A stretch of DNA of 64,000 bases, taken from assembly GCA_000002435.2 (NCBI GenBank), contig CM018792.1; one strand, 5' to 3'. The stretch is from Giardia intestinalis. Lineage: Eukaryota. Positions 1 to 64,000 of this stretch are shown one piece after another. Both the position numbers and the translations under genes were made by a program. How positions within the stretch are numbered: the stretch's first letter is position 1; each line of letters starts with the position of its first letter. The notes beneath the pieces are model-generated. The model had not been told where the DNA came from. It made no database searches and saw only the letters and a list, made by a program, of their open reading frames with translations.

Positions 1-3000
1 CCGCAAGATCGCCATGAGCAGGCACTTGTTCGACTTTCACGACCGCGCAGTCGCCAAGCACCGCGCAGAAAGGGCGCAGCAGGAGGCAGAGCGCCGAAGG
101 ACAGCGCTCCTCCAGTGCAAATCCGACGCGATAGCAGCTGGATACAACGAGTGGTACGACGCGCGGGTGTGCAAGGAGGAAGAGGAACACCTATCTAAGT
201 CAAAGCGCGACAGGTATGGCGGTAAACGGGCAGGCCTCTGGGAAGAGCATCTGATACTCAGCAACGCCTCTATTCGCGTTTCCTCAGTGGGCCCAGCAAG
301 GGCCCTTTCTGCTCCATATCAGCCAGCGTCTAATTGATGAAAAGTCTTCCTGCAAACCAAGTACTCTATTAAGTGGTTCGTTAGTGAATAGCACCTGTAC
401 CAAATAGAGAGTTGCATAACGAGCTCAGAGGTTTTCTTCCTCTGTTGAGCCCGTTGCATAGATGAAGTTGGTACGCCTCAATCAGATATCTGAAGTGCCT
501 CTTTATGAATGTACTCACAGATGCAACTAGAAGAGGTGCATCACACCTGACTCCATGTGTACAGACTTGACGCTATGCAAGATTACTTGACGGAAGTCTT
601 CAGGGACGCTAGTCATCGGTCTACACGCCAAGGATTAGGAGTCTACATAAGATGCTCTCGCTATACTCTTTTGTATGTTGAAAGGAGCTGATTTCCTAAA
701 ACACACTGATAAATATCAATAGCTTAAGCTTGAGGCCACAACTCCTCTTTGAACAACAGTCTATCGATGCTCAAGTATGGATTTCTAGAGTATTGATCAC
801 GATAACCAGGTCTTTGAGATTGTCTTAAATGTCCAACCTTTCTAAAGCGCAGTTTAAATGACTACTAGTTTCCATGGTTTGTAGGCCGTAGTATAGACTT
901 CGTTGAACTATTATACTTTTCCCATATCCCATAAACGTGCAGAAGGCTACTGTATTCTTGGAAGGGGTGATCTTTCATATATTTCTAAGCACTGAACCGT
1001 GGTTAGGATTGGTGTACAAGGTTATCAGACACACACGATGTCCATATTAAGACGCAGGACTTAAATGCTACAGGCGGCCTCAGAAAGAGCTCTCTGAGGG
1101 AACAAGAAGTGAGGCGACTAATGCACCGAAGATGCTGCGGGCCTCTGTCCACGGAGTGCAAACCCATTACTATGCAATTCGCTACCACAGGCTTCTGTCT
1201 GCGGCGACACAACTACTAGGTGACATCACACTCTGGAAGCTAGTGTGCGGGCTCACGTTGTAAGGTCGGCGGACCGGAGGATGCAGGAGCCACGGGGTAG
1301 TGACTGACCATCATGGCTTCTATAGGCTCTGCGGCTATTAGTACAGGGGCAGGGATGCTGCATCCTGGTGATTGGCCCAGAGCCGCACCATCCAATGGGC
1401 CGACGACCCTCATGTTGTTTCAATCTGAAGCGGCCTCCACTGCTGCCCCCGTACGAGTTGGAGAAGGGGTCGGCCCCATCGAATGCGGCAGAGAACAACA
1501 AGTCCCCAGTCTTCGGGCGAGGAAGATGGGTGATCTCGTCCAGGTGAAGCCGACTCCTCACCGTCCTCTGGGTCCTGCCTCTTCTACCGCCCTGGCACAA
1601 CATAGCTCGGTAGGGGGCGGCGTGTCTGCGCTACAGGACGCGTCGTCAAGAAAGAGTGGGCCTGGAGAGGCCCGACGGCCACCGCTGGGATAGGCCTCAG
1701 AAGCCCTTGGCTGCAGGATACGCTACTGCCAGGGTCAGTGCAGGCTATGGCTTTGAGGAAGCGCAGGACTGACGGGCGCTATCAGGAAACACCTGGCACG
1801 TTCTCGTGGAGAGGGGGACTCAGGCTTGGGGGCTTGGCAGTGTCGGGCCCGGGCTGGGTAGAGAGCTTGCTGTACCCGGAAGTGAAGACCCCAGCAAGCA
1901 GGAATAGTGGCCACAGCCAGTACAGCCGGCGGGTCGACCCGGGCCTCTTCAGCCGCGCTTGATGGAGCCCGACGTTGCGCCAGGCGACGGGACAGGGCAC
2001 CGGCCGTCTCTAGGGCATGCAGGAGGCGAGGCTTGTGAGCCCATGGGCGTCTGGCCTGCAAGCTGAGGCCACATCGGTGACGAGGCCCAGAGTGACGCAG
2101 CGTGGACGCTCTGTGGTGACGGGCCTGACAATGAGTGCAGCAAAGTTATGGGAATGGGCTCCGTCTGGGTCAGGACCTCAGAGTTCTCTTCGTCGTAAGG
2201 AAGAATAGGGCAGTGCGGTATAAGGGAGGCATCCGGCAAGATATGCTGGGAAACTGGCCCGTTGCGGTAAGTCACGGGCGCTGCCAAACACGGCGTCTCT
2301 TCTCTTAGACAGAAGACAGGCAGAATGGGTGACTGCGGAGGCTGCAGTGTCCGTGGTAGATCGCGGCATCGCAATGCGGCTGGGTCCGTGCCGGTGTGTC
2401 TGCCCGGACTCTAAGTGCGCTCTGAGGATCACCTGCTGATGGGCTGGAAGGCCCGAGAAGTGATGTGCTGCCCCTGTCATTGCGGGCAGCGCCCCGTGAC
2501 ACGCACTCGAGCCAGGGCCTCCTGGTGGCCAGAAGCAGAGCAGAGGCAGACGGCCGGTCGTGCATCCGTCCGGGCGGCTCACTGCATGTAGAGCGAAGAA
2601 GACCACTTGCGCCGCTCGGGTTATCGCTCAGCATCAAGTGCGGATGGAAGGCTGGGCCCGGCAACCAGGGCACCGACCTGTACGCTCCTGTCAGCCATCC
2701 CAGGCCGGCCAGAAGCCAGGCTCGACAGGCAGTGCAAAAGCCAGGGAAGCCAGCGTGATCATCGGGCCCGCGTTTGAATGCTAAAAAACTTGGGCGGCGA
2801 TGGCGACTGTCGTCTTCCTGGGAGGGCGCCTCTTCGCACAGGGTCAGCCGTCCTGGCCCTGCATGCTGGGTGCGCGGCTCGAGGGCGCGCTATGCTAGTT
2901 GAGGGCCTGCCAGGCGCTGCAGCCTACGAATAGCACGGACGGATGCAACGGGGTGTCCGAGCAGTGCACTGTCTTTGTCCCAGAGAGCTGTGGTTCTAAC

Positions 3001-6000
3001 CATGCGCCCTACACCAGCTCGGCATACCCCTGCTGCTTCCGCTGCTGGTCTGTCTGCCACTTGTTTATTATAGCGGGGGCGCATACGCTTGGGGTGTCGC
3101 CTAGGCACTGTAGTGGTCTTCTCTGACGGTGCGTGTATATTCACATGATGGCCGATGGGTGGAGCGGCTGCCTGATCTCCGAGCTCTCATTGCAACAAGG
3201 CGGGGCGTCGGCTGTCTACACGCCTCTAAGCGAGCCCGCGACCTCTGTGCAGATGCCTGCTCGCCGCGCTCCATAGTGACGGCTGTACACCCAGAAGGGG
3301 CTGCAGAATCCTCCGCTGTCCTTCGATGTGGACCACGGCTTGTGCACAGGCTAGCGACGGGGCCTGCACACTAGCTTCTATGGGCCCAGCCTGCCAGGCA
3401 CCTGGATCACAGTGCACGTCAAGACCGCACACTCGTTTGCATGCTCGCTGCTAATGTTGAACAGGACTGCGAGGGGTCTGTCTCTGGCCATCCTCGCCTT
3501 AGTACCTGGCCCTTGATGACACGCCTCAGTAGAGGATGGTGTCTTCTAAGTGCTCGGAAGACTATCCGTGCATGGCGGTTCCCGGAGAGTCGGTTCGCAC
3601 AGAAAGCGTAGATGTGCCCGGCGGGCTAGTGGGGTAAGGCTGGGGCTACAGAGACTAGCCATTAGTCCGGATTACAGCAGGGACACCTGTAGTGCCTCCT
3701 CGGCTCCTAAGCGTGGAAAGGCCGTAGAACTTGCAGATGAGTTGGAGGCTGCTTTTTGATTTTATGCATTTGCAGCAGAGCAGAGTTTACTGAAGGTCCA
3801 CTTATTCTAAATTCGAGGAGCCTCATCTCTTCCTCACACACGGTGAGATGATCGATTGTAGGGGTGTACTGTGCAAACCGGTGACAGTCAGCGTATCTAT
3901 TATCCAGACGGATACTGCCTGCGTCCTCCTGTGGCAGACCACCACCAGGGCCCCCAATCTACACATCTGTTCTGGCATCTGTCGGGCAATCATCACCTCC
4001 TGTCGAAGGATTGCTATACGTTACACATCTTGAGCCATCCATCGACCAGGTGGTGCCATAAGCTCTTGTCCCCTACTTGTCCACTCAATGCATACTCTGA
4101 GCGCCGCCAGTTGCACTCACGTCTGCACTACTCATCTGGATGCCCCCCACTCTTCAAGAGCACATGCCCGCAGCCGATGCTCCGTATTACAAGAGAAGTC
4201 AGCCGGATCACTGCGCTGTGCATAGCTCTCATAGGCGTGTTGCTATGCGCGCCCAGCCTTTCCACCCGTAGGCCGCCACGCGTTCACATGTGCGCCAGCG
4301 CCGCCGAGCTTTCGTGGTTTCGAGTGGCCCTGATGCATGGAGCGCTTGCGCACAAGTCCTTCCACCACTGACCCAGGCCGACCCCTCGCAAGATCCTTAG
4401 CGGAGTTGCATCCGAGATGTGTGTCTGCGTTGCTGTCCAGGTGCATGTGCCGGCCCTGGTGCTTCTCACAAGCTTGCGAGCATCGAGCTGGCCTCTACCG
4501 AACCGTATCAGAAGTCAGCACCAGGATGTGGTCCCCTCGGTTGGGCTCTGCAGGCTCCCAGAGCTACGCACCAAAGGGCCGTTCTTCTTTGCGCCGTGTA
4601 ACGTAGGGAGATGCACCGAGCTACTACGCCCTCTCCGTGTGGCGTGGTTTACGACGGGGGACGGGATCCCTGTGCTCATTGTCTATCTGCCCAGGGCCAG
4701 CCGCAGCCCGGGTTGAGGATGACAAGCGAAGATCTCCCAGCTCCTTGTCAGCGGGTGGGAGATCCCGCCACTCTAGTACCCACAACAAAGGGTGCCGATC
4801 ACTGGCAGAGGGACACGACACCCAGGCCCCGCTCCTTCCACTGATGGTACCTAATAAGAGACTCCTTTGTCGCCTGCACCAACAACCTCAGGCACCGTGG
4901 GTCAGAGTGCCTCCATAGTGGACAGCGGTAGCACTATGATGATCTGGGGTGATATGAGTCCTGGCTTACTGGCTCAGGAGGCAGCACGCTTTGGGTGGTT
5001 CTTCCCTCTTGTCCAGATCTGGGAGGGCTGGCTGCCTTCCGAGCCCCCTGGCACCTTGTCAGGTGATGGAGTGTCTTAAAGTATTCATTACAAAAGATCA
5101 GAAATAGCGCCATGCATTCCCAATAGATCAGAGGGTCTCACGAGCTACTCTATGCTGATTCACACCTTTCATGGACCCTAGCGACCACTGTAACCTTCTT
5201 TCGGGATCTTGCAAGGGACTGTCCTTGAGTGCGATTCCCCATGACAGCCGGGAGTCGCAGACATAATCCAAAGGGATGAGAGTACTACAGAGGCTGAGAG
5301 GAGAGTGCCGATGCACAGGGGTCCGCAGAGACCCGACTCGTACAGGGAAGGCGTGGAGGCTGGCTCTCCAGGGATGTAGAGCCACCAGGAAAGGAGCCGG
5401 CAGTGGGGCTGAGGGTCAGCAGAGGCACCCGAGCCGTCCTCTGATTGACCGCGAGGCAGCAGGCACATGGGGCGGCATCACCGCTTGTTTTTGGATTTTC
5501 TGCTTCCCTGCGCGTTGTGCAGGGGTCCGTAGTGGGTTGAGTATCACAGGCTACGCACAGCAACGCGTTTACTACCTAAGTACATCTACGCCTTCCCTCT
5601 GCAGATGAACCACCAGCAGAGGAAGCCCACAAGGCCTCCGACGACGACAATGACTGCGACAGAGATCCCCGCGATGGCACCGGTAGAAAGGCCGCTCTTG
5701 TTCGTGCTTCCGTCGGTACTGTCACCATCTTTTATGAGGTAGCAGAGGACGGAGCCACTACCAGCCGATGGAGGGGCGCAGCTAGCGCAGTTGGCGACGC
5801 CGGTGATGGATCCCCCGTCGCTCTTGTCGCATGCTATGCACTTTTCTTTGGACAGGTAGTACCCTGCAGCGCACACCGTGCACTTGGTGGCATCGTTCGC
5901 ATTGCACTCGGAGCACCCAGTGGCGCAGGGAACACACTTCTGAGTGTTACCGCCAGTCTTAGCATATCCAGCCTTGCACGTGTCGCACTGGTCCTGGCTG

Positions 6001-8424
6001 GTGCACGTCTTACATCCGGCCGAGCAAGTGGTGAGCGCGCCGTTATCCAGCTTGTACCCGTCGGCCGGAGTCTGACAAGCATCGCTCGCTTCTGCTGCGG
6101 CTAAGCAGACGCTCTTTCCGGGGAACTTGGTCGTCTCATAGCAGCCCCCGTTCATACGAAGAAGCCCGTTGGCGCATTTATTGCAAACACCACTTCCTTG
6201 AGTAGTGCACGTAATGGCCTTTCCGGCCGCCGCCGAGCAGACTCCGTTCTGCGGAAACTGGCCGGCGTCCTTGCACTTGGAGCAGTAGGCCGTGCCATTG
6301 ACCGTCAGCTCGCACTTCTCGCAGTTGTTAGCATTTGGCTCGCATCCTGGTTTGCACGTCCCCGTGTTGCCCTCTCCTTCGTAGCTGAGGGCCTTCTTAG
6401 GCTCGCAGCTCGTACACCCGTTGGAGTTCCCGTTCGCGCACGTCTTACACGAGGTATCGCACTTGGCACAGGCGGCTCCGCTCTTGTAATATCCGTCCTT
6501 GCAGGTATCACACTGTCCGTTCTCGTTGCACAGGAGGCAGTTCTCGACCTCGCACTTCTTGCAGGCCTTCTTGCCCCCCTCGTTGGTGCCCGCGTAGTAG
6601 CCTCCCAGATCTCCGCAGTTATCGATGCACTGGCCCGTGGGCGTGAGGGCCTTAGTGCCCTCGCACTCTGTGCACACCTCCTTGCTTGTCTTCGGCTCAC
6701 TGCATGTCTTGCAGCCGGGGGTGTTGCACTGGGGGTCGGATTTCTTCGTGCACCCGGTGCCCGCGTTGTCGGGAACGTAGCCCTCGACGCACTCACAAAC
6801 GCCAGAGGTCTTTTCCTCGTTGGAGTTCAAGGGGCAGCTTTCAACGCACCCCTTCTTGTTTGGCTGGATCTTCTTATTAGGCCCGCACGTCTTGCAAACC
6901 ACTCCGGTGGGGCCTTTCTCACAAGTGGCGCAGTCCACCGTCCCTCCGGAAGCGCAGGTGTTGCACTCCTTTGCTTCCTTATCAACGTAATGAGTTGCCG
7001 GGCAGCCGTTTGCGTCAACGCACGTGCCAGTTGTGGACTCGTCATCCTTCTTTAGGTACGGCTTGTCATCCTTGCAGGAGGTGCACTTCGCAGCCCCAGT
7101 CTTACAGGTCTTGCATGTCTCAGCGCACTTGCTGCATTTTTTACCGCCCGTTGTATCGACGAAGAACCCTTCAGTGCCGGTGCACTCCTGTTCCGTCACA
7201 CACGACGTCGCGCCCCCGTCCGTCTTAACAATCCTCGCGGTTTGCTGCGCATCAGGGCCGCACGCAGTACACTTAGCAACTCCATTAGCTTGGCTCGTCA
7301 GTGCAGACCCGTCACAGGTAGTGCACCCGGCCACGCCCGTGTATGTCTTATCGCCAAGCGTTATGCCCGTCGCGTCTCCGCACGGTATAACCGACTGGTG
7401 AGAGACATCTGCGCCCGGTGGCACGAAGTATCCTTGCGCGGCTTGTGTGCATTTTCCCTCAGAGGCTTGCGTGCACATGGTCTGTCCGGGCTGCTGGGCT
7501 GCTTCGTAACACCCGCCCTTGTACATGAAAGTCTGACCAGCGCACTGTCCACAGGTCTGATCGGCTGTATTGCCTCCGGAGCTATCTTTACACTTATCTG
7601 TTGCACCATCTTTGCCTACACATTTTCCATTGATAGGAACAGATCCTGCGTCACATTGAGAACAGTACAGCTTATCGCCAATCAGAACGTTACATGCGTC
7701 TGCTGCACAATTAGTGTTATCTGCGCATTGAACTTCCCGCACGTGCTCTGCTACTTTTTCTGCCCATGCAATCTGGATGGCTAGGCCCGCGAATATAAAA
7801 CTACCGAACATTAACCAATCTGATAAATTGATAGGAAAAGAATCGCGGTACGTTCAGCCAATCCGTGTGACTGACACACCGCGGAGTATGGTAGCCTGCT
7901 TGGCGATCAGTAATAAAACGGGATCCACTAGTCTTCTTGAATGTTGCTTCACCCCTCACAATCTAGACACAATGATGATCACCCGACCACTTGTGTGGCC
8001 CATTGTCTTGCAGCGCGGAGCCCTACAGTGGCCATCTTCTGAACGACGCCACCCTGCCATTCGCGGAGGGCCCCTCATCCTCCCTCGTTATAGACCGTGG
8101 CAAAAGAGACACAGCAGGCGGCTTGTCCATCTCCGTAAACATCCGAGAGGGCCCTGCCTGTCTGTGTGAGGAGGTTTACTCTTTCCACCGAGGGCGGTTT
8201 TCGACTACTTCCGGCGCATCAGTCGCGTCCGGGCGGTGGCGTGCCGCTGGGGCCTGCCTGCGGCGTGGTCCAGAAGTCTCACGGGTAAGCCTCGCTCAAT
8301 TCCCGGCCAGCCCGGAGGCGAAGGGTGGTCGTGGGTCGCAGTGATAGCCACAGCGGTGGCAAAGAGGGGTCCCCTCCACGTGTGGATCTGGGGTCTCGCG
8401 TTCCTCGGCTGTTCTGCGGGCATG
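1..8424. repeat. Left arm of a giant inverted repeat (palindrome), truncated at the window start. Mirror of ~11045..19468, with coordinates summing to 19469.
   Basis: Every six-frame ORF in 14..8420 has an exact or near-exact reverse-strand twin (e.g. 14..337+ vs 19132..19455-, 5586..7811- vs 11658..13883+, 8236..8420+ vs 11049..11233-). Nucleotide comparison at the inner edge shows identity decaying over 8415-8424 (catgtgcaca | caatcgg). Confidence 0.93.
5586..7811 (-). CDS. vsp: Variant-specific surface protein (VSP), 741 aa, left-arm copy
   Basis: Signal peptide MFGSFIFAGLAIQIAWA. Dozens of CXXC motifs and two GGCY motifs. C-terminal TM helix (GAIAGISVAVIVVVGGLVGFLCWWFI) followed by the invariant VSP tail CRGKA*. 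Giardia polyadenylation signal AGTAAAC lies 13 nt past the stop (5567..5573, minus strand). Confidence 0.95.
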   Translation of the reverse strand: MFGSFIFAGLAIQIAWAEKVAEHVREVQCADNTNCAADACNVLIGDKLYCSQCDAGSVPINGKCVGKDGATDKCKDSSGGNTADQTCGQCAGQTFMYKGGCYEAAQQPGQTMCTQASEGKCTQAAQGYFVPPGADVSHQSVIPCGDATGITLGDKTYTGVAGCTTCDGSALTSQANGVAKCTACGPDAQQTARIVKTDGGATSCVTEQECTGTEGFFVDTTGGKKCSKCAETCKTCKTGAAKCTSCKDDKPYLKKDDESTTGTCVDANGCPATHYVDKEAKECNTCASGGTVDCATCEKGPTGVVCKTCGPNKKIQPNKKGCVESCPLNSNEEKTSGVCECVEGYVPDNAGTGCTKKSDPQCNTPGCKTCSEPKTSKEVCTECEGTKALTPTGQCIDNCGDLGGYYAGTNEGGKKACKKCEVENCLLCNENGQCDTCKDGYYKSGAACAKCDTSCKTCANGNSNGCTSCEPKKALSYEGEGNTGTCKPGCEPNANNCEKCELTVNGTAYCSKCKDAGQFPQNGVCSAAAGKAITCTTQGSGVCNKCANGLLRMNGGCYETTKFPGKSVCLAAAEASDACQTPADGYKLDNGALTTCSAGCKTCTSQDQCDTCKAGYAKTGGNTQKCVPCATGCSECNANDATKCTVCAAGYYLSKEKCIACDKSDGGSITGVANCASCAPPSAGSGSVLCYLIKDGDSTDGSTNKSGLSTGAIAGISVAVIVVVGGLVGFLCWWFICRGKA

Positions 8425-9183
8425 TGCACACAATCGGACCTGAGGCGAAGGAGAGCCCGCGAGGACCCGATCCGCATTACGAACGCAAGATCGTACCTCC
8501 GGACCCCAAACAGCAAGCCGTGAGTCTCTACTTGGGAGACCACTCCGAAGACGCTTGCCCTCTGGCAGGACACACATGCTGGCTCTGTGGCCTACCGTGT
8601 GAGAGCGCCAACAACTAACCGAGCACCTGAGAGAAGCAAACGATGACAGACACAGAGTACCGGGCGACGACAAGCTGATCCTTCCGGCCCAGTACCGAAC
8701 CAGACAGAGCTCGCCATGCTCATCCACCAAGGTGCACCCATGATCGCGAGCATCGAGCAGGCAGGGACTGGGGTCGCTCTTCCCGCTATCAGGGGCCTAG
8801 ACGCCCTGGTGGGAAGCCCCAGAGGACTCAAGCAACACAGTAGAGCAGGCCCAGAGCAAGTCGGACCCAGATCCAGAGAGGGCGAGGCGCCGGATAGCAA
8901 ACAGGGTGAACAACGCGCTGAGCTTCGGGGCAGTTGCTAAGGCTCTCCGCGCCCTTGATGACACGCCCATGGTAGACATCAAGTCGGAGAAGGCCAAGGC
9001 TGCCCTCAGCGCGCTACACCCGTGCGTCCTCCCCGAAGGCTACGTTGGCCTTGACTACCCTCTATCGATGAACTCGACGGGGCTGGAGTGGCAACCGAGG
9101 AGGAAATGAGAAAGGCCCTGTTGGGACTCTCAACAAGAAGGCCTCGGGCGGTCCAGCTCAGGTGATGAAGCAGAACGACGACT

Positions 9184-9900
9184 GTGAAATGCCTCACGCA
9201 GGCGTACAACGAGCTGACCACCCACCCCGAAGGAGTCCGACGGATACCCCCGATCGCGATAGGCGAGACGGTCACGAACACCTTCCACCGCGTCCTGCTG
9301 AAGCGGCTGGTCAGGCATGCCAACTACCTCTCATGCGAACAGATCGCCTTCAAGCAGAACGCATACGCGGTAGGTGTGAGGAGGGCCCACGAGCTCATCA
9401 GCAGGCGGGGGTGCACCCCGTCTCCCTCGACATAAAGAACGCCCTCAACTCCCTCCCGAGGGCAGAGGTCGTCAGAGCCCTGAACGAGGCGGGCGTCCCG
9501 AAGGTCCTAGTCGACTACATTAGGAACTTCCTCGACCTGAGGCACAGCCGGGACGTGAAGTGCGAGGTCTGGGGCGTCCCCCAGGGCGACCCGCTCAGCA
9601 CTTTCCTCTTCTGCATGGCCATCGAGCGCCTCCTGAGACGCCTCAAGGAGAGGGGCATCACCTTCCTTGCCTAGCGGACGACATCGTGGCGCTCCACGAC
9701 GAGGCCTACCCGGCAGGCACGATAATACAGCAGGCCACGGTGGAGGCCGCCGCCATGGACCTGACGATCAGGAGCGACAAGTGCAAGTCCACCATGGCGG
9801 GCGAGGAGGTGACTTTCCTCAACCACCCGGTGTCCCCCACCCCTGCAAGCCTTGCCCCAAAGGCCATCGCAGGTGCTGAGACTGCCCCCATAACCATCCA
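9184..9900 (+). pseudogene. Reverse transcriptase domain of the dead retroelement, with frameshifts including a 1-bp deletion inside the YADD box
   Basis: gcc tag cgg acg aca at 9668..9682 would read FLA-YADD-IVAL if one C were restored (tac gcg gac gac). The RT motifs are spread over frames 1, 0 and 2. Confidence 0.8.
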
Positions 9901-10310
9901 CTAGAAGCTCATCTTGATGTCACTCTGTGTGGTCCCGATGGTGAACTACGCCCCCCTGGTCGAGATAACATCGGACAAGGCGGACTACGAGGAGCTCGAC
10001 AGACGTCGCACAAGGCTTCAGCAAAATAACCAACAGAAGCTGCGATCGCCTGGTCGACTTCCTGGCGTACCCGAAGGAGAAGGGCGGTCTGGGCCTGCTC
10101 ATGCCGGGGCTCTGCCACGACGAGCTGCGGAGGGCATGGGCCTCCCCGGACGTCAACAAGGGGACCAGGGACCCGGTGGAGCTGTCGGTGGGCGGCCAGG
10201 CACTGCAGGGGAAGGGGACCTACTTCAACCGCCTCCTCACGCGCACACATCAGCTTCCGGACAGAGCGGCGGCGTGCTGACCGAGGAGGAAAGGGCCCTG
10301 AAGGAGAGAG

Positions 10311-10802
10311 ATGGCTCGATCATGGCGCAGACAAGAGGCACCTGCCCAGGCTGCCACACGGCGAGGACCCTCGACCACGAGGCACGACATGATCGTCGCG
10401 TGCCTGTACCTCCGCGTCTCGGGGAAGTTCAACGCAGAGCTGGAGGTCAAGACCCACAGCCACCTCAGCGACCAGAACCAGAAGCCCGACATCTGGCTCG
10501 TCGACAAGTGCAAGGCAGTGGACGTGCGTGTCATCCAGCCCCGCCAGATGGATGCCTACTACAACGAGAAGGTCAAGAAGTACAGGGACGGGACGCTCCC
10601 GATCATCTACGGGACAGACGGCTCCCTCCACCCCAGTCCAAGGGGCACCTCGAGGAGCTCCACGTGGACCTCTATCCGGGCTGCCTTCGCCATCGCCCAC
10701 ATGGCTGCAAAGGCGAACGAGCACCCGACGAAGCTGATCAGACGCGACCGGGCCGAAAGCCTGGCCACCCAGAGCGACCGCCTCCTGTCATCCTACTTCT
10801 GA
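10311..10802 (+). pseudogene. REL-endonuclease-like C-terminal domain fragment of the dead retroelement. It is preceded by CCHC zinc-finger remnants in another frame.
   Basis: KPDIWLVD...VDVRV...EKVKKY resembles the PD-(D/E)XK motif of R2/NeSL/GilM-type elements. A Cys/His cluster lies upstream in frame 2 (9914..). Confidence 0.6.
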
Positions 10803-11657
10803 CAACCGAATGAGCCCATCCCTGGGACCTGTCGACAACGATCGAGGGGGGGGCAAAGACTGGACACACAACCGAGTTGAATCCCAACCAGTGGAGAGAG
10901 CCCCGCTAGCTGCTGCTGATCTACATGGACAGTATCGAAAATGACAACAAAGACCAGAGCTTCACCCACCATGAAGGGAGAACAAGGAGAGGCACCCTCA
11001 GTAGAACAGTGAGTCCGTAAGAAAACCTCGAAAAGATCGATGTGCACGCCCGCGGAACAGCCGAGGAACGCGAGACCCCAGATCCACACGTGGAGGGGAC
11101 CCCTCTTTGCCACCGCTGTGGCTATCACTGCGACCCACGACCACCCTTCGCCTCCGGGCTGGCCGGGAATTGAGCGAGGCTTACCCGTGAGACTTCTGGA
11201 CCACGCCGCAGGCAGGCCCCAGCGGCACGCCACCGCCCGGACGCGACTGATGCGCCGGAAGTAGTCGAAAACCGCCCTCGGTGGAAAGAGTAAACCTCCT
11301 CACACAGACAGGCAGGGCCCTCTCGGATGTTTACGGAGATGGACAAGCCGCCTGCTGTGTCTCTTTTGCCACGGTCTATAACGAGGGAGGATGAGGGGCC
11401 CTCCGCGAATGGCAGGGTGGCGTCGTTCAGAAGATGGCCACTGTAGGGCTCCGCGCTGCAAGACAATGGGCCACACAAGTGGTCGGGTGATCATCATTGT
11501 GTCTAGATTGTGAGGGGTGAAGCAACATTCAAGAAGACTAGTGGATCCCGTTTTATTACTGATCGCCAAGCAGGCTACCATACTCCGCGGTGTGTCAGTC
11601 ACACGGATTGGCTGAACGTACCGCGATTCTTTTCCTATCAATTTATCAGATTGGTTA

Positions 11658-13883
11658 ATGTTCGGTAGTTTTATATTCGCGGGCCTAGCCATCCAGATTG
11701 CATGGGCAGAAAAAGTAGCAGAGCACGTGCGGGAAGTTCAATGCGCAGATAACACTAATTGTGCAGCAGACGCATGTAACGTTCTGATTGGCGATAAGCT
11801 GTACTGTTCTCAATGTGACGCAGGATCTGTTCCTATCAATGGAAAATGTGTAGGCAAAGATGGTGCAACAGATAAGTGTAAAGATAGCTCCGGAGGCAAT
11901 ACAGCCGATCAGACCTGTGGACAGTGCGCTGGTCAGACTTTCATGTACAAGGGCGGGTGTTACGAAGCAGCCCAGCAGCCCGGACAGACCATGTGCACGC
12001 AAGCCTCTGAGGGAAAATGCACACAAGCCGCGCAAGGATACTTCGTGCCACCGGGCGCAGATGTCTCTCACCAGTCGGTTATACCGTGCGGAGACGCGAC
12101 GGGCATAACGCTTGGCGATAAGACATACACGGGCGTGGCCGGGTGCACTACCTGTGACGGGTCTGCACTGACGAGCCAAGCTAATGGAGTTGCTAAGTGT
12201 ACTGCGTGCGGCCCTGATGCGCAGCAAACCGCGAGGATTGTTAAGACGGACGGGGGCGCGACGTCGTGTGTGACGGAACAGGAGTGCACCGGCACTGAAG
12301 GGTTCTTCGTCGATACAACGGGCGGTAAAAAATGCAGCAAGTGCGCTGAGACATGCAAGACCTGTAAGACTGGGGCTGCGAAGTGCACCTCCTGCAAGGA
12401 TGACAAGCCGTACCTAAAGAAGGATGACGAGTCCACAACTGGCACGTGCGTTGACGCAAACGGCTGCCCGGCAACTCATTACGTTGATAAGGAAGCAAAG
12501 GAGTGCAACACCTGCGCTTCCGGAGGGACGGTGGACTGCGCCACTTGTGAGAAAGGCCCCACCGGAGTGGTTTGCAAGACGTGCGGGCCTAATAAGAAGA
12601 TCCAGCCAAACAAGAAGGGGTGCGTTGAAAGCTGCCCCTTGAACTCCAACGAGGAAAAGACCTCTGGCGTTTGTGAGTGCGTCGAGGGCTACGTTCCCGA
12701 CAACGCGGGCACCGGGTGCACGAAGAAATCCGACCCCCAGTGCAACACCCCCGGCTGCAAGACATGCAGTGAGCCGAAGACAAGCAAGGAGGTGTGCACA
12801 GAGTGCGAGGGCACTAAGGCCCTCACGCCCACGGGCCAGTGCATCGATAACTGCGGAGATCTGGGAGGCTACTACGCGGGCACCAACGAGGGGGGCAAGA
12901 AGGCCTGCAAGAAGTGCGAGGTCGAGAACTGCCTCCTGTGCAACGAGAACGGACAGTGTGATACCTGCAAGGACGGATATTACAAGAGCGGAGCCGCCTG
13001 TGCCAAGTGCGATACCTCGTGTAAGACGTGCGCGAACGGGAACTCCAACGGGTGTACGAGCTGCGAGCCTAAGAAGGCCCTCAGCTACGAAGGAGAGGGC
13101 AACACGGGGACGTGCAAACCAGGATGCGAGCCAAATGCTAACAACTGCGAGAAGTGCGAGCTGACGGTCAATGGCACGGCCTACTGCTCCAAGTGCAAGG
13201 ACGCCGGCCAGTTTCCGCAGAACGGAGTCTGCTCGGCGGCGGCCGGAAAGGCCATTACGTGCACTACTCAAGGAAGTGGTGTTTGCAATAAATGCGCCAA
13301 CGGGCTTCTTCGTATGAACGGGGGCTGCTATGAGACGACCAAGTTCCCCGGAAAGAGCGTCTGCTTAGCCGCAGCAGAAGCGAGCGATGCTTGTCAGACT
13401 CCGGCCGACGGGTACAAGCTGGATAACGGCGCGCTCACCACTTGCTCGGCCGGATGTAAGACGTGCACCAGCCAGGACCAGTGCGACACGTGCAAGGCTG
13501 GATATGCTAAGACTGGCGGTAACACTCAGAAGTGTGTTCCCTGCGCCACTGGGTGCTCCGAGTGCAATGCGAACGATGCCACCAAGTGCACGGTGTGCGC
13601 TGCAGGGTACTACCTGTCCAAAGAAAAGTGCATAGCATGCGACAAGAGCGACGGGGGATCCATCACCGGCGTCGCCAACTGCGCTAGCTGCGCCCCTCCA
13701 TCGGCTGGTAGTGGCTCCGTCCTCTGCTACCTCATAAAAGATGGTGACAGTACCGACGGAAGCACGAACAAGAGCGGCCTTTCTACCGGTGCCATCGCGG
13801 GGATCTCTGTCGCAGTCATTGTCGTCGTCGGAGGCCTTGTGGGCTTCCTCTGCTGGTGGTTCATCTGCAGAGGGAAGGCGTAG
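11658..13883 (+). CDS. vsp: Variant-specific surface protein (VSP), 741 aa, right-arm copy. Protein-identical to 5586..7811 and head-to-head with it.
   Basis: Same 741-aa translation as the left copy. AT-rich initiator context caatttatcagattggttaATG. AGTAAAC polyadenylation signal at 13896..13902. Confidence 0.95.
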   Translation: MFGSFIFAGLAIQIAWAEKVAEHVREVQCADNTNCAADACNVLIGDKLYCSQCDAGSVPINGKCVGKDGATDKCKDSSGGNTADQTCGQCAGQTFMYKGGCYEAAQQPGQTMCTQASEGKCTQAAQGYFVPPGADVSHQSVIPCGDATGITLGDKTYTGVAGCTTCDGSALTSQANGVAKCTACGPDAQQTARIVKTDGGATSCVTEQECTGTEGFFVDTTGGKKCSKCAETCKTCKTGAAKCTSCKDDKPYLKKDDESTTGTCVDANGCPATHYVDKEAKECNTCASGGTVDCATCEKGPTGVVCKTCGPNKKIQPNKKGCVESCPLNSNEEKTSGVCECVEGYVPDNAGTGCTKKSDPQCNTPGCKTCSEPKTSKEVCTECEGTKALTPTGQCIDNCGDLGGYYAGTNEGGKKACKKCEVENCLLCNENGQCDTCKDGYYKSGAACAKCDTSCKTCANGNSNGCTSCEPKKALSYEGEGNTGTCKPGCEPNANNCEKCELTVNGTAYCSKCKDAGQFPQNGVCSAAAGKAITCTTQGSGVCNKCANGLLRMNGGCYETTKFPGKSVCLAAAEASDACQTPADGYKLDNGALTTCSAGCKTCTSQDQCDTCKAGYAKTGGNTQKCVPCATGCSECNANDATKCTVCAAGYYLSKEKCIACDKSDGGSITGVANCASCAPPSAGSGSVLCYLIKDGDSTDGSTNKSGLSTGAIAGISVAVIVVVGGLVGFLCWWFICRGKA

Positions 13884-13895
13884 ATGTACTTAGGT

Positions 13896-13902
13896 AGTAA
13901 AC
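13896..13902 (+). terminator. Giardia polyadenylation signal AGTAAAC (AGTRAAY consensus) for the right VSP copy. The mirror on the minus strand is at 5567..5573.
   Basis: Exact AGTAAAC 13 nt downstream of the TAG stop. The same motif class follows RPL13A (around 25691) and overlaps the EF-2 stop (38002..38008). Confidence 0.7.
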
Positions 13903-16900
13903 GCGTTGCTGTGCGTAGCCTGTGATACTCAACCCACTACGGACCCCTGCACAACGCGCAGGGAAGCAGAAAATCCAAAAACAAGCGGTGATGCCGCCCC
14001 ATGTGCCTGCTGCCTCGCGGTCAATCAGAGGACGGCTCGGGTGCCTCTGCTGACCCTCAGCCCCACTGCCGGCTCCTTTCCTGGTGGCTCTACATCCCTG
14101 GAGAGCCAGCCTCCACGCCTTCCCTGTACGAGTCGGGTCTCTGCGGACCCCCGTGCATCGGCGCTCTCCTCTCAGCCTCTGTAGTACTCTCATCCCTTTG
14201 GATTATGTCTGCGACTCCCGGCTGTCATGGGGAATCGCACTCAAGGACAGTCCCTTGCAAGATCCCGAAAGAAGGTTACAGTGGTCGCTAGGGTCCATGA
14301 AAGGTGTGAATCAGCATAGAGTAGCTCGTGAGACCCTCTGATCTATTGGGAATGCATGGCGCTATTTCTGATCTTTTGTAATGAATACTTTAAGACACTC
14401 CATCACCTGACAAGGTGCCAGGGGGCTCGGAAGGCAGCCAGCCCTCCCAGATCTGGACAAGAGGGAAGAACCACCCAAAGCGTGCTGCCTCCTGAGCCAG
14501 TAAGCCAGGACTCATATCACCCCAGATCATCATAGTGCTACCGCTGTCCACTATGGAGGCACTCTGACCCACGGTGCCTGAGGTTGTTGGTGCAGGCGAC
14601 AAAGGAGTCTCTTATTAGGTACCATCAGTGGAAGGAGCGGGGCCTGGGTGTCGTGTCCCTCTGCCAGTGATCGGCACCCTTTGTTGTGGGTACTAGAGTG
14701 GCGGGATCTCCCACCCGCTGACAAGGAGCTGGGAGATCTTCGCTTGTCATCCTCAACCCGGGCTGCGGCTGGCCCTGGGCAGATAGACAATGAGCACAGG
14801 GATCCCGTCCCCCGTCGTAAACCACGCCACACGGAGAGGGCGTAGTAGCTCGGTGCATCTCCCTACGTTACACGGCGCAAAGAAGAACGGCCCTTTGGTG
14901 CGTAGCTCTGGGAGCCTGCAGAGCCCAACCGAGGGGACCACATCCTGGTGCTGACTTCTGATACGGTTCGGTAGAGGCCAGCTCGATGCTCGCAAGCTTG
15001 TGAGAAGCACCAGGGCCGGCACATGCACCTGGACAGCAACGCAGACACACATCTCGGATGCAACTCCGCTAAGGATCTTGCGAGGGGTCGGCCTGGGTCA
15101 GTGGTGGAAGGACTTGTGCGCAAGCGCTCCATGCATCAGGGCCACTCGAAACCACGAAAGCTCGGCGGCGCTGGCGCACATGTGAACGCGTGGCGGCCTA
15201 CGGGTGGAAAGGCTGGGCGCGCATAGCAACACGCCTATGAGAGCTATGCACAGCGCAGTGATCCGGCTGACTTCTCTTGTAATACGGAGCATCGGCTGCG
15301 GGCATGTGCTCTTGAAGAGTGGGGGGCATCCAGATGAGTAGTGCAGACGTGAGTGCAACTGGCGGCGCTCAGAGTATGCATTGAGTGGACAAGTAGGGGA
15401 CAAGAGCTTATGGCACCACCTGGTCGATGGATGGCTCAAGATGTGTAACGTATAGCAATCCTTCGACAGGAGGTGATGATTGCCCGACAGATGCCAGAAC
15501 AGATGTGTAGATTGGGGGCCCTGGTGGTGGTCTGCCACAGGAGGACGCAGGCAGTATCCGTCTGGATAATAGATACGCTGACTGTCACCGGTTTGCACAG
15601 TACACCCCTACAATCGATCATCTCACCGTGTGTGAGGAAGAGATGAGGCTCCTCGAATTTAGAATAAGTGGACCTTCAGTAAACTCTGCTCTGCTGCAAA
15701 TGCATAAAATCAAAAAGCAGCCTCCAACTCATCTGCAAGTTCTACGGCCTTTCCACGCTTAGGAGCCGAGGAGGCACTACAGGTGTCCCTGCTGTAATCC
15801 GGACTAATGGCTAGTCTCTGTAGCCCCAGCCTTACCCCACTAGCCCGCCGGGCACATCTACGCTTTCTGTGCGAACCGACTCTCCGGGAACCGCCATGCA
15901 CGGATAGTCTTCCGAGCACTTAGAAGACACCATCCTCTACTGAGGCGTGTCATCAAGGGCCAGGTACTAAGGCGAGGATGGCCAGAGACAGACCCCTCGC
16001 AGTCCTGTTCAACATTAGCAGCGAGCATGCAAACGAGTGTGCGGTCTTGACGTGCACTGTGATCCAGGTGCCTGGCAGGCTGGGCCCATAGAAGCTAGTG
16101 TGCAGGCCCCGTCGCTAGCCTGTACACAAGCCGTGGTCCACATCGAAGGACAGCGGAGGATTCTGCAGCCCCTTCTGGGTGTACAGCCGTCACTATGGAG
16201 CGCGGCGAGCAGGCATCTGCACAGAGGTCGCGGGCTCGCTTAGAGGCGTGTAGACAGCCGACGCCCCGCCTTGTTGCAATGAGAGCTCGGAGATCAGGCA
16301 GCCGCTCCACCCATCGGCCATCATGTGAATATACACGCACCGTCAGAGAAGACCACTACAGTGCCTAGGCGACACCCCAAGCGTATGCGCCCCCGCTATA
16401 ATAAACAAGTGGCAGACAGACCAGCAGCGGAAGCAGCAGGGGTATGCCGAGCTGGTGTAGGGCGCATGGTTAGAACCACAGCTCTCTGGGACAAAGACAG
16501 TGCACTGCTCGGACACCCCGTTGCATCCGTCCGTGCTATTCGTAGGCTGCAGCGCCTGGCAGGCCCTCAACTAGCATAGCGCGCCCTCGAGCCGCGCACC
16601 CAGCATGCAGGGCCAGGACGGCTGACCCTATGCGAAGAGGCGCCCTCCCAGGAAGACGACAGTCGCCATCGCCGCCCAAGTTTTTTAGCATTCAAACGCG
16701 GGCCCGATGATCACGCTGGCTTCCCTGGCTTTTGCACTGCCTGTCGAGCCTGGCTTCTGGCCGGCCTGGGATGGCTGACAGGAGCGTACAGGTCGGTGCC
16801 CTGGTTGCCGGGCCCAGCCTTCCATCCGCACTTGATGCTGAGCGATAACCCGAGCGGCGCAAGTGGTCTTCTTCGCTCTACATGCAGTGAGCCGCCCGGA

Positions 16901-19131
16901 CGGATGCACGACCGGCCGTCTGCCTCTGCTCTGCTTCTGGCCACCAGGAGGCCCTGGCTCGAGTGCGTGTCACGGGGCGCTGCCCGCAATGACAGGGGCA
17001 GCACATCACTTCTCGGGCCTTCCAGCCCATCAGCAGGTGATCCTCAGAGCGCACTTAGAGTCCGGGCAGACACACCGGCACGGACCCAGCCGCATTGCGA
17101 TGCCGCGATCTACCACGGACACTGCAGCCTCCGCAGTCACCCATTCTGCCTGTCTTCTGTCTAAGAGAAGAGACGCCGTGTTTGGCAGCGCCCGTGACTT
17201 ACCGCAACGGGCCAGTTTCCCAGCATATCTTGCCGGATGCCTCCCTTATACCGCACTGCCCTATTCTTCCTTACGACGAAGAGAACTCTGAGGTCCTGAC
17301 CCAGACGGAGCCCATTCCCATAACTTTGCTGCACTCATTGTCAGGCCCGTCACCACAGAGCGTCCACGCTGCGTCACTCTGGGCCTCGTCACCGATGTGG
17401 CCTCAGCTTGCAGGCCAGACGCCCATGGGCTCACAAGCCTCGCCTCCTGCATGCCCTAGAGACGGCCGGTGCCCTGTCCCGTCGCCTGGCGCAACGTCGG
17501 GCTCCATCAAGCGCGGCTGAAGAGGCCCGGGTCGACCCGCCGGCTGTACTGGCTGTGGCCACTATTCCTGCTTGCTGGGGTCTTCACTTCCGGGTACAGC
17601 AAGCTCTCTACCCAGCCCGGGCCCGACACTGCCAAGCCCCCAAGCCTGAGTCCCCCTCTCCACGAGAACGTGCCAGGTGTTTCCTGATAGCGCCCGTCAG
17701 TCCTGCGCTTCCTCAAAGCCATAGCCTGCACTGACCCTGGCAGTAGCGTATCCTGCAGCCAAGGGCTTCTGAGGCCTATCCCAGCGGTGGCCGTCGGGCC
17801 TCTCCAGGCCCACTCTTTCTTGACGACGCGTCCTGTAGCGCAGACACGCCGCCCCCTACCGAGCTATGTTGTGCCAGGGCGGTAGAAGAGGCAGGACCCA
17901 GAGGACGGTGAGGAGTCGGCTTCACCTGGACGAGATCACCCATCTTCCTCGCCCGAAGACTGGGGACTTGTTGTTCTCTGCCGCATTCGATGGGGCCGAC
18001 CCCTTCTCCAACTCGTACGGGGGCAGCAGTGGAGGCCGCTTCAGATTGAAACAACATGAGGGTCGTCGGCCCATTGGATGGTGCGGCTCTGGGCCAATCA
18101 CCAGGATGCAGCATCCCTGCCCCTGTACTAATAGCCGCAGAGCCTATAGAAGCCATGATGGTCAGTCACTACCCCGTGGCTCCTGCATCCTCCGGTCCGC
18201 CGACCTTACAACGTGAGCCCGCACACTAGCTTCCAGAGTGTGATGTCACCTAGTAGTTGTGTCGCCGCAGACAGAAGCCTGTGGTAGCGAATTGCATAGT
18301 AATGGGTTTGCACTCCGTGGACAGAGGCCCGCAGCATCTTCGGTGCATTAGTCGCCTCACTTCTTGTTCCCTCAGAGAGCTCTTTCTGAGGCCGCCTGTA
18401 GCATTTAAGTCCTGCGTCTTAATATGGACATCGTGTGTGTCTGATAACCTTGTACACCAATCCTAACCACGGTTCAGTGCTTAGAAATATATGAAAGATC
18501 ACCCCTTCCAAGAATACAGTAGCCTTCTGCACGTTTATGGGATATGGGAAAAGTATAATAGTTCAACGAAGTCTATACTACGGCCTACAAACCATGGAAA
18601 CTAGTAGTCATTTAAACTGCGCTTTAGAAAGGTTGGACATTTAAGACAATCTCAAAGACCTGGTTATCGTGATCAATACTCTAGAAATCCATACTTGAGC
18701 ATCGATAGACTGTTGTTCAAAGAGGAGTTGTGGCCTCAAGCTTAAGCTATTGATATTTATCAGTGTGTTTTAGGAAATCAGCTCCTTTCAACATACAAAA
18801 GAGTATAGCGAGAGCATCTTATGTAGACTCCTAATCCTTGGCGTGTAGACCGATGACTAGCGTCCCTGAAGACTTCCGTCAAGTAATCTTGCATAGCGTC
18901 AAGTCTGTACACATGGAGTCAGGTGTGATGCACCTCTTCTAGTTGCATCTGTGAGTACATTCATAAAGAGGCACTTCAGATATCTGATTGAGGCGTACCA
19001 ACTTCATCTATGCAACGGGCTCAACAGAGGAAGAAAACCTCTGAGCTCGTTATGCAACTCTCTATTTGGTACAGGTGCTATTCACTAACGAACCACTTAA
19101 TAGAGTACTTGGTTTGCAGGAAGACTTTTCA

Positions 19132-19650
19132 TCAATTAGACGCTGGCTGATATGGAGCAGAAAGGGCCCTTGCTGGGCCCACTGAGGAAACGCGAATAGA
19201 GGCGTTGCTGAGTATCAGATGCTCTTCCCAGAGGCCTGCCCGTTTACCGCCATACCTGTCGCGCTTTGACTTAGATAGGTGTTCCTCTTCCTCCTTGCAC
19301 ACCCGCGCGTCGTACCACTCGTTGTATCCAGCTGCTATCGCGTCGGATTTGCACTGGAGGAGCGCTGTCCTTCGGCGCTCTGCCTCCTGCTGCGCCCTTT
19401 CTGCGCGGTGCTTGGCGACTGCGCGGTCGTGAAAGTCGAACAAGTGCCTGCTCATGGCGATCTTGCGGGCCGCTCTGTACACCTCGCCGGCCTTTTCCGA
19501 ACGCCGCCAGAGGGCCTGGCTTCGGCGGTCCGCCGCTTCCTCGACAGAGCGCGTCCTCCGGAGGGGCTGCGCTAGCCGCGCGACAACGTGGCCGGGCAGC
19601 GGCCTCCTGAAGGGCTGGCCAGACGGGACCGTGAAGTAGCTGAACGCCAT
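19132..19650 (-). CDS. Hypothetical protein (172 aa). The C-terminal 108 codons lie inside the inverted repeat and are duplicated at 14..337 (+).
   Basis: ATG-initiated ORF with a charged coiled-coil-like stretch (AERAQQEAERRR). It is GC-rich like the repeat arms. No recognisable domain. Confidence 0.35.
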   Translation of the reverse strand: MAFSYFTVPSGQPFRRPLPGHVVARLAQPLRRTRSVEEAADRRSQALWRRSEKAGEVYRAARKIAMSRHLFDFHDRAVAKHRAERAQQEAERRRTALLQCKSDAIAAGYNEWYDARVCKEEEEHLSKSKRDRYGGKRAGLWEEHLILSNASIRVSSVGPARALSAPYQPASN

Positions 19651-19854
19651 CCTTTTCTTTCCACCCGGGTCAGCAGGTCAGCAGGCTCGCACCCGTCGCA
19701 GGCCTCCCGGCGCGCCCGGAGTAAGCTTTGGGGATGCCCACATTTCAGAAGTATTCAAATCCTAACTACATTACATAGTCATAATCTCAATACGAAGAAA
19801 CAGTCGGCCTACTAAGTTACCAATGGACGTACCAAGCAAGTTAATGGGAGCTAT

Positions 19855-20595
19855 TCACTTTGTGAAGGTCTTAGAAAAGTATTCCTTCTTCTTTTCGGGA
19901 TCAGGAATAATGAAGTCGTTCTTCTCAGGAGTCCAGCCGCACGGGATGACACCGCCGGTTTTATCAGCGTACTGGAAGGCCTGAATCATACGCATAGCTT
20001 CTTCGACAGAGCGACCCACAGGAAAATCGTTAATTGTAACATGGCGTACAATTCCTTTATCGGAGACGATAAACATGGCACGCAGAGCAAGACCCATTTC
20101 CTCAACGAGTATGCCAAAATCACGTGCCATCTTATGATTCGTGTCGGCGAATAGATCACATTTGCAGGGCCCGATCCCCCCGTCTGTCTTATTCTGAAGG
20201 CACCAAGCGTGGTGGCTATAAACAGTGTCTGTCGAGCCAATGATAATCTCAGTGTTATACTTCTTCTTCAGTTGCTCAGCCATAGAGGAAAAATGAATGA
20301 TCTCAGAGGGACAGACAAAGGTGAAGTCGGCTGGATAGAAGAAGATGATCAGATATTTGCCCTTGTAATCTGCAAGCTTACGCTTAGTAAACTTGAGTTC
20401 AGGGGTAAGGACCTCCACTTCAAAGTCGGGACAAGGGGTGCCTGGAATGGGAACGGAACTGGTTGTCTTGAGCTGCATGCAGACTTCTGTGTCGCCAAAC
20501 TTCTCACACTTATCAGGTATGCACGTATTCTTATTCACGGTCAGCGTACAAGCAGCCGCAAAGGCAACCGAGATAAGACATATCAGCAGTAGCAT
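19855..20595 (-). CDS. Typical 2-Cys peroxiredoxin (thioredoxin peroxidase) with an N-terminal signal peptide
   Basis: FFYPADFTFVCPSEI peroxidatic-Cys motif and VIPCGW resolving-Cys motif. A hydrophobic N-terminus MLLLICLISVAFAAA is predicted. The ORF runs in frame up to 20739, but that 48-aa Arg-rich extension is probably not translated. Confidence 0.9.
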   Translation of the reverse strand: MLLLICLISVAFAAACTLTVNKNTCIPDKCEKFGDTEVCMQLKTTSSVPIPGTPCPDFEVEVLTPELKFTKRKLADYKGKYLIIFFYPADFTFVCPSEIIHFSSMAEQLKKKYNTEIIIGSTDTVYSHHAWCLQNKTDGGIGPCKCDLFADTNHKMARDFGILVEEMGLALRAMFIVSDKGIVRHVTINDFPVGRSVEEAMRMIQAFQYADKTGGVIPCGWTPEKNDFIIPDPEKKKEYFSKTFTK

Positions 20596-20772
20596 TTTTA
20601 TTGGGCCTTTTTCGTGTAAATTACTTCCAGCTTCATTCTTTAACACGATACTGCATCTGCGCCTTCGTCTCCCCCTCCTCTCACAATAGTGCCCCTTCCT
20701 GCATAATGCTAACTGCTTTGCAAGAGCCTGTAGTGTCACATATATCTTAGAGGTATATGCTTAAAATATAAC

Positions 20773-23700
20773 ATGCAGCACGTCTTGCCGCAGTTTCAAA
20801 AAGCACAGTCTCGAGGAGCATCTGAGAGGAGATCATCTTGTTTGCAGCGCCATCCAATTAACCCACTTGCCAAGGAATTTGACTACCGAGAGTCTGAGCG
20901 GGTTTTTGCAGAGGCCTCTGTAACAACCGTTTGCGGCAACGGTCGGGACATTGCCATTGACGGCGTTCCAGGAATAGGGTCTCTTTGTAATCCGCGCGCC
21001 GTATCCATCTACGCACCCGATAATCCGCCTTATTCAGCTACAGACACATTTCATCTGCTTATCGCCGATTCTACAGGGCTACGAGTGGCTAGTCGCTCGG
21101 TTTTACGCACACTTAAGACCCTAACAACTAAGAACTCTGTAGCGTCTGTTTCCATCGCGGGGGTCGTCCAGGTTCCTTTGGGTGTGGTGTTCACAGATGA
21201 TATTCATCATAAGATAAAGCTGCTGCGCCCTCTTCCTTCCAATAAGATGCTAGACCCCTATGATTCACTTCTAGACAAAACATTTTATACGGAGCAGCGC
21301 AAGGACAAACGAAGTGCAGATGTTACGCACAGTTTGATAACTCTCTCAGGCTCTGTCGCGGGCCATGCAGACGGGCTGATCACCAAGGCGCTCTTCAACA
21401 GACCTACTGGACTCGCCAGTGCATGCAGCGGCCGAATAATTCTGATTTGCGATACCGGAAATAATTGCATTCGTTGCCTCGATATTCAAAACCACTTTGT
21501 GACTACGCTTGTGGGTACTCCTGGAAAGTCGAAGTCTGAATACATGACTAAGAGACAATCAAACCCGCTGGATCCTTTTGTGAGGGAGGCCATTCCTATT
21601 GACAAGGCAACCCTCAGAAGGCCGATGGGGATCTGCATCTCCAGTACAAAACCGGGGGTTGTTTATATAACAGACACCGGTAACCACACTGTCAAAAAGA
21701 TAGACACGATCAATCAGCTAGTTCAAAACATCGCTGGGTTAGAGGGTCAAGCGGGGTCCTCCCTGGGCTATGAGAGTATGCTCAATACACCGATAGGAAT
21801 ATGCGAACTGCCAGACAGAACGCTCTTAGTATCTGACAAGGTGGGGCTGCACCGTGTCTGTCCAGATAGATGTTTTCTTTGGCAAGTGTCAAGCACTAGA
21901 AAAAGCTCGGGCTGGAGAGACGGCCCTCTCGCAAAAGCCCTGTTCAGTAGTCCGAATGGACTTGCCTTCGACGGAGAGCACGTGTTTGTTTGCGATATTG
22001 GAAACCAGAATATCCGCATGATCACGTTTGGCGCAGTGACAGCCCAGGATGGTGCATCGGCCCTGAACGCGGCATTATCTGAGCACCAGGAAAGCAACAC
22101 CGGGAACCCTGGTGCTCCTAAGCAGGAAAGAGATGGGCGAGCTATGCCCGTTGATAGAACAGAAGACTATGGGAAACACATTAGCTATCAGAACGGTGCG
22201 CAGGACTACGATGATAACGACACTGTTGAAATACACGGGAGCAGGGCATCCTATTCTAAAGAAAAGGCAATTCCTTCTTCAGTCAAATTCACAACAGCGG
22301 ATAATATTCGCCACGTGCGGGAGCGCAAGCGAAGTGGTACTCCAGATTATGGTTACTACCGACACATGCATCGAGAAGAAAAGCAGAGAATTCAATCAGA
22401 GTCCAGTGACAGCACAGAGATGATAGAAAAAGTTGTCGTTACTCCTATGGAAGGTAGCCACGGAAAAACTTCTAATCTTAGCCCTAAGACTCTGGATGCA
22501 AGGGCACAGTCTCTGCAGGCGCGCACGGGGTACAACTTTAAGACAGTGCGAAGAACGGATTCTTCGGATGCTAACGCCTCTGAAGCGCGGGTTGGTGGCC
22601 CAATGGACCCACTGCTTAAAGAGGATGACGTTCCCAATCTTACTAAAATAGAAGTTCTTAGGGGTACAAATGCATCTCTCCATAATGCGATATTAGAACC
22701 TCATCTACAGGTTGAGAGTGTAATTGATGCCGCAAGGGTGACTGGAGCCGGCACAGCGGCTGTAGAGCAAACAGTTTTTACTAGAACGCGAAAGTCAACT
22801 GGACATGATGAGATTAGTATAAGTGGCACCCGTGTCAATCATACTCCCGATACGGTCTTAGAGCAATTTAGGGTAGAGCCGTACACTAATTCACGAGCAG
22901 GTGGAGACCACTTGATGGCTCATACACAGAACACAGCACCCCACCAACTCCAAAAGCACGAGCACTTAACAGAAGCGGAAGACGAATATACTCTATACAA
23001 GTCACTGTCATCAACTGCCAGTACTGGCGCCAGGTCCATGAACGATTGCTCATTTCCCTCACGAAATATAGACACACCAATGGTCACACTAGGGCGCTTA
23101 GACAAGAGAGCCAAGAGCAGTGCAACAAAGCAGCTTCCATACCTTAACGACCCCATGTCTCCAGAGGCTTCAGACAAGCTACAGGATGGAGGTAGCAAGA
23201 CAGGGCAGAGAAGAACTAGACCAGGGTCCCACAGAGAGTACATAGCCACCTCAATAGAGTCGGAATCGTCACGTTCTGGGTCCGATGGCCGACGATTCAG
23301 GCCAGAATCCATAAGGAAAAGATCCAGTAGCTGGGGCAGTCCACACAAATCCAAGGAGGCTTCAGATTTGCGAATATCACCCTCATTGTCAAAGAGGTTC
23401 ACCAATCCACCAAGAAACATTAACGACTTATTACTCAGCAAATACCAAGAGAAGCACAAAAGTTTCTTCGTAGCACTTGTACGGTGCTCACATAGTCACG
23501 CATCCATGGTATTCTCGCATGTTCCCAGGAGAGATGGCGAGATCACTGCATTAGACTTCTACTCCATGGTAATATCTCGTTGCATAGCTGCAAAGTTCCT
23601 CCTCCTCATGGTGAAGGTGGTGGACGGAGATCAGCTATGCACAGCTGGTTTTGACTCTCTGGGAAGACAAGCTCTGTCACTTAATGACTTCGGGAAACAT

Positions 23701-24156
23701 AACGGGGCGCATTCTCGCGGAAAGACAGCCAAGAATGCATCACTGAGTATGGGAGCAGCTGCTATCTTTTCTGTTTATGGAGACAGTGCAGACCTTTCTG
23801 TTAAAAGCATAACAGTGAGTGGAGTTAAGACTAAGATCACTACAAAGTTTGGGAAGTCACTAGACCTCTCATTGATACAATTCCCCGATCTCATTGACAG
23901 GACAATGTGGCGATCCTCGGCTCAACTCTCACAGATAATAGACAATGCAGAGATCGATGAAGAAGAAAACAAAGAAAATATAACTCTGGTGTGTCCAATA
24001 GAAATAACCTTTTCATATCAGCAGATACGGAGCACAGCAACAGTTGACCTTTTGTTAACAAATGAAAAGCTGACCTTAAGGTACACTACAGACGAGTGCA
24101 CACATCAGCTATGCGGCTTTTTGCATACACAGGCACTCTATCCAATTCAGATGTAA
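20773..24156 (+). CDS. Large hypothetical protein with an N-terminal NHL-repeat beta-propeller and a long Ser/Thr/Arg-rich low-complexity C-terminal half
   Basis: Repeated ...ICDTGNNCIRCLD / VVYITDTGNHTVKKID / VFVCDIGNQNIRMITF motifs typical of NHL repeats. The reading frame is uninterrupted for 1127 codons in a gene-dense region. Confidence 0.7.
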   Translation: MQHVLPQFQKAQSRGASERRSSCLQRHPINPLAKEFDYRESERVFAEASVTTVCGNGRDIAIDGVPGIGSLCNPRAVSIYAPDNPPYSATDTFHLLIADSTGLRVASRSVLRTLKTLTTKNSVASVSIAGVVQVPLGVVFTDDIHHKIKLLRPLPSNKMLDPYDSLLDKTFYTEQRKDKRSADVTHSLITLSGSVAGHADGLITKALFNRPTGLASACSGRIILICDTGNNCIRCLDIQNHFVTTLVGTPGKSKSEYMTKRQSNPLDPFVREAIPIDKATLRRPMGICISSTKPGVVYITDTGNHTVKKIDTINQLVQNIAGLEGQAGSSLGYESMLNTPIGICELPDRTLLVSDKVGLHRVCPDRCFLWQVSSTRKSSGWRDGPLAKALFSSPNGLAFDGEHVFVCDIGNQNIRMITFGAVTAQDGASALNAALSEHQESNTGNPGAPKQERDGRAMPVDRTEDYGKHISYQNGAQDYDDNDTVEIHGSRASYSKEKAIPSSVKFTTADNIRHVRERKRSGTPDYGYYRHMHREEKQRIQSESSDSTEMIEKVVVTPMEGSHGKTSNLSPKTLDARAQSLQARTGYNFKTVRRTDSSDANASEARVGGPMDPLLKEDDVPNLTKIEVLRGTNASLHNAILEPHLQVESVIDAARVTGAGTAAVEQTVFTRTRKSTGHDEISISGTRVNHTPDTVLEQFRVEPYTNSRAGGDHLMAHTQNTAPHQLQKHEHLTEAEDEYTLYKSLSSTASTGARSMNDCSFPSRNIDTPMVTLGRLDKRAKSSATKQLPYLNDPMSPEASDKLQDGGSKTGQRRTRPGSHREYIATSIESESSRSGSDGRRFRPESIRKRSSSWGSPHKSKEASDLRISPSLSKRFTNPPRNINDLLLSKYQEKHKSFFVALVRCSHSHASMVFSHVPRRDGEITALDFYSMVISRCIAAKFLLLMVKVVDGDQLCTAGFDSLGRQALSLNDFGKHNGAHSRGKTAKNASLSMGAAAIFSVYGDSADLSVKSITVSGVKTKITTKFGKSLDLSLIQFPDLIDRTMWRSSAQLSQIIDNAEIDEEENKENITLVCPIEITFSYQQIRSTATVDLLLTNEKLTLRYTTDECTHQLCGFLHTQALYPIQM

Positions 24157-24168
24157 ATTATTCAGCGG

Positions 24169-24969
24169 TTACTCCCATTCATGGCCAGCAGGAGCAAGCT
24201 TAAGCTGCTGCAGAGTGGCCTTAGAAAACTGGATGATCTTCTTAGCACGGTACTCAGGCCCTAGCGCCCTTTTACCATCAAATACGCGTGTCAGCTGCCT
24301 GCGCAGCTCTTCAATATACTCAGCACTGCCGAACCTAAACTCGGATACCTCCGTGGTATCGTTGATCATAATGTATTTTTTATTTTGCTCATGAACATGT
24401 GCGGCCATGGTGGGAGCAAATATCTCTGCTAGAAGCTCTGCATTTGAGGTCTCTGGCTGTGCAAGCTTGGTAGAGAACCAACGCATAAGCATAGCCTTTA
24501 GCTTATCGCGGATCCTCGCCTCAAGCTCCTCGAGAGACTGAGCGTCCTTGAAGTCCATCTCAATCCGGCCTGGCGAGGCAGCACTATTATTGGACGGGTC
24601 GGCATTGAGAGCGCCCGCCACTCGATCCTGAGTCTTTGGCACCTGGAATGAGTGCACATGCTTGAATTTCTCCTTTATGAGTTCTGCCCTCTTGATATTG
24701 ACTTCCTGGCGGCGCTTTGCACGGCTGAGAGCATCCTTTTCCTCCAGTCTACTATGACTTTGCATTTCGGCTATGTCTATGACCTGCTTGGTCAGCAACT
24801 TCTGCAACTTTTCAACCTTTGCAGCTTCTTCGTTCTCTGGCGCATCTGGGTCTTTACCCCGACGTGGAGCCTCCTGCCGCCGATCTAGGACAACTGACTC
24901 AAAGCTTGGCGTGAAGAGAAGCCCAAGGTGTGCAAAGATCCCCTCTGTGGGGGGCTGGAGCAGGTTCAT
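24169..24969 (-). CDS. Hypothetical protein (266 aa), charged and helical
   Basis: Clean ORF convergent with the NHL gene; the two stops are 12 bp apart. No recognisable domain. Confidence 0.55.
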   Translation of the reverse strand: MNLLQPPTEGIFAHLGLLFTPSFESVVLDRRQEAPRRGKDPDAPENEEAAKVEKLQKLLTKQVIDIAEMQSHSRLEEKDALSRAKRRQEVNIKRAELIKEKFKHVHSFQVPKTQDRVAGALNADPSNNSAASPGRIEMDFKDAQSLEELEARIRDKLKAMLMRWFSTKLAQPETSNAELLAEIFAPTMAAHVHEQNKKYIMINDTTEVSEFRFGSAEYIEELRRQLTRVFDGKRALGPEYRAKKIIQFSKATLQQLKLAPAGHEWE

Positions 24970-25073
24970 TATCTTCTGTAAATGTTACCTCAGGTTTGAG
25001 ATAGAATATTCTAATAAAATACTAAGAACTTTAAATTGGATTTAGCGCAAATCTGTTTGCTCACGGACGAGCC

Positions 25074-25667
25074 ATGTCGCGAATCGTTATCGACTGCAAG
25101 GGGCACATCCTGGGGCGCCTTTCCGCCATTGTTGCTAAGGAGCTTTTGCACGGGCACGAGGTTGCCCTCGTCCGCTGCGAGAAGGCGATCATTAGCGGTG
25201 CGTTCCGAGATGTCAAGGCACACTACCTCAAGAAGATGCACAAGCGCACAAACTTCAACCATCTCCGTGGCCCCTTCCACTTTCGCGCGCCCGCCGAGAT
25301 TGTGCGCAGAACGATTAGGGGCATGATTCCGTACAAGACGGTTCGTGGCAGCGACGCCATGAGCCGCCTCCGTGTCTACGACGGGATCCCTCCCTGCTGT
25401 GCGAGGTACAAGCGCGTGGTCTGCCCGTCAGCGATGGCGTACCTTTGCTTGAGGCCTGAGCGCAGAAGGTGTGAGGTCGGCCGAGTGGCCCATGAGATCG
25501 GCTGGCAGCACGCAGCAGACGTAGAGAGGTACGAGAAGAGGAGGCTGGAAGAGTGCGACAAGTGGTACCAGGACAAGATCCAAATTGACAAGAAGATCGC
25601 TGAGGCAGCCGAGAAGGACGCCGAGCTCCAGAGGATCAATGCGGAGCTCGCCAAGTATGGTTACTAG
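25074..25667 (+). CDS. RPL13A: 60S ribosomal protein L13a (uL13)
   Basis: VIDCKGHILGRLSAIVAKELLHGHEVALVRCE...RGPFHFRAPAEIVRRTIRGMIPYKT...RLRVYDGIPP matches eukaryotic L13a throughout. AGTAAAC follows the stop. Confidence 0.95.
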   Translation: MSRIVIDCKGHILGRLSAIVAKELLHGHEVALVRCEKAIISGAFRDVKAHYLKKMHKRTNFNHLRGPFHFRAPAEIVRRTIRGMIPYKTVRGSDAMSRLRVYDGIPPCCARYKRVVCPSAMAYLCLRPERRRCEVGRVAHEIGWQHAADVERYEKRRLEECDKWYQDKIQIDKKIAEAAEKDAELQRINAELAKYGY

Positions 25668-25721
25668 GCATGCTAAGCATTTACAAGCAGTAAACAGCCC
25701 CAGGTGTGTCTTCTTTGCACG

Positions 25722-26303
25722 TCATTGGGAAGGGCACTGGACGTCGCCGTCCTTCTTGAGGCTCGTGCGGCGAGCTTCGGCAGCGGCTTTCTCTGCGCTG
25801 CGGATGTCTGGAGGTTTTGTGTATGCTATGATGAGGGTGTTGTTCTGGAGCTTCAGCTTGGCGAGATTGGCCAGGTGAGGCAACTTGGCACGGCGTAAGT
25901 CTTGAATAACCAGACGCTTGAAGTACTTCTTGTTCTGTGTTTTTAGCAGGAGCTCATCATTTTCTACTGTGAGAAAATAGTTACTCTCTGGGCCAGGTAG
26001 ATTCGTTATCTTAAAGACAAATGCCGTCTCACTGTCTAGTCTAGAAACCGTTGGAGTAGACTTGGAAGCGTACATCCCAGCAACCACCTCTGTTGAACTA
26101 GCTTCAGCAACCTCTCCAACCTCTATCTCCCATGACATCTCGCGGCCCAAGTTCGTTCTGCGCCGCCACTTTCGGAGAAGAAGAAGTTGGGTATCTGCCG
26201 CAAATTCTTCAATGCATTCAGAGCCATCCTCGAAGACTGTATGTATGCGGCATACGTTGTTCTGATTTACAGCTGTCTTCTTTCCTCCCGGAATTAGGGA
26301 CAT
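25722..26303 (-). CDS. DPCD: DPCD homologue (deleted in primary ciliary dyskinesia family)
   Basis: IHTVFEDGSECIEEFAADTQLLLLRKWRRRT...WEIEVGE, ITNLPGPESNYFLTVEND...KTQNKKYFKRLVIQDL and NTLIIAYTKPPD...DGDVQCPSQ line up with human DPCD ([28 protein letters not shown]..., NLPYPKDVYSVSVDQ...TTNKKYYKKFSIPDL, CTLIISYQKP...NDGDCKTQ). Confidence 0.85.
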   Translation of the reverse strand: MSLIPGGKKTAVNQNNVCRIHTVFEDGSECIEEFAADTQLLLLRKWRRRTNLGREMSWEIEVGEVAEASSTEVVAGMYASKSTPTVSRLDSETAFVFKITNLPGPESNYFLTVENDELLLKTQNKKYFKRLVIQDLRRAKLPHLANLAKLKLQNNTLIIAYTKPPDIRSAEKAAAEARRTSLKKDGDVQCPSQ

Positions 26304-26732
26304 CTACAGCTTTCTACGCTTTATTAAAAAGGCAGGTAATGCGAACGTCTCTCGGCGGCACGCCGAAATTTCGTTGTAGATCACGACGACTCTGTTAATA
26401 CACTAATGGTCTGCACAAGGTATTGCCCATGCTGCTTTTTGAGTGATGCAAACTAGCACTTAAAAGCGCTTAAGTGCACTGGCTAAAAAGGTTCAATTGA
26501 TCGGGTTATCGAGCTGTGACAGATCCAGGATTAACTTTGAATGAGATCCATAAAGGCACTACTTTAATATATGTCAGATTGATGAGATGCAGCGTACCAG
26601 ACCAGAAGAGTGTAAGGCTTTCGATAGGCCAAACAACAGATTGAAGCCCATTTAAACTCACTATGCGGGCACATGACAAGGGAGCTTTCAAATATTGCAG
26701 CTAAACCCTACCCTTTAGGGACAGACGTTAAC

Positions 26733-27767
26733 TCAGATATCGACTAACATCAGAGTATGCATACTGTCGAGCTTTCTCAGGGATTCCTTTGCTCTTTCCA
26801 CATAACAACTAGCGTCTGAATCGGGATGGTCTGTAACGGGAGCAGCTAGTAGCTGCGCCACCGTGTCTGGACCTACACCGCTGATACGAGCATTTCCATT
26901 AATCTTAAGTGTGAGTCGAGGTATTAACGCTAGCGCATCCAAATCTTCAATGTTGTAGAGAGAGAGCGAGATCTCCAGCACATCAAGCTTCATAATAGAT
27001 AGACTGCAAATCCCCGTGTCGCGGGCATCTTGGCTTCCAAGAAGACTCTCCGATTGTGGCATGGAGCAGTGAGAGAAGTGGAGTTCTTTCAGCAGAGGGA
27101 AGCAATCAGCAATAGAAAATAAGAGTTGCGAAGAGATCCAGTGACAGTCATCAATCTCTAACAATTGTAGCTTTGAAAGTACAATAGCAGGGGTGGTACA
27201 CGTGCTCAGCATTCCAAGTTTATGAAAGAGACTTGCCCCCTTAATGAGGTCAATCGGAAACTGGCGAGAAGACGCCGTTGTGAGCTTAAGAGATAGCCTG
27301 CGCAGATTTGGAAACGTGTGATCAATGTATGAGAGTATTAGGTTTTCCGGTATGTTAAGTTGTACGTCGTGAAGCAGTAAACTTTCAATATGTTGAAGCT
27401 CATATGAAAGTGCGAAGAACGGATAGAACAGGAGGCGAGGGCTATTTCTGACAATTAGCTTCTTGACTGTGTTAGCATGGACGGCTGAGCCGAGTATCCA
27501 AAGAATCTTCTTTCCGCCTTCTATCTCGTTACTGGTAAGTTCCTCTACTAAAATGGTATGCACATCTTTACACAGCACCTCGGACATTTCGTATTTGGTG
27601 CTGAACTTGTCATTGACAAGCAGAACACCATCTTGTATTAGCGGTGACAAAGATGGGCCAGTTACGGGATCAGCCGTTGGCTGCAGTTGAGGGTCAGTTA
27701 CAGGTGTCCTAGTAGTGTTCGAAGGCATCAATAATCGCTTAAGAGGTGGAGGCATGAGAAGAGACAT
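26733..27767 (-). CDS. Hypothetical protein (344 aa), leucine-rich, possibly LRR/RNI-like
   Basis: Clean ORF with many L-rich repeats (LSLKLTT, LQLLEIDDC, LKELHFSHC, LDVLEISLSL). No firm domain call. Confidence 0.55.
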   Translation of the reverse strand: MSLLMPPPLKRLLMPSNTTRTPVTDPQLQPTADPVTGPSLSPLIQDGVLLVNDKFSTKYEMSEVLCKDVHTILVEELTSNEIEGGKKILWILGSAVHANTVKKLIVRNSPRLLFYPFFALSYELQHIESLLLHDVQLNIPENLILSYIDHTFPNLRRLSLKLTTASSRQFPIDLIKGASLFHKLGMLSTCTTPAIVLSKLQLLEIDDCHWISSQLLFSIADCFPLLKELHFSHCSMPQSESLLGSQDARDTGICSLSIMKLDVLEISLSLYNIEDLDALALIPRLTLKINGNARISGVGPDTVAQLLAAPVTDHPDSDASCYVERAKESLRKLDSMHTLMLVDI

Positions 27768-27848
27768 ATGGATATACGAGTAGATTGTCTCTAACTTTAA
27801 ATCTTCTGAGTGCCAAGACTTTTAGGATAGACCTGGTCCTCTGCAAAA

Positions 27849-29444
27849 ATGAAGCCTCCCGGTCACAAAGAGCAATGGGGGAAGGGTCTTGTAAGTCTGC
27901 ACAAAACAGTGAACGTCACTACACCGACCTGTCAAATAGTCCATGTCCTGCGACAGGCAGCAGAGAAAATGCCGCTCAGACTCGATGCTGACAAAAGCTT
28001 GGTTCAGAGTGGCAGGTTGTTATACGAAAAGGCGAACAGTCCGATAAACTATTTTCGGCGCGCCCCTTTATTTACCTACCATACCCCTAACAACGCCACA
28101 TATGAAGGCAAGATCACCCCATACACCTCAGTTTTAGGTATCCCGGCATACCGTATTACATCTGCCGCTCCCAGATCTACCACTGGAAAGCGTCGCCTAT
28201 CATCCCCATCACCTCAAGGTCCGGCAAAAATCCCAAAGGGCATGCTACCGATAACCTGCCAAGGCACTAGTATGGAAGCCCTCGAGCAGCGGAGGAAGTA
28301 CAACAATGCCATGAGGGTATTTAAAAGGCACGTTCATAGAGCACGCCTTGAGTCAGCACTCCAGACCATGACATACGACCCAGAATTTGATGCTCATGAG
28401 TATCTGCGAGATGACATTGCACACGAGCTTCGGATACGCTCCCTGGAGGCCATGAAACAGAAGTATTGCAACCAAGATGAGATTTACTTTGCAGAGTACG
28501 CCAGCTATCATCAACCGCTACTCAACTACAAAGACAAGACTACCATGGAGCACAAGCAAATACACTCTATTACATCCAATACGCAGTCATTCATTGGGCA
28601 ATGCGACAACACTCAGTACCAACTACGACCCAAAACAGATGACACTAGATTGTACGGATCAGGAGATGTACACAGTAACCAGTTAAAACGGCGAAAGAAA
28701 ATGTTGATCGATATGCGCATGGACCAGTGTTGTGATGACGACGAAACAGCTGCGTATGTGGCGATGTATGGCATCTTCAGTAAGTTCAGGGGGATGGATA
28801 TCAAGCGTGCGACAAAGATACCGCATCTAGTTAATGGAATATACAATGACCTGGCAGACTTAGTCCATCTGCGCCCTGCCCGAGCCTTCGATGCAGATAG
28901 CTCGTTTGACGCTAGAGATGAGATTGAATCACTGACAAGTGAAAACGGCGAGGATACTGAGCATTATATTTCTGGGCTGTGTAAAAGAAACGCCTCCAAA
29001 GAAGCAAGCCGATCTGAAGGGCCTCGTCGGGGCACCATACACACACCCAAGACTGTACAAAGCAAGTCGAGATCCAGACGCCATCCTTACCCAAGCGTAC
29101 AGTCCGATAAGAGACAGACAAGCACCGGATATTTACATCCAGCTCCAGGCAAACAGAATCTCCCTGGGACCATAGGTAGAGAGTCATCTCCTGTAATATC
29201 TAAGGCTAGCCCATTTATTTATCAAGCGCCTCCTATTCAACAAGGAAATCAGCATTTCACCAGCTTTGCGGTCACCGACCAATCTTTAGAAAGACCGGAC
29301 GGGGGCCTGGGCGACAGGATCGCAAACTACATTCGCACAACATTAGAACCGATCGCCATTCGTAGGGAAAGCGTTGAGGATGGATCTTCGATACGAGAAA
29401 TAAGCGAGGCTTCCATTGATCTTTCGCCCTCGTCTAAGGACTAG
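27849..29444 (+). CDS. Hypothetical protein (531 aa). The start codon is uncertain.
   Basis: Long uninterrupted ORF whose stop is 18 bp from the convergent 29463..32543 gene. Basic and Ser-rich C-terminus. Confidence 0.55.
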   Translation: MKPPGHKEQWGKGLVSLHKTVNVTTPTCQIVHVLRQAAEKMPLRLDADKSLVQSGRLLYEKANSPINYFRRAPLFTYHTPNNATYEGKITPYTSVLGIPAYRITSAAPRSTTGKRRLSSPSPQGPAKIPKGMLPITCQGTSMEALEQRRKYNNAMRVFKRHVHRARLESALQTMTYDPEFDAHEYLRDDIAHELRIRSLEAMKQKYCNQDEIYFAEYASYHQPLLNYKDKTTMEHKQIHSITSNTQSFIGQCDNTQYQLRPKTDDTRLYGSGDVHSNQLKRRKKMLIDMRMDQCCDDDETAAYVAMYGIFSKFRGMDIKRATKIPHLVNGIYNDLADLVHLRPARAFDADSSFDARDEIESLTSENGEDTEHYISGLCKRNASKEASRSEGPRRGTIHTPKTVQSKSRSRRHPYPSVQSDKRQTSTGYLHPAPGKQNLPGTIGRESSPVISKASPFIYQAPPIQQGNQHFTSFAVTDQSLERPDGGLGDRIANYIRTTLEPIAIRRESVEDGSSIREISEASIDLSPSSKD

Positions 29445-29462
29445 ATGGTAGTTAACTTGTCT

Positions 29463-32400
29463 TTAATTTTCCTCATCTGTGTTGTCACCATGGACATTTG
29501 CGCTGCTGGAGACAAAGTATCCTATGGATTCGCGTGTATTCGGGGCTGTGGCAGCTTCTTCGGCCGGCAAGCTGTCGTCGATAAATGCCGGCTCACTTGT
29601 ATCTGGAACCTTTTCCAATGAACTTATTTTTAGATCACTTGCCGTGACATCTATCCCAAAATTGACAACGCGCTGAGGGGATTGTGGCTCCTGAGCCACC
29701 CGAGGAATCCCTGCGCCTGCGGACACGGGAGGCAGGACAATCGAGTATGTGGACAGCTCGGCTGGACGAAGTCCGTCGTTCCCCTTTACATTAGGATACT
29801 CAAGAGTGGCCACATAGTCCTTGGTGCTGCCATCCCCAATGTTGCGGCTTGGCGGTGCACTTTCTTGCATGAGGGTCATGCTTCCGGGCGCAAAGTATTT
29901 GGGTGTGTCATCGTTGATCTGCGTTGCTTCAGGCGTAGCTTTGGAAAATGTGGTGAGAATTAGATCACCATCCATGTGATCGTTAGGCGTGCTAGACTTG
30001 CCCAGTGAAGCAAACAGGTGCCGTGTCTGGGTGTGCTCTGGTAACACGTCTTGCTCAAACTGTTTCGGATCCATACCCGCCTCGTTTGCACGGATGGAGA
30101 GGCTAGCGTATATCTGCTGTGTTCTATTCTCAGTATCATAGTCGGGTTCCTGAGTGGCACCTGTTAGCTTGCCAAGCAACTCGCGACGCTCATCTGGTGG
30201 TGGAAAGTTACTGATAGCTGGCTTGTTAAGTTTTGTTAATTGACTCAGTTGGCGGACTATCTCCAGGGATTGATTCCGCAGAAGGCTATCCTGTGCAGCT
30301 TCGGTGTCTGTCTTAGATTTATTTCGCTGACTATCTCTCGGTCTTTCTTTCTTTGATTGCCGCACAGTAGCATTGCGCTTCTTCTCTTCTTCAATCAACC
30401 CTGACCCGGGGCCCTTCAATGCAGGGAGAGGCAAGCTGACCGACAAATTAGCGTCATCACTTCGGAGGCGGGTGGCTTTTTTCTTTGTGGAGCTGATGTT
30501 GCTAGATACCGAATCGCTCCACTGAGGCGTTTCAATGGTGGAGTCAGATGCAGAGCGCATAGAGTTGTGGGAGACTTTCGACTTGGACGAGCCACGTTTT
30601 GCTGCCTTCTTTGGTCGTGAAGCGTCACCGGGTCGAAGGGGTACAGATGCTACTTGAGCTCCACTATGATGGCCTCCCAAGTAGGACGAACCAGGAGTGG
30701 AATCGGTCCGGGAACTATCTAGTGCTGCAGGACCACTTCGTGATGCTGTCCGCGGCCTTGTTAAGCTCTTAGACCTTCTTTCAACGAGAAGCCCATCACC
30801 GTTGGAGCTAGACCTTAGTGGGCGCGAGTTTTTCACCTGATAGTACGGGCGCCCACTGTCTGGCGTGTCCATGCTGAAATCACTGATACTGTTGTGGCGG
30901 GCAACATGCTGACTCTTAGTTGGCTTCTTTTTACGAGGCTCGGTATCTATCGATTTATAGACTGAAGCATACGATTCTGAAACGGGCACCATCCGAAGGG
31001 TGCGCTTAAAGCTTTCTTCTCCCTTGAGCATGTCAATGGCCTCGTCCATATAGTGGCACTTAAGAATACTCTCAGGCGGCGCCAGTTTTCTAAGATCATC
31101 TGGAATGTCCAAATAGCCATCATCACGAATTGTTTGGCTACCTTTTAGTATATGCCTTTGAGTGTGGAGTTTGTTTGAAAGGGCCATAAGCTCCTCTTCC
31201 TTCTCCTTTGTCATGTTCAGAGCTCTGATGGAATTTATCGCCTTGAACTCCTTATTCGAGAGCACATTTTCTTTCTCGTACTGAACCCTCCGAAGATGCA
31301 TCTCCGCCCTCTTTGTCCGTAGATCCTTCAGCAGTTCGTCCTCTAAGGCTCGTTGACGCGCATTAACAGACGTCTCAAGGATGTGTCTGCTAGAGCGAAG
31401 CTCCTCTTCTTCAAGTTTGCGCGCCTTTGCATCTTGCTTATTACGATATATCTTTCCGAAATTCTTCAGCGTTACTTCTATGCGCTGACTGGTTTCGCTG
31501 ATCCGTTCGGCGTTCTCCTTCAATTTTTCTGTAGATGCGCGCTTAGCACCTGCCAGACGACGGTTCTCCCTTAGCGCATGATCCACTGATTTGGAACGAG
31601 CAACGTCTTCCCAATACTCGTTGAACACTTTTGTGTGCCGCAGCTGATTTTCGCGCAAAGACTGCTGAAGTCTCTCCACTTCCTGCCGCTTCTTTTCTTG
31701 TGCACGCTGGCTCCTTTGTTCTCGAATAAGTTGTCGCTCCTTGAACTCAAGCTCGCGTGCCCGGTCTTCTGCCTTGCGCTCTTGGGCCAGTTGATACAAG
31801 AACTCCTCTCGAGGAACCGAGCGCGTCTTGGAGCGGACAGATTGGTCGTCGAGATAACGCTGACGACGCTGGAGCAGAGCATCATGTGCATGCATTTCCT
31901 GGATAGTCTTTGCATATGAGCGTTTCCTGCATTCCTCCTGCTGGCGCTGAAAGCTACTAAAGATCTCAAGGCGGTGCTGCTCCTGAAGAATGTACTTAAT
32001 GGCCTCGTCCTCATACTTAGCAGTCATTCTATTTTCAATCTCCTGGGCCTTCAGGCGATGCTCTTGTGCAGCCTCAAGTTGAAGCTGTTGTTGTGCTTCC
32101 TTAGCAATGCGCTGTCGGAGATTGAGCTCCACTTCCTTAATATGACGTTCAATGATTTTGGCCTTGAGCTCGTCCGGGTTATGCGTGGATGTCTGCAAAA
32201 GCCCCCCTCGCGGTGTAGATGGAGCTGAAGTAACGTTTGGAAAGCGCAAGTGGGGGTAAAGCGCAGCCTCGGCCTTCGAAATTCCTTGCTCTAAAATTAG
32301 CTGGTACTCGGCTATAGCTTGGCTCAGAGCCTCTTTCCGCATTGCCTCATAGTTATCGTAGTAGATGACAAACTCCTTATCCGTTAGATTCTTGTATGCA

Positions 32401-32543
32401 ATGCGATGCTTTAGTTCTTCGCGAGAAACGTAAAGTATGTCTGGTGGCGTTATCCCACACCTGTTCATGGCCACAATGGACCGCGGGGAAGTCGGCGGAT
32501 CGGTAATCTTATCCGCAGGGTTGATCTGCTTGAAACTAGACAT
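29463..32543 (-). CDS. Large coiled-coil protein (1026 aa) with a Ser/Pro/basic-rich C-terminal tail
   Basis: Extensive heptad-like E/K/R/Q-rich sequence (about 130-520 aa) after a conserved-looking N-terminal domain (ITPPDILYVSREELKHRIAYKNLTDKEFVIYYDNYE). Possibly a cytoskeletal or flagellar component; not identified. Confidence 0.65.
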   Translation of the reverse strand: MSSFKQINPADKITDPPTSPRSIVAMNRCGITPPDILYVSREELKHRIAYKNLTDKEFVIYYDNYEAMRKEALSQAIAEYQLILEQGISKAEAALYPHLRFPNVTSAPSTPRGGLLQTSTHNPDELKAKIIERHIKEVELNLRQRIAKEAQQQLQLEAAQEHRLKAQEIENRMTAKYEDEAIKYILQEQHRLEIFSSFQRQQEECRKRSYAKTIQEMHAHDALLQRRQRYLDDQSVRSKTRSVPREEFLYQLAQERKAEDRARELEFKERQLIREQRSQRAQEKKRQEVERLQQSLRENQLRHTKVFNEYWEDVARSKSVDHALRENRRLAGAKRASTEKLKENAERISETSQRIEVTLKNFGKIYRNKQDAKARKLEEEELRSSRHILETSVNARQRALEDELLKDLRTKRAEMHLRRVQYEKENVLSNKEFKAINSIRALNMTKEKEEELMALSNKLHTQRHILKGSQTIRDDGYLDIPDDLRKLAPPESILKCHYMDEAIDMLKGEESFKRTLRMVPVSESYASVYKSIDTEPRKKKPTKSQHVARHNSISDFSMDTPDSGRPYYQVKNSRPLRSSSNGDGLLVERRSKSLTRPRTASRSGPAALDSSRTDSTPGSSYLGGHHSGAQVASVPLRPGDASRPKKAAKRGSSKSKVSHNSMRSASDSTIETPQWSDSVSSNISSTKKKATRLRSDDANLSVSLPLPALKGPGSGLIEEEKKRNATVRQSKKERPRDSQRNKSKTDTEAAQDSLLRNQSLEIVRQLSQLTKLNKPAISNFPPPDERRELLGKLTGATQEPDYDTENRTQQIYASLSIRANEAGMDPKQFEQDVLPEHTQTRHLFASLGKSSTPNDHMDGDLILTTFSKATPEATQINDDTPKYFAPGSMTLMQESAPPSRNIGDGSTKDYVATLEYPNVKGNDGLRPAELSTYSIVLPPVSAGAGIPRVAQEPQSPQRVVNFGIDVTASDLKISSLEKVPDTSEPAFIDDSLPAEEAATAPNTRESIGYFVSSSANVHGDNTDEEN

Positions 32544-33030
32544 GGTGGGGTATTTTTTTGGCGGATCTTTATAGTTAAATTTGTCTCACTTGTCGTAGAA
32601 ACGTCCGGACAGCACGATACAACGGTCTATCTTGATAGGATTCCCTCGAGAGGCATACCTTATTTACTAGATGATTGCCTATTATGTGGCTATCCAGGTA
32701 TTCGTCTGATAGGCCCCCAACGGCACATCCAGAATGAGAACCGGCGCCAGAGAAAATAGGGGGTTGTCCCTATTTACTTCAGATAGTACACTGTCAAGTC
32801 AAAACATAACCAAACCTTCTAAAGCGTATCTACCGGAGCTAGAGATGGTGTTGACCAATCTTGACACTTTGATCACTGATGGACAGCAGCCTCCTTAAGA
32901 ACAAAAATTAAGAGTGTAGATTTGTTGCTGAATATAAGTCAAAATCGATGATGTAATTTTTAATATAATAAAGACGAGATTGGTTAGGGGCAGCTTAGTG
33001 CACAAGCTAGCCCTTAGTCCCACGGAGCTG

Positions 33031-34317
33031 TTACTCGAAAAGCACTGGAGGGGCAGTGAGAAGTCTCGCTGTTCCTATGTTTTCTGGGGTGGCACTGAGC
33101 TGCCCTGTGGATTCCTGCAAAACAACTATATGGCGTCCTCGCCGCTGGTTAATGACGTTGGTGGCGGGAGGTTTCGCGTTATTGCGTATCTGAGGGAGCA
33201 TTGGCTCGCGATAGTAGTTATCCTTCGTAAAGGAGGAGTACATAGGAGCGTAGTCTTCAGGCGTCTCCGTAATCTTAACAGACTCTAAAAAGCTCTTCTG
33301 GCTAAGCTCCTGTGCCCGCATTTTAGAGAAAACACTGTGTATTGGTCGGTACACCTCTGGGCGTCTACTCTCTGGAAAGGGCTCGCGTACAATAGATGGA
33401 AGCAGCTTGCTGTCACTCTTGGCACGCCGTTCCTTCCGTGCGAGAGACTCTATGCTACCAGGAGGCTGGTCTGCAAGCTGGAAAGGCACCGGAATCAAAA
33501 CGTCACCCTCGCTAGAAGCTTGGCACAAAGGTGCGCGAGCCAGGGCCTCCCTGTAGTTCTCATAGAGTAGTCGCGTTTTGGAATTCTTAAGCACCTCTTC
33601 ATACAGTCTGCCACGATCATGGTAAGGCTTCCAGGTTGTGTCTTGTGGATTGATGAAGGGGACCTCGGAGGCATTATCAAGCTCCCATGGTGGTCTGTCC
33701 AGATCCTTCTGCACAGTAAATTTGTGATCGCATGCTTGCTTTGTCTCCTCTATAAGCTCGCGACGACGAGCAAGCATCAATGCCCGTTGAGTCATAGGCT
33801 CTCGGCCCTCAGAGCTACTGAGATTGGCTTGTGCGATAATCCTATCCTGATATTGAGTGTATTTCTGATGGCGCTGCTTGAAGTACTTTGAGGTCTCCGC
33901 GATGGTCTTGTCGGCTTCAACTTGATAGCGTTTGGCGCGCTGCTCCTTTAATTCAGTGAGTGTCTTAACAGGCGGTTGATCAGTAGAATCTGGCAAAAGG
34001 AAATCGTGGCTCTTAACTGTGGTGTCCACCTGTATCTTAGAATCATCAAGTGCAGGGTCCCGAACAATCACCCCGGCCCTCGGAACCTTGTGGGCCTGCT
34101 CAATCAGCTTCTCCTCTTTATAAGAAGGATAAATACCGTAGTACTCTGGCGCTGGCCGGCGAGAAAAGGCTCCTAATGCCTTCCGCTCTTCTTGCGCATA
34201 AGTCACACCTTGCTCTATTTCACCTTTTGTCAGCACTATCCGATCAGATAGGTCGTTGCAGGGGGCCTCTAGCTCAGCATTGTAATCGGATCTGGTCAAG
34301 TAAGCGGACTGATGCAT
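33031..34317 (-). CDS. Hypothetical protein (428 aa)
   Basis: Clean ORF divergent from the thymidylate kinase gene with a 200-bp spacer. No recognisable domain. Confidence 0.55.
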   Translation of the reverse strand: MHQSAYLTRSDYNAELEAPCNDLSDRIVLTKGEIEQGVTYAQEERKALGAFSRRPAPEYYGIYPSYKEEKLIEQAHKVPRAGVIVRDPALDDSKIQVDTTVKSHDFLLPDSTDQPPVKTLTELKEQRAKRYQVEADKTIAETSKYFKQRHQKYTQYQDRIIAQANLSSSEGREPMTQRALMLARRRELIEETKQACDHKFTVQKDLDRPPWELDNASEVPFINPQDTTWKPYHDRGRLYEEVLKNSKTRLLYENYREALARAPLCQASSEGDVLIPVPFQLADQPPGSIESLARKERRAKSDSKLLPSIVREPFPESRRPEVYRPIHSVFSKMRAQELSQKSFLESVKITETPEDYAPMYSSFTKDNYYREPMLPQIRNNAKPPATNVINQRRGRHIVVLQESTGQLSATPENIGTARLLTAPPVLFE

Positions 34318-34518
34318 TTATATGAAGGTAATTTTTGTCCTAAAATCTTCATGGGGAATTCGGCGTCCATCGCTGGAACGCCGTAGTTCTGCAGAGAGTT
34401 CTAGATGTTAGCCAAAAGATGGGGATCTATAATATCTACAAGTAAAATTTACGCACTACCGTGAATTTGCAGACCAAAATAATCTCACCCTCGTGCAAGC
34501 ACCAGAACTAGATACGGT

Positions 34519-35283
34519 ATGAGCACGCACAGAAGCACCAATTGTCAGCCCAGCAATTTGCAAGGTTCTGAATATCCAGAGGGAAGAAGGAAAGGAGACA
34601 ATGTCACCCGTGGTCTTTTTGTCGTCATAGAAGGTCTTGATAGAGCTGGAAAGGACACAATGATTGGGCAAGTAGTAGCTCTACTAAGGCAGGCCGGGGA
34701 GTCTGTCGTGGTACAAGCGTTCCCAGACCGCACAACCAAATCCGGTGCCGTCTTGGACCGCTTTTTGCAACGAGAGCTCGATCTCAGTGACTGGGACTGT
34801 CACAGGCTATACGCTGAAAACAGAAAAGAACTCGAAGAAGTGCTATGCAATACATTGCTGGCTGGAACAACGGTAATCTGCAGTCGTTATGCCTATAGCG
34901 GTGTAGCATACACGGCTGCTAAGGGGCATGATATGCGTAGATGTATGGAGGCAGACAAAGGCCTTCTACGACCAGATTTAGTAATCTTTCTTGACGTCGA
35001 TGCAAGTGCCGTTGCAGTGCGAACTGGCTTTGGAAAGGAACGTTACGAAACACAGGACTTCCAAGTAAAGGTCTATACTGCTTTCCAAACACTTTGGGAG
35101 CTTCTTCGCAATTCTCAAAATGGGTCCCAGGATGAGGAAGATCGTACTACTTTGCTCACCATCCGTCCCGAAGACATCTCCGAGGCTCCCAAGCAGATCC
35201 TACAGGCCATTCTTGAGCGTAAGAAGAGGGTCCGGCACACCCTATGCAGAGACTTATTTCATTTAGAATTGAATTTGTGTTAG
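34519..35283 (+). CDS. TMPK: Thymidylate kinase (dTMP kinase)
   Basis: P-loop LFVVIEGLDRAGKDT, and CSRYAYSGVAYTAAKG...LLRPDLVIFLDV...GFGKERYETQDFQ parallels human DTYMK (IVLEGVDRAGKST...VDRYAFSGVAFTGAK...LPKPDLVLFL...AFGHERYEN). Confidence 0.9.
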   Translation: MSTHRSTNCQPSNLQGSEYPEGRRKGDNVTRGLFVVIEGLDRAGKDTMIGQVVALLRQAGESVVVQAFPDRTTKSGAVLDRFLQRELDLSDWDCHRLYAENRKELEEVLCNTLLAGTTVICSRYAYSGVAYTAAKGHDMRRCMEADKGLLRPDLVIFLDVDASAVAVRTGFGKERYETQDFQVKVYTAFQTLWELLRNSQNGSQDEEDRTTLLTIRPEDISEAPKQILQAILERKKRVRHTLCRDLFHLELNLC

Positions 35284-35305
35284 AATAAAATACTCCCTAC
35301 GACAT

Positions 35306-38002
35306 ATGCCCCACTTTACGACGGAGCAGATCCGCGAATGCATGGATCACCAGGACCGCATCCGCAACATGTCGGTCATTGCTCATGTCGATCACGGAAA
35401 GTCGACACTGACAGACTCTCTCATCGCACACGCCGGAATCATCTCCATGGGCTCAGCAGGGAACACGCGTTTCACAGATACACGCCAGGATGAGAAGGAC
35501 CGCTGCATCACAATCAAGTCTACAGGCGTCTCCCTCTACTATGAGTGGACGGATGAGAACAAGGTTGTGATGGAGGAAGCCGCGAAGAAGGCCGCAGAGA
35601 AGGTGGCCAAGGCGGGAGAGAATGTCGAGGATGTCAAGGCAGACAAGAAGGATAAGAAGAAGGATGAGGAAGACGCGATTGCCACCGCAGAATCCGGCGG
35701 TTATCTGATCAACCTCATCGACTCTCCGGGGCATGTAGACTTCTCGTCTGAGGTCACGGCCGCCCTCCGTGTCACGGACGGCGCGCTGGTCGTTGTAGAC
35801 TGTGCCGAGGGTGTTTGCGTCCAGACGGAAACTGTTCTGAGACAGGCCTTGTCCGAGCGTGTCATCCCGTGCCTCATGCTCAACAAAGTCGACCGTGTCA
35901 TCATGGAGCTCAAGCTTTCCGGCGAGGATGCCTTCCTCATGTTCGAGAAGACCATCGGCGAGGTCAATCAGCTCATAGCTACATATCAGGACAAGACCCT
36001 CTTCAATGAGAAGAAGTACAAGAAGATCTTCGGCAACCGTACAGATCTGTGTGTTGATCCGTCGCGCGGAAACGTCGCCTTCGGGTCCGGGCTTCACGGT
36101 TGGGGCTTCACAGTCACACACTTTGCGCGAATCTACACGAAGAAGTTCGGTGGCGAGCTCTCGACATGGATGAAGAATCTCTGGGGAAATCGCTTCCTCA
36201 ACGAGAAGACGGGCAAGTGGACCGGCAAGAGCCAGGGCGACAATGGTGAGAAGAACCAGCGAGGCTTCGCCATTTATGTCATGGACCCAATCCTCCAGCT
36301 ATTCGATGCCGTCATGACTGAGCAGAAGAAGAAGTATACTAAGATGCTCAAGCAGCTCAACGTCACGCTCACACCCGATGAGGAGGACATGACTGGCAAG
36401 CGCCTCCTCAAGGCCGTCATGCAGAAGTTCCTCCCTGCTGCGGACGCGCTCCTTGAGATGATCATCGTTCACCTTCCATCTCCGAAGAAGGCTCAGCAGT
36501 ACCGTGTTGACACGCTCTACACCGGCCCTCTGGACGACCCTGCTGCTGAAGCCATCAGGAACTGTGATCCTAACGGCCCGCTCATGCTTTACGTATCGAA
36601 GATGGTTCCAACCGTGGACAAGTCCCGTTTCTTCGCTTTCGGTCGTGTCTTCTCGGGTGTGGTCCAGACAGGCCAGAAGGTCCACATCATGGGGCCAGAG
36701 TACCACCCTGGTACGAGTAAGAAGGATGAGCTTTTCATCAAGAACATCCAGAGGACCATCCTTATGATGGGCTCCAGGATTGAGCAGATTGACGACGTTC
36801 CTTGCGGCAACACGGTTGGGCTGGTCGGCATAGATCAGTATCTCGTCAAGTCCGGAACCATCTCCACCTATGAGCAAGCCCACTCGATCAAGCCGATGAA
36901 GTTCTCTGTTTCCCCCGTCGTCCGCGTGGCTGTTGAACCCGCAAACCCGAAGGATCTCCCTAAGCTTCTCGAAGGCATGAAGCGTCTCGACAAGTCCGAC
37001 CCGTGCGTCATGTGCATCTGTGACAAGGATGAGAACCAGAACATCATCGCGGGTGCAGGTGAGCTGCATCTTGAGATCTGCCTCAAGGACCTCAGGGAGG
37101 ACTTCTGCGGCGGGATGGACATCCGCGTCTCGGATCCAGTTGTCTCGTATCGCGAGACTGTCACGGAGAAGTCGACGAAAGTCGTCATGGCAAAGAGTGC
37201 GAACAAGCACAACAGGCTCTACTTTGAGGCCGAGCCCATCTCCGAAGAGGTCATTGAGGCCATCAAGGACGGCGAGATTACGAGCGAGCAGGATTCGAAG
37301 GTGCGTGCGCGTATTCTGACGGACAAGTACGGCTGGGATTCCGACGAGGCGAAGCAGATCTGGTCCTTTGGCCCCGTGGGCGCCAGCTCCGGCCACATGA
37401 CCAACCTCATCCTCGAAGCCACAAAGGGTGTCCAGTACGTCAAGGAGTCCAAGGAGCACATCGTCTCTGGGTTCCAGATCGTCTGCAGGAACGGCGTTCT
37501 CGCCGGCGAGGAGCTTGTCGGAACCTGCTTCAAGCTCCGTGACGCCACGTTCCACGCGGACGCCATCCATCGTGGCGCGGGCCAGCTCACACCAGCGACG
37601 CGCAGAGGTCTCTATGCTGCCTGCCTCTACGCCAGCCCGATGCTCATGGAGCCGTTCTACCTTGTTGACATCCTCGCTCCTGAGGGCTGCATGGGCGGCA
37701 TCTACTCCACGATGAGCAAGCGCCGTGGGGTGGTCATCTCTGAAGAGCCTCGTGAGGGCCAGCCGCTTACAGAGGTCAAGGCGCACCTACCTGTCGCAGA
37801 GTCCTTTGGCTTCGACGCAGACCTTCGTGCTGCGACGTCCGGCCAGGCGTTCCCTCAGTGTGTCTTCTCGCACTACGCCCTCATCCCGTCGTCTCCCCTG
37901 CAGACGGGCAGCCAGGCGCAAGGCATCATGCTCTCCATCCGTAAGCGCAAGGGCATGAAGGAGGTTGTTCCAGACGTTTCCGAGTATGAGGACAAGCTTT
38001 GA
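35306..38002 (+). CDS. EF2: Elongation factor 2 (EF-2)
   Basis: N-terminus IRNMSVIAHVDHGKSTLTDSLIAHAGII, and the G-domain, domain IV and C-terminal motifs typical of eEF2 (898 aa). Its start is 22 bp after the thymidylate kinase stop. AGTAAAT overlaps its stop. Confidence 0.97.
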   Translation: MPHFTTEQIRECMDHQDRIRNMSVIAHVDHGKSTLTDSLIAHAGIISMGSAGNTRFTDTRQDEKDRCITIKSTGVSLYYEWTDENKVVMEEAAKKAAEKVAKAGENVEDVKADKKDKKKDEEDAIATAESGGYLINLIDSPGHVDFSSEVTAALRVTDGALVVVDCAEGVCVQTETVLRQALSERVIPCLMLNKVDRVIMELKLSGEDAFLMFEKTIGEVNQLIATYQDKTLFNEKKYKKIFGNRTDLCVDPSRGNVAFGSGLHGWGFTVTHFARIYTKKFGGELSTWMKNLWGNRFLNEKTGKWTGKSQGDNGEKNQRGFAIYVMDPILQLFDAVMTEQKKKYTKMLKQLNVTLTPDEEDMTGKRLLKAVMQKFLPAADALLEMIIVHLPSPKKAQQYRVDTLYTGPLDDPAAEAIRNCDPNGPLMLYVSKMVPTVDKSRFFAFGRVFSGVVQTGQKVHIMGPEYHPGTSKKDELFIKNIQRTILMMGSRIEQIDDVPCGNTVGLVGIDQYLVKSGTISTYEQAHSIKPMKFSVSPVVRVAVEPANPKDLPKLLEGMKRLDKSDPCVMCICDKDENQNIIAGAGELHLEICLKDLREDFCGGMDIRVSDPVVSYRETVTEKSTKVVMAKSANKHNRLYFEAEPISEEVIEAIKDGEITSEQDSKVRARILTDKYGWDSDEAKQIWSFGPVGASSGHMTNLILEATKGVQYVKESKEHIVSGFQIVCRNGVLAGEELVGTCFKLRDATFHADAIHRGAGQLTPATRRGLYAACLYASPMLMEPFYLVDILAPEGCMGGIYSTMSKRRGVVISEEPREGQPLTEVKAHLPVAESFGFDADLRAATSGQAFPQCVFSHYALIPSSPLQTGSQAQGIMLSIRKRKGMKEVVPDVSEYEDKL

Positions 38003-38012
38003 GTAAATATAA

Positions 38013-38237
38013 ATGGACGAAAAGGTCCGGGTAAGCTATGAGGCCCAGCTGGTGGAGGCGCGTGCGACCGTCCGGGAGGTTAGTCGCCGGGAAGACGAGG
38101 TGGCGGCTGCTGTTAAGATCATTTCTGACCTAAACGCTACTCTGAGCGCCATCGCTGCTCGTCAGGATGAGATACTTAAAGAGATGAGTGCGGTATACGC
38201 CGGGACATCAGCTCTTCTAAATAAGAGAGACGGGTGA
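38013..38237 (+). CDS. Small ORF (74 aa), a predicted helical protein. The evidence is weak.
   Basis: Starts 10 bp after the EF-2 stop with an AT-rich context (gtaaatataaATG). It is predicted helical, and Giardia does encode many small proteins. No homology evidence. Confidence 0.3.
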   Translation: MDEKVRVSYEAQLVEARATVREVSRREDEVAAAVKIISDLNATLSAIAARQDEILKEMSAVYAGTSALLNKRDG

Positions 38238-38258
38238 CTCGTAGGTAGGCTGCGGTAA

Positions 38259-39914
38259 ATGAAAATGTCGGTATTGTTTGTTGGTGGGACTGCAGAGCAA
38301 TGCATAGCAGCGGCGATTCTTCAGCAGCGAGGGATCAAGTGCAGCGTTGTTGGGGCATGCCACGAATTGGGCGCCCCTTGGATAGGAGTTCCTATCAGTG
38401 TTCTTTGTGGCTGCAGCGGTACAGAGACCAGTGCTTCCGATGCTCTCCCCGCTGGCCTCTCTGTTGTCTTCGCTGAGCTTTCGTGGACCGAAGCCGAACA
38501 GAATATGCTGGCGCCACTGAGCTATGAATGCATGACAGAAGTACTGCCCTTGAACTCTTCTTTGATCCTGATGTCAAGTGTAGCTAACATGAGCGAGTAC
38601 TACCGCTTTATCTTTCTGGAAGAGCCTCTCTCATTGTGCAATGGTCAGGTTTTGCACGCTGCCAATTCAATAGCCTCCTTGATGAGGTCCGAGACATACA
38701 CAATCACTCAACGGCGAAATATTATTCGCTTTCTGAAGGCGATGGAACAGTATATTAAGGCTTTTCACTTATCGTATATTGAATTCACAGATCGAGAGGA
38801 CGCAGATGTTAACTATTTGGCGATGCCTAATGAAGTAACTATTCTCAAGCAATTTGAAGAAGATAACGTGCAAATTTTGGCTGTAGGTGAGTATTTTAAG
38901 GTTCCCCAGATCTTCTTTTCACAGCTTCTCTGTGTTGCCATGGAGTCGCTGGCCAATCTGACATTTACCGACCTACTGAAAGGAGTAGTATGCTTGTATC
39001 AATCACTCAGTGGCCATCGCTCTCGATGTGTATTAGAATATGGATTCTCAGATATACCCCAATCATTTGTTAGAGTTCTCTTCTGTCACGGAGGATTGGG
39101 AATTTCCAGATGCTCAGCTAAGGTGTATCCCAATGGGATCCAGATTACACCAATAACGGGGGATGCTATTGAGGTATCCCCAACTGTGATATATATCGCT
39201 GACACCTCTCTCACCATGCCTGTGATTCAAGTAGTCTTCATTTTGCGAGACATTGATGGCACATTCGCTTCCTATTTTTGTACTCACATTGCTCCAACGG
39301 GATCAGAGAACTCTGCTGCAAGCAACGGTCACATGCCCGTTAACTTCAGTTGCCTTCTTTCTAGTCATATTGCAGTTGTTCGTGTCGGGGAAGGGTGCCA
39401 TTTAAGACGTGGATTTCTCTCCATTACCGTCTGCTGTCCATGTAAAGTGGAAAGCGATGAGTCAATAGCAGTCATTGTTCGCAACATACAAAAGTCAGTT
39501 CGCACAGAGATGCCCCAATTCATGGGCATCGAAATCCAACAGTTCCAGGCTGCCGAGTGCGCAGTGTTTGCAACCTACTACAACCAGGATAAGTACATTC
39601 TCCAGTCGAGTCTGTTTACAGATGGCCAAATCCAGGATCTAAAAGAGCGGTACACAGTTAAGTGTCACTCAGAGCTATTCACAAACGGACCATCCGCGTG
39701 CTCCGTGTCGACAACCTTAACAGGGGCGACTATTCTAATTAAGGACGTGCTAGGTGACGCTGTTGGAGAGGTCCTGAACTGGGTCACAGACTTGAGAAGG
39801 ACTGCTAGGGTAGATGCATGCAAGAGACTATTCAATAGGTCGAAGAACGATGGGGGTAAAATACACCCTGATGATGCTGGGCAAGATTCTAACGAATTTA
39901 TGAACGACAGCTAG
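38259..39914 (+). CDS. Hypothetical protein (551 aa). The N-terminus resembles a dinucleotide-binding fold; a GDI/REP-like identity is possible but unproven.
   Basis: VLFVGGTAEQCIAAAIL resembles the GxGxxE FAD/NAD fold at the start of Rab-GDI (VIVLGTGLTECILSGIM). The rest is not alignable by eye. Confidence 0.55.
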   Translation: MKMSVLFVGGTAEQCIAAAILQQRGIKCSVVGACHELGAPWIGVPISVLCGCSGTETSASDALPAGLSVVFAELSWTEAEQNMLAPLSYECMTEVLPLNSSLILMSSVANMSEYYRFIFLEEPLSLCNGQVLHAANSIASLMRSETYTITQRRNIIRFLKAMEQYIKAFHLSYIEFTDREDADVNYLAMPNEVTILKQFEEDNVQILAVGEYFKVPQIFFSQLLCVAMESLANLTFTDLLKGVVCLYQSLSGHRSRCVLEYGFSDIPQSFVRVLFCHGGLGISRCSAKVYPNGIQITPITGDAIEVSPTVIYIADTSLTMPVIQVVFILRDIDGTFASYFCTHIAPTGSENSAASNGHMPVNFSCLLSSHIAVVRVGEGCHLRRGFLSITVCCPCKVESDESIAVIVRNIQKSVRTEMPQFMGIEIQQFQAAECAVFATYYNQDKYILQSSLFTDGQIQDLKERYTVKCHSELFTNGPSACSVSTTLTGATILIKDVLGDAVGEVLNWVTDLRRTARVDACKRLFNRSKNDGGKIHPDDAGQDSNEFMNDS

Positions 39915-39944
39915 GGATAACAATTAGTTGTGCAGATCCTTCCG

Positions 39945-41324
39945 TTAAGCCTGAGGCGCAGTTTGAGTTGCTTTGGGTGTTGTTATCCCTATGCACGCTA
40001 GAATAAAGGTTAGAAGTATGAGGAACCCCATCACAGAAAGTGTTATTAGGAGCCATAGTTCTATTCGCAGGCCTGCTATCTCCACTATCCGATTTCTGGC
40101 TGCTGAAATGTTCGTTGTATACTGAAGCGATCGATGTGCTGTGCTGCTGTTTACCTTTCTTTCTAACTCATCTATTCGCAGTAAGACCGTCTCGAACGTT
40201 GAGTTTAGCTTCTGCTGAGAAAAGTCATAGACGTTCATGGTGGGCAAAAGAGTATTTGTTTGCATAGTACGACTGGGAAGCAATTGCGAAGAGTACTCAT
40301 CCTTCGGCTGAGAGTCAAAATAGCTTTTCGTGCTCTTTGTTAGTTGAAAGGCACTTGTAGAAGATTGCATCGCCGATTGGGGACGAACTGGTTCGGATAT
40401 TGTTTCGTTGTAGATTAATCCAATTGTGCCTGCAGATGGAAGTGCGCTTGCTTCTATTGTGTCGTACTTGCACCTTTGGTGTGATCCAAGAGAGGATGTG
40501 GCACTGAGATACTTGGCTCTTTCGGGAATGGGAACACTGTTCATGCTAAGATAGATAATAAATGTTAGGATTCCATGTTGTGACGACGTGGGCTCTCCAG
40601 CGCTCATAAGAGCAGATTGGACAACTTTGTGCGGGACGGCCTTCACGCCGCTGCTAATTCGCCCAAACTGGTACACGAGTGAATTGGCACTGTTACTATT
40701 CCTATCTAGAACCCACTGCTGCAAGATGTGTTTTGGCTTCTTCCCGTGTGTACGTGAGTGGACTACTGATAGAAGCTCATAGTCCACTCCAAGATCCAAA
40801 TAGCTAACAGGGACATCACGCAGCTTCTCTCGCGCAGCGTTGTAGAAGATCATGAGGATAGGAGACTCTTTGATACTAAAAGAGGCCTGGTGACATTGCT
40901 TGCATGCGAGGCACTTAGCTGCATCAGCAAAAGAGACGTCTAGGGCGTCTCCAGGAAGAGACAAGAAGAAGCTTAGATGCTCGTATCCACACGCTGTACA
41001 TGAAAGAGTGCACTTGAAAAATCTGTCTACTAAAAGTTTCGGCATTGACAGAAGAATCAGCTCCAAATACTGATTGAAATTGGTCGTAACTCCAATATCT
41101 GGAAGCCCCGCAGACTTTAGTAGTTTAACTATGAGCCCAAGATCCACCTCACCCGTGGGCGCCTCTGACAGAGCATGAACCCAGGCTCTCTGTGCAGGCG
41201 TACTTGTTGCTTCGAGCAAAGGCCAGGACTGCAGGTCATCATCTATAATCTCACTGGCACAAAGAATAGCGCGCACAAACGGAGTAACTAGGCATTCTGG
41301 GTCGTTTGAAAAGAGAACCTGCAT
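39945..41324 (-). CDS. Hypothetical protein (459 aa) with a C-terminal transmembrane anchor
   Basis: Clean ORF with C-terminal hydrophobic helices LWLLITLSVMGFLILLTFILACIGITT. Confidence 0.55.
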   Translation of the reverse strand: MQVLFSNDPECLVTPFVRAILCASEIIDDDLQSWPLLEATSTPAQRAWVHALSEAPTGEVDLGLIVKLLKSAGLPDIGVTTNFNQYLELILLSMPKLLVDRFFKCTLSCTACGYEHLSFFLSLPGDALDVSFADAAKCLACKQCHQASFSIKESPILMIFYNAAREKLRDVPVSYLDLGVDYELLSVVHSRTHGKKPKHILQQWVLDRNSNSANSLVYQFGRISSGVKAVPHKVVQSALMSAGEPTSSQHGILTFIIYLSMNSVPIPERAKYLSATSSLGSHQRCKYDTIEASALPSAGTIGLIYNETISEPVRPQSAMQSSTSAFQLTKSTKSYFDSQPKDEYSSQLLPSRTMQTNTLLPTMNVYDFSQQKLNSTFETVLLRIDELERKVNSSTAHRSLQYTTNISAARNRIVEIAGLRIELWLLITLSVMGFLILLTFILACIGITTPKATQTAPQA

Positions 41325-41345
41325 GGATTTACTTCTTACTTTTTT

Positions 41346-42860
41346 CTACTTGTACCTCGACAAAAACTCGTACATCTCTGGGTTCTTCTCCTTCTTGACC
41401 ATGTAGAAGGCAGTTGAACCGTTCTTTAAGCGGAAGTTGTGCTCCCTCCCGGCGAGTCTTTTGACCGCATCAAGGTGATTGTGCACCACAGCCTTATGAA
41501 GCGCCGTTGTTCCATCGACGGTCTGCATCCCAATCTCATCTGTTAATAGGTCAATGATATCGCAGTGGTTATTGGTTGCAGCACTCATGGTTGCAGTCCA
41601 TCCGTCGCGCCTCGTCTTTCCGATCTCCTTAGGAGCCAGGAGCTTACAGATCTCGTAGTGTCCATTGTGTGCAGCTTTCATTAGTGCAGTCGTCCCCGAA
41701 TTAGCCTGAAGTCCGGCTTCCTTTTCCAAGAGAAGCTGAACGAAGTCAAGGTAGCCCTTAGAGGCGGCGATCATGAGTGCGGTGGTCCCGTATATGTTCT
41801 TGAGCCCACCCTGTTCATCCAGAAGCTCCTTTGCTCGGTCGAATTGTTTCTCCTCCACAGCAAGCATAAGCGGAGTATTGCCCTCACAATCCCTGTCGAA
41901 AGGTTCGTTCTGCTTAATGTTGGCGAGGGCAGCACGACCGCCATCTTCGCGGTTTGATGCACCGTAATCTCCGCCCATAATCTTGCGAACTGGACGAACA
42001 ACGGATTGATCCTTGTTTTGCTCCTTTGCCTTGCTGAGCTGGTTGGAGAGAATGCTCTGCTCTCTGGCCATCTCCTCTAGGGCCTTTTCCTTATCTGCCA
42101 GCATCTTGTTCTTTTCATTGATCTCGTTGCGCAGAATTCTCAGCTCGTCCTCATATTTGTTGCTATCGATATCGGCAGTCGAGCTCGTTATGACGTGAAG
42201 CTTCTCTTCAGTAGGCTTGGTGGAAGAGCAGCCAGCGCTGAGTTTCGTTATATGGATATGAGGAGCCTCGTACGACGAGATGCTTCCCGGGCTCACCTTC
42301 TTGGCCGCTATGGCATGCAGATAGCTGGCAATCTTTGCATGCGAGTGTTCACGGGCCTTATGCTCTGCCTGCTCCAGCAACTTCTTATTATATTTCTTTG
42401 TCGAGGTTAAGATGCAGTCGACTAGCTCTTCGTCACCTGCAATCGCAGCACAATCAAGCGCATTATTATGATCGCCGTTCTTCTCGGTCGTAAGAAACTC
42501 GAGCAGAATCCCGATACTCTTCATAGAGCGATGTTTGACGGCGACGTGGAGAGCCGTGTCTCCATTGGGTAATTTGATATTGGACTCTGCAGCAGCCAAA
42601 CACTCTACGACTTCGTCGTGATCAAGTTTGGCGCCAATCATGAGTGCAGTCTCTCCATCGTGATTTTGGCGGGAGGTTTCGTAGGCCTGAAGAAGTTTGA
42701 CGAGTTCAAGGTTGTTCCCCCGTGCTGCAATCATAAGGGCTGTTTCACCCTGAGGATCACACGATGTAGCGTACTCATTTACCATGCGCTCGACCTCCCC
42801 GAGGGACCCGGCGGCAACTGCATTGAACCACTCCACAGTGTTTGGCTTCGAGTCAGTCAT
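41346..42860 (-). CDS. Ankyrin-repeat protein with a central coiled coil (Giardia 'Protein 21.1' family-like)
   Basis: At least 8 ankyrin repeats (GETALMIAA..G..ELVKLL, GTTALMKAAHNGHYEICKLL, etc.) flanking a KEKALEEMAREQSILSNQL coiled coil. The start is placed at the internal Met (MTDSKPN...) because the longer ORF (to 42968) would overlap the upstream gene by 43 bp. Confidence 0.85.
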   Translation of the reverse strand: MTDSKPNTVEWFNAVAAGSLGEVERMVNEYATSCDPQGETALMIAARGNNLELVKLLQAYETSRQNHDGETALMIGAKLDHDEVVECLAAAESNIKLPNGDTALHVAVKHRSMKSIGILLEFLTTEKNGDHNNALDCAAIAGDEELVDCILTSTKKYNKKLLEQAEHKAREHSHAKIASYLHAIAAKKVSPGSISSYEAPHIHITKLSAGCSSTKPTEEKLHVITSSTADIDSNKYEDELRILRNEINEKNKMLADKEKALEEMAREQSILSNQLSKAKEQNKDQSVVRPVRKIMGGDYGASNREDGGRAALANIKQNEPFDRDCEGNTPLMLAVEEKQFDRAKELLDEQGGLKNIYGTTALMIAASKGYLDFVQLLLEKEAGLQANSGTTALMKAAHNGHYEICKLLAPKEIGKTRRDGWTATMSAATNNHCDIIDLLTDEIGMQTVDGTTALHKAVVHNHLDAVKRLAGREHNFRLKNGSTAFYMVKKEKNPEMYEFLSRYK

Positions 42861-42925
42861 TATTTTTGAAGAGGTTGTAATTTTGATAAATATGTAGTGT
42901 GGCTTCCATCTCTGCTTCCTATAAT

Positions 42926-45900
42926 TTACACACTGAGAATCTTTCGCGCATGATGGACATACTCCCATTTCCTGTCGTGCTGAGCTGTGCGGTTTAATGT
43001 GACGAGAAGTTCTGGGGTCATATGAAGACCATCGGTTTTAGATTTGAGTGTAACGGACACGCTAATCTTAGCGTTGGGGCTTAAAGTGTATGCGCGGCAG
43101 AGCTGTGTCTTGTCTGATACTATTTCCAACGGGGGCACATTTGCTAAGCTACGATCCGGCGGTGGTTCGGCAAAGCGGATTGTCATTGTATAGCTATCAG
43201 AGTCGCGCACGGAAATCTCGCACATATATTCAAATGCAGTGCCTACATGACACTTCGCCTCCGTTTTGTCTATGATCACGAGAAAAGGGCAGTTGATAGT
43301 CGGATGCATATCCACCACCGGTATTTCGTGACAAACAACGCCCGTGCAAAGCAAGGGCCCCGTTGTCTCAGTGCTTGTCACGTATGCTTCAAATGGAGTT
43401 CCTTGGAGCTTGCGGGGAATGTATGGAGCAGCCGACCGGTATTTAATGCAACATAACGGTAGGTCCTCCAGCTTGGATGAGCCGTGTTCCCGTACAATGA
43501 AACGGGTCTTGAGGTTGAATAGGCCCGTTATAGATGAGCCAGGGTTATAGCAATTAACATTGCTTTTCACCACCAGACTCAGCTTGCCGCCTGAAGCTAT
43601 TTTGACCTGCTGTAGTGCCGATGGGCTCAGGATTTCACCTGTGGGCATGTTGGTCAATGACACCCCCTCAGTGACGATGTCATTGTGAGTTCTGTTAGTT
43701 AGTTCAACTTTTGTCCACTGGGATAGAACTAGCGGGCGTAGCATGCTTCCATTGCTAAAGACAGATAATGTCTGTAAAGGATCTGTTTTAACGACAAACT
43801 CTACCGGCCGATGTAGAACTATAGTGCAAATATTGTTTGATTCTTGGGGCGCTGTCTCAAAGACTTGATCCTTAGTCGACCCCCGATGTGGAGAAAGAGA
43901 CACCTTCTTTGATCCTAATTGCAAGGTGAATTTGAATGTCAAGTGACAGAGGTCACTAGCACAAACAATAAAGGGAATGAATGTTATATCTGAGTTGTTA
44001 GAATAAGAGGTTAGGCCACCAATGCTAATAGTGTTGGAAGACCCCAGAGTAAGAGGAGACGGACGCCCATCAAAGTACGTATAGACGCTAGAGGTGATGG
44101 GTGCATTCCTTGTGTAATGAGGGTTAACATCAGGCTCTGGTAGTGTGTCATTTGAGCATGTGTAAGTAGCAATAAGGGAAACGGGAGGGACAGACACCGC
44201 CGCCTTTAGATATAGATACAAAATAAATGGCTTTCCGGCATACACGTCAGGGGAGCTAAGACAATATCCGCTCTCTACCATTTGGAGCGGGTCCCGGATA
44301 TGAGCACACAGGTTTTCAGAGCACTTTAAAAGACAGTAGGTGTTCTTATGAATAGCTTCTGCCGTGTTTTCCTTGTATCTCCTCAAGTAGAATTTCACTG
44401 ATGAGAATCGTGACTCGCGCGCTTGCAGAGTAATCAGATCGCTATAATCGATTATCTGGCTGCTGGTGTTTTTAAAGTCGACAGCCTCTGTGCTTGCCTT
44501 TTGCCATATATAGCTCATTTTAAGTGTGCGTATAGCGAGCGTTTCATCGGTATATTGCTGAGTGATCACATGTTTATGAAGGACAATCCTGGATACCCGT
44601 TGTTGCGCCAAAAGCAGGATCTTTGGTTTGAGAATTGTCTGCACGACAAATGTCTGCCCCAGCTTATCAGAGAGAGATCCATTAATTAGTACATGAAGCT
44701 GTATGTCCAGTTGAGCCGAGATTTCAAGTATGGGACCTGGGAGTGTCAGTTCTGCAGCAAGAGTGGCAGACTCTCCTATAGAAAAAGAGGGCTGGTTCCA
44801 TGCCAGCTGAGATATTACTATGGGGTATGCAAACGAGTTAGATGCGATTGGCGTGGAGAGTGCTGCAGCTTGCGTGATAATACCATTAAGTAGTTTTTTC
44901 AGTATCTCCCTGTCGGTGCTATCAAGCTGTACACCCGCCTCCTGCATCTCCTCATGTTTCAATAATTTCATGATGAAAAAGTTCGGAGAATAAGACGCCT
45001 TCATGGCTCGTCCTTCAAGGCATGCTAACGCCATTGAGTAAGAATCAAACGACTCCAACAGAAGGCTAAGGAACTCACTGCCAGATAGCTTCAGCTCGGA
45101 GGGTATGGTATCATTCAAACCGAACAGAAAGCCGAGTCTGCGCGTCAGCTGCCGCCGCAAGAGGTCCATGTCGCAAGAGTTGAGCGTCTTATAAACGGTA
45201 GCAGGATTTATCAGCTCTTTTCGTGTGTCTGCTAAAAGGACAGAAACGTCCTTCTTCAATAGAGAAGAGGAGGAAACACTCAAAAAGCGAGGAACATTCG
45301 TGGTGAGCTGCGCATAGATTAAGTAGGATAGCAGCTTTATGGATGCCACCGAAGATTTTGTGCTAGTGGACATAGAAGCGTAATAAGAAATAAGCCTTTC
45401 TGAGGCATCGAGCTTGCCTTGCTTTGAAGACGCGTGATCAAAGACAGCGCGAATGATCCGCTCAATAAGCACCGTGAAGAAGCCGTATAGTGTATCAGTG
45501 ACTATACCGTCTGTTGTTTTCGAGGCGAAAAATCCCTGGAGGGCACTGTATATCTTAGTGGGTTCGCGAACAAGCTGATCCTCAAAGGAGTATGCTACGG
45601 CGGGGAACCCAATAAATGCTGAGACGGGTTGCTGTCCATGAGGTAGTGTTCGCAACCTCTTACCTAAGATGTCCAGAGAACGCAGAAGGTCAGAGTATAT
45701 CGGGAAAAAGCATGCTGTATATGCGACAGGTGTCACATAGGAAAAGTACGTCCCAAGACAGCGGAATGCCTCTGGAGATCGACGGTGCCAGTAGAAAGTT
45801 GTCAGAAGTCTTTGGGACACTATAGACTGGGAGCTTCCGCTTTGAGGAAAGATGTAACCAAGCTTGCTTGCCTCCGAGACGGTAGCCTTTAACGCATGTC

Positions 45901-47584
45901 CCAACAAAGCTGTATCATCTTCAGAAAGGTCTGCGGGGAAAATGTTTCCCAAGACGGAAAGCAAAGATGTAGCTTTGAAAAGCTCTCTATGCAGCGAGGA
46001 GTTCTGCTCTGTAGTCTGGACGGAGTTACACGGTAAGGTGATAGAATCAACGTCAGAGAGGGCCAGGCTGACTAGACGGATTGCTTCACAAACTAGGCCA
46101 ATCTGACTCACATTAACAAGTATTTGGTGCATGATTGATCCTAGGCCTAACTGAGAGCCAAAAGTAAACGGCTGATGTTCAGAATATTTCATGGCAAGTA
46201 ACTCTAGAAGCGCGTGGATTGTAGCCAACAAAATTAGAGCGGTAGGGACATTAGAATCGAATGCTAAGCGATACATGTTAAATAGAAGAGGAGTGGTTGT
46301 CAGAGGAGCTGCTACATCCTCTACTGCATCAACCAAGATCGGTGTGTGAGGAATGCTTTGCCTATTGTAGCTGTATAATTCAACGTTGGGGTACAGGAAG
46401 TCTTGGGAAATGCTAGGCTGATCGGCCTCTGCAAACAAAGGTGCGTCCTTGCCCTGCTTAGCGGCAGTCACTATTTTACTTAGAGTCTGGCTAAGTGGCA
46501 GTACTTTCGTCTCTCCATACAGTCGAAGGTACGCAGTAAGAAGCATTATCACCTCAACAGTTGGGCCTATAAGTTCGTAATGGTGGCATAAGCGAATTAT
46601 AGCTGCCTCATAGCAACAGACAATCGTCGATGCCAGCCCTGCAGGAGTATGAAGAGTGGCTTCTGCAGCTGCTGCACTATCAGTGTTGAGGATTGCAGCG
46701 AGATAGGCTGTGTGCGTAGCCATCAGCTTGTAACGGGTACAGATGTCGGAGGCTGCTTGGATTGTAGGGGCATCCTGATCGCAGAAGGAGGCTATGCTCA
46801 AAAGAAATGCTCTGCGTACAATAGCCATGAGACATACTCGACTTCTGTGCTTTAACGATGCACTAGCATGAACCTGCACAAAGCGATCTGGCAATGTATG
46901 GACCTGATTGGCTAAATCAATGAAGAAGGCACGACCCATGGACAAGATGCTCAATAGAAGCTTCTGGCCATCGACCTGTGCTGTCGCCAGATTAGTAAAG
47001 GAGCTAGTTGGAAGACGCGTTGCAGACACAAGATTGGCTAAGAAGTCTTTTACAACAATGGCAGGTTGTGTTTGTGTCGCAGACCCCACGGGTGGCCGAG
47101 ATCCTACAACAGGTGCTAAAACAATATGCAAAGGAACGGCCCCAAGGGGTGCCATTGTGTTCATCAGGGCTTGAATTCCCACCACAATAGAAGAGTAGTA
47201 TGCATGCAAAACGGCAGCTGGATCATCGGCTGGATACTCAATAAGATAAATAGCTCCAACAGGGATGCTCTTCATTGCTGTAATGGCGCTGGGGGTAATG
47301 ATGCCAAAAGCGGAGCTGCCCTTCGACTCCGAGGCAGAAGACAATAGGACTTGAAGATCGTGTCCGGAGCCACTATATGTAGGGAGCTGATCAACAGACT
47401 TATAAGATATTACCTGAAATGGTCCGACCTGAGGAGTAGAACTGGACTCTGCTTGTGGTTGAGGATGACCCTTAGCCCAGATCTGATTAAGTAGTTCCGC
47501 AAGGCTCTTGTGCGACTCTAGATGGTTTATCATTACAAGCACTGGAGCTACCGGACTCAGGTCTGGAAAGCGCACAAGGGTCAT
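42926..47584 (-). CDS. Very large hypothetical protein (1552 aa)
   Basis: Uninterrupted 4.66-kb ORF with ordinary Giardia composition. No motif recognised by eye; it could be a trafficking or tethering-complex subunit. Confidence 0.7.
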   Translation of the reverse strand: MTLVRFPDLSPVAPVLVMINHLESHKSLAELLNQIWAKGHPQPQAESSSTPQVGPFQVISYKSVDQLPTYSGSGHDLQVLLSSASESKGSSAFGIITPSAITAMKSIPVGAIYLIEYPADDPAAVLHAYYSSIVVGIQALMNTMAPLGAVPLHIVLAPVVGSRPPVGSATQTQPAIVVKDFLANLVSATRLPTSSFTNLATAQVDGQKLLLSILSMGRAFFIDLANQVHTLPDRFVQVHASASLKHRSRVCLMAIVRRAFLLSIASFCDQDAPTIQAASDICTRYKLMATHTAYLAAILNTDSAAAAEATLHTPAGLASTIVCCYEAAIIRLCHHYELIGPTVEVIMLLTAYLRLYGETKVLPLSQTLSKIVTAAKQGKDAPLFAEADQPSISQDFLYPNVELYSYNRQSIPHTPILVDAVEDVAAPLTTTPLLFNMYRLAFDSNVPTALILLATIHALLELLAMKYSEHQPFTFGSQLGLGSIMHQILVNVSQIGLVCEAIRLVSLALSDVDSITLPCNSVQTTEQNSSLHRELFKATSLLSVLGNIFPADLSEDDTALLGHALKATVSEASKLGYIFPQSGSSQSIVSQRLLTTFYWHRRSPEAFRCLGTYFSYVTPVAYTACFFPIYSDLLRSLDILGKRLRTLPHGQQPVSAFIGFPAVAYSFEDQLVREPTKIYSALQGFFASKTTDGIVTDTLYGFFTVLIERIIRAVFDHASSKQGKLDASERLISYYASMSTSTKSSVASIKLLSYLIYAQLTTNVPRFLSVSSSSLLKKDVSVLLADTRKELINPATVYKTLNSCDMDLLRRQLTRRLGFLFGLNDTIPSELKLSGSEFLSLLLESFDSYSMALACLEGRAMKASYSPNFFIMKLLKHEEMQEAGVQLDSTDREILKKLLNGIITQAAALSTPIASNSFAYPIVISQLAWNQPSFSIGESATLAAELTLPGPILEISAQLDIQLHVLINGSLSDKLGQTFVVQTILKPKILLLAQQRVSRIVLHKHVITQQYTDETLAIRTLKMSYIWQKASTEAVDFKNTSSQIIDYSDLITLQARESRFSSVKFYLRRYKENTAEAIHKNTYCLLKCSENLCAHIRDPLQMVESGYCLSSPDVYAGKPFILYLYLKAAVSVPPVSLIATYTCSNDTLPEPDVNPHYTRNAPITSSVYTYFDGRPSPLTLGSSNTISIGGLTSYSNNSDITFIPFIVCASDLCHLTFKFTLQLGSKKVSLSPHRGSTKDQVFETAPQESNNICTIVLHRPVEFVVKTDPLQTLSVFSNGSMLRPLVLSQWTKVELTNRTHNDIVTEGVSLTNMPTGEILSPSALQQVKIASGGKLSLVVKSNVNCYNPGSSITGLFNLKTRFIVREHGSSKLEDLPLCCIKYRSAAPYIPRKLQGTPFEAYVTSTETTGPLLCTGVVCHEIPVVDMHPTINCPFLVIIDKTEAKCHVGTAFEYMCEISVRDSDSYTMTIRFAEPPPDRSLANVPPLEIVSDKTQLCRAYTLSPNAKISVSVTLKSKTDGLHMTPELLVTLNRTAQHDRKWEYVHHARKILSV

Positions 47585-47603
47585 TTGATATTTTTACTTC
47601 GTT

Positions 47604-48632
47604 TTAATTGGTGTACAGACTCTGGAAAGTGAAGTCCACCAACTCAAGGAGCTCATAGTCCTCCTTGCCTGGCACTAAACCACACTGTGGCCAGATTTCA
47701 TTCGCCAATTTACGAAGTACGGCGTGACCTAGGCGTGTCCTATTCTTCGTGTATACATCGATCCCATCTACTCCGGACGACCATGCAGCCCAGAACAGAC
47801 ATGCAAGTGGGACAAAGAAGAGGCAAAGCGAGTCTATGAGCAAATTTGAGTTTCCAAAGTAGTGTCTATAGAAATCTTGTCGCTTTGACGCACAAGGAAA
47901 CGCAGAGATTTCACAATCAATCCCTGTAAACTCCAGGAAGAAACAGGCGATATCGAACGCATTTATGCTGTATGTCGAATACTCCCAATCGATAAATCTA
48001 ACCTCTTGTGTCGACGGACAATAGATTATATTTCCAGAGTGCAAGTCGTTGTGTGAAATGCATGTCCAGAGTAGGGAAGGGTGGTTGTTGACCAATTGGC
48101 CCAATACCCCATCTTCCGAGTAAAGCTTGTAGAGGACCTCTGCTTCTCTTCCCTTTCCCATGTAGTCTACCGAGATATCAAGCAAGGATTTTAGCCCGTA
48201 GTGACTCTCAAGGTGCATGGCACTAGCACCATCGTCCTGCACTGATATCTCATGGAGACGCCTCATCTGTCTTGCAATAAGCTCATAGTAAGGGCTGTCT
48301 CCGAGCATCTTGTCCGACTCTATGCAGTGGCCTTCTATGCATGCCGTCACTATTCCATCTGCGAAAAGGTAAGCCTGTGACGTGGCTACGCTCCTTCCCA
48401 CAACATGCGATAAGATCTTCCTTTCAACGCTATAATTCTGGAAGCGAGACTGTCGCGTAAACCGCACTATGTACGCTGACCCTGAGTGTACGTCTTCGAT
48501 GATATGAACCTCATTAGAACAGCCCTCAAGAGTCCTACAATAGCAGTATTGCGAGCCAAGCTCCCTCTCTAATATTCCTAGGGCCTCAGTAACATTCCTC
48601 CCAAGAGCAATATCATCCTTGAACACTGCCAT
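47604..48632 (-). CDS. Choline/ethanolamine kinase family protein
   Basis: Brenner motif ISHNDLHSGNIIY and choline-kinase motif IDWEYSTYSINAFDIACFF (compare IDFEYSSYNYRGFDIGNHF). Confidence 0.85.
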   Translation of the reverse strand: MAVFKDDIALGRNVTEALGILERELGSQYCYCRTLEGCSNEVHIIEDVHSGSAYIVRFTRQSRFQNYSVERKILSHVVGRSVATSQAYLFADGIVTACIEGHCIESDKMLGDSPYYELIARQMRRLHEISVQDDGASAMHLESHYGLKSLLDISVDYMGKGREAEVLYKLYSEDGVLGQLVNNHPSLLWTCISHNDLHSGNIIYCPSTQEVRFIDWEYSTYSINAFDIACFFLEFTGIDCEISAFPCASKRQDFYRHYFGNSNLLIDSLCLFFVPLACLFWAAWSSGVDGIDVYTKNRTRLGHAVLRKLANEIWPQCGLVPGKEDYELLELVDFTFQSLYTN

Positions 48633-48653
48633 TTTTCTTCGAGTAGTGTCGAT

Positions 48654-49787
48654 TTACTGAGTGTCCAAAGTGTCTTTTGACTTCTCTATCTCTTCAGCTA
48701 AGTGCTCTTCTACCAGAAGCTCCTCTGCTTGTTCATGGGGCAGCCCATGTTCGGGGTCTGCAGGGCAGCAGCTTGTCTGTGCGTTGACTGCGATAGAGTG
48801 TGCTTCGGGTACATCAGCTTTCACGCCACTAGTGTCCTCATTAGATAGCTGTGCCTTTGATTGAATCTCCATATTTCTGGCCTCCATGTCAATCTTTTCC
48901 CAGAGCTCTCCTTCTCCTATGACCACTCGGGGAAGCGGGTCATACACTGTTAAAGGAGACTTGGATGCGGCCAGATATCTTCTACGAACAGATAAAAACT
49001 CGGCCCGTGCAGCCATGAATGGAGGTGTGTAAGTCTTGAAGTCCTCGAGAAGACGTTTGACTTGCTCAGCCATGATGGCAACAGAGTTCTCCTTAAGGTG
49101 CTTCTGCACGCTCTCCATGTAGGTGTTACGGCGCTCCAGTACGCGCGTGATTTTCTCGGACTCCCGCTTCTGTGTGTGCAATTTGGACTCGACAGATGAA
49201 CGCTCAGCTTCCAACTTCTGCTTAAGCTCAGCAAGAACATGTTTGGAGGCCGATATCTTAGTGAGCTTTTCGCTGTGACTGGCTTTGGCTGCTTCGATAT
49301 CAGATGCCCTGCTGTCTAGAAGCAGCTTCTTTTCATCAATCTCCTTTTGATGGGCCTCTAGCGTTGTCTTAAACTCTCTGGCCTTTGCAATTCTCTCGTC
49401 CAGAGTTGCAATGCGTTGAGTGTATGTCTCTTGGACAGCTGCTGTACGGTCCTCAATGGGTACATCCTTGAGCTTCTTAAGCTCTTCGTCCAGACGCTTA
49501 TTGATGTCGTCCAGATCTGCGTGGTGCTTGTTCAGCTTCATCTGCTTCTCCACAAACGTGATGGCGAAGTCTGGAATGGCAGCAAGCTGCTGCTCTTGTG
49601 CTGCAATAGCCTTCCGCATCTTCTCGACTTCCTTCTCTTTCATGACCACGTTTCGCTCCAGTTCGTTGATGTAACGCGCGTGCTCCTTGCGCGCTATGTG
49701 CTGAGGCTTCTTTACCTTCTGCATTGTAGCTGCGACAAGGAAGAAGAGTTCCTTTTTTGAGCGAGAATTTACTTGCGCAGGCCTCAT
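48654..49787 (-). CDS. Coiled-coil protein (377 aa)
   Basis: Almost entirely heptad-like E/K/L-rich sequence. Its ATG overlaps the TGA of the upstream gene as ATGA, so the true start may be the next Met (MQKVKK...). Confidence 0.6.
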   Translation of the reverse strand: MRPAQVNSRSKKELFFLVAATMQKVKKPQHIARKEHARYINELERNVVMKEKEVEKMRKAIAAQEQQLAAIPDFAITFVEKQMKLNKHHADLDDINKRLDEELKKLKDVPIEDRTAAVQETYTQRIATLDERIAKAREFKTTLEAHQKEIDEKKLLLDSRASDIEAAKASHSEKLTKISASKHVLAELKQKLEAERSSVESKLHTQKRESEKITRVLERRNTYMESVQKHLKENSVAIMAEQVKRLLEDFKTYTPPFMAARAEFLSVRRRYLAASKSPLTVYDPLPRVVIGEGELWEKIDMEARNMEIQSKAQLSNEDTSGVKADVPEAHSIAVNAQTSCCPADPEHGLPHEQAEELLVEEHLAEEIEKSKDTLDTQ

Positions 49788-51616
49788 TTCTTGGCAGCCA
49801 CTTGCTTGTTATACCATTCCACAATCCATTGTTCTTCTGTTTGAACAAACTCGTTTATATCGAGCACATGCTGTCTGTTTCTTGCGGCCTCTCCTGCATG
49901 TAGGATCCGCGTTGTGTTACTGAGGAATTCCTTTTGGGAGGCAATGAGACTATCTTCACGCTGATCCACTGCTGACATGCGAGACTCATGGGCAGCGACA
50001 GCGGCACCTATAACAGAGCCCTTGTCTTTTAGCAACGCATGGACCTCGGGGGTGATGTCCGTCGGAAGTAAATTTTGTACATCTGCAAGGCTGGTTGGAG
50101 CGAAGAACATCCCTCCTATTCCAGTGCCGCCGCCCTGGGCTGTGTCTCCTCCATCCGCAATATTTCCAGATCCTAGGTCCACTTGGCGGCTTATGTCGCC
50201 CCCTGCTAGCCCTGCTTCTCGAGCAAGCTTCAGTTCCATCGCCTTGTTGAGCAAGCTAAGACAGCTTTCGTGAAGTTGGAGGACATTTTCGCGAACCTTA
50301 GTAAACGCGGACTGGGCCTGCTCAGATGTTTTGTTAACTAGCGAAGTAAGGTTGGCTATTACCTGGTCAACTATTTCTGTTATGTCCGCTGTAGTGCTTG
50401 ATTCTATTTTCAGAAGCTTCACGCGCAGGGGAGGAAGCAAAGCCTGTACCCCATTTCGGGCCTCCGTTGCATAGTGAACACTGTTCTTTGGATTCTTGGC
50501 TATTTGTTCCTCACACAGGTCCAAGTAATCGTCCCGCTGGTATATGTATGCTTGAATGGCCTGCTGCAGATTTGAGCGCCCCTGCTCAGAAAGCACTCCA
50601 TACGCCTCCTCAAACTCAGCCAGCTCCCCCAACTTGAGGATGCGACGGCGGCGCATAAGGCGAGCCAGATCTTTGAGAATCGCAGACGTCACAAGCCTGA
50701 ATTTTCCATGGCATTCTAGCTTTACAGCAGGTATCACGCATATGCGTTCAGTAACAGGTGTCTCTAAGAACTCTCTGTCGACAAGAGTTGCCAGGCCTAG
50801 GGCGTCGGCAGCACAGTCGATACGGATCTGACGAGCCTTTTGTAGTGCCTTTGTCCGAGCCTGCGTTTCAACGGTGTCTTTCTCTTCTAAGCTGATGAGG
50901 TCCATCTTGAAGACCTCATGCGCTGACGCCTTATCACTCTCTCGGATAACTTTGTGATCAAAATATCTCAAACTCTTTAAATAGGCGATGACATGAAGCC
51001 GATAGTTAGTCTGTTTGACAAGAGGGTTGTTTTCTAGAGACAAAACCTTGAGGTCCTTGAATTCTCTAAGCAGCAGGATCGTTGCGTGTAGATTGCTGAT
51101 GTTGTTTGAGCTCAGATTAATCAGCTGAATCTTGTGGTAGTTCTCTGGTATCCCTGTCAAACCTCTGATCGTTGCATTGAGCTCTGTCAGACCATCTATG
51201 TTACCAATCTTGTTGTTGTTCAGCGCCAAATCAGTGAGCCTGTGGAGGTGGCCAATGCCTTCGATGCTGGTTAGCTTGTTAAAAGATAGGTCCAGAGACT
51301 CCAGATTGATTAGATTATCGAGGCCGGAGATCTTCTCGATCGCATTGTTTGAGAGATTAAGGCGCGTCAACGAACGGAAGTCGCTCAGGTTAGAGATAAG
51401 ACAGATCATGCGGTACGAAAGCGTGAGGGTACGTATGCTGGAAAAGTCTTCAAGAGACCACTCCCTCTTGTCTTCCTCTGTTCGCAGGGAATCAAGTATA
51501 ACATCGTTGGTTATGATGTTATAGTCCTTGGCAGCTCCGGGGAGACGCGAGACGTCGCTTGCCATAACAAGGCCCTGAAAATCGGAAAGGAATTTTTGGT
51601 GTGGTATCTCCTCCAA
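49784..51616 (-). CDS. Leucine-rich-repeat plus coiled-coil protein, DRC3/LRRC48-like (SDS22-type LRRs)
   Basis: LTRLNLSNNAIEKISGLDNLINLESLDLSFNKLTSIEGIGHLHRLTDLALNNNKIGNIDGL closely parallels DRC3 ([52 protein letters not shown]), followed by a long coiled-coil C-terminal half. Confidence 0.75.
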   Translation of the reverse strand: MEEIPHQKFLSDFQGLVMASDVSRLPGAAKDYNIITNDVILDSLRTEEDKREWSLEDFSSIRTLTLSYRMICLISNLSDFRSLTRLNLSNNAIEKISGLDNLINLESLDLSFNKLTSIEGIGHLHRLTDLALNNNKIGNIDGLTELNATIRGLTGIPENYHKIQLINLSSNNISNLHATILLLREFKDLKVLSLENNPLVKQTNYRLHVIAYLKSLRYFDHKVIRESDKASAHEVFKMDLISLEEKDTVETQARTKALQKARQIRIDCAADALGLATLVDREFLETPVTERICVIPAVKLECHGKFRLVTSAILKDLARLMRRRRILKLGELAEFEEAYGVLSEQGRSNLQQAIQAYIYQRDDYLDLCEEQIAKNPKNSVHYATEARNGVQALLPPLRVKLLKIESSTTADITEIVDQVIANLTSLVNKTSEQAQSAFTKVRENVLQLHESCLSLLNKAMELKLAREAGLAGGDISRQVDLGSGNIADGGDTAQGGGTGIGGMFFAPTSLADVQNLLPTDITPEVHALLKDKGSVIGAAVAAHESRMSAVDQREDSLIASQKEFLSNTTRILHAGEAARNRQHVLDINEFVQTEEQWIVEWYNKQVAAKK

Positions 51617-51683
51617 TTTACAGAAAGATATGGCAGAGTACTAAGAGCGCCACTAACAAGGAGAACGATCAAGGATCTGATGA

Positions 51684-53615
51684 CTATCCCTTGAGCTTGA
51701 GGCCTTTGAAAACTATCTGGCCAATCTCCTTATAGATTGCACCGTCACCGCTTATCCTACGCATCAGGATTCCAAGTTGAGGCGAAATTGCACTGCCAAT
51801 CCTGTAAATATCAATACTAAACTGAACGTTCATGCGTTCGCACTTGAATGACCCTTCACGTTCTGAGTCTGCTTTAATTCTAAGCTCCTTAAAGACCTGT
51901 TTGAGCCTGACAACGAGATCTTCATACTGGACAGTAGTAACTACACCGTTCTCCTTTGTAATGTCGTCTTTGCATATGCGTAGCCCACCGTCGTCGTACT
52001 CCACCGTCATCTCTGGGGCCTCGCTGGAGGTTTTGACTGTCGGGGTATCCACAAGCTTTTCTGTCTTATGGTTACGGGTCGTGACAGCACCACCACCTGC
52101 AACAGGGCCTGCAGGGAGGTTGAGACCGAGACCTAGTCCGGGTATCTTGGCTTGGCCGACAGGTATGACTGGGACGGTCGCAGCCAGCTCTGCGGTTTCG
52201 CGCTTGAGCTCCACATCCTTCTCATTGATCTTCATCGTGACTTTCTCTTGACTACCCCTATCCGAGGCGGGGTCCTGTGCAACAGCGTCCTTTGTGCTGG
52301 CATCGGAAGTATTAGAGTGCAAGTGCTTCCCTACCTTGTCGCCAGAAACCTCGAGCTTGAGCTTTCCAATGGTAACCATGGTATTGTTCTCGGCATGCAA
52401 GATGTTGTTCTCAGAATCTATCTCTATTCCTATCTCCTCACAGATCTTCTTCTTCACTTCCAAGTTATCAAAGTCTGCCTTTTCGTAGCCATTTATTCCT
52501 ATGATGGCAGCCATAGACATCTTCGGGTTGCTTTTCTTGGTAGCCTCTGCCTTCTCAGCCAAGAGTGTGTAGGTGGCGGTCGATGCGTTGTGCTTTCCAA
52601 GGAATAGCCCACGGATGCACTCCACGGCATCCAGATTCATCCTGTGCATCTGCAGCAGGATCCCAAAATTCAAGTCGGAGGATATCTCTGGCAGCTCGGT
52701 CAGAATGGGCTCACTTCGACCGTCATGATTGAGAGCCCAGTTCTTCTGAATCCATGGATAAGTAATTAACTCTTCAATGGTTACGCGATCGTCCGGGTTG
52801 ACAGTGAGAAGAGCCTTCAGCACGTCCTTGGCTCCCTGGCTAAGATAACTTGGCGTGGAAAACTCTCCTGACAAGATCTTGATATACAAGCTCTGGGTTG
52901 TGCTGCCCTCAAACGGCAGGCAGCCACAGAGCATCGCATAGAGAATTATACCAGTGCTCCAGAGATCTGCGGAGGGGCCACTATACAGCTTGCCCTGAAT
53001 CATCTCAGGGGGAGCGTAAGCAGGAGAGCCGCAGCAAGTCTTCATAAAGGTGTCATGAAATATGTTCGACAGGCCGAAATCGATAATCTTAATGTCGTTA
53101 TTCGCAGTAAGAAGTAGGTTTTCGGGCTTAAGATCGCGGTGAACAATGCGCCTGGAGTGGAGAAAATGTAGTCCGTTCAGAAGCTGGCAAAGGAAACGGC
53201 AGGCCTCCTTCTCGGACAGGCGGCCCTTTGCTACGATATAATCGAAAAGCTCTCCGTTGTTCATGTATTCCTGGACGATATACACATGCCTGGGGGTGTC
53301 GACGATCTCATAAAGCTTGATTACGTTGGGGTGGTTAAGAAGTTTCAGAATTTGGATTTCACGCGTGATGCGCTCTATGTCGGCGGCCTCTGTTATCTTC
53401 GACTTTTCGATTATCTTGAGAGCAATACGCTCGTTAGTCAGTACGTGAGTCCCTAGACGCACCTTTGAGAATGACCCTTCGCCTATCGTCTTGCCAATTA
53501 TATAGTTCCCCACCCGCTTGACACGGATCTTCTTTGTGTCCTGATCTTCCCTGGAGGCATCTGGAGGGCAGGCATCGTCGACGGCCCTATCGGCGACCTT
53601 GTCGGTCTTCGGCAT
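51684..53615 (-). CDS. Ser/Thr protein kinase, CAMK-like (MARK/AMPK-related) with a C-terminal KA1 domain
   Basis: GEGSFSKV...ALKII, HRDLKPENLLL, DFGLS, SPAYAPPE. The C-terminal RRISGDGAIYKEIGQIVFKGLKL resembles the KA1 tail (KRISG...ELKL). The start is placed at MPKTDK (aattttaaaATG initiator), because the longer ORF (to 53744) would run into the tRNA gene. Confidence 0.85.
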   Translation of the reverse strand: MPKTDKVADRAVDDACPPDASREDQDTKKIRVKRVGNYIIGKTIGEGSFSKVRLGTHVLTNERIALKIIEKSKITEAADIERITREIQILKLLNHPNVIKLYEIVDTPRHVYIVQEYMNNGELFDYIVAKGRLSEKEACRFLCQLLNGLHFLHSRRIVHRDLKPENLLLTANNDIKIIDFGLSNIFHDTFMKTCCGSPAYAPPEMIQGKLYSGPSADLWSTGIILYAMLCGCLPFEGSTTQSLYIKILSGEFSTPSYLSQGAKDVLKALLTVNPDDRVTIEELITYPWIQKNWALNHDGRSEPILTELPEISSDLNFGILLQMHRMNLDAVECIRGLFLGKHNASTATYTLLAEKAEATKKSNPKMSMAAIIGINGYEKADFDNLEVKKKICEEIGIEIDSENNILHAENNTMVTIGKLKLEVSGDKVGKHLHSNTSDASTKDAVAQDPASDRGSQEKVTMKINEKDVELKRETAELAATVPVIPVGQAKIPGLGLGLNLPAGPVAGGGAVTTRNHKTEKLVDTPTVKTSSEAPEMTVEYDDGGLRICKDDITKENGVVTTVQYEDLVVRLKQVFKELRIKADSEREGSFKCERMNVQFSIDIYRIGSAISPQLGILMRRISGDGAIYKEIGQIVFKGLKLKG

Positions 53616-53714
53616 TTTAAAATTATTTTTGCAGCCGGATTCCGGGGTCGGCACAGACCCTACCCCTCCCCTGCTACATGCGTCTCCTGCGCAGGGGGAC
53701 CCAAGGAAGAAGTG

Positions 53715-53786
53715 AGCCCACACCGGGACTCGAACCCAGATCACTAGCTCCGGAGGCTAGCATGCTTTCCATTGCACTATGCGAGC
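53715..53786 (-). tRNA. tRNA-Arg (anticodon CCG)
   Basis: The minus-strand sequence GCTCGCA-TA-GTGC-AATGGAAA-GCAT-G-CTAGC-CTCCGGA-GCTAG-TGAT-CTGGG-TTCGAGT-CCCGG-TGTGGGC-T folds as a 72-nt cloverleaf. It has U8, A14, GG in the D-loop, U33, a purine at 37, G53-C61, TTCGAGT T-loop and A58. The anticodon arm AGCCTCCGGAGCT is identical to human tRNA-Arg-CCG. Confidence 0.8.
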
Positions 53787-53843
53787 GTGCGCGCGCGAAG
53801 GACGCTGCGAAGGGCATGGGCTCTGTGTGTCTTGTCCGTTTAC

Positions 53844-55295
53844 TCACGCCTCGTCCTCCCCGAGGGCGATCGCGGCCTTCCGGGCGGGCCGGGATGCAGG
53901 CGGCACAGCGGGTGCCGCAGGGCCTGGCGCGCCCCCGCCGACAACAACGCCCGTCGTAACCTCGTTGAAAGAGAACATCGCCCCGTAGCTCGTGAGGAAC
54001 TCGCAGGAGCGGTCGAGGTCCATGAAGAGCCCATATGCATGCTGGCAATCCTCCAGAGCAACCTGGTGCGACTGGCGGCGCTGCGCGATAATGTGCGACG
54101 TCGTGATGAGCTGGATGGCGTAGCGGAGAGACGTGCTAAAGCCGACCTTGGAGAGGAAGTCGATGGCCTGGTCCTCGAACTCGACGCCCTCTTGCTCTCC
54201 TCGCACCACTAGAATCTCGCGAATCTGGTCCTCTGTGAATGCATCGGTGTGGATAATCAAAAGGCGGTCGAGCAGATCTGTTGGCATAGCAAAGGGCGAC
54301 TGGTATTCCGTGCCTCTTATCTGCGCAATTCCACGGTTTGTAGCGAAGATTATGATGGGAGAAAGCTCCGACTCGAGGGCGCGATTGAGGAAAGAGTGGC
54401 ATTCGATATTAAGCATGTGGCATTCGTCTATGAAAAGAACACCAGGAATGACCGTGGCCTTTCCTTCCTCCTTCCACGCGGCTATCTTCTGGTCGACTTG
54501 TTCGCGAACCTCAATTGATATCTCGCCCGTATCTCCATTGAACAGAGCAAGGAAGCCCTGGCTTCTGGAGTTAATGACGTCCATGTCGTGGAGCGTAACA
54601 TCGTGCTCCACTTCACGCCGGGTAATGAGCTCGCCAGTGGGAGGCTGCAATAGCTTCGTCTGGGCACCCATTGCATCGAACTTTTCAGCACAGCTGAACG
54701 AGCGACCCACCTTTGTAAGCCTCCCTGTGATCTTGTCTATGCTGATGATGTCACCCACTGTCACCGCCTCCTTGGTCAATTGTTCGATCATCTTCGCCCC
54801 TATGTCAAATGAACTTTCCATGTCTAACGTCTTGAGGATGATTTCACCCATCTTCTCACCAGTTGTCGTGTCGTCCTTGATGTTGATCTGGCCAACCTCG
54901 CCCTCGATGAGTTCCGTCTCCTCACGAATGCGCACGGAGATCGAACGACGCAAGGCTTGAGTCAGAGCCTCCGTTTGGTTGATGTCAAGGGAGAAAAACT
55001 CACTCGATGATGTTGATGTAAAGGGGATGTCCTTACCTAGAGATTGAGAGATGGCCGTGGCCAGCGCCGTCTTCCCGGTGGCAGGCTTCCCAGCGATCAG
55101 AATAGCGCGTCCAGCGAGCTTTCCGTCGCAGATCAACTGGTAGATGATCCCAGCTGCACGTCTTGCACGCTCCTGACCAACCATCCCTTCACGAGATTCC
55201 GGCTGGAGTTCGTCAGTGAGCCCGAGCCCACGAATATGGGAGTGTGCCCCAATGCGCTCTGTGAGGCTGTTTCCAACGGTGGCAGTGCTAGACAT
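53844..55295 (-). CDS. RUVBL2: RuvB-like helicase 2 (RuvBL2/Reptin/TIP49b)
   Basis: ERIGAHSHIRGLGL...MVGQERARRAAG...GKLAGRAILIAGKPATGKTA...IPGVLFIDECHMLNIE...LLDRLLII...TSLRYAIQLIT tracks human RUVBL2 nearly motif for motif. Confidence 0.95.
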   Translation of the reverse strand: MSSTATVGNSLTERIGAHSHIRGLGLTDELQPESREGMVGQERARRAAGIIYQLICDGKLAGRAILIAGKPATGKTALATAISQSLGKDIPFTSTSSSEFFSLDINQTEALTQALRRSISVRIREETELIEGEVGQINIKDDTTTGEKMGEIILKTLDMESSFDIGAKMIEQLTKEAVTVGDIISIDKITGRLTKVGRSFSCAEKFDAMGAQTKLLQPPTGELITRREVEHDVTLHDMDVINSRSQGFLALFNGDTGEISIEVREQVDQKIAAWKEEGKATVIPGVLFIDECHMLNIECHSFLNRALESELSPIIIFATNRGIAQIRGTEYQSPFAMPTDLLDRLLIIHTDAFTEDQIREILVVRGEQEGVEFEDQAIDFLSKVGFSTSLRYAIQLITTSHIIAQRRQSHQVALEDCQHAYGLFMDLDRSCEFLTSYGAMFSFNEVTTGVVVGGGAPGPAAPAVPPASRPARKAAIALGEDEA

Positions 55296-55448
55296 TTTTT
55301 TAACAAATCAATTTATCTTAAGTGATGAGCAAAGGCAAAAATCTAGATGCCAAGAAGCTTGAGACGCACGTCCGCCGTTAGATTTGCTACTCAGAATTGT
55401 AAGGCTGGCTCTCTTGGTTGATATAAAATAAGAGAGTTTTAAAATGTA

Positions 55449-56927
55449 ATGTTACAGGCCAAATGTACGCTCTGCACAGATCCTCTTCCTCTTTCATGGC
55501 TTAGCGGGAATCTCCTAGCTGAGGACCAGCTTAGTGTCGTAAGCGTGACGGACGCTCTTTCCATGCAGTTAGTGCTAATACAGGGACGGGGACCAAATGT
55601 AAAGTTTTTGCTGAAGACCATGGTTTGTAACTCATCCGCTCGTGAGCTTAACCCGGTCTTTCTTCAGGGCATCTCCACTGGGATAAGATCCGCCTTAGTG
55701 ACGTTTCTTAAAGACGAGTCTTCTGAGCTTCTGCTCGCCGTTTTGTCTCAAGATGGACTCCGTTACTTCGACACAGTCACCTCCCTAGAAGACCAGGAGG
55801 TAGGTAGTATTGCCATTTCTGCGCGGAGGCACCATGCCCTCCACAGGGTAGGAGAAACAGAGTATCTTATCGTTGGGGGCCTTCTGGAGGAGGACTACCT
55901 GGCAGGCAGAGCTACCGCCCTTAGTGACTGTTACATTGTTAATTTGGGTGACCCGTCCACAGAAAGCCTCGCAGTGTCGGGTCCATTTTTGTTACCGTAC
56001 CCCATTGCCGGTTGCACAATTAGCACGATAGGGCAACTAGATCGTTTCCCCTGGTCTCAGAAAAGGCATATCTTAATTGGCGGATACATAGACAGCACAG
56101 AGTGTAATAGTCGTGTCATGGAGTACAATTCCGATGAGAAGGTCTGGACTGCCTTGGATATAGAGCTCCTAGAAATGACTCCTAGGCACTCACACACAGC
56201 TATTACAATTAGCGATAGATACATAGTGATATATGGCGGCTTTACAGCAACCCGCTCCCCCCTCTACGACATGTGGGTTATAGACCTGGAGACCATGTCT
56301 ACCAGGCAGATAGCATTAGCTCCTGAGGGCCCTGCCCTTTCGGGGTGCACACTGTATTATAATGTGGTATCCGATGACCTGTTCTTCCTTAGTGGTCGAG
56401 GGATGGATGAAGACAAGCTGAGCTCTGATGCCTATGTGATCCAGGGCTTCGGAACCATGATCTTTCAGTGCTTCGATTCTTTGGCTAGCACAATGCTATA
56501 CAGCCTTTCAACGTCAAGCATGCAGACCACTGAGATTGATTCCTCCAACCAGACCATTGAATTTCTAAAATATAGACTAAACACTATCGAGATAGGATAT
56601 CTAAAGCAGATAATTTCCATGCGCCAGGCTTTGGAAGCTGAGCGCCGGGATAAGCAGCGTCTCTTGGCAATCTTGGAAAAGCAGATCCTTCTAAGTACGC
56701 GGGAGCGTCGTAGCACCCTTGTGGCAAGTCTCAGCAAGACCAGCAGTATGCAAATCAGTCTGTCCCATGTAGGTTTATCAAATGAAAAGCAGGAGAATTC
56801 ACTGGTGGTTGCGCCAAATGCTCTTGGGGACACAGATTCCTTTCAACATCTTATCTTCGCCCTTGTTGAGAAGATGAATGGAATGGAGAAAGAACTTGCC
56901 ACAATAAATATGCGCCTCCGTAACTAG
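55449..56927 (+). CDS. Kelch-repeat beta-propeller protein with a C-terminal coiled coil
   Basis: Repeated ...YLIVGG / HILIGGY / RYIVIYGG ... W ... motifs typical of Kelch blades, and a C-terminal QALEAERRDKQRLLAILEKQ coiled coil. Confidence 0.65.
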   Translation: MLQAKCTLCTDPLPLSWLSGNLLAEDQLSVVSVTDALSMQLVLIQGRGPNVKFLLKTMVCNSSARELNPVFLQGISTGIRSALVTFLKDESSELLLAVLSQDGLRYFDTVTSLEDQEVGSIAISARRHHALHRVGETEYLIVGGLLEEDYLAGRATALSDCYIVNLGDPSTESLAVSGPFLLPYPIAGCTISTIGQLDRFPWSQKRHILIGGYIDSTECNSRVMEYNSDEKVWTALDIELLEMTPRHSHTAITISDRYIVIYGGFTATRSPLYDMWVIDLETMSTRQIALAPEGPALSGCTLYYNVVSDDLFFLSGRGMDEDKLSSDAYVIQGFGTMIFQCFDSLASTMLYSLSTSSMQTTEIDSSNQTIEFLKYRLNTIEIGYLKQIISMRQALEAERRDKQRLLAILEKQILLSTRERRSTLVASLSKTSSMQISLSHVGLSNEKQENSLVVAPNALGDTDSFQHLIFALVEKMNGMEKELATINMRLRN

Positions 56928-56932
56928 TAAAG

Positions 56933-59900
56933 CTACTTCTTAAGCTTCTTGGCCGCCTTAGACTTCGGGCGGATCCTGTCATATCCTCGTTCTCGCACAG
57001 GGCCGCCCTTACCATCGAACCGTGTTAGCTCCTGCGACGATTTCTTAGTATGAGCACCTTGCTTCTTGTGACCCTTTTGAAGCTTCCCACTAATCCAGTC
57101 ATTTGAATACTCGTGCCTATCTCGTCGTTGCGGAGACCCTCTATGATCTCTGTTCTCAGTACGGTGATCTTGGTGGCTGCTCCGTGCCTGGTCGCGCTGA
57201 GACCGATGGTAAAGCGTGCGTACATTCTCCGCTGCAAATTCGCAGATTGGACGGCGGTCTCTGTAGAAGCTTCGTGGATTGTTGTTGAGGGCCAGAAGAC
57301 ACCGGAGTGCACTCTCGTGGCTTGTAAACTCAACAAAGCAGAACCCACTGTGCTGGCCGTCCATGTATCCCTCTTCGTTGTAAGCGTCATCCATAGACTT
57401 AACAAGATTATATGCCTTTGGCCCCCTCCGGAAACGCATTTCTGTACACCCGACCGATTTGAGCAGCCGCATGAGGACCTTGTACTCGTAGTTCTTGTCA
57501 CTCGGGTCGAACATCGCCCTGGCCTCAGATTCGTTGATCCGCCCAAATGATCGAATGACAATCCACGAAATCTTCCTTTCGTCAAACTCCTTAGGAATAT
57601 TACGGATGACTATCCGCGTCCTACTGATATGAATAGATTGATTGGTCATAAGACCCTTCAGTGTCTTCCAGTACTTGATCCGCTTCCTGACATCTTCAGG
57701 GGGGACGTCTGCCTTTGAAAATCCATCAATCCCTGGGATCAGCAGCCCAATTCTTGCAAGGCTAAGATTGCGCGGATCTTCTGTGTCTGTCTTTTCGCTC
57801 CTGTGCTTTTCAATTGTCTTGAGCTGCTGTCTCTCAATGGCGGGCTTAAGGGTTAAAGGAGAGCCATTGATAACCAGCAAGCCATTGGTGTAGTCAATAT
57901 ATTCTTCCGGAACCTTAAAGCGTGAGAGGATTAACCTGTGAATCTCCTCCCGGGAGAGACTGGTGTATGCATCCTGATTTCCCGTCTTGGCTGCTTCTCG
58001 GATTTCTAGAAGCTTCTGCTTATCATCGTCGGCTAGCAGTCCGGTTGATGCATTCTTCTCTAGTGAAAAGAAGTCCTCCTCCCCATCAGTGCTCTCTTCG
58101 TTTTTCTTCTTGGTTTTCCTCTTTCTCTGATTATCGTCCTTGCCTGGAACATCTGTGAAAGGCTGCTCTGACACAGTAGCTTGGTCATTAGGCGTGTCTT
58201 TTTCACGCTCTTCGGCAGCCAAGCGGGCAAGATCTTTCATGTAAGGGTCATCAAGGCCGTCTCCAACAGCAAGGGTGTGTGAAGTGCTGTGACCCGCCTT
58301 ACCGTTCTGACTGAAAAAAGCCTGATTTTTGAGACTGTTGTAGTATTCCATGGCACAGAGAGCTGCCCCCCGCTTTTTGAAGATTATGAAGGCAGAGCCC
58401 GTGTGTCTGTCCAGCATCTTATTAACAACTATGGATACATCACGCACCATTCCGAATGCTGAGAAGAGGCGCCGCAATTCATACCGAAGACCAGAGACAA
58501 GTATGTCTTGAGGACGGCATTTAGCATTCTTCGCCATCAGGACCTTTTCTGCCTCTGCCATACGGGCAGCAGTAACGCGAGAAGGCAGATTAGTAACGAA
58601 GATCGTCCTCTCGATCTCCTCCTGCTTGTCTTTAGTCCCGTCAGATTTGGTTCCTGGGACTTCAGTCTGAGCATCTTGTTGTTTCGTCTCATCGCCCAAC
58701 AGTTCGCTTAAGTTGTCCGTATTGCTGCTTACGTTAGGGTCCTCGTCATATGCTTGCTCCTTGTTAGGGTCATAAGAAGGCTCATCTTGATCCTTTGCAG
58801 GCACCTCACGAACAAACGGCTTGATAATTGTCTTACCATCTTCATAGAGCTCAAAGCTAGGCTCATTGTCGGATGCGCCTGCAGAACTAAAAGAGCTGCC
58901 TTCCGTGTTAGAGTCGCTAGAACTGGCTCTGCTGTAGCTATAATCCATACCATCTGATTCTGATCCTGACTCTGAAACGCTTCGGCTCCGGTTTTCTGTG
59001 TCATCGATAGTGTCTCCTGCTGCGCGTGCAATGACTTGCTGCTGCCTTTCAAACGTGTTTTTATCTAGCCCCCAATCTAAGATACTTGTATGATGTAGAA
59101 TCCGCAGCTTAACACTGGATACAAGGGCGACAGCATCAGAGTGGGTAGCCAGAACAAGAAATGCAAATCCCGACCCTTGTGTCCTTCCGCTAATGGTTCG
59201 GCTTGGAAGGCGGAGCTCTATCACAGGATATTTATCTCTGACCGCTTCAAAGATAGTATTAGCGTAAACTGTAAACGGCAGGTTTCTGAGGATAACCGTG
59301 GTCATACGCGGATATGCTCCGGTGTCGTGAGGGCGAACTATCACGTTGCTAGCGGCAGTTATCTTCCATTTGTCTTTGAGCTTTTTGAAGATGTTCGCTG
59401 CCGCTTGCTCTGGAGAAAGAATTGTCTTGCCCTTTTGAGGCTTCGACTCCGTCTTGGTCTCTTGTGAGAATTGCTTTTCAGCCTCCTGCTCCGCCTCTCT
59501 ACTCATGTACACAACAGCATATGTGATTGGATCCTTCACACCCTCGTTGCGCCAATCCTTGACTGAGGTAGTGTGCATTGTAAGGTTGACAACGTGGCGA
59601 TACGCACTGTGGACAATTTGAAACAGCTCTTTGGGATCTCGTTTCTCGGGTGGAATATTGTAGATTAGAAAAGAGTTTGGAATGGATTTATAATCAACTG
59701 GATGTGTGTTCAAGGCCTCGCGAAGCTTCTGTGCATTGTCTCTTTCCGGCGGCCTATCGGAATACGGCCTTATAATGAGGACTCTGCCACCAATCTCTAT
59801 CGGGCTGTGCTCATGATGGGCAAGCACATCCTGCAGGTCGTCCACAGTAGCGAACTGCAACACGCCGAACCCCTTCGACTTTCCATCTCGTCCCTGGACA

Positions 59901-60010
59901 ACCTCCGCATTGCTGACAGGAACTATCCGTGCAAACGGCGCCTTCAGCTCCTTGAACGTGCAGTCATACGGGAGGTTGCCGACATAGAGCTTCTTGGCAT
60001 CGAAGGCCAT
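56933..60010 (-). CDS. Multi-RRM nucleolar RNA-binding protein (RBM19/Mrd1- or RBM28/Nop4-like)
   Basis: At least 4-5 RRMs (KLYVGNLPY...KGFGVLQF, TVILRNLPF...GFAFLVL, RTIFVTNLP...GSAFIIF, RIVIRNIPK...GFCFVEFTS) separated by acidic and Ser-rich linkers, with a basic R/D/H-rich tail. Confidence 0.8.
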   Translation of the reverse strand: MAFDAKKLYVGNLPYDCTFKELKAPFARIVPVSNAEVVQGRDGKSKGFGVLQFATVDDLQDVLAHHEHSPIEIGGRVLIIRPYSDRPPERDNAQKLREALNTHPVDYKSIPNSFLIYNIPPEKRDPKELFQIVHSAYRHVVNLTMHTTSVKDWRNEGVKDPITYAVVYMSREAEQEAEKQFSQETKTESKPQKGKTILSPEQAAANIFKKLKDKWKITAASNVIVRPHDTGAYPRMTTVILRNLPFTVYANTIFEAVRDKYPVIELRLPSRTISGRTQGSGFAFLVLATHSDAVALVSSVKLRILHHTSILDWGLDKNTFERQQQVIARAAGDTIDDTENRSRSVSESGSESDGMDYSYSRASSSDSNTEGSSFSSAGASDNEPSFELYEDGKTIIKPFVREVPAKDQDEPSYDPNKEQAYDEDPNVSSNTDNLSELLGDETKQQDAQTEVPGTKSDGTKDKQEEIERTIFVTNLPSRVTAARMAEAEKVLMAKNAKCRPQDILVSGLRYELRRLFSAFGMVRDVSIVVNKMLDRHTGSAFIIFKKRGAALCAMEYYNSLKNQAFFSQNGKAGHSTSHTLAVGDGLDDPYMKDLARLAAEEREKDTPNDQATVSEQPFTDVPGKDDNQRKRKTKKKNEESTDGEEDFFSLEKNASTGLLADDDKQKLLEIREAAKTGNQDAYTSLSREEIHRLILSRFKVPEEYIDYTNGLLVINGSPLTLKPAIERQQLKTIEKHRSEKTDTEDPRNLSLARIGLLIPGIDGFSKADVPPEDVRKRIKYWKTLKGLMTNQSIHISRTRIVIRNIPKEFDERKISWIVIRSFGRINESEARAMFDPSDKNYEYKVLMRLLKSVGCTEMRFRRGPKAYNLVKSMDDAYNEEGYMDGQHSGFCFVEFTSHESALRCLLALNNNPRSFYRDRRPICEFAAENVRTLYHRSQRDQARSSHQDHRTENRDHRGSPQRRDRHEYSNDWISGKLQKGHKKQGAHTKKSSQELTRFDGKGGPVRERGYDRIRPKSKAAKKLKK

Positions 60011-60084
60011 TTAAATGAACTGCTTTTTGCATGCAGCTTAAAATTGCATTATAAAGAAAGTGAAGAAATCGGAATTTAGCTCTA

Positions 60085-60999
60085 ATGGAAGGGACAAAGG
60101 TGATTCACCTTATCCGGCCCCCACCTGTGCAGGCCCAGGGGGGCGCGCAACCAGGTTCACAGGGGCCTATCTGTGGTCTTGACAGGCTCCCCAGGGCAGG
60201 TCACAGCTTTCGAGATATCGTACCTGTTACGTCTCATCACTCCCCGCCACTCTCCAGATCCGGTGATACCAGATTAACTGGGCGGCGGATAATCCATCAA
60301 GATAGCATCAGCACGTTTAATAAGCCGTCAGACCCGCCAATTGGCGGGAAGCTGCAAGTATCTGGAAAAACCATATCCAGACTCTTCACTGGCGAGCCAG
60401 AGTACAGGGCCGGAAAGAAGTGTTCTGCCCAAGGCGAAACTATAGGCAACATACAGGCTGAGTGTAACTATGCAATGCCGCGCCGTCATCGCCCCACAGC
60501 TGAGGAATGTTCCGGGCGCGCAGGAACAACTAGTGAGTACATGATGCATAATCAGACAGGCATCAAAACCTTCGAGCAGAAGTCTGGAGAAGAGGCAGTA
60601 ATGTGTTCTAGTAAGCGCCATTACGCTTCGGCAGCGCCATCGGCCACAGACGCGATGATACCGCATAAGAAGATAGCCCCATTCCAGCGTTCTGATCCGT
60701 TTGGATCTTCTGGATACCCTGAAGATATGCGAGGACCAAGGCCACGCCATAATACTGGCCCAAGCGTAGAAGAAATCTTTAAGCCCAGTTTGAATGTGAA
60801 CACGGCGAAGTTCTCCAGCGACAAGGCAAGTATCTTACATACTGCGCCCCCAACAAGGTTCGACATTACGGGACCGATTGCTATCGATGCACGTAAGCAA
60901 ACACAGAGCACAGCAGCTATGATGGCTGAATACCATGCAACACGGCAAGCCGCAGCCAACTTGAAGGCACGGGAGTACGTCGAGACCAGTTGTTATTGA
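60085..60999 (+). CDS. Hypothetical protein (304 aa). The evidence is weak.
   Basis: The only long ORF in the ~1 kb gap between two minus-strand genes. Its composition is somewhat GC-rich and low-complexity, and antisense ORFs 60328..60750 and 60621..60959 also exist. Confidence 0.4.
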   Translation: MEGTKVIHLIRPPPVQAQGGAQPGSQGPICGLDRLPRAGHSFRDIVPVTSHHSPPLSRSGDTRLTGRRIIHQDSISTFNKPSDPPIGGKLQVSGKTISRLFTGEPEYRAGKKCSAQGETIGNIQAECNYAMPRRHRPTAEECSGRAGTTSEYMMHNQTGIKTFEQKSGEEAVMCSSKRHYASAAPSATDAMIPHKKIAPFQRSDPFGSSGYPEDMRGPRPRHNTGPSVEEIFKPSLNVNTAKFSSDKASILHTAPPTRFDITGPIAIDARKQTQSTAAMMAEYHATRQAAANLKAREYVETSCY

Positions 61000-61020
61000 A
61001 AGTAAACGGTTTTCTACTCG

Positions 61021-64000
61021 CTACCCGAGGTAGTACGGTATGGAGAAGAATCCGTTATGCTCCACAGGGAGATCCAAGAGCCCATTTATAAGCACCGTTG
61101 CAAAAAGCCGGCCAACCTGCTCTTCAGCCAACCTCACGGGAATCCCGTCCCGCATGTTGACGTCAGGATCCCCGTACTTACTCAGCATAGGAGCGGGCTG
61201 GGTCCATATGACTCCAGTCCCATTGAGGCAGAGGATCTTGTTCTGCGCGGGCAAATAGAACACGGCAGGAAGAATGCACGCAGCGCTATGGTGGAGAATG
61301 GAGATGAAAATGCTATACTTATGGAGGGCCTTTGCCGATATGTCTATAACAGGAGTCCAAACATCCAAACTATCGTGCAGAGCAAGGAACCTATCGATAT
61401 CTAGATAATCGGGAGTCTCCTGGATGTTGATATTGGTATGAGTATGGCCGCAGAAGTTACAGAAGCACTGTCCACACATCATGCACACAATGAGATTGAT
61501 CTCGTCATTCTTAGACCTCTCTGGTGTGTATTTGCAGTATGGACAAGCGTGCTTATCTGTGATGTACTTTTTCAGAGCTTTAACGGCCGTGTAGGAAAAC
61601 GGAAAGACCTTGTATAGGTAGCGCCTGGAATAATCCAGAGGCGTGATGCGGAGACTGTCCCTGCCTGCTATCATGCTGTAGAGGCCATAGGAAGACGGGG
61701 GTGCGGCTACTGTAAAACTGTGGCGGCTATCCACGAAGCTCCGGAGGTGAGTCATGCAAAACCTGCGGGCGTGAAGGGAGTATCCTTCTAAAGAGCTGAT
61801 CGAAGAAATAACCTTGTTGTGCTCTGAGGCAGTATTCCCGAAGAAGGTTCCCACGGCAGAAAGCACGTGGGATGCCTTGAAGGCATGAACAAAGAGATAA
61901 AGTTCTCCTGGGGTGACAATAGACCTGGCGGCCGTAAGAGCGTTCTTTGCAAGAATAACAAACTTCCTATGCTCAAATCTTGGCATGGTCGCACAGATAT
62001 TCGAAAGAATCTCGTCCTGTGAATAGTTGGTAGTCTTCCAACCCTGGTAAGCTAGACCCAGAGTGTCATTAATTTCGGTGAATAGCTCAATAATAAGACC
62101 CGCATTCCAAGGCGTCTGTTCCTCGTCGTAGCCCAGTTTTGTAGTTAATTCATTCAGTGCCTCTGCAACGCTCTCTGCAAAGAGGGCCAGGTCGTAATCA
62201 GACGAATGCCTCATAGAGATGTGTGCGTGATCTACTATAAGGCTCCGAGCCATTAGAGCTTCCCGCTGACAGTAGGATTGGTAAGACAAGGCGTCGCTCG
62301 GACAGGAGTTGTACTGCGAATGAAGGTTATGATATTGCTGCTCTGATATCAGAACAGAGGGCTCTGTAATTGAGAAAAGCCCGACCTCATAGGAGAGGAA
62401 AAGTGCAACAAACACAACGGCTGGGTTCTCATACAGATTAGTGAAGGGCAGGAAAACATCTTCGCCCGGGTGTAGAAGGTCGAAACAGGCTAGCAGCTGG
62501 CCAAGATAGTGCATGAAAAGAGGAAATCCGATGACCCCGACGATGCGGTTGGATATTTGGAGAAAGATTCCAAGGTAGCAATTCACCTGGGAAAAGTTAT
62601 ATATTGACGGAATTATGCACTGTGCCTTAAGAGAGAGCTCCCTCCTTCCATCGTTCTGGTCTAAAATCGCCTGAGAGATTTCCCTATCGGTGAGAGTCAT
62701 GGAATTCCCCTGGGCCCAATAGACTACCTTTTCCGTGGAGCCGCTCTCGGCTGAGATGTTGTCTACAAAGCCATACATATTCTTGGTCTTTGGTGTCCTT
62801 TCGGTATCCTTCAAGATACCAATAAGCGTTTCAAGAACTTTGACAAAGGAGCGGTGGAGCTCCATGAAAAGCTCTTGCTGTAGTATATGGGTGCACCTCA
62901 TGCGCGCAGGACCAAAGGCGATAGTGCACAGGTTTGGGCCATACCTATTTATGAGAAAGGAAAGCGTTATCTGTGCTATCAATACAACGCTCCCAAGGGA
63001 CGAGAGATTGGATCCAAGCATCGTCATAAGTCTGCTATCCGTGAAAAGCTTGCTTTGAAGCCCTATGCTGAAGCCATGGAGAGTAAGGAAGGTGTTGTAA
63101 AGAATGAGGTCAGAAAACATGATGTACCATGCAGAGTAGATCAGATTTTGTGAATGCGCTAGGGACGTCTCTTGATGCCTAGCAGACCGTCTTGGGAACA
63201 AAAGCTGGGCTGTTGGCGACTCAGTAAGAGAAAACGAGGAGGCACTGACGAATTCTGCATAAAGCTGCTGTGTGGATAGTGCGATGGTTGCGTTACCGTG
63301 GTAAATAAGAACGCTCATGCACATGGCCATGGCGAGTGATTGAAGACGAAACTCCTCGAGCAACTGCTCCTTAAGCTTAGCAATCCCCTCTGGACTTGAC
63401 GACTGACTCTTGTAGGCGGTCACTACGGGCAGACACGTGTTATAAAAGCGGCGGCAGATAGAGCAGGTCTTAGGGAGAGAAGTGATCTTATTGAAGGACA
63501 AACAGCTGCTGTGGGAGAAATGCTTGCATCCTGCAACGCGAATGAAATACTTCACCGTTGGGACGTCATAGAGCTTGTCAGAAAGACTGTGCACAAGCGG
63601 TATTGCGTTCCAGATGGAAAGTGTGGTGCTCTTAGAAAAGATCACTCCTCGAAAGGCATCCTTATACTTGATGTGGTTAGTATGATGCGCAATCTCTTCA
63701 AGATGCTGGTCTGCAGGAAGCGGCGGATAGGCTATCAACACCAGGTCCTTGTCGAACAGTTGGCGAGCTGGGTTGATCCACGGGTGCTCTAATATGTTCG
63801 AGAATTCCTTGTCTCCCTTGTGGCTTTGCTTAAGGATATTTGCGTAGAGCTTGTTGAGGCTGTTCGGGACGAACGCTACTGGCTGGCATATGGGCAGTTC
63901 TGGCACATCAAAGAGCCTGCAGTTGTAGCACTGAGTGTCATTATTAACTATGATGCTCTGAACAACCTCATATAAGACCTTGCCTACTGACGCTGGGAAA
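61021..64000 (-). CDS. Large hypothetical Cys/His-rich protein, 5'-partial: the ORF continues past the window end
   Basis: The ORF-track start at 63906 is a GTG read as M. Translating the minus strand upstream of 63906 (63907..64000) gives no stop codon up to the window edge (FPASVGKVLYEVVQSIIVNNDTQCYNCRLFD-VPELP...). The protein has C-terminal zinc-binding-like clusters (HACPYCKYT...CMMCGQCFCNFCGH). Confidence 0.7.
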   Translation of the reverse strand, partial: FPASVGKVLYEVVQSIIVNNDTQCYNCRLFDVPELPICQPVAFVPNSLNKLYANILKQSHKGDKEFSNILEHPWINPARQLFDKDLVLIAYPPLPADQHLEEIAHHTNHIKYKDAFRGVIFSKSTTLSIWNAIPLVHSLSDKLYDVPTVKYFIRVAGCKHFSHSSCLSFNKITSLPKTCSICRRFYNTCLPVVTAYKSQSSSPEGIAKLKEQLLEEFRLQSLAMAMCMSVLIYHGNATIALSTQQLYAEFVSASSFSLTESPTAQLLFPRRSARHQETSLAHSQNLIYSAWYIMFSDLILYNTFLTLHGFSIGLQSKLFTDSRLMTMLGSNLSSLGSVVLIAQITLSFLINRYGPNLCTIAFGPARMRCTHILQQELFMELHRSFVKVLETLIGILKDTERTPKTKNMYGFVDNISAESGSTEKVVYWAQGNSMTLTDREISQAILDQNDGRRELSLKAQCIIPSIYNFSQVNCYLGIFLQISNRIVGVIGFPLFMHYLGQLLACFDLLHPGEDVFLPFTNLYENPAVVFVALFLSYEVGLFSITEPSVLISEQQYHNLHSQYNSCPSDALSYQSYCQREALMARSLIVDHAHISMRHSSDYDLALFAESVAEALNELTTKLGYDEEQTPWNAGLIIELFTEINDTLGLAYQGWKTTNYSQDEILSNICATMPRFEHRKFVILAKNALTAARSIVTPGELYLFVHAFKASHVLSAVGTFFGNTASEHNKVISSISSLEGYSLHARRFCMTHLRSFVDSRHSFTVAAPPSSYGLYSMIAGRDSLRITPLDYSRRYLYKVFPFSYTAVKALKKYITDKHACPYCKYTPERSKNDEINLIVCMMCGQCFCNFCGHTHTNINIQETPDYLDIDRFLALHDSLDVWTPVIDISAKALHKYSIFISILHHSAACILPAVFYLPAQNKILCLNGTGVIWTQPAPMLSKYGDPDVNMRDGIPVRLAEEQVGRLFATVLINGLLDLPVEHNGFFSIPYYLG

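Follow-up and report, generated by a model that had tools for sequence, protein, structure and literature searches.

A long gene-free tract beside the vsp162 pair of Giardia lamblia is non-coding DNA and probably a fast-evolving VSP-associated spacer

Inverted identical pairs of vsp genes have been described in Giardia, and one of them, vsp162.1/162.2, consists of two identical 741-aa ORFs arranged head to head with an inter-ORF distance of 3846-3847 bp and a psi-RT listed between them (Adam et al. 2010, BMC Genomics 11:424; Xu et al. 2020, Sci Data 7:38, PMC7000408 Table 2; PMC2996952 supplement). Regions flanking VSPs are gene-poor and carry more allelic variation (Xu et al. 2020, PMC7000408), structural variants are enriched at VSPs (Pollo et al. 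2020, PMC7048089), and non-coding DNA is generally unalignable between WB and GS (PMC2723961).

We analyzed a window of 64,000 nucleotides from Giardia intestinalis (assembly GCA_000002435.2, contig CM018792.1), which contains this very pair on chromosome 4 of G. lamblia WB (GL50803_111936/111933). Window positions 1-8424 and 11045-19468 form palindrome arms that are 100% complementary. Identity with the true left arm, which is cut by the window start, runs on to 19727 and gives arms of about 8.68 kb; sequences L001-L005 align over 19727..18352 and beyond that carry the other flank. The features of the locus are as follows.

1..337, plus strand: left-arm copy, 3' part only, of a conserved 172-aa hypothetical gene (ORF list; full right-arm copy at 19132..19650, minus strand)
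338..1117, no strand: AT-rich part of the spacer, 42.1% GC, ~0.8 kb, with the composition of ordinary Giardia intergenic DNA
383..389, plus strand: poly(A) signal AGTGAAT of the 172-aa gene (AGTRAAY scan)
1118..5565, no strand: GC-rich non-coding block, 59.6% GC, ~4.4 kb, all ORFs of chance length
1253..1603, minus strand: annotated 'Hypothetical protein GL50803_119130', 116 aa, exact match to XP_001704671.1, two EukProt entries, singleton cluster
3363..4437, no strand: sole part of the block with relatives elsewhere, in four gut-metagenome contigs (L016-L019; 78-79% identity, 16-17 gaps)
3835..4437, no strand: better-conserved core of that segment, 88-96% identity
5567..5581, minus strand: extended VSP poly(A) signal ACTTAGGTAGTAAAC (minus-strand reading), end of the VSP transcript (sequence and scan)
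5586..7811, minus strand: vsp162 copy GL50803_111933, 741 aa, C-terminal end CRGKA (PMC2996952 supplement, PMC7000408 Table 2, chr4 coordinates)
7812..8424, no strand: VSP 5' flank within the arm, of which about 8240-8420 also lies upstream of other VSPs
8425..11044, plus strand: unique palindrome spacer, one dead GilD/Genie-2-like non-LTR element with frameshifted RT and REL-endonuclease remnants (homology extent 8398..11011)
11045..19468, no strand: right arm, perfect inverted copy of 1..8424
13884..19129, no strand: mirror copy of the gene-free stretch, from arm complementarity

The gene-free stretch (338..5585, ~5.2 kb) is a convergent intergenic region between the conserved 172-aa gene and vsp162, bounded by the poly(A) signals at 383 (plus strand) and 5567 (minus strand). 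The Giardia poly(A) signal is defined as AGTRAAY. The exact 172-aa protein sequence occurs on 67 blocks of the sequence collection, and its orthologues are 79% identical in assemblage B (GL50581_2906 / QR46_4951) and 74% identical in a further lineage. On the VSP side, DH and GS carry 5565-5727 again at the 3' ends of other VSPs. As had been claimed from the letters of the window alone, the spacer is abnormally long for Giardia, at ~11 times the largest and ~74 times the median of the 22 intergenic gaps in 19650..64000 (median 70 nt, maximum 487 nt, pooled GC 43%). The predicted passage from an AT-rich part to one of ~60% GC is real, GC running at 0.40-0.45 over about 250..1250 and at 0.52-0.65 over 1250..5585, but the step lies nearer 1118 than 1250; likewise the mirror copy exists but ends at 19129 instead of 19130. 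The GC-rich block lies above the coding DNA of the same window in GC (49.8%), with VSP at 57.5% and psi-RT at 61.5%. Its trinucleotide signature is nearest ordinary Giardia DNA (r 0.71-0.81) and farthest from VSP (0.44). AT-richer islands lie inside the block at about 3730-3830 and 5050-5130.

The stretch is genuine non-coding DNA. The longest stop-free run in 1251..5585 is 194 codons, compared with 180 ± 36 (maximum 283) when these bases are shuffled 200 times, and stop codons are spread evenly across the six frames (37-49 each). The short, overlapping, motif-free ORFs on both strands that were noted originally are as numerous as in shuffles and arise because of the 60% GC composition. The block has a period-3 power of 2.1, where the null gives 1.8 (95th percentile, 2.9), the psi-RT 6.6-11.8 and real genes 12-35; its codon-usage potential is near shuffle level. 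No Pfam match at E<=1 was obtained in six frames of the stretch, while the same screen detects the decayed RT in the palindrome center (RVT_1, E=7e-09), and an exhaustive HMMER search recovered only frame-shifted readings of the same DNA. Searches for tRNAs, tandem repeats, telomere repeats and internal repeats of the block found none, and the block has no similarity to the rest of the 64-kb window beyond its mirror copy. We judged GL50803_119130, which has no Pfam match, periodicity or homologues, to be a spurious ORF. The original prediction that no credible gene is present thus holds, and a search for a frameshift-free gene model backed by homology came up empty.

The same searches bear on the origins that had been considered. 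Ribosomal DNA, already excluded from the letters alone, is rejected on the lack of Rfam matches (at gathering thresholds over 1..20000 and at E<=1 over 300..5650). The suggested VSP relic is abandoned, as there is no Pfam VSP match, neither tblastx nor blastn links the stretch to the adjacent VSP or to the conserved VSP 3' end, and compositional similarity is lowest to VSP. Another class of retroelement, if it kept a recognizable ORF, is rejected as well, since the six-frame screen that finds the RT at the center yields nothing in the stretch. A recently decayed gene is disfavored by the missing period-3 signal, the shuffle-level codon usage and the frame-breaking indels in the sole conserved piece.

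GilD and Genie 2 are reportedly dead non-LTR retrotransposons of Giardia. The palindrome center is such an element, with its RT and REL-endonuclease remnants, its many degenerate paralogues (33 'RT/endonuclease' fragments) and its inverted-repeat flanks, and it is 86.6% identical over 2.7 kb to a DH locus (L012). The GC-rich block differs: it bears no trace of RT or EN, and two other copies, compared together with their flanks, show no nucleotide similarity to it. On these comparisons, the block is not part of the central element.

In assemblage B the layout is as in WB: gene, AT-rich tract, GC-rich tract and convergent VSP 3' end. The AT-rich tract after the orthologue measures 0.6 kb (42% GC) in assemblage B and at least 3.5 kb (37-38% GC) in lineage L013, and the AT-rich tracts have no sequence similarity across lineages. 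The whole assemblage B spacer is 1.7 kb long versus ~5.2 kb in WB, and blastn finds no match between the two, whereas the genes on either side keep 77-80% identity. Past about +1250, three B isolates differ among themselves. Judged from these alignments, the arrangement is conserved between assemblages A and B but the spacer sequence is not. The presence of a GC-rich tract beside a VSP in both, even though normal intergenic DNA is AT-rich, hints at a process or a constraint. The assemblage B orthologue is present in both flank contexts, the breakpoint lying 78 nt before the ATG there and 77 nt before it in WB, and this shared outer breakpoint argues for an old duplication with homogenization rather than a recent one. 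It points to a palindrome that is old and kept identical by conversion. Short-read contigs of both assemblages fragment on nearing or entering the GC-rich part: those of WB type all end at 1117, one at 1198, and none of those retrieved spans the block, while Logan contigs support its first 81 nt and both outer palindrome junctions.

Building on the non-coding status, the position, the palindrome, the conserved architecture and breakpoint and the missing sequence conservation, we regard the stretch as probably a fast-evolving, structurally plastic VSP-associated spacer without sequence-specific function. Structural DNA at VSP loci, one of the options first put forward, is the one that fits best and agrees with the gene-poor surroundings of VSPs (PMC7000408); the stretch is mostly an ordinary case of the gene-poor DNA already reported near VSP genes. 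The GC-rich filler would turn over rapidly by substitution and by large insertions and deletions, so that assemblages A and B share the arrangement alone, and gene conversion would homogenize the palindrome arms, which would be why the two spacer copies are identical within the genome. The high GC may reflect recombination or GC-biased conversion at the VSP locus, or else GC-rich debris too old to be recognized; a single gene supplies the GC3 support for biased conversion, and GC3 is as high in a few genes outside the arms. Any role of the spacer would then be that of bulk spacer. Against filler stands the finding of 3363..4437 at 78-96% identity in metagenome contigs, which would be unexpected should these come from a distant lineage. 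The GC-rich tract beside the VSP in both assemblages counts against it as well.

This segment bears on three other explanations. Identity between WB and two metagenome lineages steps from 61-79% to 88-96% at about 3835, and the core beyond the step carries indels of 5, 2, 2, 1, 1, 1, 1 and 21 nt that break every reading frame; hence any constraint would not be on a protein, and the amino-acid identities of overlapping ORFs (68%, 57% and 39%) indeed fall below nucleotide identity. A marginal bump in period-3 and coding potential is seen at 3300-4800. All of this could suit a functional non-coding element, the core being an lncRNA gene or a cis-acting chromatin or regulatory element tied to VSP control and the remainder spacer, and the fast-evolving AT-richer island at 3735..3834 could even act as a Giardia-type promoter. 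We consider this unlikely: the core shows no RNA-structure signal (z-scores +0.5 and -0.6, compensatory pairs 0/160) and no Rfam match, no counterpart of 3363..4437 was found in the orthologous assemblage B spacer, and 88-96% may be the neutral similarity of close relatives, only three distinct sequences being compared. The ends of the segment could suggest something else. Homology of L017 to WB starts abruptly at 3363 after unrelated DNA and, across the contigs, stops only at contig ends, three independent metagenome assemblies ending on the one base equivalent to WB 4437, just as WB-type contigs stop at 1117. Giardia non-LTR elements have multi-kb 3' UTRs, and one dead retroelement already occupies the palindrome center. 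Non-coding debris of mobile or dispersed repeats, making up the block in whole or in part, would account for the similarity across lineages as well as for the fragmented assemblies; it might be 5'-truncated long 3' UTRs (GilM/GilT/Genie 1) or some other repeat family. This too seems improbable for a block that lacks a poly(A) tail, a target-site duplication and RT/EN traces, without internal repeats, with the composition of ordinary Giardia DNA and unlike both the other DNA in the window and two DH GilD-like loci taken with 10-kb flanks. Even more doubtful are ancient protein-coding genes (VSP, HCMP or another family) decayed past recognition. The GC content is nearer that of VSP and psi-RT than of intergenic DNA, the AT-richer islands could be former intergenic gaps, and ORFs of 167-230 aa in three lineages share one stop codon position; yet the old psi-RT is still detectable by Pfam where the block is not, periodicity and any match to VSP or its strongly conserved 3' end are missing, and a frameshift separates even L017 from L018/19, which are 99.4% identical.

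The two remaining explanations concern the palindrome. Read-through from arm to spacer to arm could make a long perfect dsRNA for Dicer processing and RNAi-type silencing of vsp162, the non-coding block merely lengthening the duplex, and such an endo-siRNA locus, at chr4:2,636,590-2,656,580, would be compatible with the spacer reading. A 2.6-kb loop between perfectly inverted arms at least 8.4 kb long would suit it; Dicer, Argonaute, endo-siRNAs and pervasive antisense transcription have been described in Giardia, and VSP expression has been linked to RNAi (PMC3792122). We nevertheless hold it to be very unlikely, given that in each arm the two genes carry poly(A) signals of their own, directed into the block, and that GL50803_119130 is missing from the small-RNA table of PMC11080815. 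An assembly artefact, in which a long-read fold-back or mis-join made the inverted duplication or the block, might be suspected from arms that are exactly identical and from the lack of a contig across the block, but it is scarcely credible: the pair is present in the 2007 Sanger assembly with a 3847-bp inter-ORF distance and again in the PacBio assembly, the older assembly holds two annotations of GL50803_119130, an ORF within the block, Logan contigs bear out the junctions, assemblage B has the same duplicated gene and breakpoint, and the loop is unique DNA rather than a zero-length fold-back.

A VSP-associated spacer in a homogenized palindrome compares with three described systems. The locus is itself one of the inverted vsp pairs (Adam et al. 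2010; Xu et al. 2020), for which flank divergence is published at 139-729 bp from the ORF, with no 3' divergence point stated for vsp162. Here identity extends ~5.84 kb beyond the stop codon, taking in the gene-free stretch and a second gene, promoter included, and giving arms of about 8.7 kb where the published points would imply roughly 3 kb; the authors proposed recent duplication, whereas the breakpoint in common with assemblage B would favor an old one. The long gene-free tract adjoining a VSP, the short-read breakage in both assemblages and the variation in length and sequence among isolates match the gene-poor and variant VSP regions (Xu et al. 2020; Pollo et al. 2020), which were reported as a genome-wide pattern with no single tract dissected. 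New here are the division of one tract into AT-rich and GC-rich parts, a two-part layout also found in assemblage B, and the tests for coding, VSP, RT and rRNA origins, none of which was found. The ampliconic palindromes of the human and ape Y chromosome, which gene conversion between their arms maintains, are far larger than that of Giardia, a tetraploid asexual or rarely sexual protist whose palindrome arms are mostly non-coding with an antigen gene and for which conversion and GC bias are what we infer; they share with it a unique loop, gene-carrying arms, near-identity of the arms within a lineage and about 20% divergence between lineages with the same boundary.

The stretch at 338..5585 is the interval between two convergent genes, the conserved hypothetical 172-aa gene and a VSP. 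Three annotated or predicted features lie at its edges or within it:

337, + strand: end of the 172-aa gene, with a poly(A) signal AGTGAAT at 383
5567-5581, read on the - strand: poly(A) signal of the VSP, ACTTAGGTAGTAAAC, found from the sequence and a motif scan
1253..1603 (-) and its mirror copy: GL50803_119130 (XP_001704671.1, ATCC 50803), an exact protein match

The original prediction of an AT-rich tract followed by a GC-rich one was borne out, with GC of 0.40-0.45 over ~250..1250 and 0.52-0.65 over 1250..5585, and the boundaries were refined to 338..1117 (42.1% GC) and 1118..5565 (59.6% GC). The latter, which we call the block, exceeds coding DNA in GC (49.8%). The view that Giardia spacers are short also held: across 22 intergenic gaps of the window's right half the median length is 70 nt, the longest gap has 487 nt and the pooled GC is 43%; the 5,248-nt gap is ∼11 times the largest of them. 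A mirror copy had likewise been claimed, and positions 1-8424 and 11045-19468 are indeed complementary at 100%.

The window is DNA of Giardia lamblia WB. Its VSP at 5586..7811(-) is a 741-aa ORF with the C terminus CRGKA and, past the stop codon, the extended VSP poly(A) signal; an identical inverted ORF occupies 11658..13883(+), both inside the 100% identical arms. The locus matches a published head-to-head identical pair on chromosome 4, vsp162.1/162.2 (GL50803_111936/111933), catalogued as HHIPa/b (PMC2996952 supplement), and window position 1 corresponds to approximately chr4:2,636,850 in GiardiaDB coordinates, which puts 1118..5565 at about 2,637,967-2,642,414. The distance from start codon to start codon is 3846 nt, inside the 2-4 kb non-coding gap of identical pairs. 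For the same pair, Adam et al. 2010 gave 741 aa, 3847 bp between the ORFs and no 3' divergence point, and Xu et al. 2020 (PMC7000408) gave 3846 bp with a reverse-transcriptase remnant between the genes. We found the loop, 8425..11044, to be one discrete dead GilD/Genie-2-like non-LTR element, with RVT_1 at ∼9393-9826 (frameshifted), a REL-endonuclease-like region ('KPDIWLVD') and 33 degenerate 'RT/endonuclease' paralogues. Positions 8398-11011 align over 2.7 kb, at 86.6% identity, with a copy that lies at an unrelated locus of the isolate DH, and the left 27 nt of the element lie inside the arm.

In the other published inverted identical vsp pairs the flanks diverge 139-729 bp from the ORF (Adam et al. 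2010), and vsp162 is therefore an outlier in arm length. Its 5' flank identity of 613 nt falls within this range; its 3' flank identity extends 5844 nt beyond the stop codon, to 19727, well outside it. The 5' limit lies 613 nt from the start codon in this window and 561 nt from it in Adam et al. 2010, which is probably a difference between assembly versions.

Among the WB-type contigs retrieved from Logan, five (L001-L005) matched 19727..18352 and then carried another flank with zf-CHY and kinase/ankyrin genes, and five (L006-L010) extended into the right flank present in the window. Identity between the two flanks sets in exactly 77 nt upstream of the ATG of the 172-aa gene (19727), so that the arms measure ∼8.68 kb, the left one being truncated solely by the start of the window. 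Each arm comprises this gene and its promoter, all of the gene-free stretch, the VSP and the 613 nt of VSP 5' flank. Both sets of contigs cross the outer arm boundary unbroken, which a single de Bruijn graph with both junctions should forbid. Directly outside the right arm lies a 246-aa peroxiredoxin at 19855..20595(-), with an FTFVCP motif and a signal-like sequence at its N terminus. Inside its 3' end several short-read contigs begin, possibly owing to a near-identical paralogue elsewhere.

Orthologues of the 172-aa gene were found at 79% and 74% identity, the 79% cluster being assemblage B (GL50581_2906, QR46_4951). Assemblage B encodes an identical protein in both flank contexts, one with zf-CHY (L020) and the other with an NHL gene and peroxiredoxin (L021-L023). 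The identity of these contexts begins exactly 78 nt upstream of the ATG, a position homologous to the WB breakpoint, and six B contigs begin exactly there. Since this outer breakpoint is common to A and B, the inverted duplication would predate the A/B split. Identity between copies is 100% in WB and 98.6-99.5% among B contigs, with ∼80% between A and B. The shared boundary argues for a palindrome that is old and homogenised and not a recent duplication, and the identity within lineages indicates concerted evolution, most simply explained by arm-to-arm gene conversion. Recent duplication has been suggested for identical VSP pairs (Adam et al. 2010), but the shared breakpoint points the other way. 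In a third lineage, that of contig L013, both contigs have their start 103 nt before the ATG, a hint that a palindrome boundary may lie there as well.

The spacer of assemblage B is shorter than that of WB (1.7 kb versus 5.25 kb) but alike in layout: ∼0.6 kb at 42% GC downstream of the gene is followed by ∼1.1 kb at 62% GC and then by a convergent VSP 3' end, of which L021 7087-7197 matches window 5566-5681. No alignable sequence was found between the WB block and the assemblage B spacers, though the flanking genes are 77-80% identical. This is the norm for WB and GS, because their non-coding DNA is in general too different to align whereas coding sequence is 77 ± 5% identical (PMC2723961); Giardia intergenic DNA is also described as AT-rich (PMC2723961). 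Three B isolates diverge from each other beyond ∼+1250 nt, and two B arms differ by a 2-nt indel at +967, where gapped alignment shows no divergence. The third lineage (L013, Logan ERR3333381, with the 74% orthologue) has, after the gene, a gene-free tract of at least 3.5 kb (L013 605..4179) at 37-38% GC, an AT-rich tract much longer than that in A or B.

The block had been described as producing short overlapping ORFs and no gene, and this description stands. The longest stop-free run is 194 codons, compared with 180 ± 36 (maximum 283) in shuffles, and each of the six frames of the GC-rich part has 37-49 stops; the many short overlapping ORFs arise because 60% GC yields them, as they do in shuffles of the same bases. 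When 1000..5590 was translated in six frames with stops X-masked, Pfam gave no match at E<=1, and the same procedure applied to the palindrome centre as a positive control recovered RVT_1 at E=7e-09, distributed between two frames. Period-3 power in the block was 2.1 (shuffle mean 1.8, 95th percentile 2.9), and the controls gave 6.6-11.8 for the dead RT element, 12-21 for ordinary genes and 35 for the VSP. Codon-usage log-odds of the block, trained on window genes or VSP, were close to shuffled-block values in a test in which the dead RT element was also weak, and the VSP-trained score was negative. By Pfam, period-3 and codon usage, each with its control, the block is neither coding nor recently coding.

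For a protein-coding gene, intact or recently decayed, no support was found: the ORFs are at chance level, periodicity is absent and the frames of relatives are broken by 1-, 2- and 5-nt indels. As to recent decay, the earlier option of a decayed gene is disfavoured by the ORF, period-3 and codon-usage tests and by the homologue frames. Nor did a frameshift-free gene model with homology emerge, the block's sole relatives being the same DNA in shifting frames. Concatenating 29 stop-free stretches gave no match in an index of 5.8 billion proteins, a query that saturated its candidate list, also missed a known exact member and so carries no weight either way. Exact look-up of 20 block ORF variants found only GL50803_119130 recorded, the GTG and TTG variants being perhaps unfair tests, and a collection of 15 billion proteins contained none of the WB-type block ORFs except this NCBI-annotated one. 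It forms a singleton cluster, without domain or periodicity, and this annotated 'Hypothetical protein' almost certainly owes its ORF to chance in non-coding, GC-rich DNA. Two proteins (P0040, 2533 aa, and P0042, 889 aa) match block-ORF residues ∼59-139 in 9-12 repeats at low identity, and these matches are probably compositional or repeat artefacts.

We also rejected a VSP gene or pseudogene, as the block has neither a PF03302 domain nor similarity to the adjacent VSP or to its 3' end, a region conserved among VSPs of DH and GS. Neither blastn nor tblastx found a match for the block elsewhere in the window, the VSP with its 3' end included, and with Pfam also negative the suggestion of a VSP relic fails. 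The trinucleotide signature of the block is nearest to ordinary Giardia DNA (r 0.71-0.81) and farthest from VSP coding sequence (0.44), so that, together with the absence of a VSP match, the block is native DNA and not a recognisable VSP relic. A coding remnant of a non-LTR element (GilM/GilT/GilD, Genie) was rejected in turn, the control having found RVT_1 in the centre and nothing comparable in the block. In the form of an element with a recognisable ORF, the retroelement option accordingly lost its ground, as six-frame Pfam at E<=1 left no RT or REL-endonuclease remnant in the block.

That the stretch is not rDNA was confirmed: no Rfam family reached its gathering threshold in 1..20000 or E<=1 in 300..5650, and ribosomal DNA was rejected specifically with SSU, LSU, 5.8S and 5S covariance models (300..5650, E<=1). 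No tRNAs, tandem repeats or telomere repeats were found in the stretch. A scan for bacterial-type promoters and terminators was set aside as irrelevant to Giardia.

The block does have relatives over part of its length. Exhaustive HMMER searches with the stretch at 3862..4368 (169 codons) returned three gut-metagenome ORFs at 68%, 57% and 39% identity, which proved to be the same DNA in shifting frames. At the DNA level, four gut-metagenome contigs (L016-L019) of two lineages ∼9% apart align to 3348/3363..4437 with 78-79% identity and 16-17 gaps, their identity to WB being 61-79% over 3435-3834 and 88-96% over a core at 3835-4437. Indels of 5, 2, 2, 1, 1, 1, 1 and 21 nt break every frame, and L017 and L018/19, although 99.4% identical, have a frameshift between them. 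Substitution phase relative to WB is skewed for L017 (6/12/22) and flat for L016 (12/18/15). Homology to WB begins abruptly at ∼3363, no match was found for the 1.3 kb upstream in L017, and three independent assemblies stop at one base, which corresponds to WB 4437. The assemblage B spacer lacks this segment, and an invariant 39-mer of the core gave no match in a scan of JGI metagenomes. These contigs could stem from a hypervariable region in a diverged, A-like lineage; they could also be copies of a dispersed element.

Conservation of the core raises the question of a functional non-coding element in 3835..4437, which we consider unlikely. Folding of the core, the only part folded, gave z-scores of +0.51 and -0.58 against shuffles, and none of 160 predicted pairs was compensatory (covariation term +0.71), in a low-power comparison of three sequences. 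Debris of a dispersed repeat or of retroelement UTRs, which the second reading of the metagenome contigs would favour, seems to us unlikely to the same degree; self-comparison revealed no internal repeats in the block, and it has no similarity to the loop element, to the left-flank contig or, at the nucleotide level, to two GilD-like loci of DH together with their 10-kb flanks. An origin from very old decayed genes is less probable still. Period-3 power within the block is marginally raised at 3300-4800 alone (3.6-4.7).

Two further explanations concern the palindrome as a whole. Its arms, at least 8424 nt long and 100% complementary around a 2620-nt loop, form an inverted repeat capable of producing dsRNA, and a role as a source of hairpin RNA, though compatible with the other readings, is in our judgement very improbable; GL50803_119130 is absent from one small-RNA table (PMC11080815). 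The chance that perfectly complementary arms are an assembly artefact is negligible, as two independent WB assemblies, the short-read junctions and assemblage B all contradict it.

All but one of the WB-type contigs with the 172-aa gene stop at 1117 (mirror 18352), the AT-to-GC step, the exception stopping at 1198, and no local hairpin or repeat was found at 1117. B contigs stop between +691 and +1248 nt, counted from the stop codon. Contig look-ups by VSP, GL50803_119130 and peroxiredoxin found nothing. Breakage at 1117 fits published reports that regions around VSPs have more allelic variation (PMC7000408) and that VSPs are enriched in structural variants within isolates (PMC7048089).

The reading that we favour, and hold to be somewhat probable, is that the stretch is a fast-evolving, plastic non-coding spacer without sequence-specific function, situated in the arms of an old palindrome homogenised by conversion. 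The spacer between the convergent genes would be carried in these arms and kept identical by gene conversion, and its high GC next to the VSP could plausibly come from GC-biased conversion or from recombination at the VSP locus. High GC close to the VSP is found in both A and B and is not usual for intergenic DNA of Giardia; within the arms the AT-rich tract has nonetheless remained AT-rich. GC3 of the in-arm 172-aa gene is 0.72 in WB, where its right-arm copy spans 19132..19650, and 0.66 in B; its immediate neighbours have 0.38-0.54 and a few distant genes reach 0.75-0.78; as a sign of biased gene conversion this is suggestive but not specific. Giardia is a tetraploid protist in which recombination is still debated.

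A bolder version, which we regard as doubtful, is that the vsp162 palindrome is older than the A/B split and that ongoing arm-to-arm conversion maintains the identity of its arms, with the GC-rich hypervariable tract as the footprint of a recombination or conversion hot spot driving turnover of the VSP locus, and possibly as a source of hairpin dsRNA. If so, this 'empty' DNA would be more than inert filler: the machinery that diversifies and silences surface-antigen genes would leave it as a by-product or use it as a substrate.

The pair, the dead RT element and the gene-poor surroundings of VSPs are already published (PMC7000408, PMC2996952), and the stretch is therefore a well-resolved example of a known phenomenon. 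Taken alone it matters little, beyond exposing GL50803_119130. What appear to be undescribed are the ∼8.7-kb arms, with identity reaching 5.8 kb past the VSP stop codon, the outer breakpoint common to assemblage B, and a spacer layout, AT-rich and then GC-rich, that is conserved without conservation of sequence. The block could serve, within the arms, as a neutral non-coding reporter of how fast conversion proceeds, how long its tracts are and how GC-biased it is. At least this identical pair would be old and homogenised, which bears on the evolution of the VSP repertoire, and its arms are ∼3 times the length implied by the published divergence points of VSP inverted pairs.

Follow-up and report, generated by a model that had tools for sequence, protein, structure and literature searches.

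Two copies of one VSP gene lie in the arms of a long palindrome within the 64,000-nucleotide stretch of Giardia intestinalis DNA analysed here (the window). The question raised by this locus is whether the palindrome is a built-in source of VSP dsRNA, as a first-pass annotation had proposed, or an inverted gene pair of a known kind. Palindrome structure, gene features, locus identity and the reality of both arms were established in this analysis; RNA levels, protein detection and the family of such pairs were taken from the literature. The palindrome is a known inverted VSP pair, probably made up of ordinary outward-facing genes, and we infer that no dedicated hairpin role attaches to it. The proposed dsRNA function is unproven and somewhat disfavoured.

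Structure and identity of the palindrome

The window contains a single long repeat, which is inverted and whose arms enclose a spacer of 2620 nt (Table 1). Base-by-base comparison of the two arms gave 6 mismatches in 8424 nt (99.93% identity), all of them transitions, at left-arm positions 2839, 3345, 5306, 5317, 8415 and 8422, and 8.4 kb of such complementarity cannot have arisen by chance. Divergence is abrupt at the arm/spacer edges (8424/11045). The perfect palindrome that had been placed at 5586..13883 is therefore real, although near-perfect and about three times longer. That interval runs from VSP stop codon to VSP stop codon, and its paired parts, 5586–8424 and 11045–13883, match perfectly except in the final 10 nt adjoining the spacer, so that the whole VSP ORF and ~600 nt upstream of it are identical between the copies. 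As claimed, any RNA that runs through the two arms would fold back on itself; this follows directly from the sequence.

The true outer boundaries of the arms were located using Logan short-read contigs at window position 19727 and 259 nt to the left of position 1, which gives a length of 8683 nt for each arm. Five of these contigs (L001–L005) contain unique left flank, which carries zf-CHY and NEK kinase genes, and run on into the left arm; in reverse complement they match 19727..18352 at 100% identity, with divergence setting in past that point. One of them, L001, matches 19727 down to 18352 and also 1–1117. A sixth contig (L006) crosses 19727 into unique right flank, where an ORF at 19855–20739 is joined to the arm. 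These junctions bear on whether the assembly produced the second arm in error, by a fold-back or chimeric mis-join or by collapsing a repeat. Such an artefact would fit the near-identity of the arms, the left arm reaching the window edge, and the published observations that pairs of this kind were formerly questioned and that contigs of the old assembly often ended at them; the arms however differ at 6 positions. The artefact is extremely improbable and was excluded: both flank–arm junctions were recovered in short-read assemblies made independently from several SRA runs, and this head-to-head pair, spaced by 3846/3847 bp, is present in the Sanger assembly of WB as well as in the PacBio plus optical-map one.

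Table 1. Features of the palindrome, in window coordinates
Feature	Position	Strand	Remarks
Left arm	1..8424		cut by window edge; true start 259 nt further left
Right arm, as matched to left arm in window	11045..19468		homology continues to 19727
Right arm, outermost 259 nt	19469..19727		mirror just beyond left edge of window
Spacer (loop)	8425..11044		unique, 2620 nt; identity at symmetric positions 24%, the random level
Left VSP	5586..7811	-	741 aa; leftward, away from axis; member of pair GL50803_00111933/00111936
Right VSP	11658..13883	+	741 aa; translation with signal peptide, CXXC motifs, TM segment, CRGKA tail
VSP initiator/Kozak-like motif TAATGTT	11655..11662	+	around start codon; mirror 7807-7814 (-)
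Extended VSP poly(A) signal ACTTAGGTAGTAAAC	13889..13903	+	mirror about 5566-5580 (-)
AGTRAA hexamer on + crossing path	11289..11294	+	369 nt upstream of right VSP ATG
AGTRAA hexamer on - crossing path	8175..8180	-	mirror; met after axis, 369 nt before second ORF
Non-LTR reverse-transcriptase relic	9243..10294	+	frameshifted, degenerate; annotated pseudogene GL50803_00111935; RVT_1, tblastn extent
172-aa ORF	19132..19650	-	wholly within arm, inward-facing; mirror 1-337 (+), running off left edge
ORF-less arm stretch	338..5585		5.2 kb between 172-aa ORF and VSP 3' end; GC-rich (57-63%); mirror 13884-19131

This locus is already catalogued in G. intestinalis WB, as the chromosome 4 pair GL50803_00111933/00111936 (vsp162.2/162.1). 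It is identified as vsp162 because its spacing (3847 from ATG to ATG, with an inter-ORF gap of 3846) matches Table 5 of Adam 2010 (PMC2996952), and as 111933/111936 because chromosome 4, orientation (<- ->), 741 aa, 3846 bp and psiRT all match Table 2 of Xu 2020 (PMC7000408); the equivalence of the two sets of gene names was confirmed. About 20 (19–20) identical inverted VSP pairs are known in WB (Adam 2010, PMC2996952; Xu 2020, PMC7000408; Rodriguez-Walker 2022, 10.1101/2022.03.07.483299), the arrangement having first been described for vsp1267, and head-to-head pairs often hold RT relics between their genes (4 of 7 in Xu 2020, PMC7000408). This locus and its published entry share two identical head-to-head ORFs, a 3846 bp gap with an RT relic in it, and similarity that breaks off abruptly where the arms end, and no essential difference between them was seen. 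The published tables cover ORF spacing and near flanks only. The present analysis adds the arm length of 8683 nt, the 6 arm differences, the 172-aa ORF that faces inward and is present in both arms, and the locations of the poly(A) hexamers.

Identical VSP genes have been found only as inverted pairs (Adam 2010, PMC2996952), and 7 identical inverted VSP pairs occur in G. muris. This restriction and recurrence could reflect selection for an advantage conferred by the inverted geometry, an observation that counts against the explanation preferred here.

Gene content of the arms and spacer

The VSP gene in each arm is complete and ordinary, equipped with an initiator motif and an extended poly(A) signal of its own. 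Both ORFs face outward in a head-to-head arrangement and match the Pfam VSP family (PF03302, E=1.6e-140); the right one is identical at 740 of 741 residues to its cluster representative, named XP_001704664.1. The initiator motif is given for vsp162.1/162.2 in the supplement of Adam 2010 (PMC2996952) and in Table S1 of Rodriguez-Walker 2022 (10.1101/2022.03.07.483299). An AGTAAA hexamer within ACTTAGGTAGTAAAC starts 13 nt past the VSP stop codon, and TACTTAGGTAGTAAACGCGT is listed for both vsp162 genes in Table S6 of the latter study. Peptides of GL50803_111933 have been reported from trophozoites.

The outer part of each arm (~47% GC) carries the 172-aa ORF, which has gene calls in 67 blocks of the sequence collection and an AGTRAA hexamer 46 nt past its stop codon. 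This ORF is possibly GL50803_00111938, for which published RNA-seq gives zero unique-mapping reads and a sense TPM of 4–13. The adjoining flank, described in the first-pass annotation as AT-rich and ORF-less, is indeed ORF-less beside the VSP gene but GC-rich. No VSP or RT remnants were found in this stretch at E<1e-4, nor was any Rfam family or tandem repeat.

In agreement with the first-pass annotation, the retroelement remnant in the spacer reads toward the right VSP. Its RVT_1 matches (E=2.6e-10 and 2.2e-3) lie in two different frames, and its close relatives in the protein database are all short Giardia RT fragments of 78–91% identity. The broken RVT_1 domain and the internal, non-telomeric site are as in GilD, the dead non-LTR retrotransposon family of Giardia (Arkhipova and Morrison 2001, as cited in PMC7000408). 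As no full-length close relative was found in the protein database, the relic is tentatively assigned to GilD and not to a decayed GilM or GilT.

Transcription and the proposed hairpin

The palindrome could be a built-in hairpin-RNA (endo-siRNA) locus that silences this VSP and its close paralogues. A transcript starting in the distal arm, or reading through from the 172-aa gene, would run antisense through one VSP, across the spacer and into the other copy, and the resulting duplex of >2 kb would be cut by Giardia Dicer to roughly 25–26-nt siRNAs. The geometry suits fold-back, each arm has a gene facing inward at its distal end, and the spans free of AGTRAA (17588 to 8180 on the - strand, 1881 to 11289 on the + strand) mean that an inward transcript could cross the whole VSP and spacer. 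However, the VSP genes are divergent with a poly(A) signal 13 nt past the stop codon, and normal transcripts therefore never cross the axis. Furthermore, both crossing paths meet a hexamer of the poly(A) consensus AGURAA (PMC9014877) before the second ORF, so that the predicted in-cis stem comprises ~245 bp of upstream non-coding DNA and not the ORF. Termination at 11289/8180 is itself a prediction, since the hexamer is not above chance on the crossing path (1 observed vs 2.6 expected) and ~40% of Giardia genes are without it (PMC9014877). For the ORF itself to be paired in cis, a transcript would have to be at least 8.3 kb long and ignore the hexamer just past the axis, which is possible only for rare transcripts.

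A lack of antisense RNA had been named beforehand as the observation that would speak against a dsRNA source. Antisense reads over this VSP pair are in fact present in strand-specific RNA-seq (Table S9, 10.1101/2022.03.07.483299), and the hairpin reading does not fall on that ground. The spacer pseudogene is likewise transcribed on both strands (sense 4–16 TPM, antisense 25–58 TPM; same table), so inward transcription reaching the spacer exists and axis-crossing transcripts are possible. The antisense signal at the pair is nonetheless among the lowest, at 22.7 antisense-TPM per copy (8th lowest of 24 VSPs sampled). The 9 pairs had a median of 76 antisense TPM per copy and the 15 singles one of 44, which is no difference (p=0.63) in a comparison covering 24 of 136 VSPs, using fractional multi-mapping counts and antisense TPM normalised separately. 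Antisense above sense is common across VSPs, sense exceeding antisense in just 12–20% of them. Sense RNA, which would include the second arm of a hairpin, amounts to merely 2–6 TPM per copy at the vsp162 pair. In clone 2, which expresses it, the palindromic VSP1267 pair on the other hand reaches 17,987 sense TPM per copy, and it can be the VSP that dominates expression; the protein of the present VSP has itself been detected. Both observations argue against a specialised hairpin role.

In terms of machinery and targets, in vitro cleavage of dsRNA by Giardia Dicer yields 25–26-nt fragments, and VSP control has been linked to RdRP, Dicer and Ago (both as cited in PMC2817412). A VSP 79% identical in protein shares 407 exact 25-mers with this VSP gene, which would make cross-targeting of close paralogues possible, but the last 160 nt at the 3' end share none with the one related VSP examined, against family-wide targeting. 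The occurrence of identical VSPs solely as inverted pairs would also suit a hairpin function, yet 96 of 136 VSPs are unpaired and are silenced without a palindrome under the same mutually exclusive expression, and no report of small RNAs from identical inverted VSP pairs was found in the literature searched. A hairpin-RNA locus is accordingly unlikely. The first-pass interpretation is partly supported overall: its structural observations largely stand, but the step from an RNA that could fold to a dsRNA source for VSP switching is unsupported, given the divergent genes, the predicted AGTRAA barrier, the low antisense signal, the equality of pairs and singles, the expression of paired VSPs and the many unpaired VSPs under the same control.

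The known-pair explanation accounts for the locus as follows. An inverted segmental duplication gave rise to the 8.7-kb arms, which flank a unique spacer of 2.6 kb with its dead non-LTR RT relic, and each VSP is transcribed outward, starting at its own initiator and ending at its own extended poly(A) signal. The arms owe their near-identity to recent duplication, to gene conversion between them or to a combination of the two. Gene conversion is suggested because the vsp162 spacer has been described as 'very similar' to that of a chromosome 3 head-to-head pair with a different VSP (673 aa), the copies being identical within each pair. The low-level antisense RNA most likely stems from transcription of the pervasive, bidirectional or read-through kind that Giardia, and VSP loci at large, typically show, and any dsRNA would form in trans with sense mRNA, for which the palindrome is not needed.

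Alternatively, the inverted arrangement might act on DNA or chromatin and not through RNA, either with intrachromosomal gene conversion or recombination using the palindrome as its substrate and so preserving or diversifying VSP genes, or with the dead retroelement nucleating repressive chromatin over both flanking promoters. The 99.93% arm identity together with the chromosome 3 spacer similarity is the pattern expected from concerted evolution, although the mismatch-free interval 5318–8414 is not a significant departure from uniformity (P about 0.2, an estimate). Work cited in Adam 2010 (PMC2996952) proposes an epigenetic control of VSPs in which histone acetylation is involved, and sense RNA is 3–5 TPM per copy in the three sampled head-to-head psiRT pairs vs 19–71 in the tail-to-tail pairs sampled, the frequency of RT relics in head-to-head pairs pointing the same way. 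Many unpaired VSPs are, however, likewise low in sense RNA. We consider an effect of this kind, in either version, distinctly unlikely.

Comparison with known inverted-repeat systems

Hairpin-RNA and inverted-repeat endo-siRNA loci, which include Drosophila hpRNA loci, the inverted pseudogene repeats of mouse oocytes and the inverted-repeat/convergent-transcription siRNA loci of Trypanosoma brucei, have two defining features, a single transcription unit that covers both arms and an abundance of small RNAs that depend on Dicer. The vsp162 locus resembles them in its long inverted repeat and loop, in a host with Dicer and Argonaute, and would yield a long perfect duplex if transcribed as one unit. 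It differs in that its arms hold intact coding genes, each with an outward promoter and a terminator of its own, that its loop is 2.6 kb and the transcript required at least 8.3 kb, and that it is known here from sequence and published RNA-seq.

The palindromes P1–P8 of the human Y chromosome are large and near-identical and are kept so by arm-to-arm gene conversion. The vsp162 palindrome is far smaller (8.7 kb vs tens of kb to Mb), and its gene conversion is deduced from the published remark on spacer similarity rather than demonstrated. It shares with the Y palindromes kilobase-scale arms that are >99.9% identical around a unique spacer and that contain members of a multigene family, with copies identical within a palindrome and palindromes that differ from each other.

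Palindrome and paired VSP genes

The locus most likely arose when a segment bearing a VSP gene was duplicated in inverted orientation, leaving two ordinary, independently transcribed VSP genes. The single long repeat in the window consists of two inverted arms lying 2620 nt apart. Base-by-base comparison of the arms resulted in 6 mismatches over 8424 nt (99.93% identity, given as '100%' by the repeat tool), all of them transitions (left-arm positions 2839, 3345, 5306, 5317, 8415 and 8422). Divergence was abrupt at the inner ends (8424/11045), with mirrored positions in the spacer identical at 24%, which is random symmetry only, and the outer boundary was located at 19727. In having arms of >99.9% identity around a unique spacer, the structure resembles palindromes maintained by gene conversion. 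The first-pass annotation had described a perfect hairpin; complementarity of both arms over kilobases was borne out, but the match is near-perfect only. In the interval 5586-13883, which spans from the stop codon of one VSP to that of the other, mismatches in the paired parts were confined to the 10 nt adjoining the spacer.

Features of the palindrome and its right flank (window coordinates)
Feature	Position	Strand	Remarks
Left arm	1-8424		
Spacer	8425-11044		
Right arm	11045-19468		
VSP ORF, left copy	5586-7811	-	741 aa, head-to-head, outward
VSP ORF, right copy	11658-13883	+	741 aa, head-to-head, outward
RT relic in spacer	~9243-10294	+	RVT_1 profile matches and tblastn extent
GC-rich ORF-less arm stretch, 5.2 kb	338-5585, mirror 13884-19131	.	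57-63% GC, no convincing ORF
172-aa ORF	19132-19650	-	wholly within arm, inward-facing, distal to ORF-less stretch
172-aa ORF, mirror copy	1-337	+	inward-facing
First gene beyond right arm	19855-20739	-	ORF

As the left arm reaches window position 1 and begins there in mid-ORF, it is truncated by the window edge, and its true extent was taken from Logan short-read contigs bearing the 172-aa ORF. Five of these (L001-L005) joined a unique left flank, encoding a zf-CHY protein, a NEK kinase and others, to arm sequence matching window 1-1117 and also, as reverse complement, 19727-18352. A further contig (L006) extended out of the arm and past 19727 into unique right flank, so that each arm measures 8683 nt. 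Both outer junctions were present in several independent sequencing runs, which makes an assembly artefact extremely improbable. All flank-entering contigs (L001-L006, six SRA runs) ended exactly at 1117/1118 or at the mirror point 18352/18351, where nothing unusual was visible in the sequence; the DNA inward of 1117/1118 may recur at other genomic sites, such as other VSP modules, or may be polymorphic.

The two VSPs had identical coding sequences (0 mismatches) in head-to-head orientation, with the ORFs 3846 nt apart and a distance of 3847 nt from ATG to ATG. The locus thus combines the features of an identical inverted pair, namely identical ORFs, inversion across a gap of ~2-6 kb, and identical flanks followed by abrupt divergence. 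Translation gave a signal peptide, a CXXC-rich ectodomain, a C-terminal TM segment and a CRGKA tail, and Pfam PF03302 was matched at E=1.6e-140 (score 468.9 bits, cutoff 31.4). The start codon lies within the initiator motif TAATGTT (consensus PyAatgTT), and just past the stop codon comes ACTTAGGTAGTAAAC, the extended poly(A) signal of VSP genes, whose AGTAAA hexamer begins 13 nt downstream. At 740 of 741 residues the VSP (window 11658-13880) agreed with its cluster representative P0001 (XP_001704664.1, G. lamblia ATCC 50803), a hit that was listed as 100% identical yet differs at the one remaining residue; newer annotation has XP_001704664.2 and XP_001704669.1. Exact-protein look-up of the VSP, three WB paralogues (P0003, P0005 and P0017) and one spacer ORF returned no record. 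P0002, the closest non-identical VSP (79% identity), was uninformative as a comparison for the palindrome, being single-copy with unique flanks in another isolate's assembly.

The genes correspond to GL50803_111936 (vsp162.1) and GL50803_111933 (vsp162.2). Adam et al. 2010 reported four head-to-head identical VSP pairs, with vsp162 having 3847 nt between its ORFs and, owing to the end of the contig, lacking a point of 3' divergence (PMC2996952). Table 2 of Xu et al. 2020 lists 111933/111936 on chromosome 4 in the orientation <- ->, with 741 aa, 3846 bp and a reverse-transcriptase relic (psiRT) between them (PMC7000408). Both published spacings are reproduced in the window and, since length, psiRT and chromosome also match, the structural observation is already published.

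RVT_1 similarity in the spacer was split over two frames (E=2.6e-10 and 2.2e-3). Close relatives of the relic were solely Giardia RT fragments of 83-212 aa and 78-91% identity. The next relative, and the sole one outside this fragment family, was 39% identical at the protein level, which makes it unlikely that siRNAs from active GilM or GilT elements hit the spacer. As judged from sequence, a frameshifted RT domain that has no intact close relative fits a dead non-LTR (GilD-like) retroelement family. Relatives came from several isolates of Giardia, assemblage A2 (DHA2 names) among them, and, as all were fragmentary, the family appears widespread and uniformly decayed.

Searching the arms by tblastn with VSP and RT proteins revealed no further remnants of either, and an Rfam scan and Tandem Repeats Finder over 1-21000 detected no family and no tandem repeat. 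At 5.2 kb the non-coding arm stretch is unusually long, the median intergenic length in this genome being 79 nt. An AGTRAA hexamer lies 46 nt past the 172-aa ORF, which gene calling picked up in many independent assemblies and for which precomputed annotation gives no Pfam match. The ORF may be GL50803_00111938, for which zero unique-mapping reads, sense TPM values of 4-13 and hardly any antisense signal have been recorded (10.1101/2022.03.07.483299). The first gene beyond the right arm may, by the look of its sequence, encode a peroxiredoxin (AhpC/TSA-like) that is extended at the N-terminus by a hydrophobic stretch; short-read contigs from the right flank break within this gene at ~19954, which may mean that further copies of its 3' end exist.

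Possible transcripts across the axis

Ordinary VSP mRNAs stay clear of the axis, as the two divergent genes each terminate at a poly(A) signal of their own. The earlier suggestion that the palindrome gives rise to hairpin RNA holds in the trivial sense that any RNA containing both arms folds, while a specialised dsRNA source lacks support from sequence and from published RNA. For the duplex to include the ORF, a transcript of at least 8.3 kb is required that begins beyond the 3' end of one VSP, passes antisense through the first ORF and then traverses 613 nt of arm, the 2620-nt spacer and another 613 nt of arm before entering the second ORF.

The Giardia poly(A) signal is the hexamer AGURAA without auxiliary elements (PMC9014877). 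AGTRAA was located on the + strand at 383, 1881, 11289, 13896 and 15678, and on the - strand at the mirror positions plus 19086. Given these positions, an inward transcript could cross one whole VSP copy and the spacer unhindered. Past the axis, each strand carries one hexamer ahead of the second ORF, at 245 nt inside the second arm and 369 nt before the ATG, which, if used, would count against a dedicated hairpin-RNA locus. Were this hexamer (11289/8180) used, the stem formed in cis is predicted to comprise ~245 bp of non-coding sequence, leaving the antisense VSP portion single-stranded; such a tail could pair in trans with VSP mRNA, for which the palindrome is not required. The hexamer count on the crossing path was no different from chance (1 vs 2.6 ± 1.6 expected).

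AGTRAA density was 0.25 per kb per strand in 1-19727 compared to 0.45 in 19728-64000, and the sparser occurrence in the palindrome is probably a consequence of its higher GC content. A scenario in which the conserved 3' end of VSP genes mediates silencing across the family was also considered and is disfavoured, as the last 160 nt shared no exact 25-mers with the single related VSP compared.

RNA and protein from the pair

Strand-specific RNA-seq of three clones, in which multi-mapping reads were counted fractionally, is available in Table S9 of Rodriguez-Walker et al. 2022 (10.1101/2022.03.07.483299). Per copy, 111933/111936 showed a sense TPM of 2.0-5.9 and an antisense TPM of 16-35, and the uniquely mappable spacer pseudogene GL50803_00111935 a sense TPM of 4-16 and an antisense TPM of 25-58. 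The first-pass annotation would have regarded its proposal as refuted by a lack of antisense or small-RNA reads over this VSP, and antisense RNA, along with RNA from the spacer, is indeed present. Spacer RNA is low on both strands and may or may not be continuous with the arms. Antisense TPM is normalised apart from sense and reaches 50-900 for ordinary genes in the same table, so that the values at the locus are low; a reading of antisense as about 8 times sense was dropped on account of this separate normalisation.

Identical pairs and unpaired VSPs were compared in a sample of 24 of the 136 VSPs in Table S9. The median of mean antisense TPM per copy was 76 for 9 identical pairs vs 44 for 15 unpaired genes (Mann-Whitney p=0.63), and the ranges of head-to-head (23-81) and tail-to-tail pairs (17-125) overlapped. 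The locus itself, at a mean of 22.7 per copy, was 8th lowest of the 24. In fact, the authors of the dataset report that just 12-20% of all VSPs show sense above antisense, which makes antisense RNA a family-wide VSP property. The antisense RNA at the locus most likely stems from transcription of a pervasive, bidirectional or read-through kind, which has been described for Giardia in general (PMC1885649, PMC3610916). Sense RNA per copy was 3-5 TPM in three head-to-head psiRT pairs (111933/6, 112801 and 119706/7) and 19-71 in four tail-to-tail pairs, a sample too small to interpret.

Literature evidence did not indicate repression of the cognate gene. The GL50803_111933 protein has been found in trophozoites by mass spectrometry, and VSP1267, whose identical inverted copies flank a 2.6-kb spacer, reached 17,987 sense TPM per copy in the expressing clone (Table S9). 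These observations argue against obligatory self-silencing; silencing under particular conditions could still occur. Considering that paired VSPs can be fully expressed and that RNA-seq singles out neither the present pair nor paired VSPs generally, it is unlikely that the palindrome is a dedicated hairpin-RNA locus.

Inverted VSP pairs as a family

How Giardia expresses one VSP of about 136 is the question at stake, with support on record for RNAi, for microRNA and for epigenetic models. A hairpin source in the genome would offer a concrete, testable trigger bearing on the origin of VSP antisense RNA. In its general form the idea states that identical inverted VSP pairs, the present one included, are endogenous dsRNA loci at which occasional transcripts, inward or read-through, pass the axis, fold and are diced to 25-26-nt siRNAs that seed silencing of that VSP and close paralogues. 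If true, this would explain why G. intestinalis has identical VSP genes in inverted pairs alone and why G. muris shows the arrangement as well, and would provide a genomic trigger for the debated RNAi model of antigenic variation. We consider it very unlikely. Searches of the open-access literature yielded no study in which hairpin RNA from VSP pairs was proposed or tested, the Argonaute-associated small-RNA paper is silent on siRNAs from such pairs, and the hypothesis may be unpublished. As the structure is published, the pair is not singled out by RNA-seq and paired VSPs are expressible, the idea stays a cheap, testable hypothesis and not an evidence-backed lead. A role of the inverted arrangement at the level of DNA or chromatin is likewise quite unlikely.

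The inverted duplication favoured here would make the locus one of a family of inverted VSP modules. Of the 20 identical VSP pairs counted by Rodriguez-Walker et al. 2022, 13 are tail-to-tail and 7 head-to-head; retrotransposon relics are noted between head-to-head pairs, and the present pair is listed with 'two retrotransposon relics' (10.1101/2022.03.07.483299). In G. muris there are seven identical inverted VSP pairs. Rodriguez-Walker et al. also call the spacer of 111933/111936 'very similar' to the one in 119706/119707, a pair on chromosome 3. Spacers that are alike, together with VSPs that differ between the pairs and are identical within each, point to a copying of modules, after which each palindrome may have been homogenised by arm-to-arm gene conversion, a step for which this published remark on spacer similarity is the one source.

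Follow-up and report, generated by a model that had tools for sequence, protein, structure and literature searches.

Why does the relic of a retrotransposon lie exactly at the axis of a palindrome that carries two identical VSP genes, and did it enter an existing palindrome or give rise to it? The question was raised by a window of 64 kb (the whole stretch of DNA analysed here) from Giardia. Identical inverted VSP pairs have been called "an interesting, but cryptic observation," and the DNA between the members of a pair was termed non-coding (Adam et al., 2010). Later papers noted RT relics without connecting the two, and recorded them for head-to-head pairs only (Xu et al., 2020; 2022 preprint, bioRxiv 10.1101/2022.03.07.483299).

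The locus in the window corresponded to the head-to-head VSP pair GL50803_00111933/00111936 on chromosome 4 of Giardia WB. It was matched on protein length, spacing, orientation and pseudogene to the entry for chr4 111933/111936 in Table 2 of Xu et al. (2020; PMC7000408), which reads <- ->, 741 aa, 3846 bp, psiRT. The same pair, with a spacing of 3847 bp, is found in Table 5 of Adam et al. (2010) for the Sanger assembly, where vsp162 was matched to the present locus by this spacing. In the S4 table of the 2022 preprint (10.1101/2022.03.07.483299), "Two retrotransposon relics" are given at 111933/111936. The locus and its RT remnant have already been published, and the discovery of the relic itself is not new. 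[quoted passage not shown] This anatomy provides a concrete hypothesis for the duplication of surface-antigen genes in Giardia.

Organization of the palindrome

The features of the locus are as follows, in window coordinates:

1..8424, no strand: left palindrome arm, an inverted repeat cut by the window edge, holding a single VSP gene plus ~5.5 kb devoid of long ORFs
5586..7811, minus strand: left VSP gene, 741 aa, C-terminal CRGKA; GL50803_00111933 or 00111936
8173..8424, plus strand: left terminal inverted repeat, innermost left arm, outer terminus GTTTACTC; homologous to both flanks of copies L001–L004
8425..11044, plus strand: unique spacer of 2620 nt with the GilD/Genie-2-type interior (N-terminal region, RT, CCHC, restriction-like endonuclease, 3' UTR)
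9181..9800, plus strand: RT domain remnant (Pfam RVT_1, E=4.6e-22)
9241–9267, plus strand: RT motif 1, RIPPIAIGE
9420–9455, plus strand: RT motif A, VSLDIKNALNSL
9576–9611, plus strand: RT motif B, VPQGDPLSTFLF
9663–9694, plus strand: RT motif C, FLA(Y)ADDIVAL
10343..10802, plus strand: CCHC remnant and restriction-like endonuclease, aligning with the R2Bm endonuclease domain (8gh6)
10343–10378, plus strand: CCHC motif remnant CPGCHTARTLDH
10482–10532, plus strand: endonuclease segment KPDIWLVDKCKAVDVRV, KPDI...D...VDV
10800–10802, plus strand: ORF stop
10803..11044, plus strand: 3' untranslated part; homology with other copies runs to ~11011–11032
11045..11296, minus strand: right terminal inverted repeat, innermost right arm
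11045..19468, no strand: right palindrome arm, an inverted repeat whose outer end probably lies near 19954–19985
11658..13883, plus strand: right VSP gene, 741 aa, identical to the left copy

The arms differed by six mismatches in a direct count (left-arm positions 2839, 3345, 5306, 5317, 8415, and 8422), which gave an arm-to-arm identity of 99.93% over 8.4 kb. The left arm reached window position 1, and 8.4 kb is a lower bound of the arm length. Two independent short-read contigs, with 100% (L005) and 99.985% (L006) identity to the window, both begin at 19954, near the probable outer end of the right arm; from these contig breaks, the left arm is predicted to end with a duplicated 3' fragment of the peroxiredoxin gene. 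None of the six mismatches fell within the VSP ORF, a number (0 observed vs. ~1.6 expected) that is statistically uninformative. The gap from each terminal repeat outward to the VSP gene was ~360 nt, and no long ORF was present in the 5.5 kb of either arm beyond this gene.

Neither other VSP or RT remnants nor tandem repeats were found in the arms when these were searched, and neither telomere repeats nor rRNA/rDNA were found in the window. Housekeeping genes came after the right arm, the setting was internal, and the element was present as a single copy within the 64 kb. An exact-match protein look-up with the window VSP and with the spacer ORF at 10311–10802 returned no match in the collection searched.

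Identity and decay of the central element

The preliminary description had proposed that the spacer encodes a dead non-LTR element with a restriction-like endonuclease, belonging to a Giardia-specific family, and this was borne out by the RVT_1 profile, the alignments with R2 and the frameshifts. The plus-strand RT motifs, the Cys/His cluster and the endonuclease segment were all recovered, at the coordinates listed above. A profile search had been named as the check by which the RT reading could fail, and its result was far beyond chance: RVT_1 matched the repaired translation at E=4.6e-22 and the unrepaired ORF (9162–9674) at E=2.3e-10. A consensus of six copies (frames joined by hand, 822 aa) matched at 1.2e-24, and RVT_1 was the sole significant Pfam match of both the repaired translation and the consensus. 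No APE endonuclease domain was present in the Pfam results.

The best PDB matches were R2 proteins (8gh6 and 9nl2, E~1e-7), and their endonuclease domain aligned as well. The RT fingers and palm, the C-terminal CCHC and the PD-(D/E)xK endonuclease of the R2 elements of arthropods and vertebrates all have counterparts in the window element; however, the relationship is distant, R2 has no terminal inverted repeats, and the window element has no rDNA target. An LTR or Penelope-like origin, the other ground on which the reading could have failed, was excluded. An LTR element was rejected on the absence of LTRs, integrase, protease and RNase H, together with flanking repeats that are inverted rather than direct, and a Penelope-like element on the absence of GIY-YIG or other such domains. 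The comparison confirmed an R2-like non-LTR retrotransposon with a single ORF that comprises RT, CCHC and a C-terminal restriction-like endonuclease.

The catalytic YADD box was indeed destroyed by a single-nucleotide deletion, which had been placed at ~9675 and was found at 9673/9674, where the Tyr codon is one nucleotide short (TAC-GCG to TA-GCG). The ORF had been thought to contain three or more frameshifts; it was frameshifted as described, but the count was too low, with at least eight frame changes in the window copy and an in-frame TAG at 9902–9904. Private deletions of 17, 21, 22, 38, and 17 nt were also found in the window copy, and the one of 38 nt, at ~10377, removed the final Cys of the CCHC motif. 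Judged from its reading frames, the window element is a fossil, enzymatically inactive through frameshifts that include the YADD deletion.

The close relatives were all Giardia proteins, with 61–84% identity within the same frameshifted family, while other Giardia RT/endonuclease proteins were 35–46% identical and several of them read through an intact YADD. Between motif A and the endonuclease, both included, the family consensus and one intact Giardia RT/endonuclease protein (P0008) were 43% identical, and this alignment contained C-x2-C-x7-H-x3-C, RHD and KPDI..D..VDIGV. Protein P0001 had no relatives among the JGI metagenome contigs scanned.

The name GilD was reportedly given by Arkhipova and Morrison in 2001 to a dead family of Giardia non-LTR retrotransposons, which we take to be the same family as the Genie 2 of Burke and co-workers (2002). 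The abstract of the latter work is said to describe every Genie 2 copy as having inverted repeats no longer than 172 bp. GilD is a known dead family that occupies non-telomeric, gene-poor regions adjoining VSP genes (PMC2861651), while GilM and GilT are subtelomeric, have intact ORFs and are arranged in tandem arrays of ~5.5 kb (Xu et al., 2020; PMC7000408). The present family contained only dead copies, lay at a non-telomeric, VSP-adjacent and gene-poor site, and carried inverted repeats. GilM and GilT were rejected on the destroyed ORF, the single copy in 64 kb, the internal setting and the protein identity of 35–46%. The family is very probably GilD/Genie 2, assigned by these defining features and by exclusion.

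Like the window element, GilD/Genie 2 is specific to Giardia, is damaged by frameshifts and deletions, lies internally in chromosomes by VSP genes, and has inverted repeats and the same single-ORF architecture. Nothing essential differs between the window copy and GilD in general, apart from its arms of more than 8.4 kb and its private deletions. GilM/Genie 1 and GilT/Genie 1A share the domain order and motifs of the window element; they are intact and subtelomeric, whereas the window copy is dead and internal, with an interior of ~2.6 kb flanked by inverted repeats. The contrast with the telomeric GilM and GilT, which had been drawn in the preliminary description, was correct insofar as the copy is internal, but such a position is expected of GilD, which is known to adjoin VSP genes (PMC2861651).

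Terminal inverted repeats and related copies

Six other copies of the element were compared with that of the window: L001–L004 (DH), L008 (a metagenome scaffold) and L010 (GS_B). Inverted repeats were present on both sides in five of the six, which are all the copies complete at both ends; L008 was cut at the 5' side inside the element and ended within the right repeat. The repeats measured 55 nt in L001, ~205 nt in L002, 119 nt in L003, at least 890 nt in L004, and 431+35 nt in L010. Their inner ~200–250 nt could be aligned on both sides across the window and the four DH copies, and in L010 the right repeat alone was matched (blastn). This homology between copies indicated that the core repeat belongs to the element and not to the target DNA. 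The outer terminus GTTTACTCC recurred at both ends of L002 and at the right end of L003, in unrelated flanks each time. L002 had single-copy genes as neighbours, a VSP was absent from its repeats, and its palindrome went no further; no target-site duplications were seen around its core repeats.

These alignments showed that the inverted repeats are part of the element, which extends over ~8173–11296 of the window. The preliminary description had correctly placed the element at the axis of the head-to-head VSP palindrome; it extends past the unique spacer to which it had been assigned, continuing for ~250 nt into each arm. Beyond the core, the arms were locus-specific, with lengths between 0 and over 8 kb, and homology across copies was limited to the conserved 3' end of the VSP gene. 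The orientation of the VSP genes varied as well: head-to-head in the window, and tail-to-tail at L004 (assemblage A2) and L010 (assemblage B).

At L004 as well as L010, identity was 83–86% in the core repeat and 95–99% in the outer arm. No such age step was found at the window locus, where the core repeats matched each other like the rest of the arms except for two mismatches at the inner edge. The element copies differed from one another by 6–12%. The YADD deletion was common to the window, L001 and L002, while YADD was intact in L003 and L004, and the remaining indels were shared between copies in mosaic patterns. All six related copies were frameshifted, and their consensus still needed at least four frameshifts. 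The shared frameshifts and indels support a spread of the copies after the death of the element, so far as this can be read from the alignments. A further locus, L009 (66% nucleotide identity), lay beside a RING-finger gene and added little.

Origin of the palindrome

One degenerate GilD copy very probably makes up the spacer together with the adjoining ~250 nt on either side, and its repeats probably nucleated the palindrome. The anatomy of the locus suggests that the arms grew outward from the inverted ends of the element, which probably seeded the palindrome. The locus-specific outer arms, the variable VSP orientation and the core that is older than the outer arm in L004 and L010 support this order of events. 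In such a process, the short inverted repeats of the element would serve as the nucleation point for the large palindrome. A break beside the element might be resected, the terminal repeats might anneal within one strand, and the fold-back might prime synthesis; alternatively, a template switch or gene conversion of like effect could have spread outward from the repeats. By either route, an inverted copy of the flank would arise, with the VSP gene next to the element included, and the interior of the element would stay behind as a unique loop. The arm identity of 99.93% would then be kept by gene conversion between the arms, or would reflect a recent origin.

In Tetrahymena rDNA and in palindromic amplification in yeast and mammals, palindromes start at short inverted repeats after a nearby break. 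They likewise have a central short repeat and a unique loop, which makes them a plausible analogy to the window locus; however, no break site, amplification or dicentric intermediate is known to have been documented for Giardia. The palindromes of the human Y chromosome have homogenised arms, and the arms of the window, at ~99.9%, may be comparable, since their identity is above the expectation from the age of the central element.

Two origins had been put forward in the preliminary description: insertion of the retroelement into, or its capture by, an already existing VSP palindrome, and seeding of the inverted duplication by the element. The position exactly at the axis would fit the former, and GilD copies generally lie beside VSP genes, which could reflect an insertion preference. 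It is contradicted by the homology of the innermost ~250 nt of the arms to the repeats that flank other copies, including the VSP-free L002. An insertion would not carry matching inverted ends, and the arms outside the core are unrelated among loci, which makes this explanation highly improbable. The comparative data favor the second origin, and from them we infer that the element came before the arms. It is also conceivable that retrotransposition itself produced an inverted duplicate of the target flank, and that arms and element are of the same age. Inverted repeats were found on every copy complete at both ends, the integration chemistry could favor them, and continuous gene conversion between the arms could hide an old age. 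An origin coupled to insertion is nevertheless unlikely, because the arms differ so little (99.93% identity) against the 6–12% between element copies that share inactivating frameshifts, because the core in L004 and L010 (83–86%) is more diverged than the outer arm (95–99%), and because the core repeat is homologous between copies and hence not target DNA.

A palindrome that formed once elsewhere and was then duplicated would place the whole VSP-GilD-VSP cassette here as a segmental copy. Three WB psiRT pairs have VSPs of 740, 741, and 747 aa (Xu et al., 2020; PMC7000408), so that some palindromes may be mutual copies and not independent events. The intergenic regions of 111933/6 and 119706/7 were described as "very similar" (2022 preprint, 10.1101/2022.03.07.483299), and the shared frameshifts point to copies spreading as DNA or in trans. 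However, the arms beyond the core shared only the VSP 3' end among the copies compared, a set from which the other WB psiRT pairs were left out, and the VSP orientation varies among loci. Segmental copying is doubtful as the source of this palindrome, and it would be compatible with seeding by the element as the original event. Near-identical kilobase arms, one of which runs into the window edge, might raise the suspicion of a fold-back chimera from long reads or another assembly artefact. Such an artefact was rejected as barely conceivable: the same pair and spacing appear in the Sanger (Adam et al., 2010, Table 5) and PacBio (Xu et al., 2020) assemblies, the arms differ at six positions, the 2.6-kb spacer is a genuine element rather than adapter sequence, and other isolates, assembled independently, show smaller versions of the architecture (L004 and L010).

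If the arms did grow from the repeats of the element, the same process might have acted elsewhere. We tentatively suggest, as a possibility that falls well short of probable, that GilD terminal inverted repeats are general nucleation sites of identical inverted VSP pairs, including those that are tail-to-tail. Of the WB pairs, four of the seven that are head-to-head were recorded with RT remnants, whereas the 12 that are tail-to-tail had none (Xu et al., 2020; PMC7000408), and GilD is thus not demonstrable beneath all inverted VSP pairs. Under the general proposal, a fossil retroelement would be a structural cause of the duplication pattern in an antigenic-variation gene family, and the palindromes could also give hairpin RNA that feeds an RNAi-like control of VSP expression. 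The proposal would make the tail-to-tail spacers of WB GilD relics that lost their 5' part and went unrecognised, comparable to the 1640-nt spacer of L010 from assemblage B. The WB tail-to-tail spacers were ~1.4–2.2 kb long, with a median of ~1.7 kb (calculated from Table 5 of Adam et al., 2010).

The palindrome and its VSP pair

In this window of Giardia DNA, the inverted-repeat search delimited two arms, each carrying a VSP gene.

1–8424: left arm
8425–11044: spacer between the inverted arms, 2620 nt
11045–19468: right arm
5586–7811, minus strand: left VSP gene, 741 aa, C-terminal CRGKA
11658–13883, plus strand: right VSP gene, 741 aa, C-terminal CRGKA
19855–20739, minus strand: peroxiredoxin gene, the first after the right arm (AhpC/TSA and 1-Cys Prx C-terminal domain)

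A base-by-base count gave an arm identity of 99.93%, with six mismatches (left-arm positions 2839, 3345, 5306, 5317, 8415, and 8422). The VSP genes were head-to-head, 3846 nt from start codon to start codon. This pair was listed by Xu, Jex and Svard (2020, Table 2; PMC7000408) as chromosome 4, 111933/111936, <- ->, 741 aa, 3846 bp, psiRT (an RT remnant between VSP genes), by a 2022 preprint (S4 table; 10.1101/2022.03.07.483299) as "Pseudogene; Two retrotransposon relics; 3,846," and by Adam et al. (2010, Table 5; PMC2996952), judged by the spacing of 3847 in the Sanger assembly, as vsp162. The preprint described retrotransposon remnants as frequent between head-to-head VSP pairs; Adam et al. 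(2010) termed the DNA between VSPs non-coding and the pairs "cryptic." The element at 111933/111936 is already annotated.

The left arm extended to the window edge at position 1. Public runs supplied two independent short-read contigs, one matching the window at 100% and the other at 99.985% identity; each started at 19954, in the peroxiredoxin 3′ end and 486 nt past the visible right-arm end. Judged from these starts, the arms are probably ~8.9 kb long. This suggested that the true arm end lies within the peroxiredoxin gene, with a duplicated 3′ fragment just upstream of the window start. Beyond the VSP genes, the ~5.5 kb of each arm (1–5585 and its mirror 13884–19468) contained no ORF longer than 166 aa, and no VSP remnant, RT remnant or tandem repeat was found there. 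An AT-rich dip (GC 0.40) was observed at 501–1000 and 18501–19000. An assembly artefact was ruled out as the source of the palindrome by three independent assemblies and the six arm mismatches.

The retroelement relic in the spacer

Three reading frames of the spacer plus strand together encoded a non-LTR reverse transcriptase, with the following remnants in the spacer translation, all on the plus strand.

9241–9267: RIPPIAIGE
9420–9455: RT motif A
9576–9611: RT motif B
9663–9694: RT motif C, the YADD Tyr codon short by one base at 9673/9674
10343–10378: CCHC remnant
10482–10532: restriction-like endonuclease segment, KPDIWLVDKCKAVDVRV
10800–10802: stop codon ending the coding remnant

Pfam RVT_1 matched the repaired translation at E=4.6e-22 and a single untouched ORF at E=2.3e-10. 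R2 retrotransposon proteins were the best solved relatives, and the endonuclease domain was alignable too. The preliminary description, which had recognized these RT, CCHC and endonuclease motifs, three or more frameshifts and a single-base YADD deletion at about 9675, was right in every detail checked; the window copy was broken by no fewer than eight frame changes and also by a stop codon in frame. R2-like elements are expected to carry an N-terminal C2H2-type zinc finger, and a possible degenerate counterpart was noticed at ~8575–8650 (frames 3 and 2), frameshift-split as HTCWLCGLPCES...LTEHLREANDDRH in the window copy and reading CWLCGLPCESAKQLTEHLREANDDRH in the consensus.

A search of 5.8 billion proteins returned 13 relatives, 12 of them from Giardia; the other was a beetle protein with a weak RT match (E=5.8e-9). 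One group, with 61–84% identity to the window copy, likewise consisted of proteins read through frameshifts. The other (35–46%), with an intact YADD box in several members, presumably represents other Giardia families. When the frames of a six-copy consensus were joined by hand, an 822-aa ORF resulted that matched RVT_1 at E=1.2e-24 and shared 43% identity, from motif A through the endonuclease, with a Giardia RT/EN protein whose motifs are intact (P0008). This alignment included C-x2-C-x7-H-x3-C, RHD, and KPDI..D..VDIGV. Telomere repeats and rRNA were searched for across the 64-kb window and none was found; 3′ of the right arm lay 44 kb of housekeeping genes. The element, dead, chromosome-internal, VSP-adjacent and flanked by inverted repeats, most probably belongs, by these defining features, to an established dead family of GilD type, in which it is unexceptional. 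Burke et al., in 2002, are said to have named this family Genie 2, all copies of which reportedly have inverted repeats, the longest being 172 bp.

An apparently unbroken ORF covering only the GilD-like C-terminal half (thumb, CCHC, and endonuclease) was found on an ENA metagenome contig (P0003; 331 aa, five member sequences, identity to the window copy 72%). Its sequence looks like an undamaged version of the assemblage B relic in L010, which is frameshifted; P0003 may be either a truncated copy that has decayed less or a conserved remnant.

Inverted ends of the element

Six further loci were compared: L001–L004 (isolate DH, assemblage A2), L008 (a metagenome scaffold), and L010 (GS_B, assemblage B). 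The DH copies were 85–87% identical to the window from 8398–8424 (8234 in L004) to ~11011–11032, almost exactly the spacer. L008 was cut inside the element on its 5′ side and ended within the right repeat; all five copies complete at both ends had inverted repeats on both sides.

L001: 55 nt, 84% identical
L002: ~205 nt, 98% identical over 170 nt
L003: 119 nt, 87% identical
L004: at least 890 nt, extending to both contig ends
L010: 431 nt, 98% identical, and a further segment of 35 nt, 83% identical

The inner ~200 nt of the repeats were homologous from copy to copy and from side to side (both flanks aligned, four DH copies and the window). The outer terminus GTTTACTCC occurred at the left and right ends of L002 and at a single end of L003, with unrelated DNA beside each, and L002, surrounded by single-copy genes, carried its repeats without a VSP. 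This indicated that the inverted ends are part of the element, at ~8173–8424 and 11045–11296 in the window, which makes it ~3.1 kb long and extends it beyond the spacer of 2.6 kb. Farther out than the core, homology between the window arms and the DNA flanking the other copies was limited to the conserved VSP 3′ end.

The YADD deletion was common to the window, L001 and L002 and was not found in L003 and L004; a 53-nt deletion was common to the window and L002. Other indels were common to conflicting combinations of copies, and the six-copy consensus itself required at least four frameshifts. The element was therefore already inactive when its copies multiplied or traded sequence with one another.

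Origin of the palindrome

In L004 (A2) and L010 (B), the VSPs were tail-to-tail, their fragments ending in CRGKA* and facing the element. With the head-to-head window pair, this extended the association of relic and axis beyond head-to-head pairs, in three assemblages. In L004, the core repeat was 86% identical and identity climbed outward to 95, 97, and 99%; in L010, it was 83% in the core vs. 98% outside. In both loci, the outer arm is therefore younger than the element's own repeats. The window core was as similar as the remaining arm except for two inner-edge mismatches, and both arms held a ~22-nt segment missing from most other copies; evidently, one side was copied onto the other.

The 1640-nt spacer of L010 held a 5′-truncated GilD relic. 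WB tail-to-tail spacers, taken as inter-ORF distance minus twice the 3′ divergence, were ~1.4–2.2 kb (median ~1.7 kb; from Adam et al., 2010, Table 5; PMC2996952), and published tables label them only "VSP like region." A second, inverted GilD 3′-end fragment with part of the terminal repeat was seen between VSP and central element in the arms of L004 (306–371 and 461–572, mirrored at 4565–4630 and ~4200–4310), perhaps a trace of palindromes that formed repeatedly or one within another. A similar inverted 3′-UTR fragment was present in L001 (8863–8936).

Here, the following origin is proposed. A GilD-type element bearing inverted ends of ~200 nt, an anatomy seen in the sequence, would have stood beside a VSP gene, and its ends may have nucleated the inverted duplication of the flank, either by fold-back priming once a break had occurred nearby or by a template switch or conversion tract moving outward. 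The near-identity of the arms would then reflect recent origin or arm-to-arm conversion. Such nucleation may parallel the palindromes arising from short inverted repeats in other eukaryotes. Of the two scenarios in the preliminary description, seeding by the element gained support in that its inverted ends form the palindrome core, the nucleation step itself being inferred. The other, insertion into or capture by a pre-existing VSP palindrome, is contradicted by element-borne repeats common to the copies.

An inverted duplication made during integration itself is hard to reconcile with the age step in L004 and L010 or with a core repeat homologous between copies. For the WB psiRT pairs, it is possible that the window cassette is a copy of another cassette, as their VSPs have 740, 741, and 747 aa (Xu et al., 2020; PMC7000408). 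Compared with the published annotation, the added value is modest: evidence that the core of the palindrome is set by the inverted ends of the relic itself, and that relics also occur between tail-to-tail VSP pairs, in other assemblages. For the "cryptic" VSP pairs, this turns the proposal into a hypothesis testable by alignment.

Elsewhere in the window, the only Rfam match was a tRNA gene.

53714–53786, minus strand: tRNA-Arg(CCG) gene

It overlapped the start of a mechanically listed ORF (51684–53744), so the GTG start assigned to that ORF is probably an error.
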